From: an uncultured Pseudomonadales bacterium | GTDB taxonomy: Bacteria > Patescibacteriota > Microgenomatia > UBA1400 > PJMF01 | Length of the DNA: 64,000 nucleotides | NCBI GenBank assembly: GCA_964537615.1 | Contig: CAZIBX010000001.1 | Coordinates: forward strand, 1,929 to 65,928 | Direction: 5' to 3' | Shown: piece after piece, positions 1 to 64,000 of the stretch | How positions within the stretch are numbered: position 1 is the stretch's first letter | Layout of the letters: each line of letters starts with the position of its first letter | Translations under genes and position numbers: made by a program | Notes under the pieces: model-generated | The model's database searches: none | The model's input: the letters and a program-made list of their open reading frames with translations, nothing else | Told to the model about the DNA's origin: nothing

Positions 1-1476
1 TGACCGGCACAATCCGGCCGGCATCTGCCCCACTTGGATTACGACGCACAATCCAGGCATTGATAATATCGCTCATCTCTTCTTGTGATAACCAAGGGTG
101 AGACCGGCCACAACTGTTGCCACTGCTGAAGTAACCACTGCGATACCAAGCTTTATAAAACCAAGGACTGGCGGCTTTATTTTCCCAAGTCCGGCTAGCC
201 CAGTCTCCCCCGCCCTGTTTGTCAGTGGTATCCCAACCGCTGGTGGTGGTATACCCCCCGTGAGTAGAAGCATACTGGGTCGAGACCGGATTACCCGAGC
301 CGTCCACCAACACCCAGCCCCGAGTTTCGTTGACAGCTTTTTCCCAGTCACCACCTTTCTTTTGATTTTTGAAAACCTGACAGCTCTCGGTGGTACAAAT
401 AGACTTACTGCCGTTGCCAGTGTACTTGATGGCAAAAGTTCTGGCCGCGATAGCTTGAGCTTTCAAAGCATTGATGTGCCAACTACTGGGCATTTCATAA
501 ATCCCCTGCAGATACTGATCTTCAAAAGACATACTGCCGTAACCCTGAACCGAGATACTACCCATAGCCGGGTAGTCTTTTTTGAGTTGAGTGCCTGGGT
601 AATAACTAGACAAAATGTCTTCTACGCTCTGGCCGGCTTCAGCTCTGGCTTTGGCTCCGTACTGGCTCATACCCCGCCGGTGGGTGTAAGCCCCAAAAGA
701 AAAAACGGCAAACGAGTTGCTGGGAGCTTGGGACTTGTAACCGATAGAGGCGTTGAAATCATCAGATAGTGGCACTTCACCCACCGAGGTGATAAACGAG
801 CCAGACCTGGCAGCCAAAATAGCTTGTTGTTTGGCTGACAAGGCAGCTATTTTGCCACTTAATTCCTGTTGGTAGGACTTGGCTTTGGTGATCTCACCTT
901 TGAAAAATTCTGCCTGATCGTCCAGTTGAACCTGCAGAGCCGCCAAAGTTTTTTGCCTTTCCTCCAGTTTCTTCTTGTCATCCTCGAGACTAATAATTTT
1001 TTGTGAAGTTGACTGCAAAATCAGCTTGTCTTGAGATTGGACGCTGGCGTGATAAGTCAGTTGTTGGCGCAACCCTACAGAGCTGGCCAAAAACTGCCAC
1101 CAACTGGGGGTCTGGCTTTGGCGCAGCAGTTTGTACTCTTCTGCCATGCGCCGGCGCAACAACTTATACTGCACCGCCAGATCGACTTCCCGCTGGCTGA
1201 TGTCTTCCGCTAGTTTGGCGGCGTTGGCTTTGGCTTGGGCGATGCCTGTTTGAGCTGACTTAATCTTGGCTTCCAGGCCGGTGAGCTCTTTTTCCAGTGG
1301 TCTGGTGGCGTTTTCTGACAAAGTTTTGAGTTTGGCTAGTTCATTGATCTGGTTTTGCAGATCCTCCACTTCATCGGCCTGGGTTAAAGCAGGACCAGCC
1401 AACGACAAAACCGCCAAGACTGCTACAGTCAATGTCAGTTTGACTAGAAAACCTAACCCGTTTTTACGTTTCAGCA
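1..1476 (-). CDS. Secreted coiled-coil protein with a SpoIID/LytB-like domain (C-terminus beyond window start)
   Basis: The minus-strand frame is uninterrupted from a GTG at 1476 to position 1 (~490 codons), so it is absent from the ORF track because it runs off the edge. The N-terminus is a signal-like hydrophobic segment (LTLTVAVLAVLSLAGPALTQA), followed by a long heptad-like coiled coil. It then carries a SpoIID/LytB-like motif (…AQAIAARTFAIKYTG…CTTESCQVF…). The overlapping ORFs 73..435 and 98..769 are therefore judged spurious. Confidence 0.55.
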
Positions 1477-1566
1477 CGCCTACAGCATACCAAATGAGTT
1501 CTCTGTTTGCCCGCTCTCATCCGCCTCTTCCCTACCACCTCACCCTTGAAGTACAATACAGTGGTA

Positions 1567-2838
1567 ATGAGACGGCTCCTGAATATCATCTGGGTTGTGG
1601 TGTTGTTTGTGGTTTTCTTGAGCAGTAGCCAAAAGGCGTCTGCTGCTACTTGTCCCGGTTTACATCAAGGTGTAGGAAATAACGTTTTGCTACCTATATA
1701 TACGCCGGGAGCGAGTCACACGGTGGTTATTGACACCTCGACGTTTAATAAGAACTACAATTACTACTTCAAAGTCAAAAATGGCAGTTTTTCTGATGAT
1801 GAAGCTCAAACACCATCTTTTAGAGTCGACGCTTCAAACAGTATCACAGATGGCTGTAACCAGATTACGGTTGATGCTACCAATAATAAAGTTACTTGGG
1901 TAATTTCTTGTCGGGAAGCACTACAAAATGCTGGTGACCGAGTTCAAGAAAAAGACCCTCATTATGTGATTGCTTATAGATGGGAGGCCGGGTCTAACCG
2001 GTTTTGTGACGTGGGTGCATACTACACTTCAGACAATGTGCTGAAAAACTCGACTTGTAAATTGGTTATCTGGCAAGGCGATGACTCACAACCAGGTATG
2101 GCTTGTTACGCCCCTGGATGTATCGAGAAAGACAAAGATGTCACTATCAGAGTAGACGAGTTAAAAATCAATAACCAACCATACAACGGCAATGTTTCAA
2201 TGGATTTAGCTGCAGGTGGAACCGACATTGTCCAAGATAGAGTTGTCGCCATCACCAATGGTATTGGAATGACTAAGTTTCCTCCGCGAAGCAAAACAAA
2301 ACATTCTGTGATTGTGAAGGTCAGAAATGCTGACGGTGGCCTTCGGATCGTTCCTGGTTGCAGAGCTAGTTTTAATGTTTCTGACTACTGTAGTCCCAAT
2401 CAGTGTAATAAAACCAGAACAGTTATGACTCCAGGAGACTTAAACGGGGCTCCGTTTAAAATCTGTGATCAAATCGACAGTGGTTTGCAGGACAGTCAGG
2501 GACGCAACATGAAAAATCTCTGTATCCAGTGTATCGGTGGTGATGAAGAAGGTCGGGAAGGTATGTGGACGGCGTTGGGCTGTATTCCTCGCCAACCAGA
2601 GCAAATCGTCAAACGTTTCTTGCTACTGGGACTGGGGATGGGAGGTGGGGTTGCTCTACTGATGATTCTGGTGGCTGGCTTCCAGATTTCTACCTCACAA
2701 GGTAATCCAGAACAGTTTAATAAAGCCAAAGAAATGCTAGTCGGAGCCATTACCGGTTTGCTGTTTATCATTTTTTCGGTGACGATTTTGCAGTTTATCG
2801 GTTACTCGATTTTGAAAATACCAGGATTTGGAGGGTAA
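1567..2838 (+). CDS. Large Cys-rich secreted ectodomain protein with a C-terminal pilin-like two-TM anchor (first member of the paralog array)
   Basis: The internal Met at 1567 gives a clean signal peptide (MRRLLNIIWVVVLFVVFLSSSQKASA). A ~330-aa Cys-rich ectodomain follows. The C-terminus (…LGLGMGGGVALLMILVAGFQISTSQGNPEQFNKAKEMLVGAITGLLFIIFSV…) has the same TM–polar loop–TM architecture as the downstream small paralogs. Confidence 0.6.
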   Translation: MRRLLNIIWVVVLFVVFLSSSQKASAATCPGLHQGVGNNVLLPIYTPGASHTVVIDTSTFNKNYNYYFKVKNGSFSDDEAQTPSFRVDASNSITDGCNQITVDATNNKVTWVISCREALQNAGDRVQEKDPHYVIAYRWEAGSNRFCDVGAYYTSDNVLKNSTCKLVIWQGDDSQPGMACYAPGCIEKDKDVTIRVDELKINNQPYNGNVSMDLAAGGTDIVQDRVVAITNGIGMTKFPPRSKTKHSVIVKVRNADGGLRIVPGCRASFNVSDYCSPNQCNKTRTVMTPGDLNGAPFKICDQIDSGLQDSQGRNMKNLCIQCIGGDEEGREGMWTALGCIPRQPEQIVKRFLLLGLGMGGGVALLMILVAGFQISTSQGNPEQFNKAKEMLVGAITGLLFIIFSVTILQFIGYSILKIPGFGG

Positions 2839-2840
2839 AG

Positions 2841-3575
2841 ATGAAAAAACAACTGATGAGGATAGTCACGACTTTACTATTTGTTGGTTTGGTTGCGTTT
2901 TACCCCCATCCAGCTCAAGCCCAAACTTGTGGTTTTGCTACTAGAAACCGCTGTGACGTTTGTACTAATAACCAAAAGTGTGTCAGTGGCCTAGGTTGGC
3001 CAATTTATGATTGTAGAACTGTAGCCGGTCAGTGCGGCGCTCCCTGGCCCACCACCTGCAACCAAGGCAACTACTTGCGCTGTGACGTTTGTCCATCTGG
3101 CCAACAATGTCTCAAGAGTGGCTCCAACTATTACTGTGGCACCCCCACCACGGCTTGCGTTACCCCCGCTCCCACTTCACCACCTGGCACCACCCCCACC
3201 ACCCCACCCACCCCCACCATGTTTTCTCCCTACGATCCACCGACCAACGAAACTTTTGACATGGTCAACCCGCTCAAGATCGGTGGTGGCACTGATCTGG
3301 CGTCAGACCAACCATCTCAATTTGCCGGCCAACTTTCCTCTCCAGGAGGCATCGTTAGTCGAGTTCTGACTTATGCCTTTCCTCTGGCCGGCTTGATTCT
3401 TTTTGCCATGCTGACTTGGGGAGGATTTGAGATGATCATGGGCGCTGCTAGCAAAAAATCTCTTGACGCTGGTAAACAACGCGCTACCGCTGCGGTTGTT
3501 GGGTTTTTGATCCTGTTTGTGTCATACTGGATATGGCAAATACTAGAAGTAGTTTTTGGCATCGTGGTGTTTTAA
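2841..3575 (+). CDS. T4SS pilin-like (VirB2/TrbC-like topology) two-TM protein with a duplicated Cys-rich module and Pro/Thr linker
   Basis: A GGAGGG RBS lies 6 nt upstream and there is a signal peptide. Two copies of the motif RCDVC-x-x-x-Q-[KQ]-C-[VL]-x-SG are followed by a TPPGTTPTTPPTPT linker. The C-terminal hairpin is LILFAMLTWGGFEMIMGAASKKSLDAGKQRATAAVVGFLILFV. Confidence 0.6.
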   Translation: MKKQLMRIVTTLLFVGLVAFYPHPAQAQTCGFATRNRCDVCTNNQKCVSGLGWPIYDCRTVAGQCGAPWPTTCNQGNYLRCDVCPSGQQCLKSGSNYYCGTPTTACVTPAPTSPPGTTPTTPPTPTMFSPYDPPTNETFDMVNPLKIGGGTDLASDQPSQFAGQLSSPGGIVSRVLTYAFPLAGLILFAMLTWGGFEMIMGAASKKSLDAGKQRATAAVVGFLILFVSYWIWQILEVVFGIVVF

Positions 3576-3580
3576 AAAAT

Positions 3581-4027
3581 ATGCAGAAAAAATACTTAAA
3601 AAATTGGTCACAAAAAATTTGGAAACTTTTCAGCTTGGCTGGCGGTCTGGTTATAACTGCTACTCAACTAACTTCAACTGTTTGGGCTCAACCCGCACCA
3701 CCTTGTGATCCCGGCTCCGGTGGTATTAACCTGGGTGACTGTCTGCGTTTAAGCGATGACTCTCTGGTTTCCAGTGTTTATAACAACCCAGCAGCTCTGG
3801 TTAACTTGCTGGCCCGCAATTTATTTGTGGTGGCCGGAGTGTTTTTGTTTGGCTTATTTTTACTGGCCGGACTGAAAATTATCGCGTCAGGCAAGGGCGG
3901 CAAACAAGGCCTGGACGAGGCCAAAACTATGCTGACCTCGGTGGCTATCGGTTTTGCTATCATGTTTGCTGCCTACTGGATCGTCCAGATCGTCAAAATC
4001 ATTACCGGAGCCAATATAGTTTTATAA
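3581..4027 (+). CDS. T4SS pilin-like two-TM protein (paralog)
   Basis: The start is moved to the ATG at 3581, just after the upstream stop; the track ORF 3533 overlaps the previous gene. There is a signal peptide and the C-terminal motif FLLAGLKIIASGKGGKQGLDEAKTMLTSVAIGFAIMFAAY. Confidence 0.55.
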   Translation: MQKKYLKNWSQKIWKLFSLAGGLVITATQLTSTVWAQPAPPCDPGSGGINLGDCLRLSDDSLVSSVYNNPAALVNLLARNLFVVAGVFLFGLFLLAGLKIIASGKGGKQGLDEAKTMLTSVAIGFAIMFAAYWIVQIVKIITGANIVL

Positions 4028-4038
4028 TCAGGATCACT

Positions 4039-4407
4039 ATGCCAGCAGATGATTTCATAAACATAGTCGGCAACATTCAGCCACCACCAGGGGTCGAACA
4101 ACAAATTGCTGATTCCGGCCTGGCACCCAATGAAGTAGCTCTGTTGTTTTTTGTTAATAAGATGTTAATTGCCGTGACTGTGGTGATGGGTATCTGGGTG
4201 TTATTTAATCTGGTCTTGGCTGGAGTCTCGTATATTACATCCTCCGGTGATGCCAAAGCTCATACTCAAGTCAAAGATCGGCTGATTATGAGTGTATTGG
4301 GCATTATATTGATCGTGGGGGCTTATACTTTGACTGCCGTAGTCAGTTATGTCATTTTTGGTGACCCCAACTACGCTCTTAACCCCACTATTACCGGACC
4401 CAACTGA
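4039..4407 (+). CDS. T4SS pilin-like two-TM protein (paralog)
   Basis: Hairpin VLAGVSYITSSGDAKAHTQVKDRLIMSVLGIILIV. The stop overlaps the next start (TGATG at 4404–4409), indicating translational coupling. Confidence 0.55.
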   Translation: MPADDFINIVGNIQPPPGVEQQIADSGLAPNEVALLFFVNKMLIAVTVVMGIWVLFNLVLAGVSYITSSGDAKAHTQVKDRLIMSVLGIILIVGAYTLTAVVSYVIFGDPNYALNPTITGPN

Positions 4408-5021
4408 TGTCAAACCTGATCTCAATCACCACTCAAAAGATTAAACAGCTTTTTGCCAAAACACATGTTTGGACACTTCTGTTGATAGTTGGACTGATAC
4501 TGATTGCGCCGATTTCTGTCAGTGCCCAAAACTGCCCTTCCGGCTATCAATGTGAGGGGGGGTGTGAGTATATCGGTCACTGCGTTTCCAACCGAACCTG
4601 TATTTTGGTGCCACCCTTTTACATCCGGCCTGGTGCTAGAAACTGCGGATCTTTTATCATCGGCCGAGTTAATCCTCCTCAAGGAGTAGCCGATTACAAC
4701 ATGCAGACCGCCCTCCAACCAGGATCAGGCAATATCGGGATTTTGTTGTTTGTTTCCAATGTCGTTAAGTTAATTACGGCCGTGGGCGGAATTCTGATTC
4801 TGATCAACTTCGTGGTGGCGGGCATTACTTTGATCGCACAAGCTGGCAATACCCAAGCCATGACCGGCGTCAAAGATAAGTTGACTTATGGCCTGATTGG
4901 TTTGGTCATCATGGTGGCGGCCTACACGGCTATGGCTCTAGTGGGTCAAATTATCTTCGGCAATCCCTTGTTTATCATCAATCCAGATCTTAACGCCTTG
5001 GGTGCTTTATCTGGACCGTAG
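4407..5021 (+). CDS. T4SS pilin-like two-TM protein with an N-terminal Cys-rich ectodomain (paralog)
   Basis: Signal peptide, then a CPSGYQCEGGCEYIGHCVSNRTC Cys cluster. Hairpin FVVAGITLIAQAGNTQAMTGVKDKLTYGLIGLVIMVAAY. Confidence 0.55.
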   Translation: MSNLISITTQKIKQLFAKTHVWTLLLIVGLILIAPISVSAQNCPSGYQCEGGCEYIGHCVSNRTCILVPPFYIRPGARNCGSFIIGRVNPPQGVADYNMQTALQPGSGNIGILLFVSNVVKLITAVGGILILINFVVAGITLIAQAGNTQAMTGVKDKLTYGLIGLVIMVAAYTAMALVGQIIFGNPLFIINPDLNALGALSGP

Positions 5022-5046
5022 TAAGCGTTATACTATCTACACAAAT

Positions 5047-5433
5047 ATGCCACTCTCTTCCAAACTCGCCCAGTTCGGCCAAGGCCTCCAACCACCCACC
5101 GACGCTTTCAGCACCGGCTCAACCAATGATCTGACTCAACCGGTCAATGCTTTTACCAATCTTGAGTACATGGTGTCCAACGTCATTGCTATCGTGACTG
5201 CTCTAGCTTCCCTGATGTTTATTTACTACTTTATCATGGCAGCTATCAGCTGGATTAACTCCGGTGGTGACTCTGGCAAGCTACAAACCGCCAGAAACCA
5301 GATGCTGAACGCAGTTCTGGGTTTGGTGCTACTGGTCGCCAGTTATGCCATCGTAGGTCTGATTGGTACTTTGTTTGGCCTTGACTTGCTCAATCCTGGT
5401 AAAGTGCTCAAAGGTTTAGTTCCCACACCATAA
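5047..5433 (+). CDS. T4SS pilin-like two-TM protein (paralog)
   Basis: Internal Met chosen as start. Hairpin FIMAAISWINSGGDSGKLQTARNQMLNAVLGLVLLVASY. Confidence 0.5.
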   Translation: MPLSSKLAQFGQGLQPPTDAFSTGSTNDLTQPVNAFTNLEYMVSNVIAIVTALASLMFIYYFIMAAISWINSGGDSGKLQTARNQMLNAVLGLVLLVASYAIVGLIGTLFGLDLLNPGKVLKGLVPTP

Positions 5434-5438
5434 CCAAT

Positions 5439-5942
5439 ATGTTCAAACTTCACTTACTAAATCAAACTTTCAGAACCGGTGCGGTGTTTTTGACAGTGAT
5501 AATAACTATGGTGATAGCCACTTTACTGATGGGTGGTAGACCAGTCATGGCCCAGATCACCAACCCGGCCATCGGTGAGCTGGGTGGAAATGATAATTCT
5601 GGTCAGTACAGCCCTGATCCAGCGGCCGTCACTGCAGCCCAGTCAGGGGCGTCATTTTTGGCCCAGTTTGTCCGACTGTGGGGCAATGTAGTCACCATCG
5701 GAGTTATCTTGGTTTTAGTCATGTTCATCTGGGGAGCGATCGAGTGGATTACGGCCGGTGGAGATGCCGGCAAGATCGGCAAGGCCCGCGACCGGATGTT
5801 GCAGTCGGCCATCGGCTTACTGGTTCTAGTCAGTTTGTTTATCTTGATTGGTTTCTTGAGCGGAACTCTGTTTGGCGATACACTTGATATCCTCAAGCCC
5901 AAGTTTGTCACCCCCAATACCAACACCGGAGCCACACCATGA
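5439..5942 (+). CDS. T4SS pilin-like two-TM protein (paralog)
   Basis: Signal peptide. Hairpin MFIWGAIEWITAGGDAGKIGKARDRMLQSAIGLLVLV. The start overlaps the upstream stop. Confidence 0.55.
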   Translation: MFKLHLLNQTFRTGAVFLTVIITMVIATLLMGGRPVMAQITNPAIGELGGNDNSGQYSPDPAAVTAAQSGASFLAQFVRLWGNVVTIGVILVLVMFIWGAIEWITAGGDAGKIGKARDRMLQSAIGLLVLVSLFILIGFLSGTLFGDTLDILKPKFVTPNTNTGATP

Positions 5943-6457
5943 TTTTCAGCTCACTTGTCGCCCAACTACCAGACACCGTACCTTTTGATATCGGAGAGGC
6001 CGGAGCCACGATTATTCCCCATGCCGTAGGCAATAATACGCCGGATACTTACCAGGCAGCTTTTGGTAATTTCTTGGGCAGTATTTTGTCTTTTGTGATC
6101 GTTATTGCAGTCATCATGGTGTTTCTATATCTAGTCTGGGGAGCTATCGAGTGGATTACTTCTGCTGGTGACAAAGGCAAACTGGAAAAAGCCCGCAACC
6201 GGATGTTTCAAGCAGTGATTGGTATTATTGTGTTATCCGGCACTTTGGCTTTTCTGATGATTATCCAACAGTTTTTGGGTATTTGTGTGTTAAGTATCAG
6301 TGGTAAGTGTACCGGGACTTCCAGCGCACCAACTGAACTCTATAGATGCTTGCCCATCAACCAGTGCGGGCCACCTACCAACTCTGGAGTGAGTGTCGGT
6401 AACTGTTCTCCTCACCGGGTGGGCTATGTCAACTGTCGATTCCGGGCTACACCTTAG
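5939..6457 (+). CDS. T4SS pilin-like two-TM protein with a C-terminal Cys-rich tail (paralog)
   Basis: ATGA start/stop overlap with the upstream gene. Hairpin LYLVWGAIEWITSAGDKGKLEKARNRMFQAVIGIIVL. The Cys-rich extension (…CVLSISGKCTG…CLPINQCGPP…NCSPHRVGYVNC) is at the C-terminus instead of the N-terminus. Confidence 0.55.
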   Translation: MIFSSLVAQLPDTVPFDIGEAGATIIPHAVGNNTPDTYQAAFGNFLGSILSFVIVIAVIMVFLYLVWGAIEWITSAGDKGKLEKARNRMFQAVIGIIVLSGTLAFLMIIQQFLGICVLSISGKCTGTSSAPTELYRCLPINQCGPPTNSGVSVGNCSPHRVGYVNCRFRATP

Positions 6458-6559
6458 TCACTACGCCTTGATCAGACAGCAACTTGACACTCGAGAATAA
6501 AGCACTGTACAATATAAAAGTACTTTGTAGCAATCATTAATAATAAAAAAGGGAGCTGT

Positions 6560-6976
6560 ATGAAACAGTCGCTAAAAACAATCACCGCCTTGGGTGGTGT
6601 GATGGTGGGTACTCTGCTAGCCAGCGTGCCACAAACGATGGCCGCCATTGACGTAGGCACCATCGAAGGTACCAAGGGTATGGCCAATAACTTTGGTAGC
6701 TTTCTTTCCAGCTTGCTGACCATCGTCATGGCTATCGCCGCTCTGGCTGTTTTCATTTACTTGATCTGGGGTGGTATCGAGTGGATTACCAGCGGTGGTG
6801 ACAAAGGCAAAACCGAGACTGCCAGAAACAAGATCACAGCCGCAGTCATCGGTTTGATCGTCTTGGCTGCAGCTTATGCCATCTTGTCCATCGTGCTGCG
6901 ATTCCTGGGCTTCTCCAGCATTACCAACGTGTTTGAGAACGTCAAGGTGATCACGCCAGGTGGCAGTGGCATTTAA
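6560..6976 (+). CDS. T4SS pilin-like two-TM protein (paralog; canonical member)
   Basis: AAGGGAG RBS and a signal peptide. Hairpin IYLIWGGIEWITSGGDKGKTETARNKITAAVIGLIVLAAAY. Confidence 0.6.
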   Translation: MKQSLKTITALGGVMVGTLLASVPQTMAAIDVGTIEGTKGMANNFGSFLSSLLTIVMAIAALAVFIYLIWGGIEWITSGGDKGKTETARNKITAAVIGLIVLAAAYAILSIVLRFLGFSSITNVFENVKVITPGGSGI

Positions 6977-7000
6977 TTAAACTTTAAGATCAAAAGTTTA

Positions 7001-7031
7001 ACACCCTCCCAAAGTTTGGGAGGGTGTTTTG
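7001..7031 (+). terminator. Rho-independent terminator inside the paralog array
   Basis: Perfect GC-rich inverted repeat CACCCTCCC-aaagttt-GGGAGGGTG at 7003–7027, followed by TTTT. Confidence 0.6.
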
Positions 7032-7057
7032 GTAATTCTGATATAATAAGTGGTCAT

Positions 7058-7606
7058 ATGTCCATCAAGCACTTCGTACTCACTCTTGTTCTCGTTTTTG
7101 GTATCAGTTATGGCGTAGTTGGCTCCACTCCAGCCATGGCCGCCGGTACAACTGGCACAGATACCAACGCCGGTCAAGTTCAAACTCAAAACACTGACGG
7201 CTCACTCAACTTGACCACCAGCGTCAACACCGCTACGGCTTCCACTACCCCCAATCCTGATCTAGAGTACTTACCGCCTGGTTTTGCCAAATCTTTTCCT
7301 GATCTTTTGGCCAGTATTTTGACCTTGCTGGTAGCAATTGTAGCTATCTTGGTTTTTGCTTACCTGATTTGGGGTGGACTCAACTGGATTACCAGCGGAG
7401 GCGATAAGGGCAAAACTGAGACCGCCCGCAATAAAATCATGGCTGCCTTGATCGGGCTGATCATCATCGCTTCGTCATACGCCGTGCTTCAGATCGTGTT
7501 GCGGTTTTTGGGCTACAGCTCATTGATCGATGCTTTTAATAAAATCAAACCCATATCTGAACCGGGTCGTAACTTGCGGGTTGAACTGACTGTAGAGAAA
7601 GCATAG
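7058..7606 (+). CDS. T4SS pilin-like two-TM protein (paralog; near-duplicate of 6560..6976 in the anchor)
   Basis: Start placed at the internal ATG at 7058 (MSIKHFVLTLVLVFGISYG… signal peptide). Thr/Asn-rich ectodomain. Hairpin AYLIWGGLNWITSGGDKGKTETARNKIMAALIGLIIIASSY, ~85% identical to the previous paralog anchor. Confidence 0.6.
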   Translation: MSIKHFVLTLVLVFGISYGVVGSTPAMAAGTTGTDTNAGQVQTQNTDGSLNLTTSVNTATASTTPNPDLEYLPPGFAKSFPDLLASILTLLVAIVAILVFAYLIWGGLNWITSGGDKGKTETARNKIMAALIGLIIIASSYAVLQIVLRFLGYSSLIDAFNKIKPISEPGRNLRVELTVEKA

Positions 7607-7615
7607 GATAAAGCC

Positions 7616-8035
7616 ATGTGGCGATTACGCAAGTGGTTAAAACACATCGGTTTAATTTTATCTGTCATAGCATTGTCGATTCCGGGCCGAGTTCTGGCTC
7701 AAACTGTGGAGTGGAACGGAGTTTGTGTCGGAGGAGCTGATCAAGATGTGGCAACCATCCAAGGGCTGGAGTGCTTGATCGCCAATGTTTTTACGGTTTT
7801 TATTACTTTGTTGGGGTTGCTGGGTTTTGTCATGTTCATCATCGCCGGATTCAAGTGGATGACATCTGGTGGTAACAGTAAAGGTATGGAGTCAGCCAGA
7901 GGCGCTATGACTTATGCCGTGCTGGGTCTGGTGATCAGTTTAAGTGCTTTTATCATCATCAACTTAATCGCCGAGTTTACCGGAGTTAATATCATCCGGA
8001 CATTTTCTATTCCCACATCTGATTTGGGTATGTAG
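7616..8035 (+). CDS. T4SS pilin-like two-TM protein (divergent last paralog)
   Basis: Signal peptide. Hairpin FIIAGFKWMTSGGNSKGMESARGAMTYAVLGLVISL. Confidence 0.5.
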   Translation: MWRLRKWLKHIGLILSVIALSIPGRVLAQTVEWNGVCVGGADQDVATIQGLECLIANVFTVFITLLGLLGFVMFIIAGFKWMTSGGNSKGMESARGAMTYAVLGLVISLSAFIIINLIAEFTGVNIIRTFSIPTSDLGM

Positions 8036-8134
8036 TTGACTGCGCTCAATTGATCAAAACCAATGGTCAATAAAGATAGACGGCTTTATTTCATAAATCT
8101 ATTATTTTATCTGACAGGTATAATGTGATCAGTT

Positions 8135-11100
8135 ATGTGCAAAAACCGGATTTTGTCTGGATTGATAAGTTTTTGGCTGATATGTTTACTGGTGGTAGGA
8201 CTAGGGTGGTCATTTTCTAGACCTGCTTATGCAACTTATGGCTTGCCCGAGTTTAAAACTGATTTGACCTGGTTACTGGGCAACGGATCAGTGTCTGGCG
8301 CCCTACTGTTTAACGCTTTCCGCACCAATCCCGACCCCAGCTTCACCAAACATGTTTTAAGTGACGAGCAAATTCAAGATTTGTGTGATGGCGACTGCGG
8401 AGCCAAAAACATCGGTGTTAACATGGCTACCTTTTATAAAGGCGGTGACTATGCCAGAGCCAGAACTCACAAGATGAACTGGTCACTGGAGATCATCAGG
8501 GCCAACACTTCACCTCAAACTGTAGCCGATATCATCAATAAGGAAGGCGTAGGTAACGTCATCATCAGAATCGGGGTAAGTGGTTCGGCCGAAGGTTTTG
8601 AGAGTCCAGCCACTTATGCTAATTTTTTGCGGGCGGTGGCCAGTCAAGTCGGCGGTAAGCCGTTTTATGCTATCGCCGGCCCCAACGAACCAGATTTGGA
8701 AAAATGGCTTGCCCAGGGCTGTTCTGCGCCCGAACCCAGTGCCGCTGAAGCAGTGAGACGGGCGTACTACAGTTGTATCGGCAAACCATTGGCTGATTAC
8801 ATGAACGCTATGATTTCTGCCGGCCTACCCACCAATGTCCGCCTGCTGTCGCCGGCTTTTAACTTAACCAGCTTTACTTTTGCCGACAACCCCGGTCAAC
8901 CCAGTGGTATCCCAAGGGCTATGAGATCAGCCGGAGCCAAGTTTGACAAACTTTATGCTCTCTCTGGCAACATCTACCCCAACGGTGACAGCATGCAAAA
9001 CATCTGGAATCGTAATGTAGCCGGTGTGGTAGCCGAGTTAGGCAAGCCGATGATAATTACCGAAACCGGCCCGTGGAACAACTTGTTGACTAACCCGGGA
9101 GGACTGGATCTGTCCAAATACCCTGATTACAACGCCTCTGACGGGCAAGTTTATATCAACCCCATCTTGGGACTGAACGGCCCGGCCCGCAATATCGCCA
9201 CCATCAGAAACGACTTGATTAACCAAGGATATGAGGCACGCTGTGCTACCCCGGGCTTTAAAATCGAACTGACCCAATCCGGCCAGGACTGGATGGACGA
9301 CTTTGTGGATCAGTACACGCCCGGTAAAGTTTTTGGTGGAGGTCAAAATGCTTATATCAAAGGCCGACCGGCTCCCGGCCCTTATGGTGAAGGTGACCCT
9401 GTCCGCTCGACTTTAACCATCGATTATCGAGATGTAGAAGTACCCCTGTTTCGGGATGTGGGGGGCAAAATGTTTCTGACCTCATCACTGGAAGAATTTT
9501 TCGGGTTCAAAGACATCACGGCCCAAGACAACACTATCTCTGAAGTTAACTCGTCGGCGATCAACTCTCTCTTATCCAATCTGCAACGCTGTCAGGTAGC
9601 GGCCACGCTTTTAATCAAACAGGAAGAAATGTGTCAAAAACTGCAAAGTCCCGATGCTTGTGCGCTTTATCCGCGCCAAATTCAGGGTACTGATCTGAAA
9701 GTCCAGGATCTGCTTAATCGGTACAAACAAGAGGCGGGATCGGATTACAAGTCTGACGCGACTGTCAGACGGGTCTGTGAAAAACTGCAAGCAGACAGTC
9801 AAGCCAACCCAGAATTAAAACAAGGCCTGTCACTTATGCCACTACATCTCGACCGAGCCTACCGCCTGGCTTTTCTGGTGACGGCTATTCAGTTGCGCTA
9901 TCCCACCTGGGATACCATGTTTCACTTTTTTACCCACCCCAACGCCGGGCCGGTAGACGGGCCGGAAAAACCCACCACAGCTATTCTGGTTAATGCGTTC
10001 AAAGTGCCGGATATCACCACCAATAAAGGCACCGCCACCAGTGGCCAAACACCCTGGACTGACCCGGCCATTTTGACCCGCAACTCTCTTTTGCCCAAAA
10101 ATACTGCTACCAAACTGGAAGAAAAAGCTCAAGAAAAACGCGATACGCTGAAGCTGGCGGCCAGCTACTATGATCAAGCCGAGCAGTCTGAAAAAGATGC
10201 AATTTTTTGCGTAGCCAAAGAAGCTCCGACCGGTATTGGTGGCCCAGAGTGTAATGACGAGTTGTCCAAGGCTTTGACCGACATCATCAATGGCCAAGCC
10301 AAACTTAATCTTCCTCTACTGGAATGTCCACAGGATCCGGCTGACTACCAGATAGAAACCAGCTTAGGTATCACTGACCCGGGATCACTGGATCCGCGCA
10401 CCGATCCCAGTAAGGTTTACAGCGTGCCATTTGGAGCTCAACTGTTGGAAAATATCTTCCGGACTGTGCCTGTGGGAACCCGATACTCTACAGCTGATTC
10501 AACCCATCAAATAGAACCACTTGGCGAAAGCGACCCGATGTTTGCGGAAACTTGGCGCACTGGCGATCCAGAAGGAGATAATCCTCTACCAGGAGTGAGA
10601 GATTGGGGACTGAAAAGCATGTTTCATGTAGTGACACAGATGCAGGACAGGGGTTTTCCTTACTGCTGTAAAGATCAGCGCATCGTCAAACATTATCTGG
10701 TTTATCCAGAAGGATACGACCTGCAAACCGTCGAGGATACTCTGGCCGGTTCTTTTTTCAGCCAAACTCAACTGACGGCTTTACTGGAATCAGAAAAAAA
10801 TTATGATCGGGTCAAAGTTGAGAACGACTCGATTGGGTTTGAGGGTGGACAGTTGAGTAAAACGTTTGCAGATAGCCAGAATACTTCTCCCAACAATAAT
10901 GTTCAGGGCGATCCGGCTTGCGCCAAAGAAGAACGCCTGCCAAATGGTGATACCAGGACTTATTATGCCCTACCCTGCGATCGGACTTTTGAGTTTAAAA
11001 TTGGTCAAAAAAATGAGGCCTTGTCGGCGGGCATACTGGGAGGTAAGTTGGGCTTCTGGCTAAGAGAAGTCCAAAAAACCCTCAACTCTTCTGCCAGTGT

Positions 11101-11599
11101 GGCCCGAGCTTACCTGGATACCTGCGAAACCACCGAGCAGTTTTTGACTGGTCGCTGTGGCGATCAAACCATCACCGCTCCCAAGCGGGAAGAGGACGAC
11201 TGTACCGGTCTCGGGTGTCCGGGAGCACCCGCTCCCTCTGGCCCGGCTCCAACTGGTGTTTGTGATACCAACCAGCCCAACTTGGTGACTGATTTAAGTG
11301 TTGACCAGAACCGCAACTGGTGGCTGGATGTGCGTTGCCCGCAGTGTCAAAGTACCTGGGGAGATATCAGTTTGGACGTAACTACCAACGTGGGTAACTT
11401 CCACTGGGGGCCCAACAACTTGCCCCAGGGGGGGATGTTACGTTTTCCTTGCACTTCATGCAATCCGTCCAGTGTACAAATTTTGCCTTCTGCCGTATCT
11501 GGCGGGCAGTTTTGTATCACTATGAAGCTGACTTCCAACGCCGCCGGCAATCAGTGTCAGCAAGATAGAGAGCGATTTTTATGTGCGCCGGTACCGTAG
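8135..11599 (+). CDS. Large secreted protein with an N-terminal GH-A clan (GH5-like) glycoside-hydrolase domain and a Cys-rich C-terminal region
   Basis: Signal peptide. The sequence AIAGPNEPDLEKW matches the GH5 acid/base NEP signature. About 130 aa later, MIITETGPWNN matches the GH5 nucleophile Glu signature (x-T-E-x-G). The last ~150 aa contain >14 Cys. A TATAAT lies 11 nt upstream of the ATG. Confidence 0.45.
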   Translation: MCKNRILSGLISFWLICLLVVGLGWSFSRPAYATYGLPEFKTDLTWLLGNGSVSGALLFNAFRTNPDPSFTKHVLSDEQIQDLCDGDCGAKNIGVNMATFYKGGDYARARTHKMNWSLEIIRANTSPQTVADIINKEGVGNVIIRIGVSGSAEGFESPATYANFLRAVASQVGGKPFYAIAGPNEPDLEKWLAQGCSAPEPSAAEAVRRAYYSCIGKPLADYMNAMISAGLPTNVRLLSPAFNLTSFTFADNPGQPSGIPRAMRSAGAKFDKLYALSGNIYPNGDSMQNIWNRNVAGVVAELGKPMIITETGPWNNLLTNPGGLDLSKYPDYNASDGQVYINPILGLNGPARNIATIRNDLINQGYEARCATPGFKIELTQSGQDWMDDFVDQYTPGKVFGGGQNAYIKGRPAPGPYGEGDPVRSTLTIDYRDVEVPLFRDVGGKMFLTSSLEEFFGFKDITAQDNTISEVNSSAINSLLSNLQRCQVAATLLIKQEEMCQKLQSPDACALYPRQIQGTDLKVQDLLNRYKQEAGSDYKSDATVRRVCEKLQADSQANPELKQGLSLMPLHLDRAYRLAFLVTAIQLRYPTWDTMFHFFTHPNAGPVDGPEKPTTAILVNAFKVPDITTNKGTATSGQTPWTDPAILTRNSLLPKNTATKLEEKAQEKRDTLKLAASYYDQAEQSEKDAIFCVAKEAPTGIGGPECNDELSKALTDIINGQAKLNLPLLECPQDPADYQIETSLGITDPGSLDPRTDPSKVYSVPFGAQLLENIFRTVPVGTRYSTADSTHQIEPLGESDPMFAETWRTGDPEGDNPLPGVRDWGLKSMFHVVTQMQDRGFPYCCKDQRIVKHYLVYPEGYDLQTVEDTLAGSFFSQTQLTALLESEKNYDRVKVENDSIGFEGGQLSKTFADSQNTSPNNNVQGDPACAKEERLPNGDTRTYYALPCDRTFEFKIGQKNEALSAGILGGKLGFWLREVQKTLNSSASVARAYLDTCETTEQFLTGRCGDQTITAPKREEDDCTGLGCPGAPAPSGPAPTGVCDTNQPNLVTDLSVDQNRNWWLDVRCPQCQSTWGDISLDVTTNVGNFHWGPNNLPQGGMLRFPCTSCNPSSVQILPSAVSGGQFCITMKLTSNAAGNQCQQDRERFLCAPVP

Positions 11600-11606
11600 G
11601 AAAGTT

Positions 11607-12026
11607 GTTTCGTAAATAATCTAGTTTGTTTGGACATTAAACAGAACTCAACCAACCTATGTTTTATCGATAAGTAATGTTCTTGTTGCGTAAATAACCT
11701 CGTTTGTTTGACTATGACAAGAGTTAACTAAACTCATGATAGTTTATTGCGGTGTAAACACCTACTGTATTGGTTATATATGTCTTTTCAAATTTAGTCT
11801 GCACAAACAAGGTTATTTACTCCACAACCCTATCTCCTGAAGCCAATATGTCTGTCTGAAGGAAAACAAATACAAGTCAACTTTAATCGGAACAAATATT
11901 GTTCTTTGTGCAGGACACAACTTGCAAAATAAGTATTGAGATCATTTAAGAGCTTATTTACACCGCACTAACACCAGAACAATCCAAACAACCCCGTGTG
12001 TCCAAACAAAGAATAATGTTTGTGGA
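11607..12026. repeat. Repeat-dense 450-bp non-coding spacer between convergent genes
   Basis: There are at least 4 copies of a ~25-nt motif (GTAAATAAyCTnGTTTGTTTGGACA). Two are direct (11607–11636, 11685–11714) and two inverted (11798–11828, 11997–12026). A second inverted pair, TGCGGTGTAAA (11748) / TTTACACCGCA (11958), is also present. No ORF support. Confidence 0.6.
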
Positions 12027-12052
12027 GATGGGAAATTGGGGGTATTTAGTTT

Positions 12053-12835
12053 CTACTTACCCTGCCAAACAGTTTTGGGCAATTTTTTGATGACTGACTT
12101 GCTGGGCTTCCAGACACGACTGGCGCCGGCTTGTAACAACTCCGCGACTGTCATAAAAGTATCTGCCCCGACACTACTTGACCTCAATCGATCAGTAACA
12201 CTATCGATACCACTAAGTAAATCAGTGCCGGCAGGCCCGGTCAGGGTCAGGCCACTGGCTTTAATCAGTAGAAAAGCCAGTTCAGACAGAGAAGGTCGCT
12301 GGTCTAGAGTTAAAACTACACTGGCAAACTCCACCGGCTGATCACAGAGAGCGATGCTGGAAGTATTTTTATACTCGTCTTCATAACCGATGTATAACTG
12401 GGCTAGTGAATCCAGGTCTTTCACCCCGACAAAAATCAGTAAGTCCGCCTCAAAGCCGGCATAAGCAAACTCCACGGCTTTGATGTCCAGGGGTTTGGCT
12501 GATGACTTGGGTTTAATCGTCAGGTAAAACCGTTTGTTGGTCTCCCCGATGTGATAACTGATCTTGTCCACCTGTGACTCGACATAGGGAAAACTGATCA
12601 ACAAGTTGCGATTGCCCACTTCTGTTTCCAGATGAGCCAAGCCCTTGGTGATGGGTGAGGTGATTTTTTCTGGACAAACCAACTGGATGGATTTGCCATT
12701 TTCCGTCAAGCTAGTAGCCAGGCCGGCGGCAGTGGCCAGAGCGTCAATTGACGGGCTGGGAGGTAAAATCACTATGACTTGCTGGGACTGATTGATCAGG
12801 GTTGCTGCCGATGTCACAGCAGAAGTGTCAGTCAT
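12053..12835 (-). CDS. Hypothetical cytoplasmic protein, possibly a degenerate DHH/DHHA1 (NrnA-like) fold
   Basis: The N-terminal VIVILPPSPSIDALATAAGLATSL resembles DHH motif I/II (…SPDGDAIGS…) but has lost the Asp residues. A GPAG sits where DHHA1 proteins carry GGGH. This is a weak, sequence-only call. Confidence 0.3.
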   Translation of the reverse strand: MTDTSAVTSAATLINQSQQVIVILPPSPSIDALATAAGLATSLTENGKSIQLVCPEKITSPITKGLAHLETEVGNRNLLISFPYVESQVDKISYHIGETNKRFYLTIKPKSSAKPLDIKAVEFAYAGFEADLLIFVGVKDLDSLAQLYIGYEDEYKNTSSIALCDQPVEFASVVLTLDQRPSLSELAFLLIKASGLTLTGPAGTDLLSGIDSVTDRLRSSSVGADTFMTVAELLQAGASRVWKPSKSVIKKLPKTVWQGK

Positions 12836-12934
12836 AAATACCTCAAAGTACTGCTAAAACTAGTTTAAACATATCAAAAACAAGCAGATCTAGCAAGCGG
12901 GAATATCTGATCAAAACTGTTATAATTAGCACCG

Positions 12935-14761
12935 ATGCGTGCGCGTTTCATGTTCACTAGCGTCGGTGTAGTGGTGACGGCCATAATTTTTGGCTGGCTG
13001 GTGGCCGGTGCAGTTCACGCTCAAGCTCCTACTCCCACTCCAGAACGAGAAATTGCCCCCAATCCTTTTGGCTATCAAATTTTTAAAGATGAAAAAGAAC
13101 AGTATTTAGAGGCAGTCAAAGACTGCTCTACACCATCACTTGAGTGTCTAGTACACAATGTAGCGCGTTTTACAGCCATCGAGTGGGTTTATGAAATCTC
13201 TGGCCCGCAGAGTAGTTGTCAACCAGGTGAGACCGGCCCGGAATGTCTGGAAAGCACCGAAAACTCTATCCCCGCTGATTCCTCCGGTTCTTCCCTACCC
13301 AGTTCCGTCCCTGTAGCCCAAGGCGCCATTGGCGGTATCGGTAAACTGATTTCTGCCATGTACCAACACCCCGTAGCCAACACCGGTACTTATGTGGCTG
13401 ACGTGTTAAACTCGGCTCATATCGCCACTCCGGCTTACGCTCAAGGCCTGGGCTTTGCTGCTCTTGATCCCATCCTGGTGCTGTGGAAAACTTTCCGCAA
13501 TATCGCTTATCTGTTTTTTGTCATAATTTTTGTCATCATCGGTTTTATGATTATGTTTCGCCAGAAGATGGGTAACGCGGCTATCACGGCCCAACAAGCC
13601 ATTCCCAATATCTTAACCGCCCTGATTTTTGTGACTTTTTCCTACGCTATCGCTGGACTTTTGATCGATATGATGTATGTGTTGATGATCCTGATTATCG
13701 GGGTATTTGGTGAAACCTTCCAGGAGGCCGGTCAAAACGTCAACATCCTGACTTTTAATATTCTCAACTTGGTGGGCGTGATGTTCCGTGGAGTGGCAAG
13801 AGTGGGCAATAACGTCGATATTATTTCCAGCTTGCTGGAAGGCCTGGGCGTGTCTGGGTTTCTTAATACCTTGACTAGTTTGTTGGGTGGTTTGACTTTG
13901 ACCCTGGTTTTGGCTATCGCCGTGCTGATCGGGGCCGTCAAGTTGTTTTTTGAACTACTACGCTCATACGCGACTGTGGTGCTATCTGTGGTCACGGCCC
14001 CCATTGTGCTGATGATGGGCGCTATACCTGGCAAAAACGTCTTCATGCCGTGGATTAAAACCATCGCCGGCAACCTTCTGCCCTTCCCCACAGTTTTGTT
14101 GGTGCTAGTCATGTACTACAAGTTTACTGATGGTACTATCCGTGAAGGTGGCGGTTTCATGCCGCCGTTTTTGCTCGGTGGTGGCCAGGGCGGAACGATT
14201 GTGGCTATCATGGGTTTGGCTATCATTTTGGCTCTGCCGGAAATTGTCAAAAAAGTGCGGGACAGCGTGGCACCCAAGGGTGGGATTGGGGAGTTTATAA
14301 CTGATGCTGGCGTGAAAGCTGCCAAAAATGCATGGAGTGGTAAAGTACCAGGTGGATTTAATGCGAAAAATATGTTTACTAGAACTGCCAAGACTCCACT
14401 AGCTGTGGCTGGCGGTTATCTTGGATACAAATATGCTGACAACAAAGCAAATGAACTTGGCCTTGAGGGTAGGGCGCGTAATATCGCACGAGCCGGTGGT
14501 ATACTGGGTGGCGCATCAATTGCTCCAAATATGTTTGGAATAGTAAGAAGAAGAGGTGGTGAGTTTGTGAGCCAGTTGGGTCAAGCCCAAGCTACTAAGT
14601 TCGTTCAAGACATAGAAACGGCCTCTAAACGACGACGCGGGCAAGCGGCCAGCCAGACCAACACAGATATTGCGGCAACTGAAACCACAGTAACTGCGGC
14701 GCCTACAGCGACCACAACGCGTGGTTCAAGTGGTGCCGATCCATCGACTCAAGGGTTATAA
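12935..14761 (+). CDS. VirB6/TrbL-like polytopic membrane protein of the T4SS-like locus
   Basis: Signal peptide plus a ~150-aa periplasmic region. Six or more TM helices span aa ~190–420. A Gly/Lys-rich cytoplasmic tail follows. Size and topology are typical of VirB6/TrbL/ConG, and the T4SS context supports the call. Confidence 0.5.
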   Translation: MRARFMFTSVGVVVTAIIFGWLVAGAVHAQAPTPTPEREIAPNPFGYQIFKDEKEQYLEAVKDCSTPSLECLVHNVARFTAIEWVYEISGPQSSCQPGETGPECLESTENSIPADSSGSSLPSSVPVAQGAIGGIGKLISAMYQHPVANTGTYVADVLNSAHIATPAYAQGLGFAALDPILVLWKTFRNIAYLFFVIIFVIIGFMIMFRQKMGNAAITAQQAIPNILTALIFVTFSYAIAGLLIDMMYVLMILIIGVFGETFQEAGQNVNILTFNILNLVGVMFRGVARVGNNVDIISSLLEGLGVSGFLNTLTSLLGGLTLTLVLAIAVLIGAVKLFFELLRSYATVVLSVVTAPIVLMMGAIPGKNVFMPWIKTIAGNLLPFPTVLLVLVMYYKFTDGTIREGGGFMPPFLLGGGQGGTIVAIMGLAIILALPEIVKKVRDSVAPKGGIGEFITDAGVKAAKNAWSGKVPGGFNAKNMFTRTAKTPLAVAGGYLGYKYADNKANELGLEGRARNIARAGGILGGASIAPNMFGIVRRRGGEFVSQLGQAQATKFVQDIETASKRRRGQAASQTNTDIAATETTVTAAPTATTTRGSSGADPSTQGL

Positions 14762-14777
14762 AAATCTAAACTTCACG

Positions 14778-17750
14778 TCACCTTTGATATTTAAAGACAC
14801 CTTCTACTTGTTGTGCTATAAGTTCGGTCATTTCTTGAGCATTCTCAACTGTTCCAAAGGATGCGTCCAAGGCAACGGTAATTGCTTTTACAGCATCTTC
14901 GCCGATTGCAGTAGTCAAGTAACTTAGTTTTTCTTTAACTTCTTTTAATTTAACTTTATCAACAGCTAACAAGGTTAAACATCTGGAAAAAACATGGACT
15001 ATTGTAATTCTTCTAAAAACATTTTCTGCTCTAAATCTACCGGCAGAAACCTCAAGACCCCAAACGGGAAAAAATGATGCCGCATACTTTACTTCATTCT
15101 GTTCTATTGGCAACTTATTGACATCGAGCACACTGTCACCTGGAGCATGGCTAAACATTTCATACAATCTAGTTATATTTTTGCCGTTGTTGTACCATTT
15201 TTCTATTCCATTGCTAGGTAAGACCAAGTCCCAAGGAATATATTCGTACATTATTCTGCCATCAGTATTAACAAAATCAGCCGCCGTAATAGGTGGTGGA
15301 ATGTAGCCGGGTTGCTCTGGCCATCTCATAACTGGTGTTTCGTTTGCTAATTGGGTTGGGTTGGCACTATAACGTGAAGTATCTGGATCTCTGAATATCA
15401 TATATTGAAGAGGCATGGGAATAACTTGATAATTTCCTTGTGGATTCTGGTGTAGTAACACCAATGGTAGGTTTGCCAAAAACTCAAAATCTGTTAAATC
15501 TTTTTCTCCTAGTGCTGTTAGTATTTTATTTCTTGCAGATGAGGTGTGTGATGCATCAGGCAAGTTGGCTAATCTAAAGCCTATACGTTCCACAATACCA
15601 TCGGGTTCTTTCATCCTTCTCATGTCATATCTTCCAATGTTATCCAATACATAATGTTTTCCATCGGCAGCGGGTGGTAGGTTTGGGTCATACTTTCTAA
15701 ATAAACAGATTGATTCCAAAATTGACGCTGGAGTTGTGCCCCCAATAACACCCTGACTTACATAGTCGAGCCATTGGTTGGCCTTAAACAGGCTATCATT
15801 TGTAAATGGACTTTTTCCAGGAATCATCATTGATTGATGTAATAGCATTGAATGAAAAAGCCAGGCCTGTCGTACTTCTAGAGGAGAAATGTCGTATCCG
15901 TAAAGAAGCATGGCTGTTCTGGAAATTACTGTATGTAAGTTGTTTTTGTAGCTGCTGATGTGTAGTGATTTATAGTAGTTGTCCAACAAAATTATTAGTT
16001 GCTGCTCTTCTTGGTTGGGAGTTCTACCTTCAGCTATAATTTTGTCTTTCAACATTTTGTGTAACTTATTTTTATATAAATCATCTAAAATCCGCATTAC
16101 CTCACCATGGGTAGTGGGAATAAAATCAGGCAAATTAACAAAGCCATCGGGAGATGAAAAATCTCTAATAGAATCTGCTCTAGATGGTAAGTCTCTTACG
16201 TATGCTTTTTCGTTATCGGGTTGAAGGTCGGGGTCTGGATCATGACCATTGCGTGGATGAATAGCTATAGAAAAATCTTGCTCTGTAATAAAGATTTCTG
16301 GAGTTTGTTGTGGAAACTGTCTCGTAGAATCGGTCTTCTGGTCACCAAAACCAAAAATCATGGGTTCTAGTTTCTGTTCTGCAAAAAATACTCTACGCCG
16401 GAAAGACAGTGTGCGCTGAAAAGCTGCATTGTCCAATTTTATTGCATCTCTTTTAAGAGATAGAACTGGATTTTGGCTCGCCTTTTTTTCTATTAAATTC
16501 AATCTGCCAAAACCTCTTTCGCCCGCGATAACAATATCCCATCCACTGGACTGTGTTGCGGCACTATCTTGAAAATAAAAGTTTGAATTTTTTAAGTCCA
16601 GTTCATCGTCTTGCATTCTATGTTCTATGGCTCTTTTTGTTTCCACATAGTCACACAAAAGAACTCTGCTTTCCAAAGAAAAATATTCTGTATCTTGGCC
16701 AAAAGCTCTTATTCTATCAAGCAAACCATAAAGTTTGCTCAGTCTTTCGGCCAATCTATCAGTCATAACTTCAAGCGTTACAGGTCCCAGCTGTTTAATC
16801 CTATCCAGTTCATCGTCTATCTCTTGTCTTAATTGCGTCTCTGTTTCTAGATCGACAGCAGGAGGGCTAGCTTCTGGCTGTGGGGTATAAGGCTGGTCAG
16901 TTGGTTCTTCCAACTCAATTTCTTCATCTACTGAAACTAATGGACTCGATGTTTGTGTGGCTTCGTCCTGTCTTACCTTTTCTATCGCTGCATCTACCAA
17001 CGCGTGAAGATCATCAAAAAAAGTATATAAATCGGGGTTGGATGCACTGTTAACCCTTGCTTCCTGATCATTGATGCGTTGGTGAAATCTCTCGAGGGCG
17101 GAAATAGTTGTTTCGGCAGTTGATTGTCGGTCTTCAAATCTTTTCAGCACCCTAGCTATTCCCTCTAGAATAAGTTTTGAAAAAGAATCCTTATCAAAAG
17201 ATTGTTCTCTAGTAGATCCACTGGCTTCGACTGTTAATGGGTCTTTTTCCTCCAACTTATCAAGCTCGACCATAATAACTTCCACCAACAATAACTGAAG
17301 TAAGCCTAAGCGTTCATTGTCGGCTTCCTGAACTCCTTGGTCCTCTGTCTGTTCAACACCCTCTGTCTCATCTTCGTCCATACCAAATAAATCTTTATGA
17401 GCCATGATCTCTGTCATGGCGCTTTGCGCCTGAAGATTACCTATGAAATCTACAATTTTATCGAATAATCCTCGGAGTTTTTGAGTTCTCTTTTCTTTTA
17501 TAGCAATCTGTAAAGCTGCGTGTGTGTCAAAATACAATTGCCTAATGTCATTATTTTTTGGTTGTTTTAAAAAACTGGATATTTCAGTTAATTGTTCTTG
17601 GTCAACAACTTCTTGTTTTAAAATATCAGCAACAACTTCAGAAATTTCATCCATGTCAACTCTGGTTTTACCAATCTCAACCAGTTGACCTGCCGTTACT
17701 TTTTTACTCAACAAATCTTTGACGGATAATCCTTTACTGCTTTCGGCCAT
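14778..17750 (-). CDS. Large (990 aa) soluble hypothetical protein, AT-richer than neighbours, on the opposite strand inside the T4SS-like locus
   Basis: Long clean ORF with no TM segments and no recognisable catalytic motif. It has acidic/Gln-rich N-terminal low-complexity segments. Its nucleotide composition is visibly AT-richer than the flanking genes. Confidence 0.6.
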   Translation of the reverse strand: MAESSKGLSVKDLLSKKVTAGQLVEIGKTRVDMDEISEVVADILKQEVVDQEQLTEISSFLKQPKNNDIRQLYFDTHAALQIAIKEKRTQKLRGLFDKIVDFIGNLQAQSAMTEIMAHKDLFGMDEDETEGVEQTEDQGVQEADNERLGLLQLLLVEVIMVELDKLEEKDPLTVEASGSTREQSFDKDSFSKLILEGIARVLKRFEDRQSTAETTISALERFHQRINDQEARVNSASNPDLYTFFDDLHALVDAAIEKVRQDEATQTSSPLVSVDEEIELEEPTDQPYTPQPEASPPAVDLETETQLRQEIDDELDRIKQLGPVTLEVMTDRLAERLSKLYGLLDRIRAFGQDTEYFSLESRVLLCDYVETKRAIEHRMQDDELDLKNSNFYFQDSAATQSSGWDIVIAGERGFGRLNLIEKKASQNPVLSLKRDAIKLDNAAFQRTLSFRRRVFFAEQKLEPMIFGFGDQKTDSTRQFPQQTPEIFITEQDFSIAIHPRNGHDPDPDLQPDNEKAYVRDLPSRADSIRDFSSPDGFVNLPDFIPTTHGEVMRILDDLYKNKLHKMLKDKIIAEGRTPNQEEQQLIILLDNYYKSLHISSYKNNLHTVISRTAMLLYGYDISPLEVRQAWLFHSMLLHQSMMIPGKSPFTNDSLFKANQWLDYVSQGVIGGTTPASILESICLFRKYDPNLPPAADGKHYVLDNIGRYDMRRMKEPDGIVERIGFRLANLPDASHTSSARNKILTALGEKDLTDFEFLANLPLVLLHQNPQGNYQVIPMPLQYMIFRDPDTSRYSANPTQLANETPVMRWPEQPGYIPPPITAADFVNTDGRIMYEYIPWDLVLPSNGIEKWYNNGKNITRLYEMFSHAPGDSVLDVNKLPIEQNEVKYAASFFPVWGLEVSAGRFRAENVFRRITIVHVFSRCLTLLAVDKVKLKEVKEKLSYLTTAIGEDAVKAITVALDASFGTVENAQEMTELIAQQVEGVFKYQR

Positions 17751-17858
17751 ACCACTAATTATAAATCAACAACATTTAAATGTCTTATTCAACCTTGGGT
17801 CTTCAACTTACTTAAAAAAATTAGGTCAACTCAATCTTTTCAAGCTATAATCTAACCC

Positions 17859-20800
17859 ATGCCCGATTCTTCCAAAACCGGCCAAGGTGGTGTTGTGTTT
17901 TCTGATACCCAAACTCTAGACAGACAGGCACCTCGAGCAGATGGATCTAAATTACCATACGGTTTTGGCAACAACATACGTAAAGTAGAAAACATCAAGC
18001 AACTCGGCACGCCTTTTGCTTTGACTCAAGAAAATGTAACAGATTTACTTGATCAATTCGGTCGCATTATTGATGTTTCTAATTTGGAGTGGATTGGTCA
18101 AGTCGCTGATTTTTATTATCCAATTAAAAATCGAGCAGGAAAAGTTAATTTACCCAGCGTCAACTTTCCTAACGACTTACCTGACTTAAAAGTACAAGAT
18201 CAATATTTATACCCATCGGACTTAATCCGGATACTGACCAGATTAGCTTGGCGTATAGATCATAAATATAACTCCCCAACTTTGATCGGATACCGAGGCG
18301 ATCAAGATGGGTTGCTTTTAATTAACCAGAATTACCGACCGGAAAATGGGGTTGTCGATGAAACGGCTTTGCTCAAAAACACAGCCGAGTTTCAAAAAGT
18401 TTTGGCTAAATTGTTTGAAGATCTTTATCAAGCCATATCTCAACTACCCAAAAATGAACAAGTCGCCGCCAATCCAAAATTAGCCGATGAAGATGAGTCG
18501 CTACCAGTCGCCGACCTCCCCGCCACGGCCGTCACTACTGGTTTAGCTGGCGGGGTAACGGATGCACAGGCCACTGCCCCAGAGGCAGGTGGTGGTGAAC
18601 CCAGCACTACTCAACCTTCTACTCCACCCACCGATCAGCAAACTGCTTCACCCAACGCCAGAGACATTAACCAAATGGCCCAGTGGATCTCGGCCCCCTT
18701 GATTGCCGAATTGTTTGACTTAAACCAAATTGATCCGGGTGAGTACTCCTTGCTGACCGGTGAGATCCGCCTGGAGGCGGCCAACTTAATCAGAAATCTA
18801 AATCTGACCGATCAAGAATGGGAAAATCGAAAACACGACTTGAAATTCAGGGTCGAAATGTTTGAGCGTCTGCGAGCCAAAATCTGGCGCAGCCCAACCT
18901 TCCGGCGTGAGTACCAAATTTTGGTTCAAAACAACCACGGCAAAATTATCGATAACTTCGGACGTAATCTGCAACAAGCCCTGGCTCAAGACGGTCAGAT
19001 CGACAATCCCGATCTCGACCCCGCAACCATCCAAATTGACGGACTGAATCTGGATAACTTGACCACCCAGCTGGACACCCTGGTTATCAGTAGTGGTGAG
19101 AACGCCTCGGCGGTGATAGAAGCCGCCATCGAGCAGATGAGTTCAGCCGAGCTGGCAGCTTTGCTTTTGCCTGATACCGTCATCACCCCGTCTTTGGAAA
19201 GATTTTTTGACCGCCAAAAACTGCATGTAGTCGAGATGTTGAGCCGATACATGGTGGCTAGAAATGTCAAGCTGGCCAGCTTGACTGATCCTACTAGAGC
19301 CAGAACCGGTGCTTTTGATGAAACGACTCGAGAAACCATAAATAACCCCGCCAGTGTCAGAACACATCTAGTAGATACTCTGTTTTCTCCCCGCGGGTTG
19401 GTGGCTGACAACGGAGCGGAGGCGGTGGCAGAGGCTACAGAGGTAAGTGGCAAAAAACACCAAATCCGCCTACTGGAGTACTACCAAAAATTTATCCCTG
19501 TCTGGAAAAACCTAGATCCAGAAGTTCAAAAACAAGCCGTGCTGTTGGCTTATCACGGTGACGGCGGCATGTATAAAAATTATGTCGAGTTAAACTTCAA
19601 TAAAGAAAACGATGGTCAAGTATATCTAGACATTGCTTTGTTTGGCATCAGCATGCCCTGGCACGAACTGATTCGTAAAGCCATCAAACAACAGCGTGAT
19701 TTAACACAGGGTGAAAATCAAGCATTAAATCAAATCGCCACAAACGAAGCCGAGCGACTGAATTTAATCAACGCCACGCAACTGCGCCAGTCTTTTTTGG
19801 TCGATTTCGTGCGTGACTTGCCGGCCGATCAACTGCGAGCCGTTAAAGCTCTGTTGGCCATCAAAGATCTGACCCGGCTAGAACAAGCTTTGGCCGGAGC
19901 GGATGAAGCTAGGCGGGTCGCTATCCTGCAAGCTTTTTATCAACGTCTGGCGGTGGCGGAAAAATTAACAGCTGGGGTAGTTGACCGCGGTGTCAAAGAC
20001 CAACTAGCCGAGAGGTTAAAACAGTTGGGCGATCAGGCCGATGTGGCTGCCCGTCAATTTTTGCCTACTCCGGTAGAAGGCGCGCCGGCCCCCAGCCGGT
20101 CAGAGGTGGTGACATATATCCAAACCCAAGTGGTGGAAATCACCGTTGTGGAAGAAGTGGTTGAGCCCCTGATAGTCGAGGTGGGTGAAGACGGAGAGCC
20201 CGGTTTTGACTCGGCCAGCGTCGATGATTTATCTCAAGCTACAGATGAAGCTCAAGCCATGGGAGAACAGGCCCCGGCCGGAAGTGGACGCAATAGATTG
20301 AAGAATTTAGTCAAAAGATCCAAACCCTGGCAAAAAGGCTCGGCTCTGAAAAAGAAAGCCATGGAAAAGATGGGCAAAAAAGCCCTGGATTTTGCCGCCA
20401 AAAAAGGCCTGACCACGGCGGTAGGAGCTGCATCTGGGCCAGTGGGTTGGGCGTTGACGGCCGCCATGCTGGCCAAAGACGCAGCTAAGTTTCTCAAAGA
20501 CCCCAAAAATCGCAAGAAAATTGGCTTTATCATTGCCGGCCTGGGTGGGGGGTTAGCTCTGCTTTTAAGTAAACTGCTCAATATGCTGGCTCAAGCCGCC
20601 TGGATTACTGGTGGATTGATTGGGGCTGGTATTGGTTTTGCTGTCGGTGGGCCAATCGGCGCAGTTATAGGTGCTGGCATCGGGGCTGGTGCCGGCTACT
20701 TGCTTGGTCAGGGCGTTTTTGGGGGCGGAGGCGGAGCGGGTGCGGTTGCTTCCAGTGGACTGGTTTCACCCGCTACTACCGGCGCCACCACCGGATCTGG

Positions 20801-21920
20801 CGCTGTAGCCGGCGGATCACTGTCACCGGCAGCTGCCGGAGGCGGTGGGTTAATTTTAGCCAGTGCCGGATCAGGAGCGGGGGCGGCCGCAGCCGGAGGT
20901 GGTCTGTTGGCTATGGGCACAGCTACACTCATTCCTTTATTTACTATCCTGGGCATGATGCTTTTGACTATTTACACCGTATTTGTGATCTTTGCTTCAT
21001 TTTTGGCTCCTCTGCCGGTCGGTGATCCCACTAGCCGGAATGTCAGAAGTAGTGAGTATGTGACTTTGACCAAGTCGGCCGAGCCCAAAAAACTAGCCAA
21101 CAATCAAACCGCCACGATCAACTATGTGATTACTATCAGGCCCAAACCAGGTTATAAAATTGCTTTGACAGACTTGACAGATAGCGCCAACAACAACGGC
21201 TGGGAGTTTCTGTCCAACAACCCGACTAACCGCCAAAACCCCGTTATTACCCCCACAGATAATCTGGTGTCGATCAACAACTTCCCGCCCGAGCCATTTG
21301 GTAACTTGGTCAGTCATAGCTACGATGTGACGATGGAAGGTGGAGTTGATGTTTTGGTCAGAAATAAAGTCGAGATCACCTACAACGTGCTGGATCGCGC
21401 CGGACAAACCGTCCAAACTGGTCAAAAGTTAAGCACTGCCGCCGGCGTAGTGATCGGCGACCCCAAAGTTTCCTGCTGGCCTACCTCCGGAACCATCACT
21501 CAACTACCAGACGGCTCGTGGTCACATAATAACATTATGGCTTATGACATCGCTGCCCCGATGGGTACCAAGGTTTACGCCCCAATTACAGGCACAGTTT
21601 ACCGCAAAGAAGAACGCTCCGGCCGATCATACGCCGGGTATGGTTTATATGTAGAGTTGGAGTTTGAACTGGACAACAATCGTGGCGGACGTTTAATTTT
21701 TGGCCATTTGAGCTCGGTGCCGACCAACATTACTAGATCTGGCACCAGTGTTAATAGCGGTGATGTTATCGGCCGAGTCGGTAGCACCGGCAACTCGACT
21801 GGTAGCCACTTACACTACGAACTACGTCCTTGGGCTGGACACACGCCCTTGTCTGACTTTTTGCCCGATCTGATTTCTGAAAAACCCAGTTTAAACGATA
21901 AGGTTTATACTTGTTTTTAA
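17859..21920 (+). CDS. Membrane-anchored peptidoglycan endopeptidase (C-terminal M23/LytM domain) with a large N-terminal domain and a Gly/Ala-rich membrane region
   Basis: The C-terminus carries the M23 signatures H-x3-D and S/G-T-G-x-S-T-G-x-H-L-H-[YF]-E (…GRVGSTGNSTGSHLHYELR…). Around aa 860–1000 a poly-Gly/Ala hydrophobic low-complexity stretch flanks the TM helices. It is the functional analogue of a T4SS cell-wall hydrolase (VirB1/CwlT/TcpG-type). Confidence 0.65.
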   Translation: MPDSSKTGQGGVVFSDTQTLDRQAPRADGSKLPYGFGNNIRKVENIKQLGTPFALTQENVTDLLDQFGRIIDVSNLEWIGQVADFYYPIKNRAGKVNLPSVNFPNDLPDLKVQDQYLYPSDLIRILTRLAWRIDHKYNSPTLIGYRGDQDGLLLINQNYRPENGVVDETALLKNTAEFQKVLAKLFEDLYQAISQLPKNEQVAANPKLADEDESLPVADLPATAVTTGLAGGVTDAQATAPEAGGGEPSTTQPSTPPTDQQTASPNARDINQMAQWISAPLIAELFDLNQIDPGEYSLLTGEIRLEAANLIRNLNLTDQEWENRKHDLKFRVEMFERLRAKIWRSPTFRREYQILVQNNHGKIIDNFGRNLQQALAQDGQIDNPDLDPATIQIDGLNLDNLTTQLDTLVISSGENASAVIEAAIEQMSSAELAALLLPDTVITPSLERFFDRQKLHVVEMLSRYMVARNVKLASLTDPTRARTGAFDETTRETINNPASVRTHLVDTLFSPRGLVADNGAEAVAEATEVSGKKHQIRLLEYYQKFIPVWKNLDPEVQKQAVLLAYHGDGGMYKNYVELNFNKENDGQVYLDIALFGISMPWHELIRKAIKQQRDLTQGENQALNQIATNEAERLNLINATQLRQSFLVDFVRDLPADQLRAVKALLAIKDLTRLEQALAGADEARRVAILQAFYQRLAVAEKLTAGVVDRGVKDQLAERLKQLGDQADVAARQFLPTPVEGAPAPSRSEVVTYIQTQVVEITVVEEVVEPLIVEVGEDGEPGFDSASVDDLSQATDEAQAMGEQAPAGSGRNRLKNLVKRSKPWQKGSALKKKAMEKMGKKALDFAAKKGLTTAVGAASGPVGWALTAAMLAKDAAKFLKDPKNRKKIGFIIAGLGGGLALLLSKLLNMLAQAAWITGGLIGAGIGFAVGGPIGAVIGAGIGAGAGYLLGQGVFGGGGGAGAVASSGLVSPATTGATTGSGAVAGGSLSPAAAGGGGLILASAGSGAGAAAAGGGLLAMGTATLIPLFTILGMMLLTIYTVFVIFASFLAPLPVGDPTSRNVRSSEYVTLTKSAEPKKLANNQTATINYVITIRPKPGYKIALTDLTDSANNNGWEFLSNNPTNRQNPVITPTDNLVSINNFPPEPFGNLVSHSYDVTMEGGVDVLVRNKVEITYNVLDRAGQTVQTGQKLSTAAGVVIGDPKVSCWPTSGTITQLPDGSWSHNNIMAYDIAAPMGTKVYAPITGTVYRKEERSGRSYAGYGLYVELEFELDNNRGGRLIFGHLSSVPTNITRSGTSVNSGDVIGRVGSTGNSTGSHLHYELRPWAGHTPLSDFLPDLISEKPSLNDKVYTCF

Positions 21921-21924
21921 CACC

Positions 21925-22926
21925 ATGCCCACTCCAGATCACCAAACCACCATTCCCAACCCCAACCGTTCCAAATATAGACTGATAATTGTTCTGGTGA
22001 TTGTGGTTATAGTCATAGTTATGCTGAAAATTTTTACTCCAGCCACACCGATTACCAAGGGGCCATTGACTCAACAAAACTTCGACGGTAGTAGCAGTAG
22101 TTTTAAACTCAAGTTTGTGGGTAACCAACCGGAGTTTCCTGGTGACTTGCCCATCGGTCACGTGGTGGTCGAAAGCGTCAGTCAAGCCGAGTTGCTCGCC
22201 CCACTCATCAATCAATATCAGCTCCAGCCCGAGCCGGGCGACCCTCTGGTCTGGACCGGCCCTGACTATGTTTTGGTCAAAGATGAGGGCTCCGGCATGT
22301 ACACTTTGGCCACTCAACTCCTAGCAGAGCGTAGTTCGACCATAAATGAAACTGAAATCATAACCCAAGCTGAAAACCTGGCCCAAAAACTGTTTCCTGA
22401 CACCCATCTCAAAGTTGTTCCATCAGACACCAGATACCTGGCTGGCAGTGAAGAACAAAAAGAAGTCGGGCTGGCCCAAGCCGAGGTGATTGAGTTGGTT
22501 CTCGCCCCCACCATGAGCAATTATCCTGTGATGATCAAAAACAACAGTCAAAGTTTGGTACAGATGACATTTGATAGTAGCCAAAAATTAATTAAACTCA
22601 ACTTTCTGCCAGAAGTGGCTGGATTGAGTTACTCACCTGGTATGGGTCAAGAGTTCAAGGTCATTAAAATCGATCAAGCGGTCGCCAATACCAACCGCGG
22701 CGACGGGGCGATTATCAGCGCTGATAGTCGGCAGGTTACAAGACTTAATCTCAACTCCAAAATAACGGGAAATCTTAATCGAGTGGAAATCGAGTATAGA
22801 AGCAATGATGCTCAACAGCTTTTGCCCTACTATCGTTTCTCTGGGTTATTACAATTGGATGGCTTGGAGTTTACAGCCGACATTATCACCCCAGCCATTG
22901 ATCTTGACACCATACCTGACTCATAA
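21925..22926 (+). CDS. N-terminally anchored extracytoplasmic protein, candidate VirB8-like component
   Basis: Single N-terminal TM (LIIVLVIVVIVIVMLKIF) followed by a ~290-aa extracytoplasmic domain. The position between the hydrolase and VirB3/VirB4-like genes matches Gram-positive T4SS VirB8-like proteins, but no motif supports it. Confidence 0.3.
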   Translation: MPTPDHQTTIPNPNRSKYRLIIVLVIVVIVIVMLKIFTPATPITKGPLTQQNFDGSSSSFKLKFVGNQPEFPGDLPIGHVVVESVSQAELLAPLINQYQLQPEPGDPLVWTGPDYVLVKDEGSGMYTLATQLLAERSSTINETEIITQAENLAQKLFPDTHLKVVPSDTRYLAGSEEQKEVGLAQAEVIELVLAPTMSNYPVMIKNNSQSLVQMTFDSSQKLIKLNFLPEVAGLSYSPGMGQEFKVIKIDQAVANTNRGDGAIISADSRQVTRLNLNSKITGNLNRVEIEYRSNDAQQLLPYYRFSGLLQLDGLEFTADIITPAIDLDTIPDS

Positions 22927-22941
22927 TCACTCTCACTGCCC

Positions 22942-24192
22942 ATGAAAGACCACCCCATCCCCCAAGACGTCACCGGTTATAAGTTTCATATCGTAGGTAA
23001 CATGACACTCAAGCAGTTTGGTTTGATTGTTTTTGGCGTGATTGTGGCCTTTATTATTTATCAACTGAAGTTACCGGCTTTAATCGGCTGGCCGTTTATC
23101 GTGATTTTTGCCGGCGGTGGTCTGCTGGCAGCGTTTATTCCGATTGAAGAAAGGCCACTGGATCACTGGATTTTAACTTTTATCAAAACACTCTACCGAC
23201 CCACCCAATTTTTCTGGCGCCGGGAACCCCATGTGCCAGCTGTGTTTGACTATGTGGCCAACAATAATCAAAACACCCCCCCTCCGACCGATTTGGCCCC
23301 GGCCAAAAGAGCACGGATTCATGACTATCTCAACTCACTCCATGACCCAGGAGATAATTCGGAAACAGATGAACACAGCCCCCAACTGGCCCAGATTTTG
23401 GCTAACTTTCACTCATCTCCTGATCCAGTTAATCAGACAGCGGATACTGCCCCTCCACCTAGTATGACGGTCAAAGTCAGGGCTCTGGCCCCCAATCCGG
23501 AAGACCAAACCAACCCGGAGAAAATGCCTGTTAGTGCCACCACCACCATCGTGGACTTTTCAGCTGCGACACAAACGACATCAGAACCGTTGATTGCTCC
23601 AGAACCACTAATGACTCCAGAGCTAACAATAACCCCAATACCACCAGCCAACCCAGAGCCAGAAGTCGACCGGACCATTTCCCAAGCCGCCAGCACAGTC
23701 CAACTACCCACTCAAACTATCACAGCCATTGATCACTCCGATCAAATCCAGAATGTGAACGAAAGCCCAATCCTACAACCCCAGCTGGAATCTACGCCAG
23801 TCACTCCGCCTGACCCAACTCCACCCAAGCCAGACAACACCAACACCATTTCCAGCATCACGCCAGAATCACTAGCTGAAAACACCCAAGTCGCTCAACA
23901 ACCAGACAACCTCCCCTTTCCTTCTGCGCCCAGCCAACCCAATGTAGTGGTGGGTATGGTGGTTAATCAAAAGCAAGAATTACTGCCAGGAGCTATAATA
24001 GAAGTGGCTCTAAACAGTGGCCAAGTCGTCAGGGTAGTACGCACCAATGCTTTGGGCCAATTCTTTGTGACTACACCATTACCAAATGGTAGTTATGTCC
24101 TGCGGGCAGAAGTGGACGGGCTACAGTTTGCCCCCCAAAGTCTTGAGGTAATTGGTCAAACAATTGCTCCAATTTTATTCACCGCCAGTTGA
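22942..24192 (+). CDS. VirB3/PrgI-like two-TM protein with a long Pro/Thr-rich extension
   Basis: N-terminal TM hairpin (FGLIVFGVIVAFIIYQLKLPALIGWPFIVIFAGGGLLAAFIPI) followed by WILTFIKTLYRPTQFF, reminiscent of PrgI/VirB3-family proteins found directly upstream of VirB4. A ~250-aa PT-rich low-complexity region is followed by a small C-terminal domain. Confidence 0.45.
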   Translation: MKDHPIPQDVTGYKFHIVGNMTLKQFGLIVFGVIVAFIIYQLKLPALIGWPFIVIFAGGGLLAAFIPIEERPLDHWILTFIKTLYRPTQFFWRREPHVPAVFDYVANNNQNTPPPTDLAPAKRARIHDYLNSLHDPGDNSETDEHSPQLAQILANFHSSPDPVNQTADTAPPPSMTVKVRALAPNPEDQTNPEKMPVSATTTIVDFSAATQTTSEPLIAPEPLMTPELTITPIPPANPEPEVDRTISQAASTVQLPTQTITAIDHSDQIQNVNESPILQPQLESTPVTPPDPTPPKPDNTNTISSITPESLAENTQVAQQPDNLPFPSAPSQPNVVVGMVVNQKQELLPGAIIEVALNSGQVVRVVRTNALGQFFVTTPLPNGSYVLRAEVDGLQFAPQSLEVIGQTIAPILFTAS

Positions 24193-24277
24193 AACTAGCC
24201 AGAATACAGTTTGTCGCCCGCACCAGTTAATAAGTAGCGATAACCGGTTGAAGCAGAAGGTTGAATCCTGTATTCTT

Positions 24278-25135
24278 ATGGTTGTTATGCCTGCCAGCAA
24301 CGTTTTGCACTCGACTACCCAGCATTTTTTGGATATTTATGACATCACCAACGACGTGGTGATGATTAAAAACGGCACGGTGTCTTTGATTTTGACCGTT
24401 GATGCTATGAACTTTGGGCTACTGGCCGATGAAGAACAAGACGGGGTGATGTATGCGTATGCCGGACTACTTAACTCTCTCAACTACCCCATCCAAATCC
24501 TGGTCCAGTCTCAAACCAAAGATGTGACCAATTATCTGCGACTACTCCAACAACAAGAAGAACAAACCCCCAATCCACTGATGCGCAAAAGAATCAGAAC
24601 ATACCGAGAGTTTGTGGCTAACTTAATCCACGAACGCAACGTATTGGATAAAAGATTTTATGTAGTTATCCCAGCTTCACCTCTAGAATTGGGGTTTTTG
24701 TCAGCCGGAGGCCTGGTGCCTGGTAGTAAACCATTTGATATCAGCTCTGTAGAAAAAAGCGTGGTGCTGGAAAAAGCCCTCAACATTCTTGAACCTCGCC
24801 GCGATCATCTCATTTCTCAATTTGCCCGCATCGGTCTTTTTTCTGAACAACTCAAAACACAGGATATCATTCAGTTGTTTTATCTCAACTACAACCCAGA
24901 AGCATCAGAGGGTCAAAAAATTACTGACAGCAAAAATTACACCTCGCCCCTGGTTCATGCCGCTTTAAGAGAAAAAATCGTGCAGGGTAGTCAACCAGAT
25001 GTGACCCCACCTGTACCTCCCGCTCCCACTCCACCCCTTACCCCACCAATCGAACCAATCCAGACCACCACACCAACCACACCAACTCAACCTAATCCTA
25101 TAACGCCAACCAACCCAGTCGCCAGCCCCACTTAA
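24278..25135 (+). CDS. T4SS-associated protein, possibly a detached VirB4 N-terminal segment
   Basis: Start moved to the internal ATG at 24278 to remove the 41-nt overlap. The segment …TTQHFLDIYDITNDVVMIKNGTVSLILTVDAMNFGLLADEEQDGVMYAYAGLLNSLNYPIQILVQS… resembles the extreme N-terminus of VirB4/TrbE family ATPases. A PT-rich tail follows. Confidence 0.35.
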   Translation: MVVMPASNVLHSTTQHFLDIYDITNDVVMIKNGTVSLILTVDAMNFGLLADEEQDGVMYAYAGLLNSLNYPIQILVQSQTKDVTNYLRLLQQQEEQTPNPLMRKRIRTYREFVANLIHERNVLDKRFYVVIPASPLELGFLSAGGLVPGSKPFDISSVEKSVVLEKALNILEPRRDHLISQFARIGLFSEQLKTQDIIQLFYLNYNPEASEGQKITDSKNYTSPLVHAALREKIVQGSQPDVTPPVPPAPTPPLTPPIEPIQTTTPTTPTQPNPITPTNPVASPT

Positions 25136-25138
25136 ACC

Positions 25139-27178
25139 ATGCCCAACTCACTACTTGCTTCACTACCGTTTTTTAGCAAAAAACCCTCTCCCACCGATCA
25201 GGACAAGGCCAAAGAGCTGGAGTTGGAAAAACTTAAAGAGTTTTCGCGGGGGCTGGTCACTATTCAGGACATCATTGCGCCAGAAGCTATCGAGGTAGAC
25301 TTCACCTTTCAAAAAATTAACTCTACTTATACCAGGACTTTATTTGTGGCCGGCTACCCCAGGTCGGTTCCTGCCAACTGGTTGTCACCCCTGATTAACT
25401 TCCCCCACCAAATCTCGGTCGGGATGTTTATTTATCCTGTTGATTCCACCGAAGTCCTAGATAACTTAAAACGCAAAATTACCGAGATGGAGGCAGAAAT
25501 TCAATCAGATCTACGCGCAGGTAAAATCAGCAACATCAACACGGAAATCAAACTGGAAGATGCCCGCTTCATCAGAGAAGATTTGGCCAAAGGCAGCGAG
25601 CGATTTTTCCAGTTCGGGCTATACGTCACCATCACCGCCACCAGCAAAGAAGAGTTGGACAGAGTAACCAAAGCCATCCAGTCGTCGCTAGGATCACTGC
25701 TGATCGTGTCTAAAAAAGCTACCCTGCAGATGGACGAGGGCTTCAAAACTACTCTGCCCATGGGGGTAGATAAACTGATTATCACCCGCAACATGGACAC
25801 CACCAGTTTGGCCACCACCTTTCCCTTCACTTCGTCTGAACTGGCCATGGACACCGGTATCGTTTATGGCATCAACGAACACAACGACTCGCTGGTGATT
25901 TTTGACCGCTTCAAGATGGAAAATGCCAACATGGTAATTTTTGCCAAATCGGGTGCTGGCAAGTCTTATACCGTCAAACTGGAGGTTTTGCGTCAACTGA
26001 TGTTTGGCTGTGAAATTATCGTCATGGATCCGGAACACGAGTATGAGGATTTGTGTAAAGCTGTGGGGGGCGAATACATCAACTTTACTTTTGGTTCGAC
26101 CGCCAAAATCAACCCCTTTGACCTATCCGCTCTATATGAAGAGGGTGAAAACGAACTGGGTCAAAAAATTATTTCCATCCACGGCTTGCTCAAAGTTATG
26201 TTGGGAGCCATGACTCCCCAGCAAGATGCCATTCTCGACCGAGCTTTGGTGGCTGCCTATAAAGCCAAGGGTATCACGCCAGATCCAGCTACCCAAACCA
26301 ACGAACCACCCTTGATGGAAGATGTGTATAAAGCTTTAATCGGTATGGAAAACAAAGAAGCCGACGACATCGCGGCTCGGCTGGAAAAGTTCATCACCGG
26401 CTCTTTCCGGGGAATTTTTGACCAAAAATCCAACATCGATATTAAAAACCAACTGACTGTTTTTTCCGTCAAAGAAATGGAAGAGGAAATGCGACCGATC
26501 GCCATGTATGTCATCCTGGACTTCATCTGGACTCGGGTGAAGAAAGATCTTAAAAAACGCATACTGGTGATTGATGAAGCCTGGTATTTTATGAAACACG
26601 CCGACTCGGCATCGTTTATTTACTCTATGGTCAAAAGGGCCCGTAAATACTACCTGGGCATCACCACCATTACTCAAGATGTAGAGGATTTTTTGCGCAA
26701 CGATTATGGTAAAGCCATCGTCACCAACGCCTCGATTCAATTTTTGATGAAACAGTCCTCTGCCTCAATTCCGGTTTTGGCCGAAACTTTCTTTTTATCT
26801 CAAGGAGAGCGCCAGTTGTTGGTGACTTCAGAAGTCGGTGAAGGTGTATTTTTTGCCGGTCAAAATCACGTGGCGATTAAAGTAGTAGCCAGCGACGAAG
26901 AACACTCGCTCATTACTACCAATCCAGAGGAATTGATGAAGCGCAAAGCAGATTTGGCTCAACAAACCAGTGTCAATCCCGCTCCCGCCAATCTGTCGTT
27001 TGCCCAAATTGAGTCCGGAATTACAACTCCCCCACCGGTTAATTTACCAGAACCACCAACCAATCCCAACCCAACTCCCACCATAATACAGAACACCCCG
27101 TCCCCAACTACTGTTCCGCAAGCTTACCAAGCCCCTACCATTGCTGACTACACCCCACCCAAACCTGGTACTTTTTAA
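25139..27178 (+). CDS. virB4: VirB4-like T4SS ATPase
   Basis: Carries the VirB4/CagE/TrbE motif TRTLFVAGYPRSVPANWLSPL. Walker A is FAKSGAGKSYTVK and Walker B-like is ILVIDEAWYFM. Size is 679 aa with a PT-rich C-terminal tail. Confidence 0.8.
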   Translation: MPNSLLASLPFFSKKPSPTDQDKAKELELEKLKEFSRGLVTIQDIIAPEAIEVDFTFQKINSTYTRTLFVAGYPRSVPANWLSPLINFPHQISVGMFIYPVDSTEVLDNLKRKITEMEAEIQSDLRAGKISNINTEIKLEDARFIREDLAKGSERFFQFGLYVTITATSKEELDRVTKAIQSSLGSLLIVSKKATLQMDEGFKTTLPMGVDKLIITRNMDTTSLATTFPFTSSELAMDTGIVYGINEHNDSLVIFDRFKMENANMVIFAKSGAGKSYTVKLEVLRQLMFGCEIIVMDPEHEYEDLCKAVGGEYINFTFGSTAKINPFDLSALYEEGENELGQKIISIHGLLKVMLGAMTPQQDAILDRALVAAYKAKGITPDPATQTNEPPLMEDVYKALIGMENKEADDIAARLEKFITGSFRGIFDQKSNIDIKNQLTVFSVKEMEEEMRPIAMYVILDFIWTRVKKDLKKRILVIDEAWYFMKHADSASFIYSMVKRARKYYLGITTITQDVEDFLRNDYGKAIVTNASIQFLMKQSSASIPVLAETFFLSQGERQLLVTSEVGEGVFFAGQNHVAIKVVASDEEHSLITTNPEELMKRKADLAQQTSVNPAPANLSFAQIESGITTPPPVNLPEPPTNPNPTPTIIQNTPSPTTVPQAYQAPTIADYTPPKPGTF

Positions 27179-27228
27179 CAATCGCTTTGAATCCGTCTTT
27201 TTTTCCTCTTGCCAATTGTGGGAAACAC

Positions 27229-27299
27229 TGTGTATAAACCAGTTCTGATTGCTCAACTGTCCGTTTGTATATTAAGATAGGTGTTTTAACCTATACACA
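27229..27299. promoter_or_regulatory. DnaA boxes upstream of dnaA (oriC, left part)
   Basis: TGTGTATAA at 27229–27237 (reverse complement TTATACACA) matches the TTATNCACA consensus. CTATACACA at 27291–27299 has one mismatch. Confidence 0.5.
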
Positions 27300-27310
27300 G
27301 GTATATTTTA

Positions 27311-28825
27311 ATGAATATTTCTGATGGTTTTGAACCGCAAAATGTGTGGAAACAAGCCTGCTTAATTCTGGCCAAATCGTTGTCACCGGCCGTGTTTAAT
27401 ACCTGGATCATTGCCAACCCACTCACCGAGTTGGTAGAAAGCGGCGATGGTTATGAAGCTACCATCACCAGCCCCACGGCTTTTCACGCCACCAATCTGC
27501 AAAAAAACCTACATCAACAAATTTTGGGCGCTATTCAGGACATCATCGGTGCGCCAGTCACACTTCACTATCAGGTGGGCAGTAAAATCACCACCCACAA
27601 TTCAGAATTGTCTCAAAATCACGTTTCAACAGATCAAAAAACCGACTCACACTTGTCACCCAGTCCCTCTTCCCTCCAGTCACCTCGGGTGGAAGAACTA
27701 TTTTCACAACAAGCCATTATGTCCGCCTCACAAGATCGTTTGGCCTGGCGGGTCAAACAAGTGGGGCTTAACAGCGCTTTTATTTTTGAAACATTTGCAG
27801 TCTCCACCACCAACGAGATGGCTCACGCCGCTGCTGTAGCCGTCTCCAATAAGCCCGGCCACTCATACAACCCCTTATTTCTCTATGGCGGGGTGGGAGT
27901 AGGCAAAACTCACTTGATGCACGCTATCGGTAATAATATTTTGGCCAGCGACCCAGATATCAACATGGTTTACTGCACGGGTGAGGAGTTTACCAACGAA
28001 ATAGTCCAGGCCATACAAACCAAGCGAGCCAACTCTTTTAAACACAAGTACCGCACAGCCAGCGTGCTTTTGATCGACGACATTCAGTTTATCGCCGGCA
28101 AAACAGCTGTGCAGGAGGAGTTTTTTCATACTTTCAACGCCCTCACCCAACAACACAGCCAAATCGTTTTGACTTCTGACAGACCACCCCAAGAAATCTC
28201 TCTACTAGAAGATCGTTTGCGCTCCAGATTTGAAGCCGGGCTGATGATCGACATCGGCCAACCCAGCTTTGAGCTACGCACGGCCATTGTTTTACTCAAA
28301 GCCAAGGCGGGACGCCTGCCCATCGATATAGATTTGGCCAAACAAATCGCCCAAAACGTAACCAGTGCCAGAAAAATCGAGGGTATTATTACTTCCGTCC
28401 GCTCGGCTGTCGAGTTAAAACATCGAGAGGTTAACTCCCAGCTTATATCGGAGTTATTACAAGCTGAAGACAGTAGTCAAAATAAAATCAAAATTAATAT
28501 TAATCCAGCCGATGTGATTAAAACCGTAGCCGACCACTATCGGCTTAAACAAGCCGAGTTGAAGGGCGCTAGTCGAGAACGACACGTGGTCACAGCCAGA
28601 CACGTAGCTATGTATCTACTTTATAAAGACGTAGGATTACCACTGACAGAGATTGCCCGTTGGTTTGGAGGTCGTGATCACACCAGTGTTTTACACGCCA
28701 CCAGAAAAATTGCCACAGACATAGAAATTTCAGGATCAAGTTTAACCGATGTCAGCACTCTCCGTCACCGACTGCGCCAAAAAACAGGAAACAATTTATC
28801 CACAACTGTGCAAAACTATGTGTAA
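27311..28825 (+). CDS. dnaA: Chromosomal replication initiator DnaA
   Basis: AAA+ Walker A (GGVGVGKTHLMHAIGN), sensor motifs, and the C-terminal DnaA-box-binding helix-turn-helix (…LPLTEIARWFGGRDHTSVLHATRKI…). Confidence 0.95.
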   Translation: MNISDGFEPQNVWKQACLILAKSLSPAVFNTWIIANPLTELVESGDGYEATITSPTAFHATNLQKNLHQQILGAIQDIIGAPVTLHYQVGSKITTHNSELSQNHVSTDQKTDSHLSPSPSSLQSPRVEELFSQQAIMSASQDRLAWRVKQVGLNSAFIFETFAVSTTNEMAHAAAVAVSNKPGHSYNPLFLYGGVGVGKTHLMHAIGNNILASDPDINMVYCTGEEFTNEIVQAIQTKRANSFKHKYRTASVLLIDDIQFIAGKTAVQEEFFHTFNALTQQHSQIVLTSDRPPQEISLLEDRLRSRFEAGLMIDIGQPSFELRTAIVLLKAKAGRLPIDIDLAKQIAQNVTSARKIEGIITSVRSAVELKHREVNSQLISELLQAEDSSQNKIKININPADVIKTVADHYRLKQAELKGASRERHVVTARHVAMYLLYKDVGLPLTEIARWFGGRDHTSVLHATRKIATDIEISGSSLTDVSTLRHRLRQKTGNNLSTTVQNYV

Positions 28826-28910
28826 AACCCGGCTTTTTACTGTGCATAAAAATTCACAAAACCAAGCTTGTTTGCTTGTCGATAGTAACTTTTTCCATTA
28901 TATGCCGCCG

Positions 28911-28987
28911 ATATTCACAGACTTATTCAAAACAAAACCAGCCGTTTATTCACAAGTTGCTCTAGAGAAAATTAAGACTTACTCACA
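28911..28987. promoter_or_regulatory. DnaA-box cluster plus AT-rich unwinding region between dnaA and dnaN (oriC, right part)
   Basis: ATATTCACA at 28911–28919, TTATTCACA at 28946–28954 (perfect TTATNCACA) and TTACTCACA at 28979–28987. An AT-rich stretch follows (taattaagatatatacaatacaag). Confidence 0.55.
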
Positions 28988-29053
28988 CGATTTATTCTCT
29001 CTACTACTACCACTACTAATTAAGATATATACAATACAAGCTTCTGTTTAAAC

Positions 29054-30163
29054 ATGAAAATAATAGTCTCGCAATCACTTTTAAACCAAGCTTTAACTTA
29101 CGCCCAGAAAGCTATCGCCAGTAAGCCGTCGTTACCTGTTTTGGGTGGGATTTTATTTAAAGCTGAAAAAGATAGTTGCCAAATTTTGGCCACAGACTTG
29201 TATTTAGGAATAAAAACCACCATTCCAGCTGAAATTAAAAAAACCGGCAGCGTGGTAATCCCAGGCAAGCAACTAAAAGAATTAGTCAGCGTGCTAGATG
29301 AAAAGGATATAGAAATTGAAACACAAGAAAACAGTGTCGTTATTAAATCTGGTGAAGGAACAACAACTTTTTCAGTCCTACCCACAGCTGATTTTCCAGA
29401 ATTTCCTGACGTAAAAGGAGAAGATGTAATTTTATCCAACCAACTATTGGACCAAATCAGTCAAAAAGTCCTCCCCTCTATTTCCAGCGATACCACTAGG
29501 CCTGTTTTGACTTGCGTTTTGTTTGATATAGATAAAAAAAATACCCAAGTGGTGGCCACAGACGGCTTCAGACTTTCTTTGCTTAAATCAAGCGAAGTTT
29601 ATAGTTCTACCAAACAACAGTGGCTGATTCCCGCCACTGCTCTGTCAGAAGTTATCAGGGTGGCCCAAGCTAAGTCAGAGAACTCGGTGTCAGTCTGCGC
29701 CGCACCAGACATTAAACAAGTCCGCTTCAGTGTGGCCGACGTTCAGTTTTGGGTCAGATTGATGGACGGCGAGTATCCGCCTTATAACAAAATCATTCCC
29801 AGTGATTTTAAAACAGAAGTCAAAGTTCTGGCTGATGAACTACTGTCTCATGTCCGTCGGGCTCAAGTGGTTAATAAAGACACTTCTAACATCGTGGAAC
29901 TGCGCGTCATTAAATCTCAACTAACCATCGCAGCTAGAACCACCACCGTTTCCTCATACACAGCTCAACTTAATACAATTAGTGTGGACGGGGCGGACTG
30001 TACCATCGCTTTCAACGCCAGATATTTGATAGACATTCTGAAAGAAGCTGGTCAAAATCAAGTTAATTTATCTCTAGTAGAGAGTTTGAAGCCCGCCCAA
30101 CTCACTTTTTTAAACGAGACTGATTTTTTATATGTGATGATGCCTTTTCGCATCAATGAATAA
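29054..30163 (+). CDS. dnaN: DNA polymerase III beta sliding clamp
   Basis: 369-aa protein with typical DnaN N-terminal sequence and three-domain length, in the conserved position after dnaA. Confidence 0.9.
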   Translation: MKIIVSQSLLNQALTYAQKAIASKPSLPVLGGILFKAEKDSCQILATDLYLGIKTTIPAEIKKTGSVVIPGKQLKELVSVLDEKDIEIETQENSVVIKSGEGTTTFSVLPTADFPEFPDVKGEDVILSNQLLDQISQKVLPSISSDTTRPVLTCVLFDIDKKNTQVVATDGFRLSLLKSSEVYSSTKQQWLIPATALSEVIRVAQAKSENSVSVCAAPDIKQVRFSVADVQFWVRLMDGEYPPYNKIIPSDFKTEVKVLADELLSHVRRAQVVNKDTSNIVELRVIKSQLTIAARTTTVSSYTAQLNTISVDGADCTIAFNARYLIDILKEAGQNQVNLSLVESLKPAQLTFLNETDFLYVMMPFRINE

Positions 30164-30209
30164 ACTGACGATAGGATAAACAGATCGGTTTTGGTATACT
30201 ACCCATCTT

Positions 30210-30359
30210 ATGACCAAACGCACTTATCAACCCAAAAAGCGCCGCCGAGCCAGAGTTCACGGTTTTTTTGCCAGAATGAAAACCATGGCCGGCCGAGCAG
30301 TTTTGAAACGACGCCGGCTTAAAGGACGTAAATTATTGACCGTAAACGCTTCTTATTAG
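30210..30359 (+). CDS. rpmH: 50S ribosomal protein L34
   Basis: Unlisted short ORF: [49 protein letters not shown]. The canonical L34 sequence sits immediately upstream of rnpA. Confidence 0.9.
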
Positions 30360-30364
30360 CCCCT

Positions 30365-30700
30365 ATGCTGCCCAAGCGCTGGCGATTATTACTTAGGAAG
30401 GAGAAAAACTTTTTTGATCAAGCCAAACGACATTTTTCTGATGGTATAACCACTTTTTATATCCAGAAAAATCAAGAATTGAAACTGGGAGTGATAGTTC
30501 CCAAACATCAATTTCTACTCTCTTCTACCAGGCATAAAATAAGTCGTCGGTTTTATCAAGCTATAGAAGAAGTAATTAAAACAAATTTATACCATGGTCA
30601 CTATGTTTTTGTTTTATCTAGAGTTATATTGACCAAAAATAATTCAGAACTTAAACAAATCATTCTTCATCACCTCAACTTTTTTTATCCACCTACATGA
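30365..30700 (+). CDS. rnpA: RNase P protein component
   Basis: 111-aa basic protein in the conserved rpmH–rnpA–yidD–yidC order. Confidence 0.75.
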   Translation: MLPKRWRLLLRKEKNFFDQAKRHFSDGITTFYIQKNQELKLGVIVPKHQFLLSSTRHKISRRFYQAIEEVIKTNLYHGHYVFVLSRVILTKNNSELKQIILHHLNFFYPPT

Positions 30701-30909
30701 CATTTTTTCAAACCACCACTATTAAAATTATTCAAGCCCTTCGATTAGTAAGAAGCTATATATTAATTAGTCAGTTTGGTAGTTTGTCCCGTTGTCGTTA
30801 TAGCGAAACTTGTGGCCAATATCTAGTGCGGCAAGTTAAACAACTTGGTGTTTTACCCGGCCTAGGTGTGGGCTTAAAACGTATGGCTAGTTGTCAAGGA
30901 TTGTTATGA
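30697..30909 (+). CDS. yidD: Membrane protein insertion efficiency factor YidD
   Basis: LVRSYILISQFGSLSRCRYSETCGQY…LKRMASCQ matches the YidD motif (…RFYQ..iSp…CRF.PSCS.Y…RCHP). It overlaps rnpA by 4 nt. Confidence 0.8.
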   Translation: MTFFQTTTIKIIQALRLVRSYILISQFGSLSRCRYSETCGQYLVRQVKQLGVLPGLGVGLKRMASCQGLL

Positions 30910-31667
30910 TTTTTACTTATTTTTCCCAACTCATAGTTTTTCTGTCCCAAGCCACCGGCAGTTTTGGTTTGGGTGTGGTGGTTTTTACCATTTTACTCCG
31001 GTTGATTTTATTACCCATCAGTTTGTCTTCACTACGGGTCAGTAAAAAAATGACCGACGTTGCCCCCAAACTAAGTGAGTTAAAGAAAAAACACGCCAAA
31101 GATCCCAAAGCTCTCCAACAAGCCCAACTCAATCTTTATAAAGAACACAACATCAACCCCGCCTCTGGCTGTTTACCCCAAATTGTCCAGTTGGTGGTGC
31201 TGATTTTTCTTTGGCAGGCATTTTTGAACTTATTTAAACTCAATCAGGGTGGTCTGATTCAAGTTAATGGTACGACCCTTAACCCGGTATTTTATTGGTC
31301 TGACTTAACCAAGCCGGACGGTTTGTATGTCTGGCCTATTTTGGCCGGTGCATCTCAACTTCTACTCTCTCTGATGATGATGCCCAAAAAAGTCACTTCC
31401 AAAACCCCGGTTCCAGTCAAAAATAACAACAAAAAACCAGATCAACCGGACTTTGCCGACACCATGATGGGGATGCAAAAACAAATGTTGATAATTATGC
31501 CGGTGATGACCACATTTATCGGTATCAGTTTGCCGGCTGGTTTATCCATGTACTGGTTTATTACCACTATCGTCAGCATCTTACAGCAGTGGTATGTGTC
31601 TGGTTGGGGAGTTTTGTCTGATAGTAAAAGCCTTGTCCTGGCTAGTGTTAAACGTTTTAAATCATAA
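30891..31667 (+). CDS. yidC: Membrane protein insertase YidC (short Gram-positive/CPR form)
   Basis: 258 aa with the conserved TM core (…NLYKEHNINPASGCLPQIVQLVVLIFLW… and …YWFITTIVSILQQW). Gene-order context supports the call. Confidence 0.8.
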   Translation: MSRIVMIFTYFSQLIVFLSQATGSFGLGVVVFTILLRLILLPISLSSLRVSKKMTDVAPKLSELKKKHAKDPKALQQAQLNLYKEHNINPASGCLPQIVQLVVLIFLWQAFLNLFKLNQGGLIQVNGTTLNPVFYWSDLTKPDGLYVWPILAGASQLLLSLMMMPKKVTSKTPVPVKNNNKKPDQPDFADTMMGMQKQMLIIMPVMTTFIGISLPAGLSMYWFITTIVSILQQWYVSGWGVLSDSKSLVLASVKRFKS

Positions 31668-31680
31668 AAAAGGAGGATTT

Positions 31681-32148
31681 ATGTCGCTATCTCCCGCTGA
31701 TTTTGTCAGCCAACTACTTGAACATGCTGGCTTGGATCCGGCTAGTTTTAAAATAGAGACTCTTGACCAAGATCAGTGGTTAAAAATTAATATCTCGGTG
31801 TCAGAGGAAGAGTCGGGTATTTTGATCGGGGTTCACGGTGAAACATTAAGTTCATTGCAGCGCTTGGTGCGCCTGGCTTATCTTGACACCGTCACAGATA
31901 AAAAAATCGTTATTAACATCAATGATTATCGAGAACGGCGAGAAGAAAAACTGAAAAATATGGTTGAAATTGTGGCAGAAAGGGTTTTGCAAACCGGTCA
32001 ACCCCACACCCTCCCCTCTTATCTGCCTTCATACGAGAGATTTTTTATTCACACCATGTTATCTGGTGACGAAAAATATGCAGGACTAACCAGCTCGTCG
32101 ACCGGAGTGGGTCGGGACAGACGTTTAACCATTGCCGTTAAGTCATGA
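31681..32148 (+). CDS. jag: Jag/KhpB-like KH–R3H RNA-binding protein
   Basis: AGGAGG RBS 6 nt upstream of the ATG at 31681. The sequence has KH-like (…ILIGVHGETLSSLQRLVRLA…) and R3H-like segments, and the gene sits in the conserved position after yidC. Confidence 0.6.
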   Translation: MSLSPADFVSQLLEHAGLDPASFKIETLDQDQWLKINISVSEEESGILIGVHGETLSSLQRLVRLAYLDTVTDKKIVININDYRERREEKLKNMVEIVAERVLQTGQPHTLPSYLPSYERFFIHTMLSGDEKYAGLTSSSTGVGRDRRLTIAVKS

Positions 32149-32567
32149 CACCATCAAAGTTGATAATTTACACAGACGGAGGAGCCAGAGGTAATCCTGG
32201 GCCTGCGGCTATTGGTGTGGTCATTTTTAACCAAGACCAAAAAATCGCTAACTTCGGTCAAGTCATCGGCGTTGCCACTAACAACGAAGCAGAATACCAG
32301 GCGGTTTTGGCTTCACTTAATTATTTGCTTCAACACAAAGATGTTTTTTTAAACAATACTTTGGAGTGGCGACTGGACTCTTTACTGGTGGCCTCTCAAC
32401 TAACCGGTCAATATAAGATTAAAGAACCTCGTCTTAAACAGTTGGCAGGTCAGGCGCTGGTTTTATTTAGCCAACTAGGCGTCAGCTACACCATCACCCA
32501 CGTCCCCCGTCATCAAAACGCTCTAGCCGATGAGTTGGTTAATCGATCGTTGGATGCAGAACTTTGA
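32145..32567 (+). CDS. rnhA: Ribonuclease HI
   Basis: IYTDGGARGNPGPAAIGVVIF is the classic RNase H N-terminal motif. The DEDD residues are spaced as in RnhA and the protein is 140 aa. Confidence 0.8.
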   Translation: MTPSKLIIYTDGGARGNPGPAAIGVVIFNQDQKIANFGQVIGVATNNEAEYQAVLASLNYLLQHKDVFLNNTLEWRLDSLLVASQLTGQYKIKEPRLKQLAGQALVLFSQLGVSYTITHVPRHQNALADELVNRSLDAEL

Positions 32568-32630
32568 ACTGTTGTTTCTTAACACCATTCCTAGTCGGGA
32601 CTTTTACCAGTACAATGTGTTTACCTGCTC

Positions 32631-35525
32631 ATGAAAACCGCGGCTATCTCTGACTCACCTACCATCGGTATAGTTTCTACTCACCAGAGTTGGGCTCAAC
32701 TATTGGCTGAAGGTATAAATCGGCCGGGGTTAATAGTTAATCAAATCAGTCCCTCACAACTGACCCAGAACGATTGTTACAAAATTATCTGGTTGGTTGA
32801 TCCGGGTCAAACTCAAACACAAGAGTTAATTACAACCATGAGTCTGGTCAACAAACCATTGTTGGTAGTTTTTCCTTTTGTGTCGCCTGCTTTAACTGAT
32901 CCAGACAAAACAAATCCAGCTTGGTCCAATTACCACTTACACGAAAGACAGGTTCTGGCCGACTTAATGAAAGCTTTGCCTAGTGCGGTGTTTGTTTTTA
33001 TTCCCAACTTGATCTTGCCCGCACCTCTACAACCCTTGTTCACAGATTTGGTTTGGTTAATTTCTCCTCTGGAAAAGGGTTTGTTGTTTGACCCAGACAT
33101 ATCAACTACTTTGACTGGTTGGAAAGAGGCCGCCGACAGCGTTGCTGATTTGGTTATCAGACCTCATTTACCTGATCGAATCTTATTATCTCCACCTCAA
33201 ATTTCCTCTGATTTAATTCTAAAAGAAATTCAGTCGGCCAGTATTAAACAAAACGGCGATCATCCAGATATTTTGACCAGACCGATTAAGCTGGACTTTG
33301 CTTATCCCCCCACCGACCGGGTTCAACCACTTCACACTTCGCCTCGCCAAACTCTTTATGGCTTCTTAAATCAAATTGAACTGCCCTGCGCTGTTACTAA
33401 GCCAGAAATCCCCCAACCTACCGTTTTAGCTCCACAATCAACAGAATCGCCACTCAATTCTTTACTCACCCCACTACCCACCCCGCTACCCCATTCACCA
33501 CTCAACCCACTGCCTCCAACCAGAGATAGTGTATTAATCCCCTCGCCTATTTCCGCACCGACTCCATCACCGCACGACTTCAGTTTGTCTCAATCTTTAT
33601 CAAGTATTTTTACCCATACCAACGCCGTTCAACAACAAGATTATTTAACCAAAATTACCAAGACAGAAATTAAAGAAGGTAAAAGATCGGGCCGGCGCAA
33701 ACGCCTTTTTGTTTTTGGTTCGGCCAGCGTAGGAGTGGCTTTATTGGCCATCATGTTGTTTGGTGCGTTTTCTTTGAATTTAAATCTGGTCAAAAATCAT
33801 CTGGTTAATCGGTTTGACCAAAGCGACCCATCACCCAACTGGCAAACTCGAGCTTATCCTTGGTTGACCTCTACTCTGCAGGTTCAGACCAATATTTATA
33901 ATGCTTTATTTTCCAACCCCAGATTGGAAGAGGCCCAAGCGGTGGTTAACTCCACCCAGCTGTTGGCTCAAGCCGAGCAGCAAACTCAACTTCTACAAAC
34001 TACCGGCCAAAATCTGGTTGCGGCCATGCTGGGAGTTGATGATACTTCAGAAATCGAGCCAACCGCCCAAAACGTCGCCCTACACAGTCGTAGCGCCTAT
34101 GAATTGTGGTCACAGTTGCAAGCTAGTACGGCACAAATTGATTTATCTGATAAAGCCGAGCCAACTGATGGCGGTCAAACCATCAACCAAACTACCACCC
34201 AAACTGATCAGCGACTCAAAAACTTAATCAAACTGCAAAAGTTATCGCCCGTTTTTACCAAATTAGCCCAAACCCCCAAAACCACTGTCGCCGTTTTGTT
34301 CCAAAATAGTCAGGAACTGCGCCCCACCGGCGGATTTATTCAGGCGGTGGCGATTTTAAACTTCGAGCGGGGTCGGTTGGTGGCTTACTCAACTCATAGT
34401 AGTTACTCTCTAGACACCAAAATTTCCGGCCAGGTAGCAGCTCCTGACGACATCAGAGCCATTTTGGGTGAAAGTAATTTTTATTTTCGCGACAGTAATT
34501 GGGACGGCAATTTTCCTACCAGTATGCAAAAATCCGGTTGGTTTTTGGACAAAGCATTAAACAAACAAATAGACGGAATTATAGCTCTAAATACTATTTC
34601 TCTTCCCACGCTTTTGTCCGCTATTGGGCCAGTGGAACTGCCTAGTTATAACGAAGTGATTACTCCGGCCAATGTGGCCGAACGACTAGAGTTTCATTCA
34701 GAAATTCAGTTAACGCCCGGCAGTCAGGACTATACCACCACTCTTTTGGACGCTATGTTAACCAACATCAAAAATCTCAAGCCAGACAAGTATCCGGCTT
34801 TGGCTCGAGCTATGTCAGACATGTTGGATGAGCAAGGTGTGTTGATCGCGTTTGATGATAAGGACTCTCAACAAAACTTAACGGAATTGGGCTGGACTGG
34901 CGCTCTTTTGACCCCGCCTTGCCCCGCTCAATTTACCTCTCCTGATTGTTTTGTCGATACTATCGCTCAAGTTGAAGCCAATGTTGGTATCAATAAAGCC
35001 AATTATTATCTGGAAAAGAATCAAACTCACTACGTGACTTTGACCCCAAGTTCAGCCAGTCATGACTTAACCACGCGCTACACCAACACTGCCAAGTCCA
35101 ACGCCTGGCCGCGTGGGCCGTACAAGGCCTACGTCCGGCTTTATTTGCCGGAGGGAACGACGGGAGTTGAGATCGAGTTCAATCAAACCAAGCTGGCCGG
35201 TCAAAGTATTAAAACCTACACCGAGTATTCTAAGCAAGTTTGGGCTTTTTCGCTTGAAGTTCCGGTCAATTCTTCTCGGGATTTACGTGTCCGCTATCAT
35301 GTGCCATTAACTAGCAAATCCGCCAACCAATCGGACAAATTAAGCTATGTTTTATTTGAACAAAAACAACCTGGTACCGGACCTATGCCGGTCAAAACCA
35401 CTATCCAGTTATCTGACGATCTCTCCCCCACCCTGATTGCACCTCAAGCAGAGGTGTTAAACAAAACCATCATTTTTCACGCTACTAGTCAAAGCCACTT
35501 GCTGTATGGAGTTTTGGCCAATTAG
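32631..35525 (+). CDS. Large single-pass membrane protein with a ~590-aa extracytoplasmic C-terminal domain (DUF4012-like)
   Basis: ~350-aa N-terminal cytoplasmic part with Pro-rich segments, one TM (LFVFGSASVGVALLAIMLFGAF), then a large outside domain (…TGGFIQAVAILNFERGRLV…SNFYFRDSNWDGNFPTS…). Function unknown. Confidence 0.5.
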   Translation: MKTAAISDSPTIGIVSTHQSWAQLLAEGINRPGLIVNQISPSQLTQNDCYKIIWLVDPGQTQTQELITTMSLVNKPLLVVFPFVSPALTDPDKTNPAWSNYHLHERQVLADLMKALPSAVFVFIPNLILPAPLQPLFTDLVWLISPLEKGLLFDPDISTTLTGWKEAADSVADLVIRPHLPDRILLSPPQISSDLILKEIQSASIKQNGDHPDILTRPIKLDFAYPPTDRVQPLHTSPRQTLYGFLNQIELPCAVTKPEIPQPTVLAPQSTESPLNSLLTPLPTPLPHSPLNPLPPTRDSVLIPSPISAPTPSPHDFSLSQSLSSIFTHTNAVQQQDYLTKITKTEIKEGKRSGRRKRLFVFGSASVGVALLAIMLFGAFSLNLNLVKNHLVNRFDQSDPSPNWQTRAYPWLTSTLQVQTNIYNALFSNPRLEEAQAVVNSTQLLAQAEQQTQLLQTTGQNLVAAMLGVDDTSEIEPTAQNVALHSRSAYELWSQLQASTAQIDLSDKAEPTDGGQTINQTTTQTDQRLKNLIKLQKLSPVFTKLAQTPKTTVAVLFQNSQELRPTGGFIQAVAILNFERGRLVAYSTHSSYSLDTKISGQVAAPDDIRAILGESNFYFRDSNWDGNFPTSMQKSGWFLDKALNKQIDGIIALNTISLPTLLSAIGPVELPSYNEVITPANVAERLEFHSEIQLTPGSQDYTTTLLDAMLTNIKNLKPDKYPALARAMSDMLDEQGVLIAFDDKDSQQNLTELGWTGALLTPPCPAQFTSPDCFVDTIAQVEANVGINKANYYLEKNQTHYVTLTPSSASHDLTTRYTNTAKSNAWPRGPYKAYVRLYLPEGTTGVEIEFNQTKLAGQSIKTYTEYSKQVWAFSLEVPVNSSRDLRVRYHVPLTSKSANQSDKLSYVLFEQKQPGTGPMPVKTTIQLSDDLSPTLIAPQAEVLNKTIIFHATSQSHLLYGVLAN

Positions 35526-35636
35526 TCGGTGTGATCGGCCCATTGACCGGACTGGTATACTAACATACTCAACAGATACAGCGCACCAACGCACAGTAAA
35601 AATATACATATCTGATATGTATTAGACCGGAAATTT

Positions 35637-36359
35637 ATGACAGATCATAAGTCAATTTTTTTTCATGTGAATCATAGGGATTTGCTTGGTAAATCAAGCA
35701 AAAAACTGCATTTCCAGGGGAAACTGCCAGGCAATGTGTACGGGTTACACACAAATTCTGAAAATATTGAACTTTCTTCTCAAGAGTTTAATAAAATCTA
35801 CAAAAAAGGTGAGGAATTGGGACTGGTTTATTTAAAAAGCGAAATACACACCCAAGATGTACCGGTGCTTATCAGCCACGTTGATTTTGACCCCGTCACC
35901 AACCAAGCTACTCACGTTTCTTTTCGTCGTGTCAGTTTGGCCGAAAAAGTTACTGTGGAGGTGCCGGTAGAAACAGTGGGGGAGGCAGACATCATCGATG
36001 CCAACGTGGTTCAGGTTTTGAGCGTGGTAGAGATCGAGGCCTTACCAACCGATATTCCGGAGAAAATCGAAGTCGACGTGAGTGTTTTGACGGCTGTTGG
36101 TCAATCGATTTTGCTTCAAGACATCGTGCCGGTCGGGGCTAAGTTCAGTCTGACTGCTTCAGAAGAAGAACTGCAGAGCCCGGTGGTGATTGTGCAGGAA
36201 GTCAAAGAAGAGGTCGAACCAGAACCGGTAGTTGAGCCGGAAGCCGGTGCAGAAGGTGAGGGCACAACTGGTGAAGGTGAAGGCGCGACGGAAGGCGAGT
36301 CAGAAGGCCAAAAACCTGATGGTGACAAAAAACCAGAGTCGGATAAAAAAGAAGAGTAG
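35637..36359 (+). CDS. rplY: 50S ribosomal protein L25 / general stress protein Ctc with an acidic Glu/Gly-rich C-terminal tail
   Basis: The N-terminus (…HVNHRDLLGKSSKKLHFQGKLPGNVYG…) matches the L25/Ctc beta-barrel. The C-terminal 60 aa are EPEP/EGEG low complexity. Confidence 0.7.
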   Translation: MTDHKSIFFHVNHRDLLGKSSKKLHFQGKLPGNVYGLHTNSENIELSSQEFNKIYKKGEELGLVYLKSEIHTQDVPVLISHVDFDPVTNQATHVSFRRVSLAEKVTVEVPVETVGEADIIDANVVQVLSVVEIEALPTDIPEKIEVDVSVLTAVGQSILLQDIVPVGAKFSLTASEEELQSPVVIVQEVKEEVEPEPVVEPEAGAEGEGTTGEGEGATEGESEGQKPDGDKKPESDKKEE

Positions 36360-36569
36360 TGGAGTAGGTGAAAGGCCTGTAGATTCAAAAATTTTGTTTC
36401 AAAGGTTTTTGCCGGCTAGATCAATTGCTGTTTTACCTCAAGCACTGAACAACAAGTCGCTACTTATAGACGGCCTAATGGTTGAAAATTATTAAATTAC
36501 ACGGCGATTTTGCTTCGGAGAACTTAGTCCTAACAGCCAATAAACCCACGCATCTAGTTATCATTAACG

Positions 36570-37124
36570 GTGTTCAATAAATTAATTTGGTTAAACAATT
36601 TGGAGAAAAAAATTACTTTATTCTCGGAGCAAACAAGATCAATGGTTAAGCATGCGATTAACAAGAACTGGCGTGACAAATTTTTAAGTTGTAAAATGCA
36701 GTTAGCAAAATGCCTGAACTACCAATGCCCCCCCAGAATTGTTACAGATTATGCAAATCACAGGATAAGTGATGATTGTCTCGACCAAGACCAAAGAGAG
36801 CGATTGTCTGGTTTACCTGAGAAAAAGCTGTTAGCTATTTTATATCCAGAAACCGAATTCGTTGGTAGAGGTAACTTCAGCTTCGTTATAGGTCATCCAA
36901 CGAATCCCAACATGGTTATCGCCTACAACATTTTTAGCAGTGACATTCGAGAGGATCCAATTAGAGCGAAGGAGATATACCACATGCATCGTATTCTTAG
37001 TGTTCTTTTCCCAAGGAATTTTCCAAAGTTTGCTGCAGTGATTGGTGGTGAGAATGCTCAGTCCATACGTCAAAGAGTTTTTTATCGAAAAGTCGGCAGG
37101 TTTTGTATCCGCTTAGCGAAGTAG
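36570..37124 (+). pseudogene. Hypothetical ORF, 5' half of a probable frameshift-split gene (AT-rich islet)
   Basis: Low-GC ORF whose stop at 37122–37124 falls inside the next ORF, which is open from 37052 in another frame. A T6 homopolymer at 37078–37083 sits in the overlap. Confidence 0.35.
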
Positions 37125-37600
37125 TGAAATGGACTAAATACTTTGGTTTTCCTCTTAACGCTGATTTTTCTCATCAACAAAATATTGTTGTTGGTCCAGA
37201 TGGAGGCGAATACTATGTGGATGTTTCTATGACAACAAGCAATGAGTTTTTCTTCAAAGATTTGGACATGAAAAAATTAAACGAATATATGCTACTTCAA
37301 AATATTCCAAAGGAAGAACAAGACACAGTAATTTCATCAATACGAAGACTCAGAGAATTGAGTGTAATAAATGTTGTCAGTTTAGTTCTAAATAATTGGG
37401 AATCTTTCTTGGAAAAGGGATATCCTGTTGATACGAGAGAATTTTATGAATATTTGCTTAGCAATTCTATTCAAAAAGACTTTTGGGAATTGGGGAAAGA
37501 ATCCTTAAGAAGGATTATTCTGCATATTGAAAAACTACCGATAACTCAGAAAAATCAACATGTGCGAGAAAGGATACTGGATCATATTCAAGGTTTATGA
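37103..37600 (+). pseudogene. Hypothetical ORF, 3' half of a probable frameshift-split gene (TTG start in track)
   Basis: Its frame is open from 37052, overlapping the previous ORF by ~70 nt. Composition and codon bias match the previous ORF. No recognisable domain. Confidence 0.35.
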
Positions 37601-38121
37601 GATGTATTTCCTTCAGTGTCTCTTGGTATAAACGCCTCTAGTCACCACTTTGAGCTTTCTCCATAGGTATGTGGCCATGCTCCCAGTCCAAGTTGATATA
37701 TGACATAGTCAGCAAACGCTTGTATTATGCAGTAGGGCAGATTTAAAACGACAGTCGATAACCCTCCTACGAGGGATATTATTTTTTTCACTTTGGCATT
37801 ATATGTCAAACTTTAGCACGAACAGACAATCAAAAATCATGAAATCAGACACCCGTTTTTGGACTTAAGCCTGGTTATTACACCGTTACCTTTTTTGAAC
37901 CAGAAGATGAACACTACGTTCTCAAAAGGGTTTTTAAAAGAGGTGACTTAATAGATTTAACAGGAAGACCTCTGTCCTCTTCATTTGCAACTTCACCTAG
38001 GGGGTGATGCAAGCCAGCTGGCGAGGGCTAAGCTTTCTGGCGTCTGTAAATCTAGAGGCAATATATTATTTAGCGACTCGAAAGTCAACAACCCACCCAT
38101 CAACCCTCAAACATTACAGCC

Positions 38122-38541
38122 CTATTGTTTTGACAAAAGTAAGGCCGGATTTAAGTCCTGGAGTGTTTGTTTAGTTTGGTTGACACACTCGATTTGATTA
38201 CTCCTGCTACAGAGTGATAAAAGTGTCAAAGCTACCATTTCCGATTTAGGCTGTTGCTGATAGATTTTTTGCCACACATCGATAGCGTGGTCAAGTTGTG
38301 GTTTGGTCAGTTGGACGGTTTGGGGCAGGGGAGAGATAGTGGGCCAAGTTTGAACCTGAACTGGTGGCCAGAAATGAGCCAAAGTACTTAGACCTACCAA
38401 GCTTAGAATAACTACCAACAACACGCCGGCCGAGCGGACTTTGGCTTGGGCCAAAAAAACCAAACCCACAAAATAAACGATATTGGAGACGAGCAGAGTC
38501 AAAAATACCGGGCGGGGTAGGCGAGGCAGGATTTTGGTCAT
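38122..38541 (-). CDS. Small membrane protein (2–3 TM), hypothetical
   Basis: Hydrophobic N-terminal helices (LTLLVSNIVYFVGLVFLA…, VLLVVILSLVGLSTLAHFW). It lies immediately downstream of valS on the same strand. Confidence 0.5.
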   Translation of the reverse strand: MTKILPRLPRPVFLTLLVSNIVYFVGLVFLAQAKVRSAGVLLVVILSLVGLSTLAHFWPPVQVQTWPTISPLPQTVQLTKPQLDHAIDVWQKIYQQQPKSEMVALTLLSLCSRSNQIECVNQTKQTLQDLNPALLLSKQ

Positions 38542-38545
38542 AGTT

Positions 38546-40831
38546 TTATTTTGTATTTGACCGATTTGAGTTGAGTTGATTTGTGTTAGGCCAGGGTGAG
38601 GTCATCAGTAGATGATGGTCAATTAGCCCTGTCGATTGTAAATTTTGCCAGATTGCTTCAGTCACAAACGGCACAAACGGATGAAGCATTTTGATAAAAC
38701 TGACCAATGCTTGGCGCATGAAACGATGACTTAATTCACCTTTTTTGTGTTGTTCGATGGCCTGGTCACAGTACCAGTGCCAGAATTCGTCATAGAGAGT
38801 GTCGGCGGCCAAGCCCAGCTTGAATTGATCCAAATACCTGGTGATGTCTTTGATCACTTGATTCAGTTTTTCATCTGCCACTTGATCACCAGCTTTATCT
38901 CCGGTTTGGTCACCAGCTGTTTTGTCAGCCACATAGCGAGCAGCATTCCAGATTTTATTGGTGAAGTTGCGAGCGGCTTTAAAATCACCTTCTCCCACCG
39001 ATTTATCTTGACCAGGGCTAGAACGTATGACCAGAGCTAGCCGCAAAGCATCGGCTCCAAACTGGTCAACCACAGACAGGGGGTTAACCACATTGCCTTT
39101 GCTTTTGCTCATTTTGACACCTTTGCTGTCCCGGATCAGGCCATGCAGATAAACGGTCTGAAATGGGGTTTGGCCGGTCAAGTAAATACCCAGTAGCATC
39201 ATCCGCATCACCCAGATGGGCAAAATGTCATACGCCGTTTCCATCACGCTATTGGGATAAAATCGGTCAAAGTCGCCGGGTTGGGTAGCGTGCAGAGTCA
39301 CAATCGGCCACTGACCAGAGGAAAACCAGGTATCAAAAGTATCGGTTTCTGGCAAATAAAACTTATTGTCTGTTGGTTTGGTTTGGCCCAAAACATAGGG
39401 CACATCACTGGCGGCGGACAAACTTTGTAAACCTTTGACCACCACGTCGCGATCATAGGTTTTTAATAACTCACTCAACAACCCCGCTTGATATTGGCCG
39501 TTTTGATCCAAAAAAGCCAGAGTGATTTTATGTTCATAGTTCTCGGCTTGGTACCAAACAGGAATCCGCATTCCCCAAACTATTTGGCGACTGATATTCC
39601 AGTCTACCAGGTTATCCAGCCAGTGGCGTAGGGTTTTTTCTCGGCCGGGGCCGAGAATTTTGGTTTGTTTTTGATCCAAAACTTGAACAATTTTTTTGAC
39701 TAAATTATTTTTTTTGTCTTTGACGCGCAGGAAGAACTGGGGGAGGGGCAGGGGCTCGATGATACGGCCACAGCGATAACAAGTACCGACAGAGTGAGTA
39801 TATTTGTTGTCAACTTTAGTAATCAGGCCTAACTCGGTCAGGGCCTCAACCGTTTTTGTCCTTGCCTCGGCCACCGACAAACCGGCAAACTGCTGGGTGT
39901 CTGCCGTCATTTTTCCTCTGGTATCAATGACTGGCTTGGTGGGTAAATTATGTTTCTTGCCGACCATAAAGTCATTCAGATCATGAGCGGGGGTGATTTT
40001 GACTACCCCCGTGCCAAACTCTGGATCGACAAAATCGTCTGATAAAACGGGCAGTTCGATTTCGCCCAGCACATCTTGAACTTTGACTGTTTGGCCGATG
40101 TATTTACTATAGCGTTTATCATCTGGGTGCACCGCCAGTGCTACGTCACCAAACTTGGTTTCTGGTCTGACAGTAGCCACCTCAAACGGGCCATACTTAA
40201 TATAATAGAGGGGGTCGTTTTTTTCGACATAAACTACTTCTAGGTCCGAGTAGCTGGTGCCGCATTTGGTACAGTAGTTAACTAGCTGAAAATCACGATA
40301 TATCAATCCATCTTTGTGTAATTTATAGAAAGCGTCATAGACTTGTTGAACCACTTTTTCGTCTAGGGTGAAAACAAATCGTGTCCAGTCCAAACTGAAA
40401 CCCAGGCGTTTAAGTTGATCGGTGGCGGTTTGGGAGTTGGTTTGGACGTAGTCCCAGATCTGTTGGTACAAACTTTGGCGGTCAAACTGGAAGCGCGACT
40501 TACCTTGTTGCTGCAGTTTTTTTTCAAACACATACTGGGTCTCGATGCCGGCGTGGTCGGTACCGGGTAGCCAGAGCGTATCATCACCCAGCATGCGGTG
40601 ATAGCGGATCAGCACGTCTTCTACTGCGTACATGGCGTGACCCACATGCAGGGGGTCGTTGGCGTTGGGTGGGGGCAAAATGATGGAGAAGTTCTTGCCC
40701 GTAGATACTCCGTGCGGGTAGGGGGTATTTTTGTCCTGGTCAAAATCCGAACGCGGTTGGTAGCCGCCAGAATTTTCCCAGAGTTTTTGCATTTCTGGCT
40801 CATGTGAGGTGTGGTTATAAGTGGAGTCCAT
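38546..40831 (-). CDS. valS: Valyl-tRNA synthetase (compact form)
   Basis: ILPPPNANDPLHVGHAMYAVEDVLIRYHRMLGDDTLWLPGTDHAGIETQ matches the ValRS signature PPPNVTGxLHxGHA…RxxRMxG…LWxPGTDHAGIxTQ. The KMSKSKGN motif is present. At 761 aa it apparently lacks the C-terminal coiled coil. Confidence 0.8.
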   Translation of the reverse strand: MDSTYNHTSHEPEMQKLWENSGGYQPRSDFDQDKNTPYPHGVSTGKNFSIILPPPNANDPLHVGHAMYAVEDVLIRYHRMLGDDTLWLPGTDHAGIETQYVFEKKLQQQGKSRFQFDRQSLYQQIWDYVQTNSQTATDQLKRLGFSLDWTRFVFTLDEKVVQQVYDAFYKLHKDGLIYRDFQLVNYCTKCGTSYSDLEVVYVEKNDPLYYIKYGPFEVATVRPETKFGDVALAVHPDDKRYSKYIGQTVKVQDVLGEIELPVLSDDFVDPEFGTGVVKITPAHDLNDFMVGKKHNLPTKPVIDTRGKMTADTQQFAGLSVAEARTKTVEALTELGLITKVDNKYTHSVGTCYRCGRIIEPLPLPQFFLRVKDKKNNLVKKIVQVLDQKQTKILGPGREKTLRHWLDNLVDWNISRQIVWGMRIPVWYQAENYEHKITLAFLDQNGQYQAGLLSELLKTYDRDVVVKGLQSLSAASDVPYVLGQTKPTDNKFYLPETDTFDTWFSSGQWPIVTLHATQPGDFDRFYPNSVMETAYDILPIWVMRMMLLGIYLTGQTPFQTVYLHGLIRDSKGVKMSKSKGNVVNPLSVVDQFGADALRLALVIRSSPGQDKSVGEGDFKAARNFTNKIWNAARYVADKTAGDQTGDKAGDQVADEKLNQVIKDITRYLDQFKLGLAADTLYDEFWHWYCDQAIEQHKKGELSHRFMRQALVSFIKMLHPFVPFVTEAIWQNLQSTGLIDHHLLMTSPWPNTNQLNSNRSNTK

Positions 40832-40870
40832 AAAAACTAATTATACTCGAACGAAATTTTGATTTTTTTA

Positions 40871-42640
40871 TCACTGTCCCACCAAATACTTCGCCGCCCA
40901 GGGTCGGTAATTAGAAGTATAGATATCCTCGCGCAAAACTTGACCGTCTTTATCTGTTACTCGATTGGTAAACTTGGCCTTAATCCCACTGGCGGCCCAG
41001 TCGATTTGTTTTTTTACCCCAGTAGGCAGTGAAGGATCGGGGATAAACTGGGGGGCTAGAGCTGGCCTGGGATCCCAAGTTACATGATTAACAATTTGTC
41101 CCCGTCGGCCGGAGTCGGTGCCGTAAAGCTCAAAATACATGGATAAGTTCTGGGCATCAGCTGCTCCGTGAATCAAGACATAGTGACCGGTGTCGTTTTT
41201 GAAACGCAGATCAGTGTTGCCAGAAAAAACCGTGGCATCCACACCTGGTTTGCTATCCAGTTCATAGTAACTGACGCGGTAAGAGTGGGGGAGGCGCCTG
41301 GTGACGGGCAGGCCGGCATTTAACAAAGCTCTAAACAAAGTCGTGCTGACCTGACACACCCCGCCGCCATCACCCAGCACTGTTTGGCCATTCTGGATGA
41401 TGTAAGCTGGTTTGAAGCCAGTCAGTTGGGACACATCGCCGATGGCCTTATTGAAAGAGAACTCGCTATCAGGCGGAACTAGAAAGTGATTGATCCGGCT
41501 GGTAGCCAGAGACACGTTGTGAATCCGGCTGGGGATAGAGTGGGCGTACTTACTTTCGCCATAGCCAATCAGCGACTCGATACCCAAGTCATTGGTGGCA
41601 GACAGTGGCACTTGGGCGGTGGTTTTGGTCATCACCAGATTGATAGGGGAGAGAGAAGCACTGGTAGTGGCGCTTAACTGTTCAAGTTGCTGACTGACAT
41701 CGCTTGTTAGTTTCTGTGTATCTACACCTAGACCGGGTTTGTCCGGCACAAACTGGTTAACCCGCATGGTGGTTTGGTCAAAGTCAAACTTGGCATCTTG
41801 TGGCGGGCGATTAAGTTGGTCGGCGATTTGTGTGGTCAGTTGGTCAAGTTTGATCGAGTCTAGGCCTTGGGGGTGGCCGATGATGCCCACCAACTGTTTG
41901 TCGTTTAAAGTGATTTTGATGTGTTCACTGGTTTCGTTCAGGGTGATATTTTTGCCCACGACTGACTTGGCGCGGTCAAGGGCTAGGGCGGAATCAGATG
42001 CACTCCAGACCTGGCCGGTTAATCGAGTAACCACCACCACTTGGTCTTGGTCGTGGCGTAGGGCATCTACCAACCGAGCTTGAGTTTGATCAAAATCTAT
42101 AGCTTGGCCCGGTTCGCCACTAAATACTTGCAAAGTCTTGGGCTGACCTGATGTGTTTAAAGTAACGCTGGGTGGTTTGGGATCGATATTAACGCGTTTT
42201 CCCAACTCGGATAGAACTGACTGATACTTGGCTTGATCGACAGAGTAGGGGGTAGTACGGTCGAAGCGATTGGTTGGTTTGATTTGATGTTTGAGCTTTT
42301 CCCACCATGGAGTATGTTGCCACTCGGCTATCATCTGGTCTAGGGTTTGTTGGGGATTGTGGCTGACACCTAGAGCGCTAGATGAAGTTGTAGCCGATAC
42401 CAACCCGGCTGTCAGAGTTAAAATAGGATCAGTTGGGCTGGTTACTTGTTGTGAATAATAGTTATGTACTTGAGTGATGGGTTGGTAATCCAGCTTCACA
42501 CTATCCAGTCGGGCCATTGCTGGTAGGCGAGCACTACTCCAAAAATTAAAAACCACCACACCTACAGCTAGTAGAGTAAAAATCAAACCACTGACAACCA
42601 ACTCCCGATGATGAGCGTTGGCCAAAAAACCACGGAGCAT
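40871..42640 (-). CDS. VanW-family protein (N-terminal TM anchor, extracytoplasmic)
   Basis: The C-terminal region (…QNGQTVLGDGGGVCQVSTTLFRALLNAGLPVTRRLPHSYRVSYYE…) matches the VanW signature (GGGvCQvSTTLynA…eR.nHs). There is one N-terminal TM. Confidence 0.7.
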   Translation of the reverse strand: MLRGFLANAHHRELVVSGLIFTLLAVGVVVFNFWSSARLPAMARLDSVKLDYQPITQVHNYYSQQVTSPTDPILTLTAGLVSATTSSSALGVSHNPQQTLDQMIAEWQHTPWWEKLKHQIKPTNRFDRTTPYSVDQAKYQSVLSELGKRVNIDPKPPSVTLNTSGQPKTLQVFSGEPGQAIDFDQTQARLVDALRHDQDQVVVVTRLTGQVWSASDSALALDRAKSVVGKNITLNETSEHIKITLNDKQLVGIIGHPQGLDSIKLDQLTTQIADQLNRPPQDAKFDFDQTTMRVNQFVPDKPGLGVDTQKLTSDVSQQLEQLSATTSASLSPINLVMTKTTAQVPLSATNDLGIESLIGYGESKYAHSIPSRIHNVSLATSRINHFLVPPDSEFSFNKAIGDVSQLTGFKPAYIIQNGQTVLGDGGGVCQVSTTLFRALLNAGLPVTRRLPHSYRVSYYELDSKPGVDATVFSGNTDLRFKNDTGHYVLIHGAADAQNLSMYFELYGTDSGRRGQIVNHVTWDPRPALAPQFIPDPSLPTGVKKQIDWAASGIKAKFTNRVTDKDGQVLREDIYTSNYRPWAAKYLVGQ

Positions 42641-42803
42641 AGCTTGATATTGTGCCAGACAGATGGTGGATATACAACTTCCGATCTTTGAGCAGAAGTT
42701 TAGTGGGCCAGCTGATCATTGGTCAGCCGATCTGTTGTTGCGTCACGGCTCTATTCTAGATACTATATAGTAGTACTCACCGTTTGAACGGTGGGTATGT
42801 GTT

Positions 42804-44993
42804 ATGCCAGACAGCACTTTGCCCAAACCTACACCGCCCAGCTCTCCAGTTTCGTCTGGATCACCTATTTCTAGCACTCCGACTGTCTTGCCTCCCTCTG
42901 TTTCCCCTCTGACTCTTACTACCGCAGTTACTTCACCTACTTCTACACCGACTACCATTTCTACACCCACACCTACGTCTGCCACACCTACGTCCACCAC
43001 ACCTACGCCAGATGACGTATCCGGTCCGCCTCTGAAGTTAAGCGTGCAAGGAGATATAGTGCCGGCCACCGATCCAACCGATGACGACCTGACTCCGCCC
43101 CCCTCGACCCTACAATCAGCTCCACCGGCTCCACTGCCGAAACCTTTGGCTCCCGCCGATTTGCCAGGGCCAACAGTTTTATCTACGCCCAAACTTCCCA
43201 CTTCACCCTCGATCACTCCCACTTCACCCTCCATCACTCCCACCTCGACTGGCACTGATCCCAAACCAGTTACTTCTGTCACTCCGTCTCCTGTATCAAT
43301 GACCGGTCCAGTTATTTCGCCGCCCACTACCCCAGTCGCTCCGTCACCCACCACTTCAGTTAATCCACCTGCCACCACCCCAGTTACGTCGCCCACTAAC
43401 ACCCCAGTTACTCCACCACCCACTACCCTGACGGCTTTGTCCTCTATGACCAGCGCATCAGTTCCGCCCACTCCGCCCCCCACCCCCACCGCGCCCACCG
43501 CCTCTGGCCCCAAAACCCAACCGGTTTTGGCCACCGCCCCCAAAAAATCGTTTCCCTTACCATTACTTTTAGGTCTGGGAGCTCTGGTTTTGTTAATTTT
43601 GGGAGCTGTGGCTTTCTTTTTGTTAAGGCCCGGCTCAACTTCAGTTAGTACTAGACAAGACTCAACTGATGGTGGTCAAACCACCCGTCAAACCACTGGC
43701 AACCAAACCACAGGTTCTGGCACCAATCCAGCCAACCAATCCAACCAAACCAGTGGTGGCAGTGGCGCCGGCGCAACTACTGGTCAAAATACCACCAGCT
43801 CTGGTCAGCCGGTAGTTCTCGAGTATTGGGGACTGTGGGAACCAGAGAGTTTGATGACAGAAGTGCTGGCAAATTATCAAAAAGACCACCCCGGAGTCAG
43901 TGTCCGCTACACCAAACAGTCATATCAAGATTACCGTCAGCGTTTACAGACGGCGGTTGCGTCTGGAAATGGACCGGATCTATTTCGTTTTCACGCCAGT
44001 TGGGTGCCGATGCTGAAAAATGAATTAGCACCCATGCCGGCTTCGATTATGACAAGCAACGAGTTTAGCAACATCTTTTTTCCAGTGGCCACCACTCAAC
44101 TTCAACAAAATGGCCAAATTGTCGGCATTCCCCTGATGTACGATGGACTGGTTCTTTATTACAACAAAGATATTTTCAAAACCGCCGGCGTTGATCCGCC
44201 TCAAACTTGGGCCGAGGTTAGAACTTTGGCCAGCAAGCTGGCTATTAAAAACAGCTCGGGTGGACTGCAGCGCGGGGGTATCGCCATGGGTAATGTGGCC
44301 AATGTCGAACACTTCTCCGATATCTTAGGCACACTTTTACTGCAAAACGGCGCCGACTTAACCAGACCCAACTCGGCCCAAACCAGAGATGCTTTGTTGT
44401 TTTATACCAATTTTGTTAAAGTTGATAAAGTTTGGGACGACCAGCTACCCAGCTCAACTTTGGCTTTTTCCAGAGGTGATGTAGCTATGATGTTTGCTCC
44501 TTCGTGGCGAGCTCACGATATCGCCGCTCAAAACCCCGGCTTGCAGTTTGGCACAGTACCTTTGCCTAAGTTGAGCGAAAAACGTTTGGGCTGGGCTACT
44601 TACTGGGCTGAAGGGGTGAGCCAGCAGAGTAAACATAAGCAGGAGGCCTGGGAGTTGCTCAAGTACTTGAGTTCTAGTCCAGTCATGAAATCCCAGTATG
44701 CTCAAACTGCTGCTACCCGCAGTTTTGGTGAAATTTATTCCCGTCAAGATATCGCCAGTGAGCTGGCCAGCACAGAGGTGGTCAAAAGTGTTTTGGAAGA
44801 TGCGCCTTTTGCCAAAAACTGGTATCTCAATTCATACACTCACGACGATGGTCTCAACGACAATCTGATCCAGTACTACACAGATGCCGTCAACGGTATT
44901 TTGACCGGCAAAAGACCAGAGGAAGTGCTGGTAACTTTGGAGCAGGGGACAGCCCAAGTTTTGGGTCAGTATAACGTCGGTCTAACTCTGTAG
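42804..44993 (+). CDS. Extracellular solute-binding protein (family 1, sugar-type ABC SBP) preceded by a ~250-aa Pro/Thr/Ser-rich low-complexity region and a TM; start uncertain
   Basis: The C-terminal ~450 aa (VVLEYWGLWEPESLMTEVLANYQKDHPGVSVRYTKQSYQDYRQRLQTAVASGNGPDLFRFHASWVP…) is SBP_bac_1-like. A TM (LPLLLGLGALVLLILGAVAFFLL) precedes it. The N-terminal PT-rich sequence may be partly non-coding. Confidence 0.6.
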   Translation: MPDSTLPKPTPPSSPVSSGSPISSTPTVLPPSVSPLTLTTAVTSPTSTPTTISTPTPTSATPTSTTPTPDDVSGPPLKLSVQGDIVPATDPTDDDLTPPPSTLQSAPPAPLPKPLAPADLPGPTVLSTPKLPTSPSITPTSPSITPTSTGTDPKPVTSVTPSPVSMTGPVISPPTTPVAPSPTTSVNPPATTPVTSPTNTPVTPPPTTLTALSSMTSASVPPTPPPTPTAPTASGPKTQPVLATAPKKSFPLPLLLGLGALVLLILGAVAFFLLRPGSTSVSTRQDSTDGGQTTRQTTGNQTTGSGTNPANQSNQTSGGSGAGATTGQNTTSSGQPVVLEYWGLWEPESLMTEVLANYQKDHPGVSVRYTKQSYQDYRQRLQTAVASGNGPDLFRFHASWVPMLKNELAPMPASIMTSNEFSNIFFPVATTQLQQNGQIVGIPLMYDGLVLYYNKDIFKTAGVDPPQTWAEVRTLASKLAIKNSSGGLQRGGIAMGNVANVEHFSDILGTLLLQNGADLTRPNSAQTRDALLFYTNFVKVDKVWDDQLPSSTLAFSRGDVAMMFAPSWRAHDIAAQNPGLQFGTVPLPKLSEKRLGWATYWAEGVSQQSKHKQEAWELLKYLSSSPVMKSQYAQTAATRSFGEIYSRQDIASELASTEVVKSVLEDAPFAKNWYLNSYTHDDGLNDNLIQYYTDAVNGILTGKRPEEVLVTLEQGTAQVLGQYNVGLTL

Positions 44994-44994
44994 T

Positions 44995-46401
44995 TTGATA
45001 GCGTACAATACCGTCACCGTGCCGGTTCAGTCTTATTTTTTACGATTACTTTTGACTTTGTCTTACAGTCATGTTTTTGACAAAGGTCTGTCTATCGCAG
45101 ATCTATACTTGCGCCAAGTTGCTTTGGCTAGTTATGACTTTATATCTTGGCCACAAGTGACCGCAGCAGTGGCTCAACTGCGTCGGCATAAGGTCATCCG
45201 GATTGATCGGGATCAAATTTTACCGTTTGACCGAATAATCGGTGATGAGCTAACCACCGGTTGGAGTCAGTCCACTCCCGCTCATTTGCAAGCAGCTTTG
45301 CAAGCGTCTAAATTGGCTGAAGCTGAAATGGTGGCGTCACTGCTTAATAAATTACCTTGGGTTCAGGCCGTGGCATTGACGGGGTCGGTGGCGGTAGGTA
45401 ATACCAAACCCAAAGACGACTGTGATTTTTTCATTATCACCACTCCCCACACTTTGTGGTTAACCCGATTGGTAGTTTTATGGATCGCCAAACTTCACGG
45501 TAAGCGGCGATCTTTTGCCAAAGAGGAATCAGACAGTTGGTGTTTTAATATGTGGTTGAGTGATAATAGCTTGGTTTTGCCGGTTAATATGCGATCTTTG
45601 TACACGGCTTATGAACTATGCCAAGCGGTGTGGTTGGTCAATAAAAACTTAACCGCCCAAAGATTTATAGCGCTTAATTCATGGGCCCGGCGTTTATTGC
45701 CGGTTTATTATTTGACGGCTTATCAAGCTGTTTACAAACATAATACAACTCATCTACCAGGCACAAAAACTCTATTTTGGTTGATTGGTGTTTTGACTCC
45801 ACTACTGAACGCATGGTGCTTTTTGATGCAGTACTTGTATATGTTGCCTCACAAAACCAGCGAGTGGGTAGGTTACTCTCACGCCTTTTTCCATCCCCGT
45901 CCCACCGGCCAATTGACTTTACACAAGCTTCAAAGTTGGCTAGAGTACTATCTTTACTCAAAAACCGAAAGAAAACCGAAAAAAAAGATCAAACGGGTAT
46001 TAGTGACTGGTGTATTTGATTTACTGCACACCAAACACCGTCAGTTACTGCAACAGTCGGCCCGATTGGGTCAACTCTGGGTGGGAGTTGAGTCAGATCA
46101 GCGGACCCGGACCCTGAAAGGTTGGGACAGACCACTCCAACCCGCCTGGTGGAAGGTCATGCAGCTAAATCGTCTGGCCGTAGTCAGCCGAGCTTTCATT
46201 TTACCAACCCAAATTGATCAAGAGGAAGTTCAGCGCCAGCTTTTGGCTAAGATCAAACCGGATATCCTGGCTGTTTCCGCCTCGACACCTCACTTGGCTC
46301 AAAAAAAACGCTTGATGGCAGAAATTGGTGGTCGAGTTGAGGTTGTTTTACCTCATGATCAAACGATTTCCACTACTCAAATTGTGCAAGCCAAACGTTA
46401 G
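44995..46401 (+). CDS. Two-domain protein: Pol-beta-superfamily nucleotidyltransferase-like N-terminal part fused to a cytidylyltransferase-like (HxGH) C-terminal domain
   Basis: N-terminal …ALTGSVAVGNTKPKDDCDFFIIT… matches the GS…[DE]x[DE] NTase motif. C-terminal …RVLVTGVFDLLHTKHRQLL… matches the GxFDxxHxGH cytidylyltransferase motif. Confidence 0.45.
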   Translation: MIAYNTVTVPVQSYFLRLLLTLSYSHVFDKGLSIADLYLRQVALASYDFISWPQVTAAVAQLRRHKVIRIDRDQILPFDRIIGDELTTGWSQSTPAHLQAALQASKLAEAEMVASLLNKLPWVQAVALTGSVAVGNTKPKDDCDFFIITTPHTLWLTRLVVLWIAKLHGKRRSFAKEESDSWCFNMWLSDNSLVLPVNMRSLYTAYELCQAVWLVNKNLTAQRFIALNSWARRLLPVYYLTAYQAVYKHNTTHLPGTKTLFWLIGVLTPLLNAWCFLMQYLYMLPHKTSEWVGYSHAFFHPRPTGQLTLHKLQSWLEYYLYSKTERKPKKKIKRVLVTGVFDLLHTKHRQLLQQSARLGQLWVGVESDQRTRTLKGWDRPLQPAWWKVMQLNRLAVVSRAFILPTQIDQEEVQRQLLAKIKPDILAVSASTPHLAQKKRLMAEIGGRVEVVLPHDQTISTTQIVQAKR

Positions 46402-46423
46402 AGTAATAGTGTAGAGTAACAGT

Positions 46424-47812
46424 ATGACGGCCAAACCATCTTCCCAGTACGTTTGTCAGCAGTGCGGAGCCAAATTCTTGCGTTGGAGCGGTCAGTGTAG
46501 TAGCTGTAATGCGTGGAATACTCTGGTTGAAGAGGTAACTACGCCGGTTAATAAGCACAAAACGGCATCTGGTACAGCTCCAGCCGCTACTGCAATCAGT
46601 TTAAACCAGATCTGGCAACCATCCAGTCCGGCTTCACGATTATCGACGGGCTTGGCCGAGTTTGATCGGGTGTTGGGTGGTACATCTCCTGGTTTGGTAC
46701 CTGGCATGGTAGCTTTGCTGGGTGGTTATCCGGGTATCGGCAAAAGTACTCTGGTGACTCAAGCCATTTTACAAATTTTAAGCCAAAATCCAGATTTGGG
46801 CCCGATAGTTTATATCGCTGGTGAGGAAAATCCAGACCAGATTGTGTTGCGGATCAAGCGTTTGTTGGCGGCCGGTGTTTTAAGTTCAGCCAAACTAACC
46901 AAAAGTACGCTAGACCGAGTGAGTTTCATCACCACTACGGACGTGGATAGTGTTATCGCGTCTCTGGATCAAGTCAAACCTTGTCTAGTAATCATCGATA
47001 GTATTCAGACTTTAACTACCACAGACTTATCTGGCGGTGCCGGCTCTGTCGGGCAGGTCAAGGAATCGGCCAATCGCCTGACAACTTGGGCTAAACAAAC
47101 TTCTGTACCCATGATCTTAATCGGTCACGTGACCAAAGAAGGTCAGTTGGCTGGCCCGATGGTTTTGGAGCACATGGTTGATACGGTTATCGAGTTGACA
47201 GGAGAGAGAACCAGCGACTTACGTTTACTGCGGGCGCTCAAAAACCGGTTTGGCCCGACTGATGAAGTCGGAGTTTTTCACCTGACGCAGGCCGGACTGC
47301 AGGGAGTAGACAATCCCAGTCAGTTTTTTTTACAACAAAGACTAGCCGAGCCCGGATCGGTGGTGGCAGGAGTGATGGAGGGGACTAGGCCACTTTTGAT
47401 TGAGGTACAAGCGCTTGCCGTACCTTCACATTTACCCACTCCCAGGCGAGTAGGTAGGGGAGTGGAACTATCCAGGATTCAGGTTTTGTCGGCGGTACTG
47501 CAAAAATTTTGCCATTTACCCACTGGCGAGAGTGATATTTTTGTCAGTGTAGCCGGTGGTTATGCCACCAAAGAACCCTCGCTTGATCTGGCGGTGGCAG
47601 TCGCCATCGCTTCATCTCTGCTCAATGTCAGCGTGCCTAACTCCAGTGTTTATGTGGGGGAGGTGGGTTTGTTGGGGGAGATCCGTAGCGTTCAGTTTTT
47701 GGATAAAAGGATCAAAGAAGCCAAACGTCTGGGTTTTTCTCGAGTCGTGACTCATCAAACTGACAAAACTCTGCGTGATGTTATATCCACGCTCAAAAAT
47801 TCTCGTCGCTAA
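46424..47812 (+). CDS. radA: DNA repair protein RadA/Sms
   Basis: C4 zinc finger (CQQCGAKFLRWSGQCSSCNAW), RecA-like Walker A (GGYPGIGKSTL), the KNRFG motif and a C-terminal Lon-like domain. Confidence 0.9.
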   Translation: MTAKPSSQYVCQQCGAKFLRWSGQCSSCNAWNTLVEEVTTPVNKHKTASGTAPAATAISLNQIWQPSSPASRLSTGLAEFDRVLGGTSPGLVPGMVALLGGYPGIGKSTLVTQAILQILSQNPDLGPIVYIAGEENPDQIVLRIKRLLAAGVLSSAKLTKSTLDRVSFITTTDVDSVIASLDQVKPCLVIIDSIQTLTTTDLSGGAGSVGQVKESANRLTTWAKQTSVPMILIGHVTKEGQLAGPMVLEHMVDTVIELTGERTSDLRLLRALKNRFGPTDEVGVFHLTQAGLQGVDNPSQFFLQQRLAEPGSVVAGVMEGTRPLLIEVQALAVPSHLPTPRRVGRGVELSRIQVLSAVLQKFCHLPTGESDIFVSVAGGYATKEPSLDLAVAVAIASSLLNVSVPNSSVYVGEVGLLGEIRSVQFLDKRIKEAKRLGFSRVVTHQTDKTLRDVISTLKNSRR

Positions 47813-48079
47813 AAGTGGTCAAAATCGGGTTTTTGGTCAGACCAACTTGGTTCTCTGCGTTTAGTTATCCATCACTTTGATTTGGTTTGTATGGTTTGAC
47901 GAAATGATTCAGCGTTTTTTTGAAATAGATGAAGTGGTGGTTGGTATCAAAATCAGGTTTTCCAAGGTTTATCCTAAGTCGTGATATCTGTGTGCATAAC
48001 TATTTTATTTTTGTCTGTAAATTAGCAGAAAAAAAAGTTATAAGATATCAATTTTTTAGCTAATTTATAATTATGGGTC

Positions 48080-48107
48080 TTGACATTGGTCAATCAGTAG
48101 TTATATA
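48080..48107 (+). promoter_or_regulatory. Candidate sigma70-type promoter for the 48181 ORF
   Basis: TTGACA at 48080–48085, a 16-nt spacer, then TATATA at 48102–48107. Confidence 0.3.
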
Positions 48108-48180
48108 GTTATCAATGTTGGACGAACCACAAACATTATTGCCCGCATGTCGGTGCGGGCCTGGGGATTGACAATCAATC

Positions 48181-48486
48181 TTGTTTTTTATTATTTTTAT
48201 TGGTATGGAAACGGGGACAAACCAAGATAGAGTCACAATTTTGACCGGCCAATTGAGAGTGGTTGAAAAGGAAAGATATGAGGCAGAAAAAATCATAGCG
48301 CAGTTAAACCAAGAACACTCAAGGTTATTTCAAATTTGGCACGGTGCAACAGACTCACAAGAGGCTGAACAAATATTAAGTCAAGTTAAAGCTCTTGATT
48401 TACAAATTGATCAAGCCCAAACCAAACTAGATGAACTAGAAAGACGTGAACGAGTACTAGCAGCTAATTTGTTGAATTTGCCATAA
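48181..48486 (+). CDS. Small coiled-coil hypothetical protein
   Basis: 101-aa ORF with heptad-like charged repeats (…QIDQAQTKLDELERRERVLAANLLNL). Confidence 0.4.
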   Translation: MFFIIFIGMETGTNQDRVTILTGQLRVVEKERYEAEKIIAQLNQEHSRLFQIWHGATDSQEAEQILSQVKALDLQIDQAQTKLDELERRERVLAANLLNLP

Positions 48487-48505
48487 CATAATTCCAAAAA
48501 ATATC

Positions 48506-49546
48506 ATGCTCAAATACAGTTTCTACAACGACTATTCAGAAGGGGCACACCCCAAGATTTTGCGATTATTGGAACAAACCAATGATCGTCAGGAAACGGG
48601 TTATGGATTGGACAGTTTTTGTCTGCAGGCCTCCGAGTTAATTAAGAAGGCGGTTGGGAATCAAGCTGTGGCGGTTCACTTTGTCTCTGGTGGAACCCAG
48701 GCCAACTTGATTTGTTTGAGCTCCATGCTGAACTCGTATCAGGCGGTGATCGCTCCTACATCTGGTCACATCAGTTTGCATGAGGCCGGCGCCATCGAGT
48801 CCACTGGTCACAAAATTATTGAGATTAAGGTTGAAGCCGGCAAGTTGACAGTAGACGAGATTCAAAAAATCGTCAAAGACCACGAGGACGAACACATGGT
48901 CCAGCCCAAGGTGGTCTCGATTGCCCAACCCACCGAGCTGGGGACACTTTACTCCAAAGCAGAGTTGACGGCTATATCCCAGTACTGTCATCAACACGGT
49001 CTGTACTTATATCTGGACGGGGCCCGACTTGGTTCGGCTTTGTGTAGTTCTGAAAATGACTTGACTTTGCCAGAGATCGCCCAGTTGGTAGATATGTTTT
49101 ACATCGGTGGCACCAAAAACGGAGCACTAATTGGTGAAGCGATTGTGATCTGTAGTCCTGATTTACAAAAAAACTTCCGGATTCACATCAAACAACGTGG
49201 CGCGCTACTGGCCAAGGGTAGGTTGATGGGACTGCAGTTTATGGCTTTGTTTACCGATAATCTGTACTTTGATCTAGCCAAACATGCCAACGCTCTGGCG
49301 ACTAAGTTGGTCAAAGGCATGTCTGATCTGGGATTTAAATTTTTGGTTGAATCAAGCACCAATCAGATTTTTCCGATTTTACCCAACTCTTTGATAGAAA
49401 AGTTACAAAAAGATTATGGCTTTTATGTTTGGTCTAAGGTCGATGAAGATCACTCGGTTATCCGGCTCGTCACCTCATGGGTTACGCCGGAGGAAAAGGT
49501 GGATGAGTTTTTGAATTTTATAAGCCAAGCCAAGAAGCTTGAGTAA
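48506..49546 (+). CDS. ltaE: Low-specificity L-threonine aldolase (beta-eliminating lyase family, PLP-dependent)
   Basis: The N-terminal DNYSEGAHPKILRLL…GYGLDSFC…VHFVSGGTQANLI is typical of the threonine aldolase/beta-eliminating lyase fold. Length 346 aa. Confidence 0.7.
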   Translation: MLKYSFYNDYSEGAHPKILRLLEQTNDRQETGYGLDSFCLQASELIKKAVGNQAVAVHFVSGGTQANLICLSSMLNSYQAVIAPTSGHISLHEAGAIESTGHKIIEIKVEAGKLTVDEIQKIVKDHEDEHMVQPKVVSIAQPTELGTLYSKAELTAISQYCHQHGLYLYLDGARLGSALCSSENDLTLPEIAQLVDMFYIGGTKNGALIGEAIVICSPDLQKNFRIHIKQRGALLAKGRLMGLQFMALFTDNLYFDLAKHANALATKLVKGMSDLGFKFLVESSTNQIFPILPNSLIEKLQKDYGFYVWSKVDEDHSVIRLVTSWVTPEEKVDEFLNFISQAKKLE

Positions 49547-49562
49547 TTTTCGACGAAAAAAA

Positions 49563-49607
49563 GCATTATTATCGCTGGACGAAACCACGATTAACAATGC
49601 TTTTTTC
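49563..49607 (+). terminator. Rho-independent terminator after the threonine aldolase gene
   Basis: Stem GCATTATTATCG (49563–49574) pairs with CGATTAACAATGC (49588–49600), followed by TTTTTT. Confidence 0.55.
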
Positions 49608-49962
49608 TTGGTGAGCGAAAAACAAGCATCTTGTCGGAGATGCACGCTCAACAACGCAAACAATACCAATAAATCTTATCTTTGTAAATTGCTACTTTAT
49701 ATCTCAAACTACTGCGTTATACTATCAAACTGATGAAGGGTGAGTAGTGGAGGTTCGGTAGTTGGGCAGGCAGCCGGGCCTCTACTACCCACCTTTTATT
49801 TTTAAAATCCTACAATCAAATTACGCCCCATAATCTGGGTTTTTTGGTCAATTTTTTATTTTGGAGTCATTGATTAAAATTGGTGTTTATATCCTTACAC
49901 ATTTTTTCTATGATAAATCAGGTCGAAGTGATATTAGTTAGAGTTAGTTTTTTGACAAATTT

Positions 49963-51090
49963 ATGACAAACAAGCGCGCACAAGAGCAAAGTAGTGGTAG
50001 ATCAACGCCAGATTTTACTCAAGTTAATCCCGCCGCCCAGTGGTTGGTTAATAAAATGAGAAGATTGTTGCTTGGTTGGGGTCGAGTCAGCTATGAACTT
50101 TCTAGTCCTAAGATAGAACAATCTCATTTTATGGATCAAGGTCTGAAAAGCGTAGAAGTAAATGGCACTCGCTTGTCGTACTTGGAAGCCGGTAATCCCA
50201 AGAGTGAAAATAAGTATTGTTTAATTGCTGGCTGGCCAATTTCAGCTCCCAGCTGGGCTTTGTTAATGCAGGAAATGACTCCACCTGATGCCGATATTCA
50301 TTTGGTAGCCATTACTTTGCCCGGATTGGGGTCGTCTGATCCGATTGTTAATCGCCGAGGTGATATGGACATCAACCGAGACAGTTTAATTACAACTCTT
50401 AAGTCAGCTATAGGTGTAATTTTTAACCAAAATCAAGACAATCAGTCAGATAGGGACGTGCCAATCAACATTATTGGCCACTCAACCGGGGCTTTATTAG
50501 CGATGGTTTTGTTGGAAAAATATCCAGACAAAATTAAAGACATTACGGTCATGGCTCCTCCCTGGAGTCAGGAAAATCGAGACCAAATTCTTAATCACCA
50601 CTTACCTAGAACGGCGCTGTATAAGTTTTTGCGGTCACAACAATGGGTTCTGGCTTTGGCTAGAAAAAATACAATTCACAATTTGGTTTCTGGTTTTATG
50701 TTGGATGTTTATAAACAAAAATATGGTTATTTAACGACTGACCATCAAGAGTTTTTAAGTAAATTGGTTGCTGATATGGAAAAAATGCACATGCAGGCGG
50801 CTTTGCAGTTGGCCAGTGTTGTGCTGGAAGGAGGAGATTGGATTGATATCGGTAAAATTAAGGAGGTTTTGGCCCAAGGTGGGCATCAGATTAAGTTGGT
50901 TTTTGGTCAACACGATAGGGCAGTTGATCCCACTACTACCAGAGCTTTGTACCAACAGTTAACTAATCAAAACACCGGTGATCCGAATAATTTCGGAATA
51001 ACCTCGGTGGTGCTAGTAGAAGTCCGGGGGGCCGGTCACGATATGGTATTCTCGCACACGGCTCAACTAGCAGATATTGTTTTATCATGA
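49963..51090 (+). CDS. Alpha/beta-fold hydrolase
   Basis: Nucleophile elbow IIGHSTGALLAMVLL (G-H-S-x-G). C-terminal GAGHDMV contains the catalytic His. Length 375 aa. Confidence 0.65.
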   Translation: MTNKRAQEQSSGRSTPDFTQVNPAAQWLVNKMRRLLLGWGRVSYELSSPKIEQSHFMDQGLKSVEVNGTRLSYLEAGNPKSENKYCLIAGWPISAPSWALLMQEMTPPDADIHLVAITLPGLGSSDPIVNRRGDMDINRDSLITTLKSAIGVIFNQNQDNQSDRDVPINIIGHSTGALLAMVLLEKYPDKIKDITVMAPPWSQENRDQILNHHLPRTALYKFLRSQQWVLALARKNTIHNLVSGFMLDVYKQKYGYLTTDHQEFLSKLVADMEKMHMQAALQLASVVLEGGDWIDIGKIKEVLAQGGHQIKLVFGQHDRAVDPTTTRALYQQLTNQNTGDPNNFGITSVVLVEVRGAGHDMVFSHTAQLADIVLS

Positions 51091-51842
51091 AAATCGTCTC
51101 TCTCAATCTCTGGAACGGCGGGCGCTTATTTGATCAAGCTAGGGATTTTTTGGTTAGTCAAAATGCAGATATTTATTTGTTGCAAGAAGTCTACAATGGA
51201 CACGGCACAAACTTAGAAGCTAGATTTCGGACGGCCGATTTACTACGCCAGACTTTCTCCAATTATGACCACTTTTTTGCCCCCTTTTATTTAGACACCC
51301 GGCCCAAAGAAGGCAAGATTGAAGACGGTCAATTGATGATTTCCCGCCGGCCTTTGTCCAATCAACAAATGATTTGGTTTGATGTGCCGTTTGGCGAGTA
51401 TGACATCGATGCCATGACCGATTTTTCTAACTCACCGGCCGGTGTGCAAAAAGCCCAGGTTGAGTTTGAAGGCAAAAACATAACTTTATTAAACGTTCAT
51501 GGGCCTTGGAATTTGGATGGTTTGGCTGATACAACCAGACGCCAGACGATGCGGGACAAGCTTCTGGCCGAGGCAGGGGAGTACACGATTATGGCCGGCG
51601 ACTTCAATGCTCAAACTGATGCACCGGCTATGCGTGATCTGGGCAAAGAATTAGTTAATGTTTTTGGTCACAATCAAGCCACCAGCTTTAATTTGTCCAG
51701 AAAAGACCTGGATAAGTTTCCAGGATACGCCACTGCGGTGGTGGACATGATGTTTGTCACCCCCAATTTACACATAATATCCAAACAAATGCCCCAAGTA
51801 GATGTATCAGATCACTTGCCTTTGGTGGTGGAAGTAGAGTAA
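51087..51842 (+). CDS. Endonuclease/exonuclease/phosphatase (EEP) family protein
   Basis: N-terminal MKIVSLNLWNGG and C-terminal SDHLPLVVEVE are hallmark EEP motifs. Overlaps the previous gene by 4 nt. Confidence 0.75.
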   Translation: MKIVSLNLWNGGRLFDQARDFLVSQNADIYLLQEVYNGHGTNLEARFRTADLLRQTFSNYDHFFAPFYLDTRPKEGKIEDGQLMISRRPLSNQQMIWFDVPFGEYDIDAMTDFSNSPAGVQKAQVEFEGKNITLLNVHGPWNLDGLADTTRRQTMRDKLLAEAGEYTIMAGDFNAQTDAPAMRDLGKELVNVFGHNQATSFNLSRKDLDKFPGYATAVVDMMFVTPNLHIISKQMPQVDVSDHLPLVVEVE

Positions 51843-51971
51843 AAAATTGACACAGATGATAACTGGAGTACAATAAGCCCTGTTCTCCGCTTTTTATATA
51901 CTTTGGCTAGATTTTTTTGCTCATGCATCTTTATTTCCGTATCAGGTAGCTATTGAGGAGGGTCAATTATC

Positions 51972-53402
51972 ATGACCAGTGACAACAAACCCAAAACTAG
52001 AAAACTGCCACCCGTTGAGCCACTAAAAGCTCACAAGGCAGTTACGCCTCCTATTCCTACACCATCAACCGCCGCTCCAGACGTTGACAAGTCCCAATCG
52101 CCGGTCAGCTCGTCTGTCAGCGAACCTGCTCCGGTTACGCCTTTACCCACTCCCACCCCGCCACCTGTGATTGAGCCTTCATCTAAGTCAACACCTACAC
52201 AGTCGGCTGCACCCACATCGGTAACACCTCAACCTTCACCGGTGCGCAGTATGCCCACTTTTGCTACAGAAAGTGTCGGCACAATTACCGGCGTTTTGGA
52301 TTTGTCCAGAGAAGGTCATGGGGTAGTGCGTGAGGGTTACAGCGAGGATGACAACGATGCTTATATTTCTACTGCCTTGGTCCGGCGCTTTAACCTCCGA
52401 CCGGGTGATGTGGTGACCGGGCCGGTACGCCGACCCAAAGATAACGAGCGCTACTACGGCCTGATCAACATCGACAAAATCAATGGTTTGGATCTGGATG
52501 AGTGGATGAAAAAAGGCCCCCGAGTCAGATTTTATAAACTGACGCCGGTTTATCCCGACTCCCAGATTAAACTGGAAATTGGTGATGAACCACTATCACT
52601 GCGTATCATCGATCTGGTTGCCCCGATCGGTAAAGGTCAGCGGGCACTGATTGTGTCACCGCCTAAGGCGGGTAAAACCACTTTGCTCAAAGACATCGCC
52701 ACCGGTGTCGCCAAAAACCACCCCGAAATTCACGTCATGGCGGTTTTGGTGGGCGAGAGACCAGAGGAAGTGACTGACATCAGGCGTCATATCGACAAAA
52801 TTACTGCCGGCAAAGGTGAGGTGGCGGCCAGCAACTTTGATGAATCAGCCAAAGACCAGTGTCGAGCTGCCGAGCTGGCCTTGGAAAGAGCCAAAAGAAT
52901 GGTCGAAATGGGTCAAGATGTTTTAATTTTACTGGACTCCATCACTCGGTTGGCTCGAGCTTATAATCTAGCCATTCCGACTTCTGGCAGAACTTTGTCA
53001 GGTGGTTTTGATCCGGAGGCGTTATTTCCGCCCAAGCAGTTTTTTGGGGCGGCCCGCAACTTCGAGGTGCCGGGTAGCTTGACGATTGTTGGTACGGCCC
53101 TAGTCGATACGGGATCAAGAATGGATGATCTGGTTTATGAAGAGTTCAAAGGTACCGGCAATCAGGAAATTCACTTATCCCGCAAACTGGCTGAACGCCG
53201 GATTTATCCCAGTATCGAAGTCCAGAAGTCTGGTACCAGGCGCGATGATTTGTTGATGGACTCGATGACTTACCAATCCATCATTACATTACAACGCATG
53301 TTGGATATGATAGATAAAGAGGAACGGACCGTCACGCTGATCGAACAGATGAAGCGGACCAAAACCAACAAAGAATTTTTGGCCTCTCTCAAGGCAGGAT
53401 AA
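51972..53402 (+). CDS. rho: Transcription termination factor Rho with a Pro/Thr/Ser-rich N-terminal extension
   Basis: RNA-binding domain (…[26 protein letters not shown]…) and ATPase core with Walker [21 protein letters not shown]. The first ~95 aa are PT-rich low complexity. Confidence 0.9.
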
Positions 53403-53404
53403 CT

Positions 53405-54535
53405 ATGTCACGGCCACGCGCCCAGACTCCAGGACAAATCTTAATAGCTGATATCAGGGCTTTTGGTCGATTTTTGTATTGGTATAGTAAAAATCGTAGT
53501 TACCGCTGGTTCGTCCGGTTTGAGTCGGTCAAGGACATCCTAGTTGATGTGTTATATAAAAAAAGAGGGCGTTATGGTCGGCCAGTTCTACATGTGGCTA
53601 CGATTGGCTTAGTTTTTGCTGTGATGTCGATGGGACCTTTGGTCTTTAATCAGGGCGAGGAAAGTCAAAATCAACAAGCCGGCAGAACCCTTTTGGCCAA
53701 CAATGTTTATGGTTCCAGTTTTTATACCCAGCAGGCAGAGGAAGTCCGCCAGTTCCGAGGTGGTCAAGTCATCACTCACACCGTGGCTGAAGGCGACACG
53801 GTCAGTTCTATCGCTACCAGATATGGATTACAGCCAGATACCATCATTTGGGAAAATAATTTAGCCAAAACCGCCAAACTTAAACCGGGTGACGAGCTAA
53901 GGATTTTACCTCTGGATGGTGTACGTCACAAAGTCAGTCGGGGTGAAACGATTTACTCGATCGGCAAAAAATATGGGTTGGAAGGATCTGAAGTCCAGGT
54001 GATAGTCGACTATCCTTTTAATGAGTTTCTCAACGATGAGACGTTTGAGTTGGCGACAGGTCAGTGGTTGATGGTACCAGATGGTACTATGCCGACAGCT
54101 GTGGCTGGTAGTCAGCCGGGATTGCCGGGCCGGACTGTGGTCAAAACCCCAGACGCGGGTAGTGTGACGGCTACCGGCAACTTCGTTTGGCCGGCAGCCG
54201 GCGGTATTTCCCAGGGATATCGGTTCTATCATAAAGCTATCGATATTGCCAACAAATCTGGCGGTCCGATTTTAGCTGCCGACTCTGGTACCGTGGTAGT
54301 GGCTGGTTGGGTCGATAACTCCGGTTATGGTAACCGCATCATGATCGATCACGGCAACGGTTATGTCACCCTATATGGCCACTTGAGCGTGGTTCAGGTC
54401 AGTGTGGGGCAGAGAGTTAATAGAGGTGATGTCATCGGTCAGATGGGTTCCACCGGCCGGTCAACCGGTACCCACTTACACTTCGAGATTCGTCAGGGTA
54501 GTGTTTTATTAAGTCCGCTATCATTTTTACAGTAA
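53405..54535 (+). CDS. LysM-domain M23 peptidoglycan endopeptidase
   Basis: N-terminal TM, two LysM-like repeats (HTVAEGDTVSSIATRYGL…; HKVSRGETIYSIGKKYGL…), and a C-terminal M23 domain (MIDHGNGYVTLYGHLS…GSTGRSTGTHLHFEIR). Confidence 0.8.
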   Translation: MSRPRAQTPGQILIADIRAFGRFLYWYSKNRSYRWFVRFESVKDILVDVLYKKRGRYGRPVLHVATIGLVFAVMSMGPLVFNQGEESQNQQAGRTLLANNVYGSSFYTQQAEEVRQFRGGQVITHTVAEGDTVSSIATRYGLQPDTIIWENNLAKTAKLKPGDELRILPLDGVRHKVSRGETIYSIGKKYGLEGSEVQVIVDYPFNEFLNDETFELATGQWLMVPDGTMPTAVAGSQPGLPGRTVVKTPDAGSVTATGNFVWPAAGGISQGYRFYHKAIDIANKSGGPILAADSGTVVVAGWVDNSGYGNRIMIDHGNGYVTLYGHLSVVQVSVGQRVNRGDVIGQMGSTGRSTGTHLHFEIRQGSVLLSPLSFLQ

Positions 54536-54545
54536 GAAGGAAGTT

Positions 54546-55769
54546 ATGGTTGACTGCGTTCAGTTTATAGCTCAAGCCGGCGACGGCGGTCATGGTCGAG
54601 TCTCCTTTTTGCGCGACAAGATGAGTCCCAAGGGTGGTCCAGATGGTGGCTGGGGTGGTGATGGTGGTCAGATTTGGATAGAAGCATCCAGCCAGTTGGC
54701 TACTCTGGCTCATTTGTCTGGAGTTAAACAAATCACTGCTTCTGCCGGCAATCCCGGCGGCAGTCAAAATCAAAGAGGCAAAAATGGTCAAGACCAGACT
54801 ATTTTGGTGCCCATTGGGACTTTGGTTTGGGTTTTTAGTCAAAACTCTATCGCCAGCTTTCGCCAGCGGGTTTATCAAGATCAAGTTATCCCGCGTGACC
54901 AGCAACATCTTAAACAGTACCATCTGGTCAAACCGGGTAGTCCGCCCCCGCCTGACGATCAAACTAACAGACATCAACTTAATTCAGTTTTAAATCCCGA
55001 TAATCATCTGGCACAAGCCGAGTTAAAAAATAAAAAAACATCGGTTTACGGAGTTTATTTGACAGAATTGACGACAGAGGGGCAAAAATATTTACTCTGT
55101 CAGGGTGGGTATGGGGGAAGGGGCAACACGGCTTTCAAAGGCCCGGCTATGCAGGTGCCCATGATGGCGGAGTGGGGCGGTCCAGCCGAAGTCAAGGAAG
55201 TAGTTTTGGAGTTGAAGCTTCTGGCTGATGTGGCTTTTGTAGGCCTGCCTAGTGTCGGTAAAAGCACTTTATTATCCGCTCTGACTCCAGCCAGACCCAA
55301 GATCGCCAGCTATCCCTTTACCACTCTGGAGCCCCAGCTGGGAGTTTTGCGCCATGATAACAAAGAGTGGATACTAGCCGATATTCCCGGTGTCATCAAA
55401 GATGCTCATCTGGGCAAAGGTTTGGGTATCCAGTTTTTACGTCATTTAGATCGTTGTGCCGGTTTATGTTATGTCTTATCACCGGAGGAATATGAAGTCC
55501 TGCAAAACCCTGATCCGACAGATTTGGCTCGTATTTTGATAGATCAACTCCAACTTCTCCAGAAAGAATTGGCTTATCATGATCAAGCTTTGGTTGCCAA
55601 ACCATACTTGGTGGTTATCTCCAAAGCCGATCTCTACCCATTACCACTGCGTCAACAAGTTTTGCATGCTTTGACAGATCAAAACGTTTCAGCCACCTTT
55701 GTCAGTGCGCCACTACATGAGGGAACAGATGAGTTGGTCAAGCAGTTAATTGCTTTTTCGCCTCGATAG
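54546..55769 (+). CDS. obg: GTPase Obg/CgtA
   Basis: Obg fold N-terminus (FIAQAGDGGHGRVSFLRDKM…GGPDGGWGGDGG). G1 is GLPSVGKSTLLSALT and G3 is DIPG. A ~90-aa insertion sits between the Obg fold and the G domain. Confidence 0.85.
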   Translation: MVDCVQFIAQAGDGGHGRVSFLRDKMSPKGGPDGGWGGDGGQIWIEASSQLATLAHLSGVKQITASAGNPGGSQNQRGKNGQDQTILVPIGTLVWVFSQNSIASFRQRVYQDQVIPRDQQHLKQYHLVKPGSPPPPDDQTNRHQLNSVLNPDNHLAQAELKNKKTSVYGVYLTELTTEGQKYLLCQGGYGGRGNTAFKGPAMQVPMMAEWGGPAEVKEVVLELKLLADVAFVGLPSVGKSTLLSALTPARPKIASYPFTTLEPQLGVLRHDNKEWILADIPGVIKDAHLGKGLGIQFLRHLDRCAGLCYVLSPEEYEVLQNPDPTDLARILIDQLQLLQKELAYHDQALVAKPYLVVISKADLYPLPLRQQVLHALTDQNVSATFVSAPLHEGTDELVKQLIAFSPR

Positions 55770-55838
55770 TATCAGCTAGCTATTTTTACACCCACGTCTG
55801 TTTTAACTAAGTCGGCTGGGTTACATACAGACTCAATT

Positions 55839-57950
55839 TTAAGGCTTTGTGGTAGGAGTAGGGGTCTTCGCGCTGATGGAGGCCGTGTTCACCTCCAAAC
55901 CACTGGCTTGATTAACCACTTGTTGTGAGCTTTGAGTCACGTTTTGGGAGGTAATACTCTGGCCGCCTAGTAGTTTGCCGGATTGAGTTGATTCTTGTCG
56001 AGTGACGATGGCCTTATCTAGTTCTTCCAGTTGTTTATTAACGCTGATGTAGTCATCGCTCTCTGGTTTGAGTAAGTTGAGAGCGTTGTTATAACTGGTT
56101 TTGGCCGCCTGCAGATCACCGGCTTGATTGAGGGCCACGGCCAGATTAAAGTGAGCATTGGCCAGATCCGGTTTAAGACTCACGGCTTGGTTAAAAAACG
56201 GCACGGCTTGTTGTGGCTGGTTATTGGCCAGAAAGATACCACCCAAAGTAATCCTTAAATTGGGGTCACTGGGGCTGGTCTCTATAGCTTTGACGTAGGC
56301 CTGGACCGCCCATTCCCGAGCATCTGGGGCTGTACTGATCATGTTTTGGTAGATTTGGGCCAAAACCTGCCAGTTTTGAGTATCTTGAGGATCAAGTGTG
56401 GCCGCCGCCCTGGCTTCTCTGATGGCTTGTTGGAGTAGGGTAGCAGTTTGGTTTCTATCTTCTGTTGTCGCATCGGTTTTATTGGACAAACTGGCTGCCA
56501 AAAGTAAGTTGGTTAAGGCGAAACGCCGACGGTTGATGTCCAGATATTGGTTGAGCTGAACAGAGGCCAGGTTATTGTTATAAACCCCCACTCCGTCGTT
56601 GCTGTTGGCCGCCATAGTGGCACGATAAGCGTAGACTTGAGATACGTAGGTGCGTCCCACCAGGTAAATTAAAAAGCCCAGACCCAGCACTACAACTGTA
56701 GCCAAACCAACACTGACAGGACTGAAGTGAGGTTGATTGGTTTGAGTGCGGTTTAATAATCTGGTTAGTAAGTTTTGGTTGCTGTCTGCAGATTGCAGTT
56801 CCAACTTAATCAAGTGTTGTGACAATTTACCATGTCTGGCCCAGACTGCCAAAAACACCGCCAACAGAGACAGTAAAACCGGATTGGGAGGAGTCAGTAC
56901 CAGCAGTCCCAGTAATGTCAGTGTTCCCCAGACGATCGGTTTGACATCGGGTTCTAGTTTGTTTTTGCCTACGGCTTTGACCAGACCTACTACAAACCAC
57001 AACCAGACCACCAGGCCGGCCAAACCCAGGGTGGGCACGATGGTTAGTGGCCAGTTATTGGCTGTACCAAACTGCAAAGCCCAGTTGTTGGTGCCATTTA
57101 CCCAAGCAGGTCGGTAAAGTAAGTATAAGTTGGAGTAACTAGCCGGGCCGTGACCAAAAAGGGCTGATCTGGGTTCTCGCATGCTATCCAGGGCGATGGA
57201 CCAGGACGCTTTCCAGTCTGGCAGAGACAGTTGGGCTGGCTTGTCACTCCATAAAATCCAGACTTGAATGGCCAAACCCACCACCACAATAGGCAGAGTA
57301 ATCAACCAAAATTTGGACTTAAAGTTTTGTTGCCATAGTGAAACAATGCCCACCACACCGGCTACCAGACAAACCTCAATTCCCACCAAGATTGATCCCG
57401 TCAGACTGAAACCAGGTGTGTTGGCAATTTGCAGTCCAGAAATTTGCTGTAATACCAAACTGGGGCCAAAACCGGCCGCCTGGGCCAGAGCCATTATGCC
57501 CAGTCCGGCTCCGGTTATGCCTATCGTCCAACTGATTTGATTGGCCGAGTGACTGGTCAGCAGTGGACTAAGAGTGATAGTCAACAACATCAACCCAGTC
57601 ATTACTCCTCCCATGCCCAGCAGTGACTCGATCGGGTAGGGGCTGGCCAGGAAAGTGCTGACCAGGTACATCAGGCCAAATACAAACCAAGGCAACAAAA
57701 ATGGCGCAGATGACAGCTCCAATTTTCTTTGATATAAGCTTTTGATCAAAAATCCTCCCAAACTGATCAAACCAACCAGGAAAATCAGGTAGTATTTAGT
57801 TTGATTCAGGGGATTATCCGTAAACGGAACAATTAAAAACACACTGGTAATAATCAAAACAACTGCCAAAAACAAACCCAACAGCTCAAAAGCTGGGGAG
57901 TGATTTTTGGGTGAAAAAATGGAGTTAAACATACCGGTCCAGTATAGCAA
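55839..57950 (-). CDS. Polytopic membrane protein (O-antigen ligase/Wzy_C-like) with C-terminal TPR repeats
   Basis: About 12 predicted TM helices over the first 450 aa, a large loop, then TPR-like repeats (…AHFNLAVALNQAGDLQAAKTSYNNALNLLKP…). The family call is tentative. Confidence 0.45.
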   Translation of the reverse strand: MLYWTGMFNSIFSPKNHSPAFELLGLFLAVVLIITSVFLIVPFTDNPLNQTKYYLIFLVGLISLGGFLIKSLYQRKLELSSAPFLLPWFVFGLMYLVSTFLASPYPIESLLGMGGVMTGLMLLTITLSPLLTSHSANQISWTIGITGAGLGIMALAQAAGFGPSLVLQQISGLQIANTPGFSLTGSILVGIEVCLVAGVVGIVSLWQQNFKSKFWLITLPIVVVGLAIQVWILWSDKPAQLSLPDWKASWSIALDSMREPRSALFGHGPASYSNLYLLYRPAWVNGTNNWALQFGTANNWPLTIVPTLGLAGLVVWLWFVVGLVKAVGKNKLEPDVKPIVWGTLTLLGLLVLTPPNPVLLSLLAVFLAVWARHGKLSQHLIKLELQSADSNQNLLTRLLNRTQTNQPHFSPVSVGLATVVVLGLGFLIYLVGRTYVSQVYAYRATMAANSNDGVGVYNNNLASVQLNQYLDINRRRFALTNLLLAASLSNKTDATTEDRNQTATLLQQAIREARAAATLDPQDTQNWQVLAQIYQNMISTAPDAREWAVQAYVKAIETSPSDPNLRITLGGIFLANNQPQQAVPFFNQAVSLKPDLANAHFNLAVALNQAGDLQAAKTSYNNALNLLKPESDDYISVNKQLEELDKAIVTRQESTQSGKLLGGQSITSQNVTQSSQQVVNQASGLEVNTASISAKTPTPTTKP

Positions 57951-57996
57951 TCCAAGGGCTGTGGCGCAAGCCCAAAATAATATACAATCTTAAACT

Positions 57997-58482
57997 GTGA
58001 GCAGACAATCCAAGGGTTTTACTTTGATCGAAATTTTGATAACTGTGGCTGTTTTGGCCGTTTTGATTGTAGTGGGAATTTGGTCGATGCGCAGTTATAT
58101 TTATCGGGCTCAAGATGCTCGGCGCAAATCGGACTTAACCAAACTTAAACAGATTTTTCAGGATTACTACAACGATCATGGCGAGTATCCTCCGACTGAT
58201 GTTTTGCAAAACTACTGTCAAAATGGCTCCAATCCGGTGTTAAGCTCTTACCGAACCCAACTGGCTTGTGACCCGGTAACTAAACAAGCGTATTTATACT
58301 TCACCTATCCTGACTCCACCACTCGTACGGCTGGATTTCGCTTGATGACCCGGCTACACAATTTGGATGACCCGGCCATCACTCAACTCAAGTGTCAACC
58401 TGATCAGGGTTGTGGCTTGGGCTTGGGATATGAGGCCTATGTTTATGGTGTGTCGGAGGGTGTGCCGGTCAGTGCGTTGTAA
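57997..58482 (+). CDS. Type IV pilin / pseudopilin (prepilin-type N-terminal cleavage/methylation motif), GTG start
   Basis: N-terminus …SKGFTLIEILITVAVLAVLIVVGIW has the class III signal (G|FTLIE) with Glu at +5 and a hydrophobic helix. Confidence 0.8.
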   Translation: MSRQSKGFTLIEILITVAVLAVLIVVGIWSMRSYIYRAQDARRKSDLTKLKQIFQDYYNDHGEYPPTDVLQNYCQNGSNPVLSSYRTQLACDPVTKQAYLYFTYPDSTTRTAGFRLMTRLHNLDDPAITQLKCQPDQGCGLGLGYEAYVYGVSEGVPVSAL

Positions 58483-58550
58483 TTTGCACCTGATTGAGTT
58501 TGGGCCTACAATGAGTTGGGTTAACTTCCAACTGAATTAGCCCTGAAATT

Positions 58551-59114
58551 ATGATGGAATCAGTCTCTCGCCAAGAATCAAAACATAAATCTCTGGGTTT
58601 TACCCTGATTGAGTTGTTGGTAGTGGTGGTAATTTTGGGTGTTTTGGCAGCTGTCGGTTTGGGGGCTTATCTATCTGGTCAGACCAAAGCTCGTGACGCC
58701 AGACGCAAAAATGACCTCAAATCCATTACGGCGGCGCTTGAGGCCTATTACAATGACACCAGAAGTTACCCCCAGTCCAGTTCCGGTCAAATTATGGTTG
58801 ATGGTTGTAGTTTGGGAGTGTGTAGTTGGGGTAGTGAGATGAAAGACAGTGTCGGTACTACCTACATGGTTCAGTTGCCTCAAGACCCCAGGTCTAGTTG
58901 GGATTATTGCTATGTTGATCAGCAAGGTGGTCAGGCCTACTTGCTTTTGGCCAGACTGGAGAACTCTCAAGACAGCATTATTCCCCAAGTTGGGGGGCAG
59001 AACGGCTACTATCTCACCGCCGACTTGGGTTGTAGTCAAGTAGTAGGTAGTAACTATAATTATGTGGTAGCCAGCTCCAACGCCACTCTGCCTACCGCCG
59101 AATTGGAGCCATAA
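58551..59114 (+). CDS. Type IV pilin / pseudopilin
   Basis: …SLGFTLIELLVVVVILGVLAAVGLGAYL prepilin motif. Cys pairs in the C-terminal domain. Confidence 0.8.
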   Translation: MMESVSRQESKHKSLGFTLIELLVVVVILGVLAAVGLGAYLSGQTKARDARRKNDLKSITAALEAYYNDTRSYPQSSSGQIMVDGCSLGVCSWGSEMKDSVGTTYMVQLPQDPRSSWDYCYVDQQGGQAYLLLARLENSQDSIIPQVGGQNGYYLTADLGCSQVVGSNYNYVVASSNATLPTAELEP

Positions 59115-59119
59115 AACTT

Positions 59120-59587
59120 ATGTCAAATAACAACCAAATCAAGCGAGGTTTTACTTTGATCGAACTGCTGGTAGTCATCACCATTATCGGGATTTTGGCT
59201 ATCGTCTTGATTCCCAATATGGTCGGTATGCGCCAAAGAGCCAGTGATAACTCTGGTAAACAACAACTGACCCATCTCAAAGACGCTCTCCGGCTTTACT
59301 ACAATGATTATCAGTCTTACCCCTCAACCGGTTTGAACAATGCCATGAATGGTTGTGGCGACGGAGATGATGCTTGTGTCAATGGTGGTGACTTTTCTGC
59401 CAATGGCACACTTTACTATAAACAACTGCCGGCAGAGTTTTGGTATGAGCAAACTATGTCTGGCGATGGTTTTGTAGCTTGGATCGAGCTCCAAAATGCT
59501 TCTGATCATGAAATTGCCGAGAGTGCCAGCCGGTGTAACAAAACGCCAGCAGTTGGTGATACTTATTACTACGTTTGTTCTTATTAA
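59120..59587 (+). CDS. Type IV pilin / pseudopilin
   Basis: …KRGFTLIELLVVITIIGILAIVLIP prepilin motif. Cys-containing C-terminal domain. Confidence 0.8.
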   Translation: MSNNNQIKRGFTLIELLVVITIIGILAIVLIPNMVGMRQRASDNSGKQQLTHLKDALRLYYNDYQSYPSTGLNNAMNGCGDGDDACVNGGDFSANGTLYYKQLPAEFWYEQTMSGDGFVAWIELQNASDHEIAESASRCNKTPAVGDTYYYVCSY

Positions 59588-59594
59588 TTTTTTT

Positions 59595-62500
59595 CTATTG
59601 CACGATCCACCAACTGAAGTGAATATCTTCAGTTACCGGAGTGTCGATACCGACCACAAACCTGCCGGTGTTTTGGTTGGAGTGAGCAGTTTTGGACTTG
59701 ACGTAGATGACTTGATTTTGAGTACTGCCTTGGGGAGTAATCTGGACAATCGATTGGTCATTGATAACATTGTTGTTGATAGTTAACTCTGTTGTGCCGG
59801 CTGTCAAAACGGCTGTGCCGGCGGTTTTGTTGGCCTGTAGTTGAGCTGACTCACTAGACGGTGGAGCGCCCAGATTTTCTGATCCGACTCCGATCCCGCC
59901 GGCAAACTGGGCCTGGCCTGTGGCAGAAATAGTGGCTACCGGCGCACCTAGCTCGTTGACGATCTCAAATCTGGACTGTTTCAGCTCTCCAGATTGAGTG
60001 GAGAGACCGGCTACCTGGACTTGGAAGGGGTTGCCAAAATCAACCGGTTGAATCAGTCCGGTCAGTAAAGTTTTGCCCACTGTTAAGTTATCTTGAACAG
60101 CTAGTGAGCCCTTGATCTCCACTTGACCGGTTTGGTCCAGAGTCATCAGCCCGGCCAAAAGTTCAATCCGGCCTTGACCAGAGGGTTGGATTTTCAAAGT
60201 TTGGCTGTCATGATCAGAGTGAAGGGCGATGTAGTCATAGCCGATCTCCATCTGGGTGCCTACCCGCAGTTTTCCGCCGATGCCCATCATGTCAGCCACA
60301 AAAGCCGTACCATTAACTTCAAAGTAGTGAGTCAAGTAAGCGGCGTTGGCTCGCAGTGAAATGCCGTTTTCTGGCAAACTGACATCAATTAAACTTTGGT
60401 TAGTTTGACCATCGGCCGAGCTGGTAGCTTCAATGCCGGTAGAAATGACGGCGGCATACAGTTGATCCAGACTGGCCGAGGTAGAGCTACTGGAACTATT
60501 ACTGACATTGAGTAAATCTTTGAGTGATGGTTGGCTAAAAGCGTCGGCAATTTGTTGGTCCAGATTGGCGATGTTATCAGCGTACAGAGTACCAGAGACT
60601 GTGGCTTCAACCAGCTCGGCCGTTGTGGCTTTGATTTGAGATAACTGGGCCATGCCGGCTTCCAGCTGGGCAATTCTGGCGGATTGAACAGTCAGTTCAC
60701 CACCAACTGAAGCATCGCCGGAAACAATCAACTCACCCAGAGCTGTTTGACCAGACACTTCTAAGTTTTGAGCTTGTGTATTTTGAACCTGAATGGTTTC
60801 AGCTTGAATATTTTGGGCTGTCAAAGTGTCTGTCACCAACAGGTCAGCCAGAGCTGAACTGGTAGCCGGCTGTGGAGTAGGTGATGGTGTAATGATGGGT
60901 TGATCGGCGATGTTGGTGTTGCTGATGTTGTTCTTGATGTAATCAGCCAGTTTTTGACCATCTATAGTTAGTTCTTTGACATTTAACTGGTTAATGTTGG
61001 CCAATTGGTTGACAACCAGATTTTGCGTCTGTACCAAGCCAGTTGTTAAAGTTGTTTTGATAGATTGAGTCAAATCAGATACGGTATCTGTCCAATAAGC
61101 TATTGTAGAAGTGAGACCACTTACTTGAGAGGCAACCATGGAATTATTGTTTTCGAAATGATCAAGTAAAGATTGATACTCTTTATGCACCCCTTGAATT
61201 CCCAGCACAGCATACCCCAGCGTGTTGACGGGATTAACAATTGTGCCGTTATGATGCATGGCCCATGATGATTCATCAGCCATCACACCCACATACTGTG
61301 TATCACTGTCCAGTGTTCCCATGCCGGGTTTGTAGTGAAAGTTATAAACAGTAGTCTTGAGTATTTTGTCTAAAGCATCTTGATAATCAGCTACTCCGTT
61401 TATATTTTTAAGCTCTCTTTGTGATCCTGCTGCAGCCCAAGATGTGACGCCGGATCCGTTAGTTTGAAGTTGCTGACCACTGTTACCGGCACCATTGGGT
61501 AGAGTCATAGTCCATACACCAGCTGAAGCTGCGACGCCAAGAGTGACATTACCAGAACCACTACCAGCAAACCTCATCACACCAGCTGTGTTACCGGCTA
61601 GACCTAAATCGAGCATGACTCCAGGACTGGAGTTGCCAATTCCCACTCTTTGTCTAAACCAAGCTGTGCCTCCCACTCCCAGGTTACGACTGATAGAGAC
61701 ACCAGCACCAAGGAAGGAAGTATTGGAGTATGAACCCATGATACCGGTAGTGACTATATTATCTGCTCCTGTATCAATCGCACCAAAGCCAGAAGCAATC
61801 GAACCACTAGTTAAAGCTCCTACTTTAGTTAAAGATGAGTTAACTACGTTATTACCAAGAGTAGTAGCATCAAGAACTGAAGTACCAGCTATATAGTAGG
61901 CATTACCAGTGAGTAGATTAACATTTCCTCCCACACCTAGAGCATAACTAGAAGCTGTTTGACCTATACCTACATTACCTGTGAAGTTAGCTGTGCCTCC
62001 CACTCCCAAGTTACCACTGATAGAGACACCAGCACCAAGGAAGGAAGTATTGGAGTATGAACCCATGATACCGGTAGTAACTATGTTTTCTGCTCCAGTA
62101 TCAATAGCTCCAAAGCCAGAAAAAATACAATCTTTCCAAGCTCCACCTTCATAGCAGCGAAACTTATTATTGGTTGAGTTGTAGTAAGTGGCGCCATTAA
62201 CTTGTATGCCGGTTGGGTCACTAGTCCCGTAGTCCAGAACCAACAGGTCTGTATCAGTGGTATTCTGATCACCGATATTTACCCGGGCCGAGGAAGAGTT
62301 GCCACCGGGGGCTAGCGTCAAATGTTCACTGCTTGGCGTAGTAATATCGTTGACAGCGTTATTGAAGATCAGACCACTTGAGCCGATAGATTTATTATTA
62401 AGAGTCTGGGTGGCATTTAATCCAACAAAAGTATCATTGGAGCCAAAGTCCGGTACTAAATATGTTCGCTGGGCAGCTGGATTGGCAAAACTGATTGTTG

Positions 62501-64000
62501 TTAAGTTGGTCGTGGGAATTTCCAGAGAAGTAGTACCTAGTTGAACGTTGTTATTTTGACTTAACTTGATCAAGTTGATATCGGCCGAGTCAGCTGCGTT
62601 TCTGGCAGTGATCCAAGTGTTATTTTTGAGAGATATATCACCGTTTGGATTAATTCCCAGGTTGGGGTCAAAGTAGCCCAAGTTAATAAAAACCAGGATT
62701 TTGCCCACTGCCGCCGTATCGGCGTTGGAGTAACTTTCTAGTGCTCGGCCGATGATATAACCGGGATTGGTAGCTTTGGTCCCGATACCGGCTACACCAC
62801 TACTAGTGATGGGATCGCCCGGGGCAATGTTACCGTTGGCACTGCTGACTTTAACTGGTACCCGGCCTGAAATGGATACATCAACATCACCATACTTATC
62901 ACCTCCCAGACTTTTTTCTGATGAGGTGGATACGACCCCGATTAGTTTTTCATCACCAGATTTAGTAGCTTTTTCAATCAGTCCGTTAGCACTATTGATA
63001 GCCACAATATCACCGGAAACAGCAGTCACACCTGATGAGAGTAAATATTTTTGTGACACATCTGATTCACGGACGCTGTCGGGCAACGCCTTTTTTTCTT
63101 CCTCCTTTTGTTCTCTGGTAGTGATGGTGGAGTTACGTTGTGCCAAATGACCAGAAATAACGGAATCCACGGTGGGTTTCACAACCAGTTCATCCAGCGA
63201 GTTAACGGTAGTTGTTTCAACAATCAATTCTGCCGGGTCAATGCCGAAATTTTGTGCGATAAAACGCATGGCCCAAAACCTGCCGGCTTCGTAATAACGT
63301 GATTCAATCTTTTCCAGGTCGCTGATTTGATCAAAGCTGGAAAGCCAGCCCCTTTTGTTGACAATGTAGTTGCGAAGTAGATCGGTAATTGCCTGTTGAT
63401 CGGAGGCGGACAGCTGATTGATAAAATTAGATAACTGGGTGACCGTCAAGGGTTTGACTGAAGCAAAACGCTGGCCAGATTTAAGAGAGGTGCCGATAAA
63501 TGGGTTGGGATTGGCCGGATATTCCTCTGGATTGACTGGATCTTCACTCTGCCAGACATTGGCAATGGTTCCGCCAGCATTAACCACTGTCCAGATAGTC
63601 GGATGGTCTGATGCAGTCACATAACGCCAGCGGATATCAAAACTACCACTGACACAGCTCATGTTGATTATCCTGAATCTACCTACAGTGTCATTGGTGG
63701 CGTTTGCCAGAAAAACATTGAGTTGTCCTGACGTGTCATCACAGTCATCGGCTTCAATGCTTGGGAAAAATGAGTAATCATTCATGGCCACATCAAGGTT
63801 TCCGGTACCGGCTGTTGATGAAGTGGCAGTCTTTAACTCTCCTTGACCTACTGCGCTGGCCCCGATATCGCCTTGACCTAGACAATCAGAGCAAGAAAAA
63901 TCACCGGCCGTAACTGTACCAGTGAAGTTGGCGGCACCCGTTACACCCAAGCTGTAACTACCATTGGCGGTTTGACCGATTCCGACATTTCCCACAAATC
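59595..64000 (-). CDS. Giant Gly-rich fibre-like surface protein with an internal phage tail-fibre intramolecular-chaperone (peptidase S74-like) segment; N-terminus beyond window end
   Basis: Frame open from 59595 to the window edge. The N-terminal half is repetitive (GNVGIGQTA..Y.LGV.G..NFTG repeats). The mid-protein segment …SQRELKNINGVADYQDALDKILKTTVYNFHYKPGMGTLDSDTQYVGVMADE… resembles the S74 chaperone motif (SDRRLK…Y.Y…G.iAqE). About 680 aa of Thr/Gln/Ser-rich sequence follow. Confidence 0.6.
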   Translation of the reverse strand, partial: FVGNVGIGQTANGSYSLGVTGAANFTGTVTAGDFSCSDCLGQGDIGASAVGQGELKTATSSTAGTGNLDVAMNDYSFFPSIEADDCDDTSGQLNVFLANATNDTVGRFRIINMSCVSGSFDIRWRYVTASDHPTIWTVVNAGGTIANVWQSEDPVNPEEYPANPNPFIGTSLKSGQRFASVKPLTVTQLSNFINQLSASDQQAITDLLRNYIVNKRGWLSSFDQISDLEKIESRYYEAGRFWAMRFIAQNFGIDPAELIVETTTVNSLDELVVKPTVDSVISGHLAQRNSTITTREQKEEEKKALPDSVRESDVSQKYLLSSGVTAVSGDIVAINSANGLIEKATKSGDEKLIGVVSTSSEKSLGGDKYGDVDVSISGRVPVKVSSANGNIAPGDPITSSGVAGIGTKATNPGYIIGRALESYSNADTAAVGKILVFINLGYFDPNLGINPNGDISLKNNTWITARNAADSADINLIKLSQNNNVQLGTTSLEIPTTNLTTISFANPAAQRTYLVPDFGSNDTFVGLNATQTLNNKSIGSSGLIFNNAVNDITTPSSEHLTLAPGGNSSSARVNIGDQNTTDTDLLVLDYGTSDPTGIQVNGATYYNSTNNKFRCYEGGAWKDCIFSGFGAIDTGAENIVTTGIMGSYSNTSFLGAGVSISGNLGVGGTANFTGNVGIGQTASSYALGVGGNVNLLTGNAYYIAGTSVLDATTLGNNVVNSSLTKVGALTSGSIASGFGAIDTGADNIVTTGIMGSYSNTSFLGAGVSISRNLGVGGTAWFRQRVGIGNSSPGVMLDLGLAGNTAGVMRFAGSGSGNVTLGVAASAGVWTMTLPNGAGNSGQQLQTNGSGVTSWAAAGSQRELKNINGVADYQDALDKILKTTVYNFHYKPGMGTLDSDTQYVGVMADESSWAMHHNGTIVNPVNTLGYAVLGIQGVHKEYQSLLDHFENNNSMVASQVSGLTSTIAYWTDTVSDLTQSIKTTLTTGLVQTQNLVVNQLANINQLNVKELTIDGQKLADYIKNNISNTNIADQPIITPSPTPQPATSSALADLLVTDTLTAQNIQAETIQVQNTQAQNLEVSGQTALGELIVSGDASVGGELTVQSARIAQLEAGMAQLSQIKATTAELVEATVSGTLYADNIANLDQQIADAFSQPSLKDLLNVSNSSSSSTSASLDQLYAAVISTGIEATSSADGQTNQSLIDVSLPENGISLRANAAYLTHYFEVNGTAFVADMMGIGGKLRVGTQMEIGYDYIALHSDHDSQTLKIQPSGQGRIELLAGLMTLDQTGQVEIKGSLAVQDNLTVGKTLLTGLIQPVDFGNPFQVQVAGLSTQSGELKQSRFEIVNELGAPVATISATGQAQFAGGIGVGSENLGAPPSSESAQLQANKTAGTAVLTAGTTELTINNNVINDQSIVQITPQGSTQNQVIYVKSKTAHSNQNTGRFVVGIDTPVTEDIHFSWWIVQ
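61663..61795. repeat. Intragenic direct repeat, copy 1 (~135 bp)
   Basis: ~90% identical at nucleotide level to 61985–62123. Encodes the duplicated peptide FGAIDTGA[ED]NIVTTGIMGSYSNTSFLGAGVSIS.NLGVGGTA. Confidence 0.8.
61985..62123. repeat. Intragenic direct repeat, copy 2 (~135 bp)
   Basis: Near-identical to 61663–61795, offset by 322 bp, inside the giant fibre gene. Confidence 0.8.

Follow-up and report, generated by a model that had tools for sequence, protein, structure and literature searches.

We show here that a 990-aa gene in a Patescibacteria T4SS locus stands in a slot at which close relatives carry unrelated genes, and that the content of this slot varies together with the 3' end of the adjacent membrane-protein gene. 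In our reading, the 990-aa gene is the present occupant of a conserved slot in a Microgenomates-group chromosomal T4SS locus, and the gene and the ~170-aa basic tail of its neighbour form a single exchangeable AT-rich module. The function suggested for this module, a T4SS substrate or partner together with its cognate docking tail, is the explanation that we prefer, although we hold it tentatively and with somewhat less than even confidence. Positions refer to the window, that is, the whole stretch of 64,000 nucleotides that was analysed, and its features are collected in Table 1.

Table 1. Features of the T4SS locus in the window.
Feature	Position	Strand	Properties and basis
T4SS_pilin (PF18895) array, then 1154-aa protein	1507..11599	+	upstream T4SS sub-operon
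260-aa soluble protein	12053..12835	-	called independently; same strand as slot gene in all relatives
Conserved core of 608-aa protein	12935..14251	+	signal peptide, ~160-aa external domain, 6-7 TM (hydropathy)
3' part of 608-aa gene (tail)	14252..14761	+	~170 aa, basic (+11); co-varies with slot gene
Slot gene	14778..17750	-	990-aa soluble acidic protein; ORF and translation, GC3, hydropathy, family membership
C-terminal domain, residues ~300-990	14778..16853	-	family alignments; 13 sequences share 23 invariant residues
N-terminal region, residues 1-~300	16854..17750	-	lineage-specific, helical, net charge -31
Intergenic region	17751..17858	.	108 bp, divergent, slot gene/M23 gene; not alignable with closest relative L010
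1353-aa M23 protein	17859..21920	+	PF01551 1e-18; 3 TM; opens downstream T4SS sub-operon; syntenic in relatives
333-aa single-TM protein, then PrgI/VirB3-like, TrsD-like and VirB4 genes	21925..27178	+	Pfam/NCBIfam
PrgI/VirB3-like	22942-24192	+	PF12666
TrsD-like	24152-25135	+	NF041427
VirB4 ATPase	25139-27178	+	PF19044/PF12846

Judged from its gene content, the locus is a chromosomal, relaxase-less T4SS beside dnaA of a member of the Patescibacteria (Microgenomates group), because the pilin array, PrgI/VirB3, TrsD, VirB4, the M23 hydrolase, the adjacency to dnaA and dnaN and the lack of a relaxase and a T4CP correspond to the published set. Seven ORFs between 1507 and 7606 match PF18895, and the 1154-aa protein has a single N-terminal hydrophobic segment that is signal-anchor-like. 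The 1353-aa protein carries its M23 peptidase domain at the C-terminus and has a putative VirB1-like role. The VirB4 gene is followed by dnaA (27311) and dnaN (29054). Neither a relaxase nor a T4CP was found among the window ORFs scanned, and the preliminary description of this DNA was right to call the relaxase missing. Chromosomal T4SS of Patescibacteria are MPF-FATA-related (Wang et al., 2023, PMC10633639; Quinonero-Coronel et al., 2025, PMC12102498), and these systems share with ours VirB4, TrsD, PrgI/VirB3, the VirB2-like pilin array and the M23 hydrolase, as well as the dnaA/dnaN adjacency and the lack of a relaxase and of a nearby T4CP. The parts of these papers that were consulted contain no description of an opposite-strand variable slot gene or of a co-varying membrane-protein tail. 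In S. epibionticum, ~1000-aa VirB6-like proteins occur and a separate slot gene is missing; the T4SS of this species is essential for epibiotic growth, and its substrates are given as unknown (PMC10633639, PMC12857230).

The slot gene is one unbroken ORF from ATG to stop, flanked by the gene of the 608-aa polytopic membrane protein (12935-14761, plus strand) and by the M23 gene. Its reported position between a VirB6-like and a hydrolase gene thus holds for the flanks, whereas the name VirB6-like has no Pfam or NCBIfam support. It is also not the sole minus-strand gene of the locus, as had been stated, since the 260-aa ORF is on the minus strand as well and keeps that strand in all relatives; between loci this protein is conserved, with 38-56% identity. 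The flanking gaps measure 16 bp (between the stop codons of slot and membrane-protein gene) and 108 bp, with no small adjacent ORF and no immunity-like gene next to the slot gene. A search for flanking direct or inverted repeats, as signs of an att site or IS element, gave nothing meaningful, and promoter and terminator scans stayed at chance level; a minus-strand TATAAT (17763-17758) ends 7 nt ahead of the slot-gene ATG. The reported AT-richness relative to the neighbours was confirmed: GC is 0.388 (mean of the window genes 0.461) and GC3 is 0.307 (mean 0.468, SD 0.068), the lowest value among window ORFs of at least 300 aa, with 0.392 as the next lowest. GC1 is normal (0.511), hence the compositional anomaly lies at synonymous sites. 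The characterization as a large soluble protein without TM segments, Walker motifs or a catalytic signature is likewise correct for all 990 aa. No convincing TM segment was found (the KD19 maximum of 1.64 lies within a charged helix), and signal peptide, Walker A, HxH and HExxH are all absent from the sequence. A P-loop family match was not found in Pfam, and the P-loop and N-terminal TM anchor that mark a T4CP or T4SS ATPase are both lacking.

All 14 related loci have a large soluble ORF (632-1344 aa, no hydrophobic segments) that is read from the opposite strand and converges on the gene of the 608-aa-type protein. The identity of this ORF changes between close relatives. In the closest one, L010, the same place holds an unrelated AT-rich gene of 632 aa, while the flanking T4SS proteins are 57-90% identical and the flanking DNA is ~70-75% identical; hhalign of our family against this protein (L010_632) gave a probability of 0.4%. 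The comparison of syntenic relatives that the preliminary description had proposed thus yielded unrelated slot genes in L010 and in two other close pairs, and slot similarity was undetectable in all three of the most closely related pairs, whose flanks are 66-82% identical. Six loci were sampled via the membrane protein; two of them contain members of our family (hmmsearch 4e-197 and 7e-52), two share another family and two have unique genes. Overall, at least four sequence-unrelated families occupy the slot. Conversely, members of our family were found in the identical slot and strand at no fewer than 10 distant loci, recurring in lineages whose membrane-protein cores are merely 35-57% identical, and every member with known context sits in the T4SS slot. 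The window shares ~70% core identity with L010 but no slot similarity, and 50% core identity with L003 along with 40% identity in the slot; L013 and L015, with 77-82% identical flanks, nevertheless carry family A* and family B, respectively. Slot similarity is therefore non-monotonic with flank similarity, which requires exchange or the sorting of ancient alleles. A recent one-off HGT into this genome was rejected on the synteny of family members in distant loci. Of the earlier idea of a horizontally acquired cargo, the exchange of slot content between close relatives stands and the single recent acquisition does not. Other genes occur near the slot: in L012 a TacA1/GNAT toxin-antitoxin pair, AAA_14/DUF4143 and HTH genes lie around it, and in some loci housekeeping-type insertions (flavokinase, EamA) lie beside it.

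What is exchanged extends beyond the slot gene. DNA identity between the window and L010 breaks off at 14295, with ~155 codons of the membrane-protein gene still to come, and returns 90 nt into the M23 gene; two other close pairs have the same pattern of module boundaries. The membrane protein has 742 or more homologues, which their sources label Woesebacteria or Pacebacteria; it consists of 6-7 hydrophobic segments and a basic tail without Pfam or NCBIfam match, including VirB6/TrbL (PF04610, PrgH). We regard its core as a putative VirB6 analogue and use VirB6-like for it as a positional and topological label only; VirB6 homologues were termed 'scarce' in Microgenomatia in published survey work (PMC12102498, PMC10633639). 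The tail comprises the last ~130-190 codons and changes together with the slot gene. In 13 of 13 loci its sequence communities correspond one-to-one to slot families or subfamilies. These communities were obtained by composition-corrected Louvain clustering, as plain single linkage chained everything via G/A-rich segments. Within the family, tail and slot are correlated (r=0.75, Mantel p~0.0008), also when the core is accounted for (partial r=0.71, p~0.002), compared to r=0.35 for core and slot. Tail types, at least 12 among 116 homologues, are discrete and kept within type across deep divergence, for example by the motif GYKYA..KA.ELGLEG. Unrelated slot genes in close relatives that co-vary with the adjacent end of a structural gene are the pattern of polymorphic cargo. 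Tail and slot gene also share their composition. GC3 is lower in the tail than in the core in all 13 loci (p=0.0002; means of 0.445 for core, 0.318 for tail and 0.312 for slot; 0.538 for core and 0.361 for tail in the window). AT-richness is a conserved trait of any slot occupant, which the neighbouring 3' end of the membrane-protein gene shares, and the AT-richness first noticed for one gene is explained by this property of the tail-slot module. Tails and slot proteins are complementary in charge, with +5 to +14 for the tails and -49 to +1 for the slot proteins. The topology of the tail is ambiguous, because six versus seven TM segments place it outside or inside, and only the positive-inside rule favours the cytoplasm.

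The slot protein had been called an ORFan, which does not hold: an exhaustive phmmer search returned 16 cluster representatives, 14 of them with E<1e-30. Common to all 16 is a C-terminal domain of ~680 aa, whose invariant residues in a 13-sequence alignment include Tyr, His, Asp and Glu. From sequence comparison, the slot protein is a member of a small uncharacterised family in T4SS loci of Microgenomates-group Patescibacteria. A locus search with a 5-sequence family alignment yielded one locus per collection. A word-index homology search (protein; alignment A1) recovered self only, probably through swamping by low-complexity N-terminal words. The AlphaFold2 (AF2) model of the C-terminal domain is confident (pLDDT 83.2, pTM 0.83), whereas single-sequence AF2 of the full 990-aa protein was useless (pLDDT 36.5). 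The domain has no match in Pfam, in PDB sequence profiles or by Foldseek against PDB and BFVD, where the best hit was not below E=0.39. It is a new sequence family without sequence or Foldseek relatives in the libraries searched. For all 13 family members, Pfam, NCBIfam and PHROGs gave no matches even at relaxed E-values, except for a sub-threshold match to CTD12, and PADLOC gave none for the slot protein. The first 300 aa are as acidic and Gln-rich as the preliminary description had it (net charge -31; E 11.7%, D 9.3%, Q 7.3%). Every phmmer stretch among the 16 representatives begins at residue 257 or beyond, and the N-terminal region is unalignable even with the closest family member, L004, with which the C-domain is 51% identical. 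The CTD12 match (PF20279, ABC-3C) covers residues 33-103 with 21.2 bits, under the cutoff of 25. Membership in the ABC-3C conflict systems was rejected on the grounds of this score below gathering, its occurrence in 1 of 13 members, its place in the non-conserved N-terminus and the lack of a PADLOC match. Family slot proteins are 25-40% identical, compared to 42-50% for the neighbouring proteins; by these identities, the slot family changes faster than its neighbours.

Modules in which the C-terminal end of a structural gene varies with an adjacent, exchanged and often AT-rich cargo are familiar from T6SS VgrG/PAAR-linked cargo effectors, CDI, Rhs and T7SS LXG systems. There, as here, close relatives carry unrelated cargo in one slot. 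The differences are that these are other secretion systems, that the structural partner in our locus is a membrane protein with several TM segments, that immunity gene and recognisable toxin domain are absent here and that the slot gene converges on its partner instead of being co-transcribed with it. T4SS substrates with a variable N-terminus and a conserved C-terminal domain are known as X-Tfe with XVIPCD in Xanthomonas and BID in Bartonella, and these substrates as well as CagA are recognised by a VirD4-type coupling protein. Like X-Tfe and BID substrates, the slot protein is soluble, combines variable N- and conserved C-terminal parts and is encoded in or near a T4SS locus; like CagA, a single large locus-encoded effector, it is large and without sequence or fold relatives. 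However, the conserved domain of X-Tfe and BID substrates spans ~100-140 aa compared to ~680 aa here, a VirD4-type T4CP is lacking, and no sequence or Foldseek similarity to XVIPCD, BID or CagA was found. An XVIPCD- or BID-type effector was rejected because there is no Pfam domain, no T4CP in the window and no adjacent immunity ORF. For the tail, F-like TraG offers a comparison, as its variable C-terminal region has allele-specific partners, TraS/Eex; there the partner is a small exclusion protein in the membrane of the recipient, in contrast to the large soluble protein encoded in cis here. Extended VirB6 proteins of Rickettsiales also carry a variable hydrophilic C-terminal region on a VirB6-family membrane protein, and both of these comparisons assume a VirB6 homology of the 608-aa protein that is putative.

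The module is replaced between lineages, most likely through recombination in its conserved flanks. On the cytoplasmic side of the translocon, the acidic soluble slot protein would bind its cognate tail, and would then enter the VirB4-powered channel as a dedicated substrate (effector) or be retained as a substrate-like partner. Slot protein and tail are thereby candidates for a secretion substrate or partner and its recognition element, the tail standing in for the missing coupling protein. The conserved 680-aa C-terminal domain could be the docking or translocation part and the lineage-specific acidic N-terminus the variable functional part. A translocated substrate is the leading hypothesis for the slot protein, which we regard as a candidate from the indirect evidence of its position in the locus, its solubility, its variability and the co-varying tail. 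A bolder version, in which substrate choice is free of a coupling protein since the polymorphic VirB6-like tail directly recruits one large cognate effector encoded convergently, tail-effector modules are host-specificity cassettes exchanged between lineages and the C-domain is a new docking or translocation fold, is possible and in our view rather doubtful. Several points speak against the preferred explanation. Linkage in a non-recombining block, with 16 bp between the stops, would lead to the same perfect co-variation and common composition. The ambiguous topology of the tail is another such point. There is no adjacent immunity-like gene and no recognisable catalytic domain, the N-terminus resembles an acidic helical region and not an enzyme, and the slot region tolerates unrelated insertions (flavokinase, EamA, TA genes).

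One similar-sized gene in every locus could equally be an obligatory machine subunit. Such a subunit would not be secreted; it would be the detached counterpart of the hydrophilic C-terminal domains of extended VirB6, docking on the tail in the cytoplasm to gate, scaffold or regulate the channel, with its variability arising by co-evolution with fast-evolving parts such as pilins. Tail-slot co-variation, the constant place and similar size of exactly one gene per locus, and the VirB6-like SEML1_0011 and 0013 of S. epibionticum (~1000-1090 aa, with C-terminal helical, ARM-like domains, and essential) fit this idea, and extended VirB6 proteins whose hydrophilic domains are large have been described for T4SS (PMC12857230). 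Yet non-homologous replacement would be abnormal for a subunit where the others are 66-90% identical, and the number of unrelated families in the slot argues in the same direction, so we consider a machine subunit unlikely. Somewhat more unlikely is a recombination hotspot for accessory genes that have nothing to do with secretion (defence, anti-defence or conflict), the tail being a weakly constrained, disordered hitch-hiker. Accessory islands typically have AT-rich, opposite-strand content that differs from one close relative to the next, and the TacA1/GNAT, AAA_14/DUF4143 and HTH genes of L012, the flavokinase and EamA insertions and the weak ABC-3C match agree with it. However, none of the 14 loci has an empty slot, and in each a single large soluble ORF runs directly towards the membrane-protein gene; family members whose context is known all come from this T4SS slot, and tail types conserved across deep divergence indicate a constrained tail; the silence of PADLOC and the single, sub-cutoff CTD12 match in a non-conserved N-terminus do not suggest a conflict system either. 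Extreme divergence in place, by which the unrelated families would be one ancestral gene beyond recognition and no exchange took place, could draw on the rapid turnover of the N-terminus and on the lower identity of the family relative to its neighbours, but is improbable given the non-monotonic relation of slot and flank similarity in the pairs window/L010, window/L003 and L013/L015. Finally, a novel relaxase or DNA-processing enzyme in place of the missing relaxase, as was proposed in the preliminary description, would suit a relaxase-less locus and a cytoplasmic protein with invariant Tyr, His, Asp and Glu and is very improbable, as HUH, HxH and Walker motifs and any relaxase, Rep or recombinase match in Pfam, NCBIfam and PHROGs are lacking, the search for HUH or tyrosine-relaxase folds by PDB profile and Foldseek against PDB chains returned no match despite the many relaxase structures in PDB, unrelated replacements in close relatives are hard to square with a core DNA-processing role, and strongly acidic proteins bind DNA poorly.

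The new protein family is thus delimited, and its domain, predicted with confidence, has neither sequence nor Foldseek relatives in the libraries searched. In the one genetically tractable species of Patescibacteria, epibiotic growth requires the T4SS (PMC10633639). A fixed slot with a swappable soluble protein and a swappable channel-like tail offers candidates for the T4SS substrate and for the element that may recognise it.

The T4SS locus of the window holds a module in which the polymorphic tail of a membrane protein of 608 aa, labelled VirB6-like on position and topology, adjoins the convergent 990-aa slot gene, which encodes a large soluble protein (coordinates in the table). The slot gene is a single ORF with 16 bp between its stop codon and that of the membrane-protein gene, and a 108-bp spacer separates it from the divergent 1353-aa gene of the M23-peptidase protein. 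It is AT-richer than its neighbours, as the preliminary description had noticed: GC is 0.388 and GC3 0.307, where the gene means are 0.461 and 0.468 (GC3 SD 0.068). Among window ORFs of at least 300 aa none comes close to so low a GC3, and since GC1 is normal the anomaly sits at synonymous sites. Two short ORFs have an even lower GC3, and the most AT-rich part of the sequence lies at 37-38 kb (GC 0.362). A consensus TATAAT on the minus strand (17751-17790 region) ends 7 nt before the ATG and is paired over a 17-nt spacer with a -35-like AAGACA, in a promoter scan that was overall at chance level. The position of this TATAAT and the lack of an obvious Shine-Dalgarno sequence suggest a leaderless or very-short-leader transcript. 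Neither a credible TM segment nor a signal peptide nor a Walker A motif is seen in the slot protein, and its earlier characterization as free of TM segments and Walker motifs was borne out; its N-terminal 300 aa carry a net charge of -31. The label ORFan, in contrast, does not hold strictly. Word-index searches returned only the protein itself, and exhaustive phmmer against 1.84 billion representatives yielded 16 relatives (14 at E<1e-30), whose matches run from around residue 300 through to the C-terminus and leave residues 1-256 uncovered. In the 13-sequence family alignment 23 positions, polar in many cases, are invariant, and from it AF2 confidently predicts residues 300-990 (pLDDT 83.2, pTM 0.83) as a mostly helical domain with a few small beta elements. 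The proposed remote-homology check gave a new family, but neither a profile nor a fold match: Foldseek of the C-domain model against PDB and BFVD reached at best E=0.39 (TM ~0.1), and Pfam, NCBIfam, PHROGs, PADLOC and PDB sequence profiles returned nothing save a sub-cutoff Pfam CTD12 (21.2 bits, cutoff 25) in the non-conserved N-terminus of one of the 13 members.

The window derives from a Patescibacterium chromosome, and its locus has the layout of published Patescibacteria T4SS, which the accessible text of PMC12102498 describes as MPF-FATA-related, near dnaA, relaxase-less and equipped with pilin arrays. Homologues of the 608-aa protein carry the source names Woesebacteria or Pacebacteria and therefore fall in the Microgenomates group. 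Downstream of the slot gene follow genes for the M23-peptidase protein, a PrgI/VirB3-like protein, a TrsD-like protein and the VirB4 ATPase, then directly dnaA, dnaN and yidC and, farther along, LeuRS, RadA-like, Rho, Obg and pseudopilin genes. No relaxase or coupling protein was found among the scanned ORFs, and no Rfam match in the window. The cumulative GC skew has its minimum near 36 kb (region ~35-37 kb), which is not at dnaA but ~8 kb downstream of dnaA/dnaN, and gene orientation switches at 38 kb.

Features of the window and of related loci (L-numbers)
Feature	Position	Strand	Remark
Small-gene array	1507-8035		7 genes match T4SS pilin family PF18895
Gap (~450 bp)	11600-12052		No ORF >=100 aa; flanked by stops of 1154-aa gene and convergent 260-aa gene
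Conserved soluble protein, 260 aa	12053-12835	-	No Pfam match in window
Module	~14252-17858		Membrane-protein tail and slot gene
Slot gene	17750-14778	-	990 aa
M23 gene	17859-21920	+	
Short ORF, 111 aa	30365-30700		GC3 0.27
Short ORF, 165 aa	37103-37600		GC3 0.27
Second M23/LysM peptidase	53405-54535		
Pseudopilin genes, 2 or 3	57997-63995		N_methyl, T2SSG motifs; adjoin 1466-aa minus-strand ORF reaching window end (weak Peptidase_S74 match)
Riboflavin kinase/EamA/400-470-aa gene inserts	L005 81-2580; L007 1934-4629; L008 6753-9834		
Inserts around slot	L012 6993-9944, 15324-17687		
Second opposite-strand gene	L011 14368-15627; L014 12841-14049		419 aa; 402 aa

Six loci were sampled via homologues of the 608-aa protein and hence without bias toward the slot gene. 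All six carry a slot ORF of 632-1241 aa without hydrophobic segments, and only two hold family members (L012, 4e-197; L013, 7e-52). The slot genes of L010, the closest relative of the window, and L015 belong to another common family (31% identity over 119 aa), while L011_878 and L014_1004 each match no other. Slot-gene similarity is undetectable in the three closest locus pairs, L013/L015, window/L010 and L011/L014, whose membrane proteins are 77%, 69% and 68% and large secreted proteins 82%, 73% and 66% identical; in hhalign the family profile reached a probability of 0.4% against L010_632. Conversely, slot genes are homologous at loci with membrane-protein cores merely 35-57% identical. Slot similarity is thus non-monotonic with flank similarity, a pattern that requires either exchange across lineages or the sorting of ancient alleles. 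As no att-like or IS-like repeats flank the window slot gene, exchange probably proceeded by recombination within the conserved flanks; Patescibacteria are documented to be naturally competent (PMC12857230, accessible text).

Family members with known context (L002, L003, L004, L005/6, L007, L008, L009, L012, L013) all sit in the same place and orientation, on the opposite strand and convergent with the 608-aa-gene homologue. On one flank lies a sub-operon of pilins, large secreted protein, 260-aa-like gene and membrane protein, on the other that of M23, 333-aa-like gene, PrgI, TrsD and VirB4. They are AT-richer than their neighbours in every locus (GC 0.36-0.43, GC3 0.25-0.38; neighbours mostly 0.44-0.55), and with this a one-off recent acquisition is refuted. 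Nor is the slot gene the only minus-strand gene of the locus, as had been stated, since the 260-aa ORF shares its strand, as do its counterparts in every relative (38-56% identity). The homologues in L013 and L015 have a 'faint' DHH phosphoesterase match. The 260-aa gene takes the position of the S. epibionticum VirB8-like/NTF2-like gene, but its product lacks a signal peptide or TM segment. Some relatives carry riboflavin kinase (flavokinase), EamA transporter and unknown 400-470-aa genes between slot and M23 genes, all missing there in the window; the unknown proteins make up a separate family (30-36% identity), encoded by genes of GC3 0.28-0.40 whose AT content in L007 and L008 exceeds that of most neighbours. 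The inserts of L012, a Pacebacteria relative, are a TacA1/GNAT acetyltransferase toxin-antitoxin pair, AAA_14/DUF4143 ATPase genes and an HTH gene; the slot neighbourhood therefore also takes unrelated accessory genes. The second opposite-strand gene of L011 and L014, the two AT-rich relatives, lies upstream of non-homologous slot genes in the same orientation and is 39% identical, hence the operon was partly conserved while the slot gene was replaced.

DNA identity between window and L010 (~70-75%) ends at 14295, where ~155 codons of the 608-aa gene remain, and returns at 17949, 90 nt into the M23 gene; breaks occur at equivalent places in L013/L015 and L011/L014. The first 90 nt of the M23 gene share the non-alignable block with the slot gene in this comparison with L010, and within the M23 protein conservation is far lower over the first ~1000 residues than over the C-terminal ~340 (76% identity to L010). 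Beyond a conserved LPEIVKK, the C-terminal 130-190 residues of the membrane protein form discrete types, with a GYKYA..KA.ELGLEG-type motif common to all loci of the window's slot family (A), RRLF.(P/A)ED..KLL common to both loci of the L010/L015 family (B), and at least 12 multi-member types upon Louvain clustering of 116 tails. In each of the 13 loci whose slot gene is known, tail community matches slot family, even subfamily (A versus A*). For family A, the identity of the tails correlates with that of the slot C-domains (r=0.75, Mantel p~0.0008), also with core identity controlled (partial r=0.71, p~0.002), compared to r 0.35 for core versus slot. The tail also resembles the slot gene in synonymous-site composition: mean GC3 is 0.445 in the core, 0.318 in the tail and 0.312 in the slot gene (window: 0.538, 0.361 and 0.307), and is lower in tail than core in 13/13 loci (Wilcoxon p=0.0002). 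The tails have basic charges of +5 to +14, and the slot proteins range from acidic to neutral (-49 to +1).

As the most economical functional reading we tentatively favour a cognate pair, in which the tail would serve at the translocon as docking site for the slot protein, itself a putative dedicated T4SS substrate or substrate-like partner, and would take over the role of the missing coupling protein. We hold this at somewhat below even confidence because, beyond the genomic facts shown here, binding, topology and export are inferred, 6 or 7 TM segments make the tail topology ambiguous, and adjacency alone could explain the co-variation. T4SS substrates generally combine a variable N-terminus with a conserved C-terminus, a layout the slot protein resembles; cargo modules of other secretion systems behave as cassettes, as this module does, and those systems are also known for polymorphic cargo linked to a structural secretion gene at its variable end. 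A non-secreted, detached 'extended-VirB6-like' subunit is a less probable identity for the slot protein, and a hotspot for accessory genes unrelated to secretion, along with which the tail would hitch-hike, is less probable again. Pure in-place hyper-divergence, which overlaps with the other readings, is improbable and cannot alone yield the non-monotonic pattern. That the protein, from which Walker A, HxH and HExxH motifs are absent, substitutes for a relaxase is very improbable.

The T4SS is essential for epibiotic growth of S. epibionticum and its substrates are unknown, according to the accessible text of PMC10633639 and PMC12857230. The locus itself was already known; what is added are the slot family, its cassette behaviour and the co-varying, composition-matched tail, none of which is described in the accessible text of these two sources or PMC12102498. 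The module gives testable candidates for substrate and recognition element of an essential, functionally opaque secretion system.

Follow-up and report, generated by a model that had tools for sequence, protein, structure and literature searches.

The closest described systems in which a fibre protein carries its own autocleaving chaperone are the mosaic adhesive trimer (MAT) fibres of Bdellovibrio bacteriovorus, which are chromosomal, cell-surface S74 trimers that self-cleave (Caulton et al. 2024, PMC10769870). The S74 chaperone/protease is carried by 13 of the 21 fibres, cleavage is blocked by the substitution S782A, and the fibres start with a signal peptide, followed by a shared, conserved β-rich N-terminal domain of ~130 amino acids (PMC10769870). 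In MyRF (myelin regulatory factor) and endoNF, the catalytic dyad of this type of domain, also known as ICA (for intramolecular chaperone autocleavage), has been experimentally proven, consisting respectively of S587/K592 and S911/K916 (PMC8326128). Phage fibres and tailspikes, such as the K1F endosialidase, the T5 L-shaped fibre pb1 and GA-1 gp12, belong to the same S74 family with its conserved Ser and Lys.

The DNA under study is a stretch of 64,000 nucleotides from an ultrasmall bacterium of the Patescibacteria, referred to here as the window, at the end of which lies a giant fibre gene. Like the MAT fibres, of which the host attaches to other bacteria, its product is chromosomally encoded, phage-tail-fibre-like and mosaic in domain make-up. 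In the MAT fibres, however, S74 forms the protein end and has the motif SDxxxK, whereas the S74 domain of the window fibre is internal, belongs to a different subfamily with SQxxxK (SQRELK), and is followed by a conserved C-terminal module (CTM) of 507 amino acids; the window fibre additionally has a probable second chaperone domain, of G2 type. MyRF is similar in having the ICA domain in mid-protein with a long C-terminal part behind it and the same Ser-Lys spacing, but it is a transcription factor of the eukaryotic ER membrane, with a transmembrane helix after the ICA, and its cleavage frees a DNA-binding trimer into the cytosol, whereas the context of the window fibre is inferred to be extracellular and a fibre-like module follows the ICA. 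The phage S74 fibres and tailspikes also share the upstream stalk of Gly-rich or triple-β-helix type, but their S74 domain is at the extreme C-terminus and their genes lie amid virion genes. Overall, the fibre is best read as a variant form of an adhesin type already known rather than as a prophage remnant.

Modular architecture and the two chaperone domains

The fibre gene occupies positions 59595..64000 on the minus strand, as do all its modules described below, so that the N-terminus of the protein is the end outside the window and the C-terminus lies inside. The reading frame is uninterrupted from the window end down to the TAG stop at 59595-59597 and comprises 1467 visible codons, in agreement with the original prediction of a protein of more than 1466 amino acids that runs past the window end. 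That prediction had also described the N-terminal half as Gly-rich repeats; these are indeed present, but a chaperone domain, probably of G2 type, and an orphan domain of 260 residues take up part of the same half. The first 50 visible residues (63849..63998; 22% Gly, motif NVGIGQTA...) complete a Gly-rich fibre repeat that lies mainly upstream. Residues 51-312 (63063..63848) constitute the orphan domain, which is conserved in an alignment of five sequences (A4) with 59% mean column identity and which retrieved no match in Pfam and PDB searches. In relatives, this domain directly precedes the G2 cleavage site, and there it would thus be the mature fibre tip.

Residues 313-460 (62619..63062) probably form an autochaperone domain of the phi29 gp12 type (Peptidase_G2, PF11962). 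This assignment comes from the family profile (A2), which matches, with E 1.7e-4, the cleavage site in the gp12 structures 6qz9, 3gqh and 3suc and aligns the domain start with S|D-F-A-E of gp12, the site from which the cleaved fragment 3gqh starts. The Pfam model PF11962 is matched by 11 of the 31 family members and not by the window protein, which on its own gives only a weak match in this region, to Phage_cement_2 (E 0.004). Unlike phi29 gp12, the window protein has the domain internally, with about 1000 residues behind it, and the D-x-A-E motif is altered to D-V-S-Q (residues 313-316, 63051-63062). The last motif position is Glu in 27 of 29 members and Gln in the window protein only, and the same E-to-Q change is borne by the uncleaved gp12 chain 3suc. 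Since the Glu of the cleavage motif is lost, the domain is predicted not to cleave and to stay in the chain. Two proteins, namely the window fibre and its relative P0161, possess both chaperone types, and in both it is the G2 motif that is lost.

The G2-type domain is followed by a Thr/Asn-rich, tail-fibre-like shaft (residues 461-626; 62121..62618) common to six relatives (P0014, P0016, P0022, P0117, P0120 and P0142), and then by two 109-residue Gly-rich repeats with a stalk leading into S74 (residues 627-858; 61425..62120), the homologues of which are tail-fibre-domain proteins. The two repeat units (residues 627-844) are identical to each other at 56 of 109 residues, and they come with a DNA repeat of 138 nucleotides (61662-61799 versus 61989-62126) that is 93% identical.

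The S74/ICA domain itself spans residues 859-960 (61119..61424), as supported by Pfam, phmmer and subfamily alignment; the segment SQRELKNINGV...VMADE corresponds to residues 859-909 (61272-61424), and Ser859 and Lys864 are both encoded within 61407-61424. The Pfam model PF13884 (Peptidase_S74) scored 23.4 bits (E 7e-5) on the isolated domain against a cutoff of 22, and 20 bits, slightly under this cutoff, on the whole protein. This match is borderline yet consistent, and the model is matched by 49 of the 59 members of the S74 subfamily to which the fibre belongs. Together with the Ser/Lys dyad, it upholds the S74 chaperone identity that had been proposed along with an HMM search as the check. 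In an exhaustive phmmer search, 349 representatives passed E<=1e-3, and 265 passed E<=1e-10. The 59-sequence subfamily alignment shows no variation in Ser and Lys and hardly any in Arg at +2, and nearly all of 166 proteins carry S-x-R-x-x-K. Ser859 and Lys864 have the same spacing as the proven dyads of MyRF and endoNF, and the scissile bond is predicted to be Gly858|Ser859. The replacement of the usual Ser-Asp by Ser-Gln, noted originally, is confirmed, with the Lys five residues past the Ser; across the subfamily the +1 position after the catalytic Ser varies (L, R, S, T, K or Q), and the Gln is thus nothing special. The fibre domain shows the ICA fold, with a terminal long helix of the kind that would form a trimeric coiled coil; the subfamily profile found no match among PDB sequences. 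The mid-protein placement of S74 also proved correct, as 608 residues follow Ser859, including 507 beyond the domain.

Chromosomal locus, phage relatives and neighboring pilins

Every recognizable module of the fibre (S74, G2, the K1-lyase_C-like sandwich described below, and the VGIG repeats) is of phage-fibre type, which speaks for a rival reading in which the gene belongs to a prophage, a tailocin or a degraded phage and codes for its tail fibre. The S74 subfamily is indeed found in real phage contigs, of which L010 carries major head, protease and adaptor genes; it is present in 47 IMG/VR loci, and the region past position 64000 lies outside view. However, in all 44 phage-contig ORFs examined, the domain of this subfamily stands at the extreme C-terminus; these ORFs are 40-58% identical to the window protein over residues ~796-954 and stop at about residues 944-954, exactly where the CTM starts, and no CTM was found in the IMG/VR viral contigs. 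The fibre protein obtained no PHROG match, its gene has the GC content of the neighboring genes, and the scan of window genes from 32 to 59 kb turned up no phage gene. The visible neighbors are housekeeping genes, including those for Rho, LysM-M23, Obg, RadA and LeuRS. Moreover, the gene order fibre, TPR membrane protein, Obg, M23, Rho is orthologous in six divergent genomes (the window and five others, with 26-47% amino acid identity), and one relative (P0002) is located among ribosomal and ATP-synthase genes. The combination of embedding among phage structural or packaging genes with phage profile matches, which characterizes a virion fibre, was not found in the visible sequence. A phage origin of this kind is therefore highly improbable, and the degraded prophage offered originally as the alternative is not borne out.

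The constant neighbor of the fibre, found in all six syntenic loci, is a multi-pass membrane protein that has TPR repeats at its C-terminal end (55839..57950, minus strand). Between this gene and the fibre, the window has three prepilin-type pilin genes on the plus strand (57997-58482, 58551-59114 and 59120-59587), each with a PF07963 match, in keeping with the original prediction of a prepilin trio. The fibre gene does not diverge from them, as had been thought; it is convergent with them, tail to tail, the stop codons of the fibre and the nearest pilin being separated by only 7 nucleotides (a T run). Owing to this orientation, the fibre and pilin genes are not co-transcribed.

The suggested combined pilus-plus-fibre module is weakly supported. 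In such a scheme, the fibre would work physically with the type IV pilus of the adjacent pilins, as a tip or associated adhesin, or the genes would form one co-regulated attachment locus. Pilin genes lie between the fibre and TPR genes in three of the six loci (three in the window, three one-to-one orthologues in L004, and two in L058), and a relative of 1293 amino acids, P0144, combines a prepilin N-terminus (FTLIEVLI, N_methyl) with a fibre whose end is a domain of this same S74 subfamily, its gene being three genes upstream of that for a PilB-like ATPase. On the other hand, the remaining three syntenic loci have no pilins, in L004 an island of five genes stands between the fibre gene and the pilins, a pilin N-terminus occurs in only one (P0144) of the 288 relatives collected, and the window genes scanned from 32 to 58 kb included none for pilus machinery. 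Weighing these, we regard a working partnership of fibre and pilus as quite improbable. The P0144 fusion is the sole direct link between fibre and pilin.

The C-terminal module and the proposed processing of the fibre

The CTM (residues 961-1467; 59598..61118), defined by comparison with relatives and a structure model, consists in order of a coiled coil, a Pro-rich linker, a β-rich region, a second coiled coil and a terminal β-sandwich. It is 27-46% identical to about 45 other proteins and contains the conserved motifs IQPSGxGxLxLLAGLMTLDExG and DFGNPFQVQVAG. The ~680 residues of Thr/Gln-rich sequence that had been described after S74 are in fact the 608 residues past Ser859, and this tail, with 10.7% T and 9.5% Q, is a conserved module rather than a Thr/Gln-rich, low-complexity stalk. 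The monomer model of the CTM was poor overall (pLDDT 60) and found no match among known folds, and its terminal β-sandwich (residues 1385-1467; 59598..59846) was modeled with pLDDT >90. PF24146 is matched by P0023, P0284 and 3 of 28 CTM members and not by the window protein, so that the sandwich appears related to K1-lyase_C through relatives, not by direct match.

The CTM is the protein end in all 46 proteins that bear it and has been seen only in Patescibacteria. Wherever the upstream sequence was available, it directly abuts an autocleaving chaperone domain, which may be a canonical S74 (n=13), the fibre's own S74 subfamily (n=5 plus the window protein) or G2 (n=16), and the catalytic motifs before it are retained (S-x4-K in 11/11, D-x-[AS]-E in 12/14). 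As far as our searches show, the rule that one conserved 500-residue module always stands behind either of two unrelated autocleaving chaperones has no description in the literature.

Full-length relatives begin with a signal peptide or a single membrane-spanning anchor; several CTM-bearing relatives that start with Met are without an obvious signal peptide. These signal peptides and anchors, the housekeeping neighbors, the orthologous locus and the lack of PHROG matches fit the predicted trimeric fibre of the cell surface, as opposed to a protein of the virion. In our preferred reading, to which we give a probability of roughly 55%, the fibre is a chromosomal, self-processing, cell-made and surface-displayed trimer of the phage tail-fibre type, with the C-terminal fragment acting as pro-region or cap. 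This reading starts from the observed domain identities, conserved catalytic residues, architecture rule and chromosomal, orthologous context; that the protein trimerizes, is cleaved and is itself located at the surface, and what becomes of the fragment, are what we infer. As part of this explanation, the protein is best read as a probable fusion of two fibre units, of which the first would comprise the tip-like orphan domain and the gp12/G2-type autochaperone, retained in the chain after losing the motif Glu, and the second the Gly-rich shaft, the intact S74/ICA domain and the 507-residue CTM. After export, S74 and the CTM, both with predicted long coiled-coil helices, would nucleate trimerization; once three S74 domains had assembled, the Ser859-Lys864 dyad would cut Gly858|Ser859, yielding a mature fibre of at least 858 residues and a 609-residue C-terminal fragment (chaperone plus CTM) that may serve as assembly pro-region or cap. 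A strongly conserved, fibre-like module of 500 residues with a tailspike-like terminal β-sandwich is costly to discard, and it might be the working distal tip.

Indeed, S74 could be only a trimerization clamp, or the two halves could stay associated after cleavage, the CTM being the functional distal tip, i.e., the binding or enzymatic head, of a continuous fibre. The CTM is long, well conserved and itself fibre-like, a phage capsule lyase has a C-terminal domain related to its terminal β-sandwich, and relatives with an N-terminal anchor have the C-terminus at the distal end. A fibre usually varies most at its distal, receptor-binding tip, however, whereas here the CTM is constant and the upstream part, including the chaperone type, varies at the same locus. 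Retention of the catalytic Ser/Lys or Asp/Glu where the CTM follows also argues that cleavage still matters, and we consider a distal-tip role of this kind rather unlikely.

A further idea, bolder and in our estimate unlikely, is that the autocleaving chaperone and CTM constitute a Patescibacteria-specific releasable module at a dedicated host-attachment locus (fibre, optional pilins, TPR protein) of episymbionts. If so, cleavage by S74, or by G2 in relatives, would shed or un-cap a 600-residue trimeric CTM fibre from the cell-anchored stalk, and the CTM fibre would be a free or host-bound factor, or a trigger exposing an adhesive tip. The interchangeability of two unrelated cleavage domains before a constant CTM would then reflect selection for the cleavage event itself.

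Significance for host attachment in Patescibacteria

To our knowledge, host attachment by the ultrasmall Patescibacteria (CPR) is still poorly understood, with few defined candidate molecules beyond pili. What emerges from the present analysis is a widespread family of fibres that are chromosomal, built from phage parts and tied to a fixed genomic address. It gives a clear and cheaply testable prediction, namely that cleavage would occur at Gly858|Ser859 and that S859A or K864A would abolish it. The G2 motif, naturally 'dead' through its E-to-Q change, suggests that autochaperones may be retained as internal structural modules upon fibre fusion, and the occurrence of the CTM behind either chaperone type offers a natural experiment on what such domains are selected for.

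The fibre gene and its neighbourhood

The giant reading frame of the original prediction indeed exists, but its orientation had been misread: its 1467 open codons lie on the minus strand, from a first full codon at 63996-63998 to a TAG stop at 59595-59597, and since the frame is open to the window end, the part that is missing is the N-terminus. The GC content of the gene equals that of its neighbours. In the Gly-rich shaft, a 138-nt direct repeat (61662-61799 and 61989-62126, 93% identical, at a spacing of 327 nt) indicates that a 109-aa fibre unit was recently duplicated within the gene. Searches with the whole protein returned no match in PHROGs or NCBIfam and nothing meaningful among PDB sequences, Rfam had no match anywhere in the window, and a scan of genome contigs yielded no more than two relatives (49% and 38% identical). 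The N-terminus and upstream genes were also sought by an exact search with the adjacent pilin, which found only a 5.6-kb Logan contig, and by an exact 51-mer scan of metagenome contigs, which gave no match. Two relatives' loci, L005 (1-12619) and L057 (2-10288), each hold in tandem two giant fibre genes that end in the same C-terminal module (CTM; aa 961-1467 of the visible window protein). One fibre ORF of L005 exceeds 5149 aa, and L057 has three abutting or overlapping ORFs of 1090, 1588 and 769 aa that may be a single frameshifted gene. Given such giant ORFs, the full window fibre may greatly exceed 1467 aa.

Next to the fibre gene lie three prepilin-type pilin genes on the plus strand (57997-58482, 58551-59114 and 59120-59587), all with PF07963 matches. 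The two sets had been described as divergent; they actually converge, with nothing but a run of seven T (59588-59594) between the stop codons. This gap holds no intrinsic-terminator-like hairpin; terminators, if there are any, must therefore extend into coding sequence. Apart from the pilins, the genes in view around the fibre are of an ordinary chromosomal kind, among them those for a TPR multi-pass membrane protein, Obg, a LysM-M23 peptidase, Rho, a RadA-like protein, LeuRS and ribosomal protein L25; elsewhere in the window, a large protein of 964 aa (32631-35525, plus strand) has DUF4012 as its only recognised domain. Five further genomes, L004 (Pacebacteria GCA_009991965.1), L055, L056, L057 and L058, have a CTM-ending fibre gene at this chromosomal position; the order is fibre, zero to three pilins, TPR membrane protein, Obg, LysM-M23, Rho, and the orthologues are 26-47% identical. 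The 703-aa TPR protein (55839-57950, minus strand), with its repeats at the C-terminus, is the sole neighbour that stays with the fibre gene at each of the six loci; in another locus, L002, the giant gene is followed by a homologue of 24% identity. Pfam assigned no family to the N-terminal 500 aa of the window's TPR protein. This protein might assist the fibre in glycosylation, export or anchoring, or its position may reflect no more than inherited synteny.

The same comparison bears on the pilins. A pilus operon was rejected, as the pilin and fibre genes are convergent and pilus machinery genes were not found nearby. Pilins lie between the fibre and TPR genes in three of the six syntenic loci, and in L004 a five-gene island (2564-7996; a CopG antitoxin, three AAA_14/DUF4143 ATPases and AbiEi_4) parts the fibre gene from the pilin trio. 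One relative, P0144 (1293 aa; L007 1094-4975), does begin with a true prepilin leader (KAFTLIEVLI, N_methyl), joined to a fibre that has a domain of the window fibre's S74 subfamily at its end; a PilB-like T2SSE ATPase is encoded three genes downstream. This leader is unique among the 288 relatives collected. Overall, a functional tie of the window fibre to the pilins is weakly supported and improbable. Full-length relatives start with signal-peptide-like or single transmembrane segments, and in several an HTH-like domain (MerR, or integrase SAM-like) stands at the N-terminus, ahead of one transmembrane segment. These HTH-like giants (P0002, P0005, P0006, P0009, P0015, P0016, P0017 and P0241) continue after that segment into a huge predicted extracellular fibre, which would make for an odd arrangement, a cytoplasmic DNA-binding-type domain tethered to a surface fibre. 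The neighbours of P0002 are ribosomal-protein and ATP-synthase genes.

The S74 chaperone and the module that follows it

The predicted S74 chaperone (aa 859-960) was borne out by profile search, subfamily conservation and a Ser/Lys dyad. On the whole fibre protein, Pfam Peptidase_S74 scored 20 bits at aa 863-909, below the cutoff of 22; on the isolated domain, PF13884 reached 23.4 bits, and 49 of 59 subfamily members matched it individually. An exhaustive phmmer search of 1.84 billion representatives with aa 850-960 retrieved 349 proteins at E<=1e-3 (265 at E<=1e-10), identical by up to about 70%; the named sources of this subfamily are mostly Patescibacteria, and its profile found nothing meaningful among PDB sequences. 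All sequences in the alignment of the 59 (A1) share Ser859 and Lys864, and nearly all share Arg861; the spacing of the Ser and the Lys equals that of the experimentally established catalytic dyads of MyRF (S587/K592) and endosialidase (S911/K916) (PMC8326128). The residue after Ser859 varies freely (L, R, S, T, K or Q), and the Ser-Gln once taken for an unusual active-site variant is therefore unremarkable.

The internal position of the domain, also predicted, held as well, with 507 aa beyond it. Among the 166 subfamily proteins collected, 127 stop no more than about 30 residues past the domain, 36 continue for at least 100 residues, and P0150 alone has a longer tail. The same subfamily occurs in 47 viral loci of IMG/VR. 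One of these, L010, is plainly a phage, its fibre gene adjoining genes for a major head protein, a protease and a head-tail adaptor. In all 44 viral ORFs examined, S74 sits at the extreme C-terminus; viral proteins match only aa ~796-954 of the window fibre, ending exactly where the extra sequence starts, and the CTM was not found in IMG/VR viral contigs. On the DNA in view, which ends at 64000, it is very unlikely that the gene is a prophage remnant.

What follows S74 is not the Thr/Gln-rich stalk that had been proposed, nor low-complexity sequence: aa 961-1467 (T 10.7%, Q 9.5%) form a conserved module, which about 45 further proteins possess at 27-46% identity; where the source of these is named, it belongs to the Patescibacteria (Pacebacteria, Woesebacteria, Microgenomates). 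Its monomer model, with long helices, a beta-rich body and a terminal beta-sandwich, was poor overall (pLDDT 60), as is expected of a trimeric fibre, and the sandwich was modelled confidently (pLDDT above 90). Foldseek gave only insignificant matches, to tail-fibre fragments and Bd1334 at probability <=0.21, which were left out of the evidence, and the CTM profile found nothing meaningful among PDB sequences. Pfam K1-lyase_C matched the last ~70 aa in relatives, namely in P0023, in P0284 and in three of 28 CTM members, and not in the window fibre itself.

Profiles were then built for the window's own S74 subfamily, canonical S74, a G2-type block and the CTM, and mapped on the 288 relatives. 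The CTM was the protein end in 46 of 46 CTM-bearing proteins and, wherever upstream sequence was present, directly abutted an autocleaving intramolecular-chaperone domain: canonical S74 in 13, the own subfamily in five plus the window fibre, and the G2 type in 16. The catalytic motifs before it were kept, S-x4-K in 11/11 and D-x-[AS]-E in 12/14. The chaperone at the syntenic address differs between genomes: the window and L055 have the own subfamily, L004, L056 and L057 have canonical S74, and L058 has G2. The CTM stays constant throughout.

A second, apparently decayed chaperone

Upstream, aa 313-460 correspond to a block that over 30 relatives also have (alignment A2); Pfam Peptidase_G2 matches 11 of 31 members. 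The A2 profile matched the phi29 pre-neck appendage gp12 in PDB (6qz9, 3gqh, 3suc; E 1.7e-4), its alignment falling exactly on the gp12 site S|D-F-A-E. The cleaved fragment 3gqh starts at the Asp of this motif; the long uncleaved chain 3suc has D-F-A-Q, which we take to be the engineered E695Q mutant, and the role of Glu695 in gp12 cleavage is presumed from these two PDB sequences (the Asp start, the Gln). Glu occupies this position in 27 of 29 relatives, and Gln in the window fibre only (D-V-S-Q, aa 313-316), so that its G2 reads, by sequence, as a second, decayed chaperone domain. P0161 (1522 aa) is the only other protein with both chaperones, S74 at 1040-1156 and then G2 at 1173-1278, and its G2 also is without the D-x-A-E motif. 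A pattern of one live cleavage site per chain would fit this sample of two proteins.

Before the G2 lies a strongly conserved domain (aa 51-312; 63063-63848, minus strand) with 59% mean column identity in alignment A4, invariant stretches that include RWRYVTASDHPTIW and NPNP, and no match in Pfam or, by profile search, in PDB. In relatives it directly precedes the G2 cleavage site, and the site just before cleavage is where phage fibres carry the mature tip; by this analogy the domain may serve as the mature fibre tip or in binding. With the G2 motif lost and this domain upstream, the fibre protein therefore reads as two putatively fused units, shaft, tip and dead G2, then shaft, live S74 and CTM.

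A proposed self-processing surface fibre

Domains of this kind are characterised by conserved C-terminal chaperone modules joined to fibres that vary strongly (PMC8326128). Because of this, and because the CTM comes after one or the other of two unrelated cleavage domains whose catalytic residues are kept, we favour, at a probability of roughly 55%, that chaperone and CTM are together a C-terminal assembly pro-region or cap, which cleavage at Gly858|Ser859 would remove. The main rival, in which the CTM would remain attached as the working distal tip, is a possible but clearly less probable reading. The MAT fibres of Bdellovibrio, of which 13 of 21 end in a self-cleaving S74 (PMC10769870), are analogous self-processing surface fibres; unlike them, the window fibre has its S74 internally, followed by a lineage-specific 507-aa module, and an internal S74 is also found in the eukaryotic MyRF. 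In the one library searched, no relevant paper linked Patescibacteria to S74, to tail fibres or to giant surface proteins, which is not proof of novelty. The best-supported interpretation is that this protein would be a self-processing, probably trimeric fibre of the cell surface, made of phage-fibre parts.
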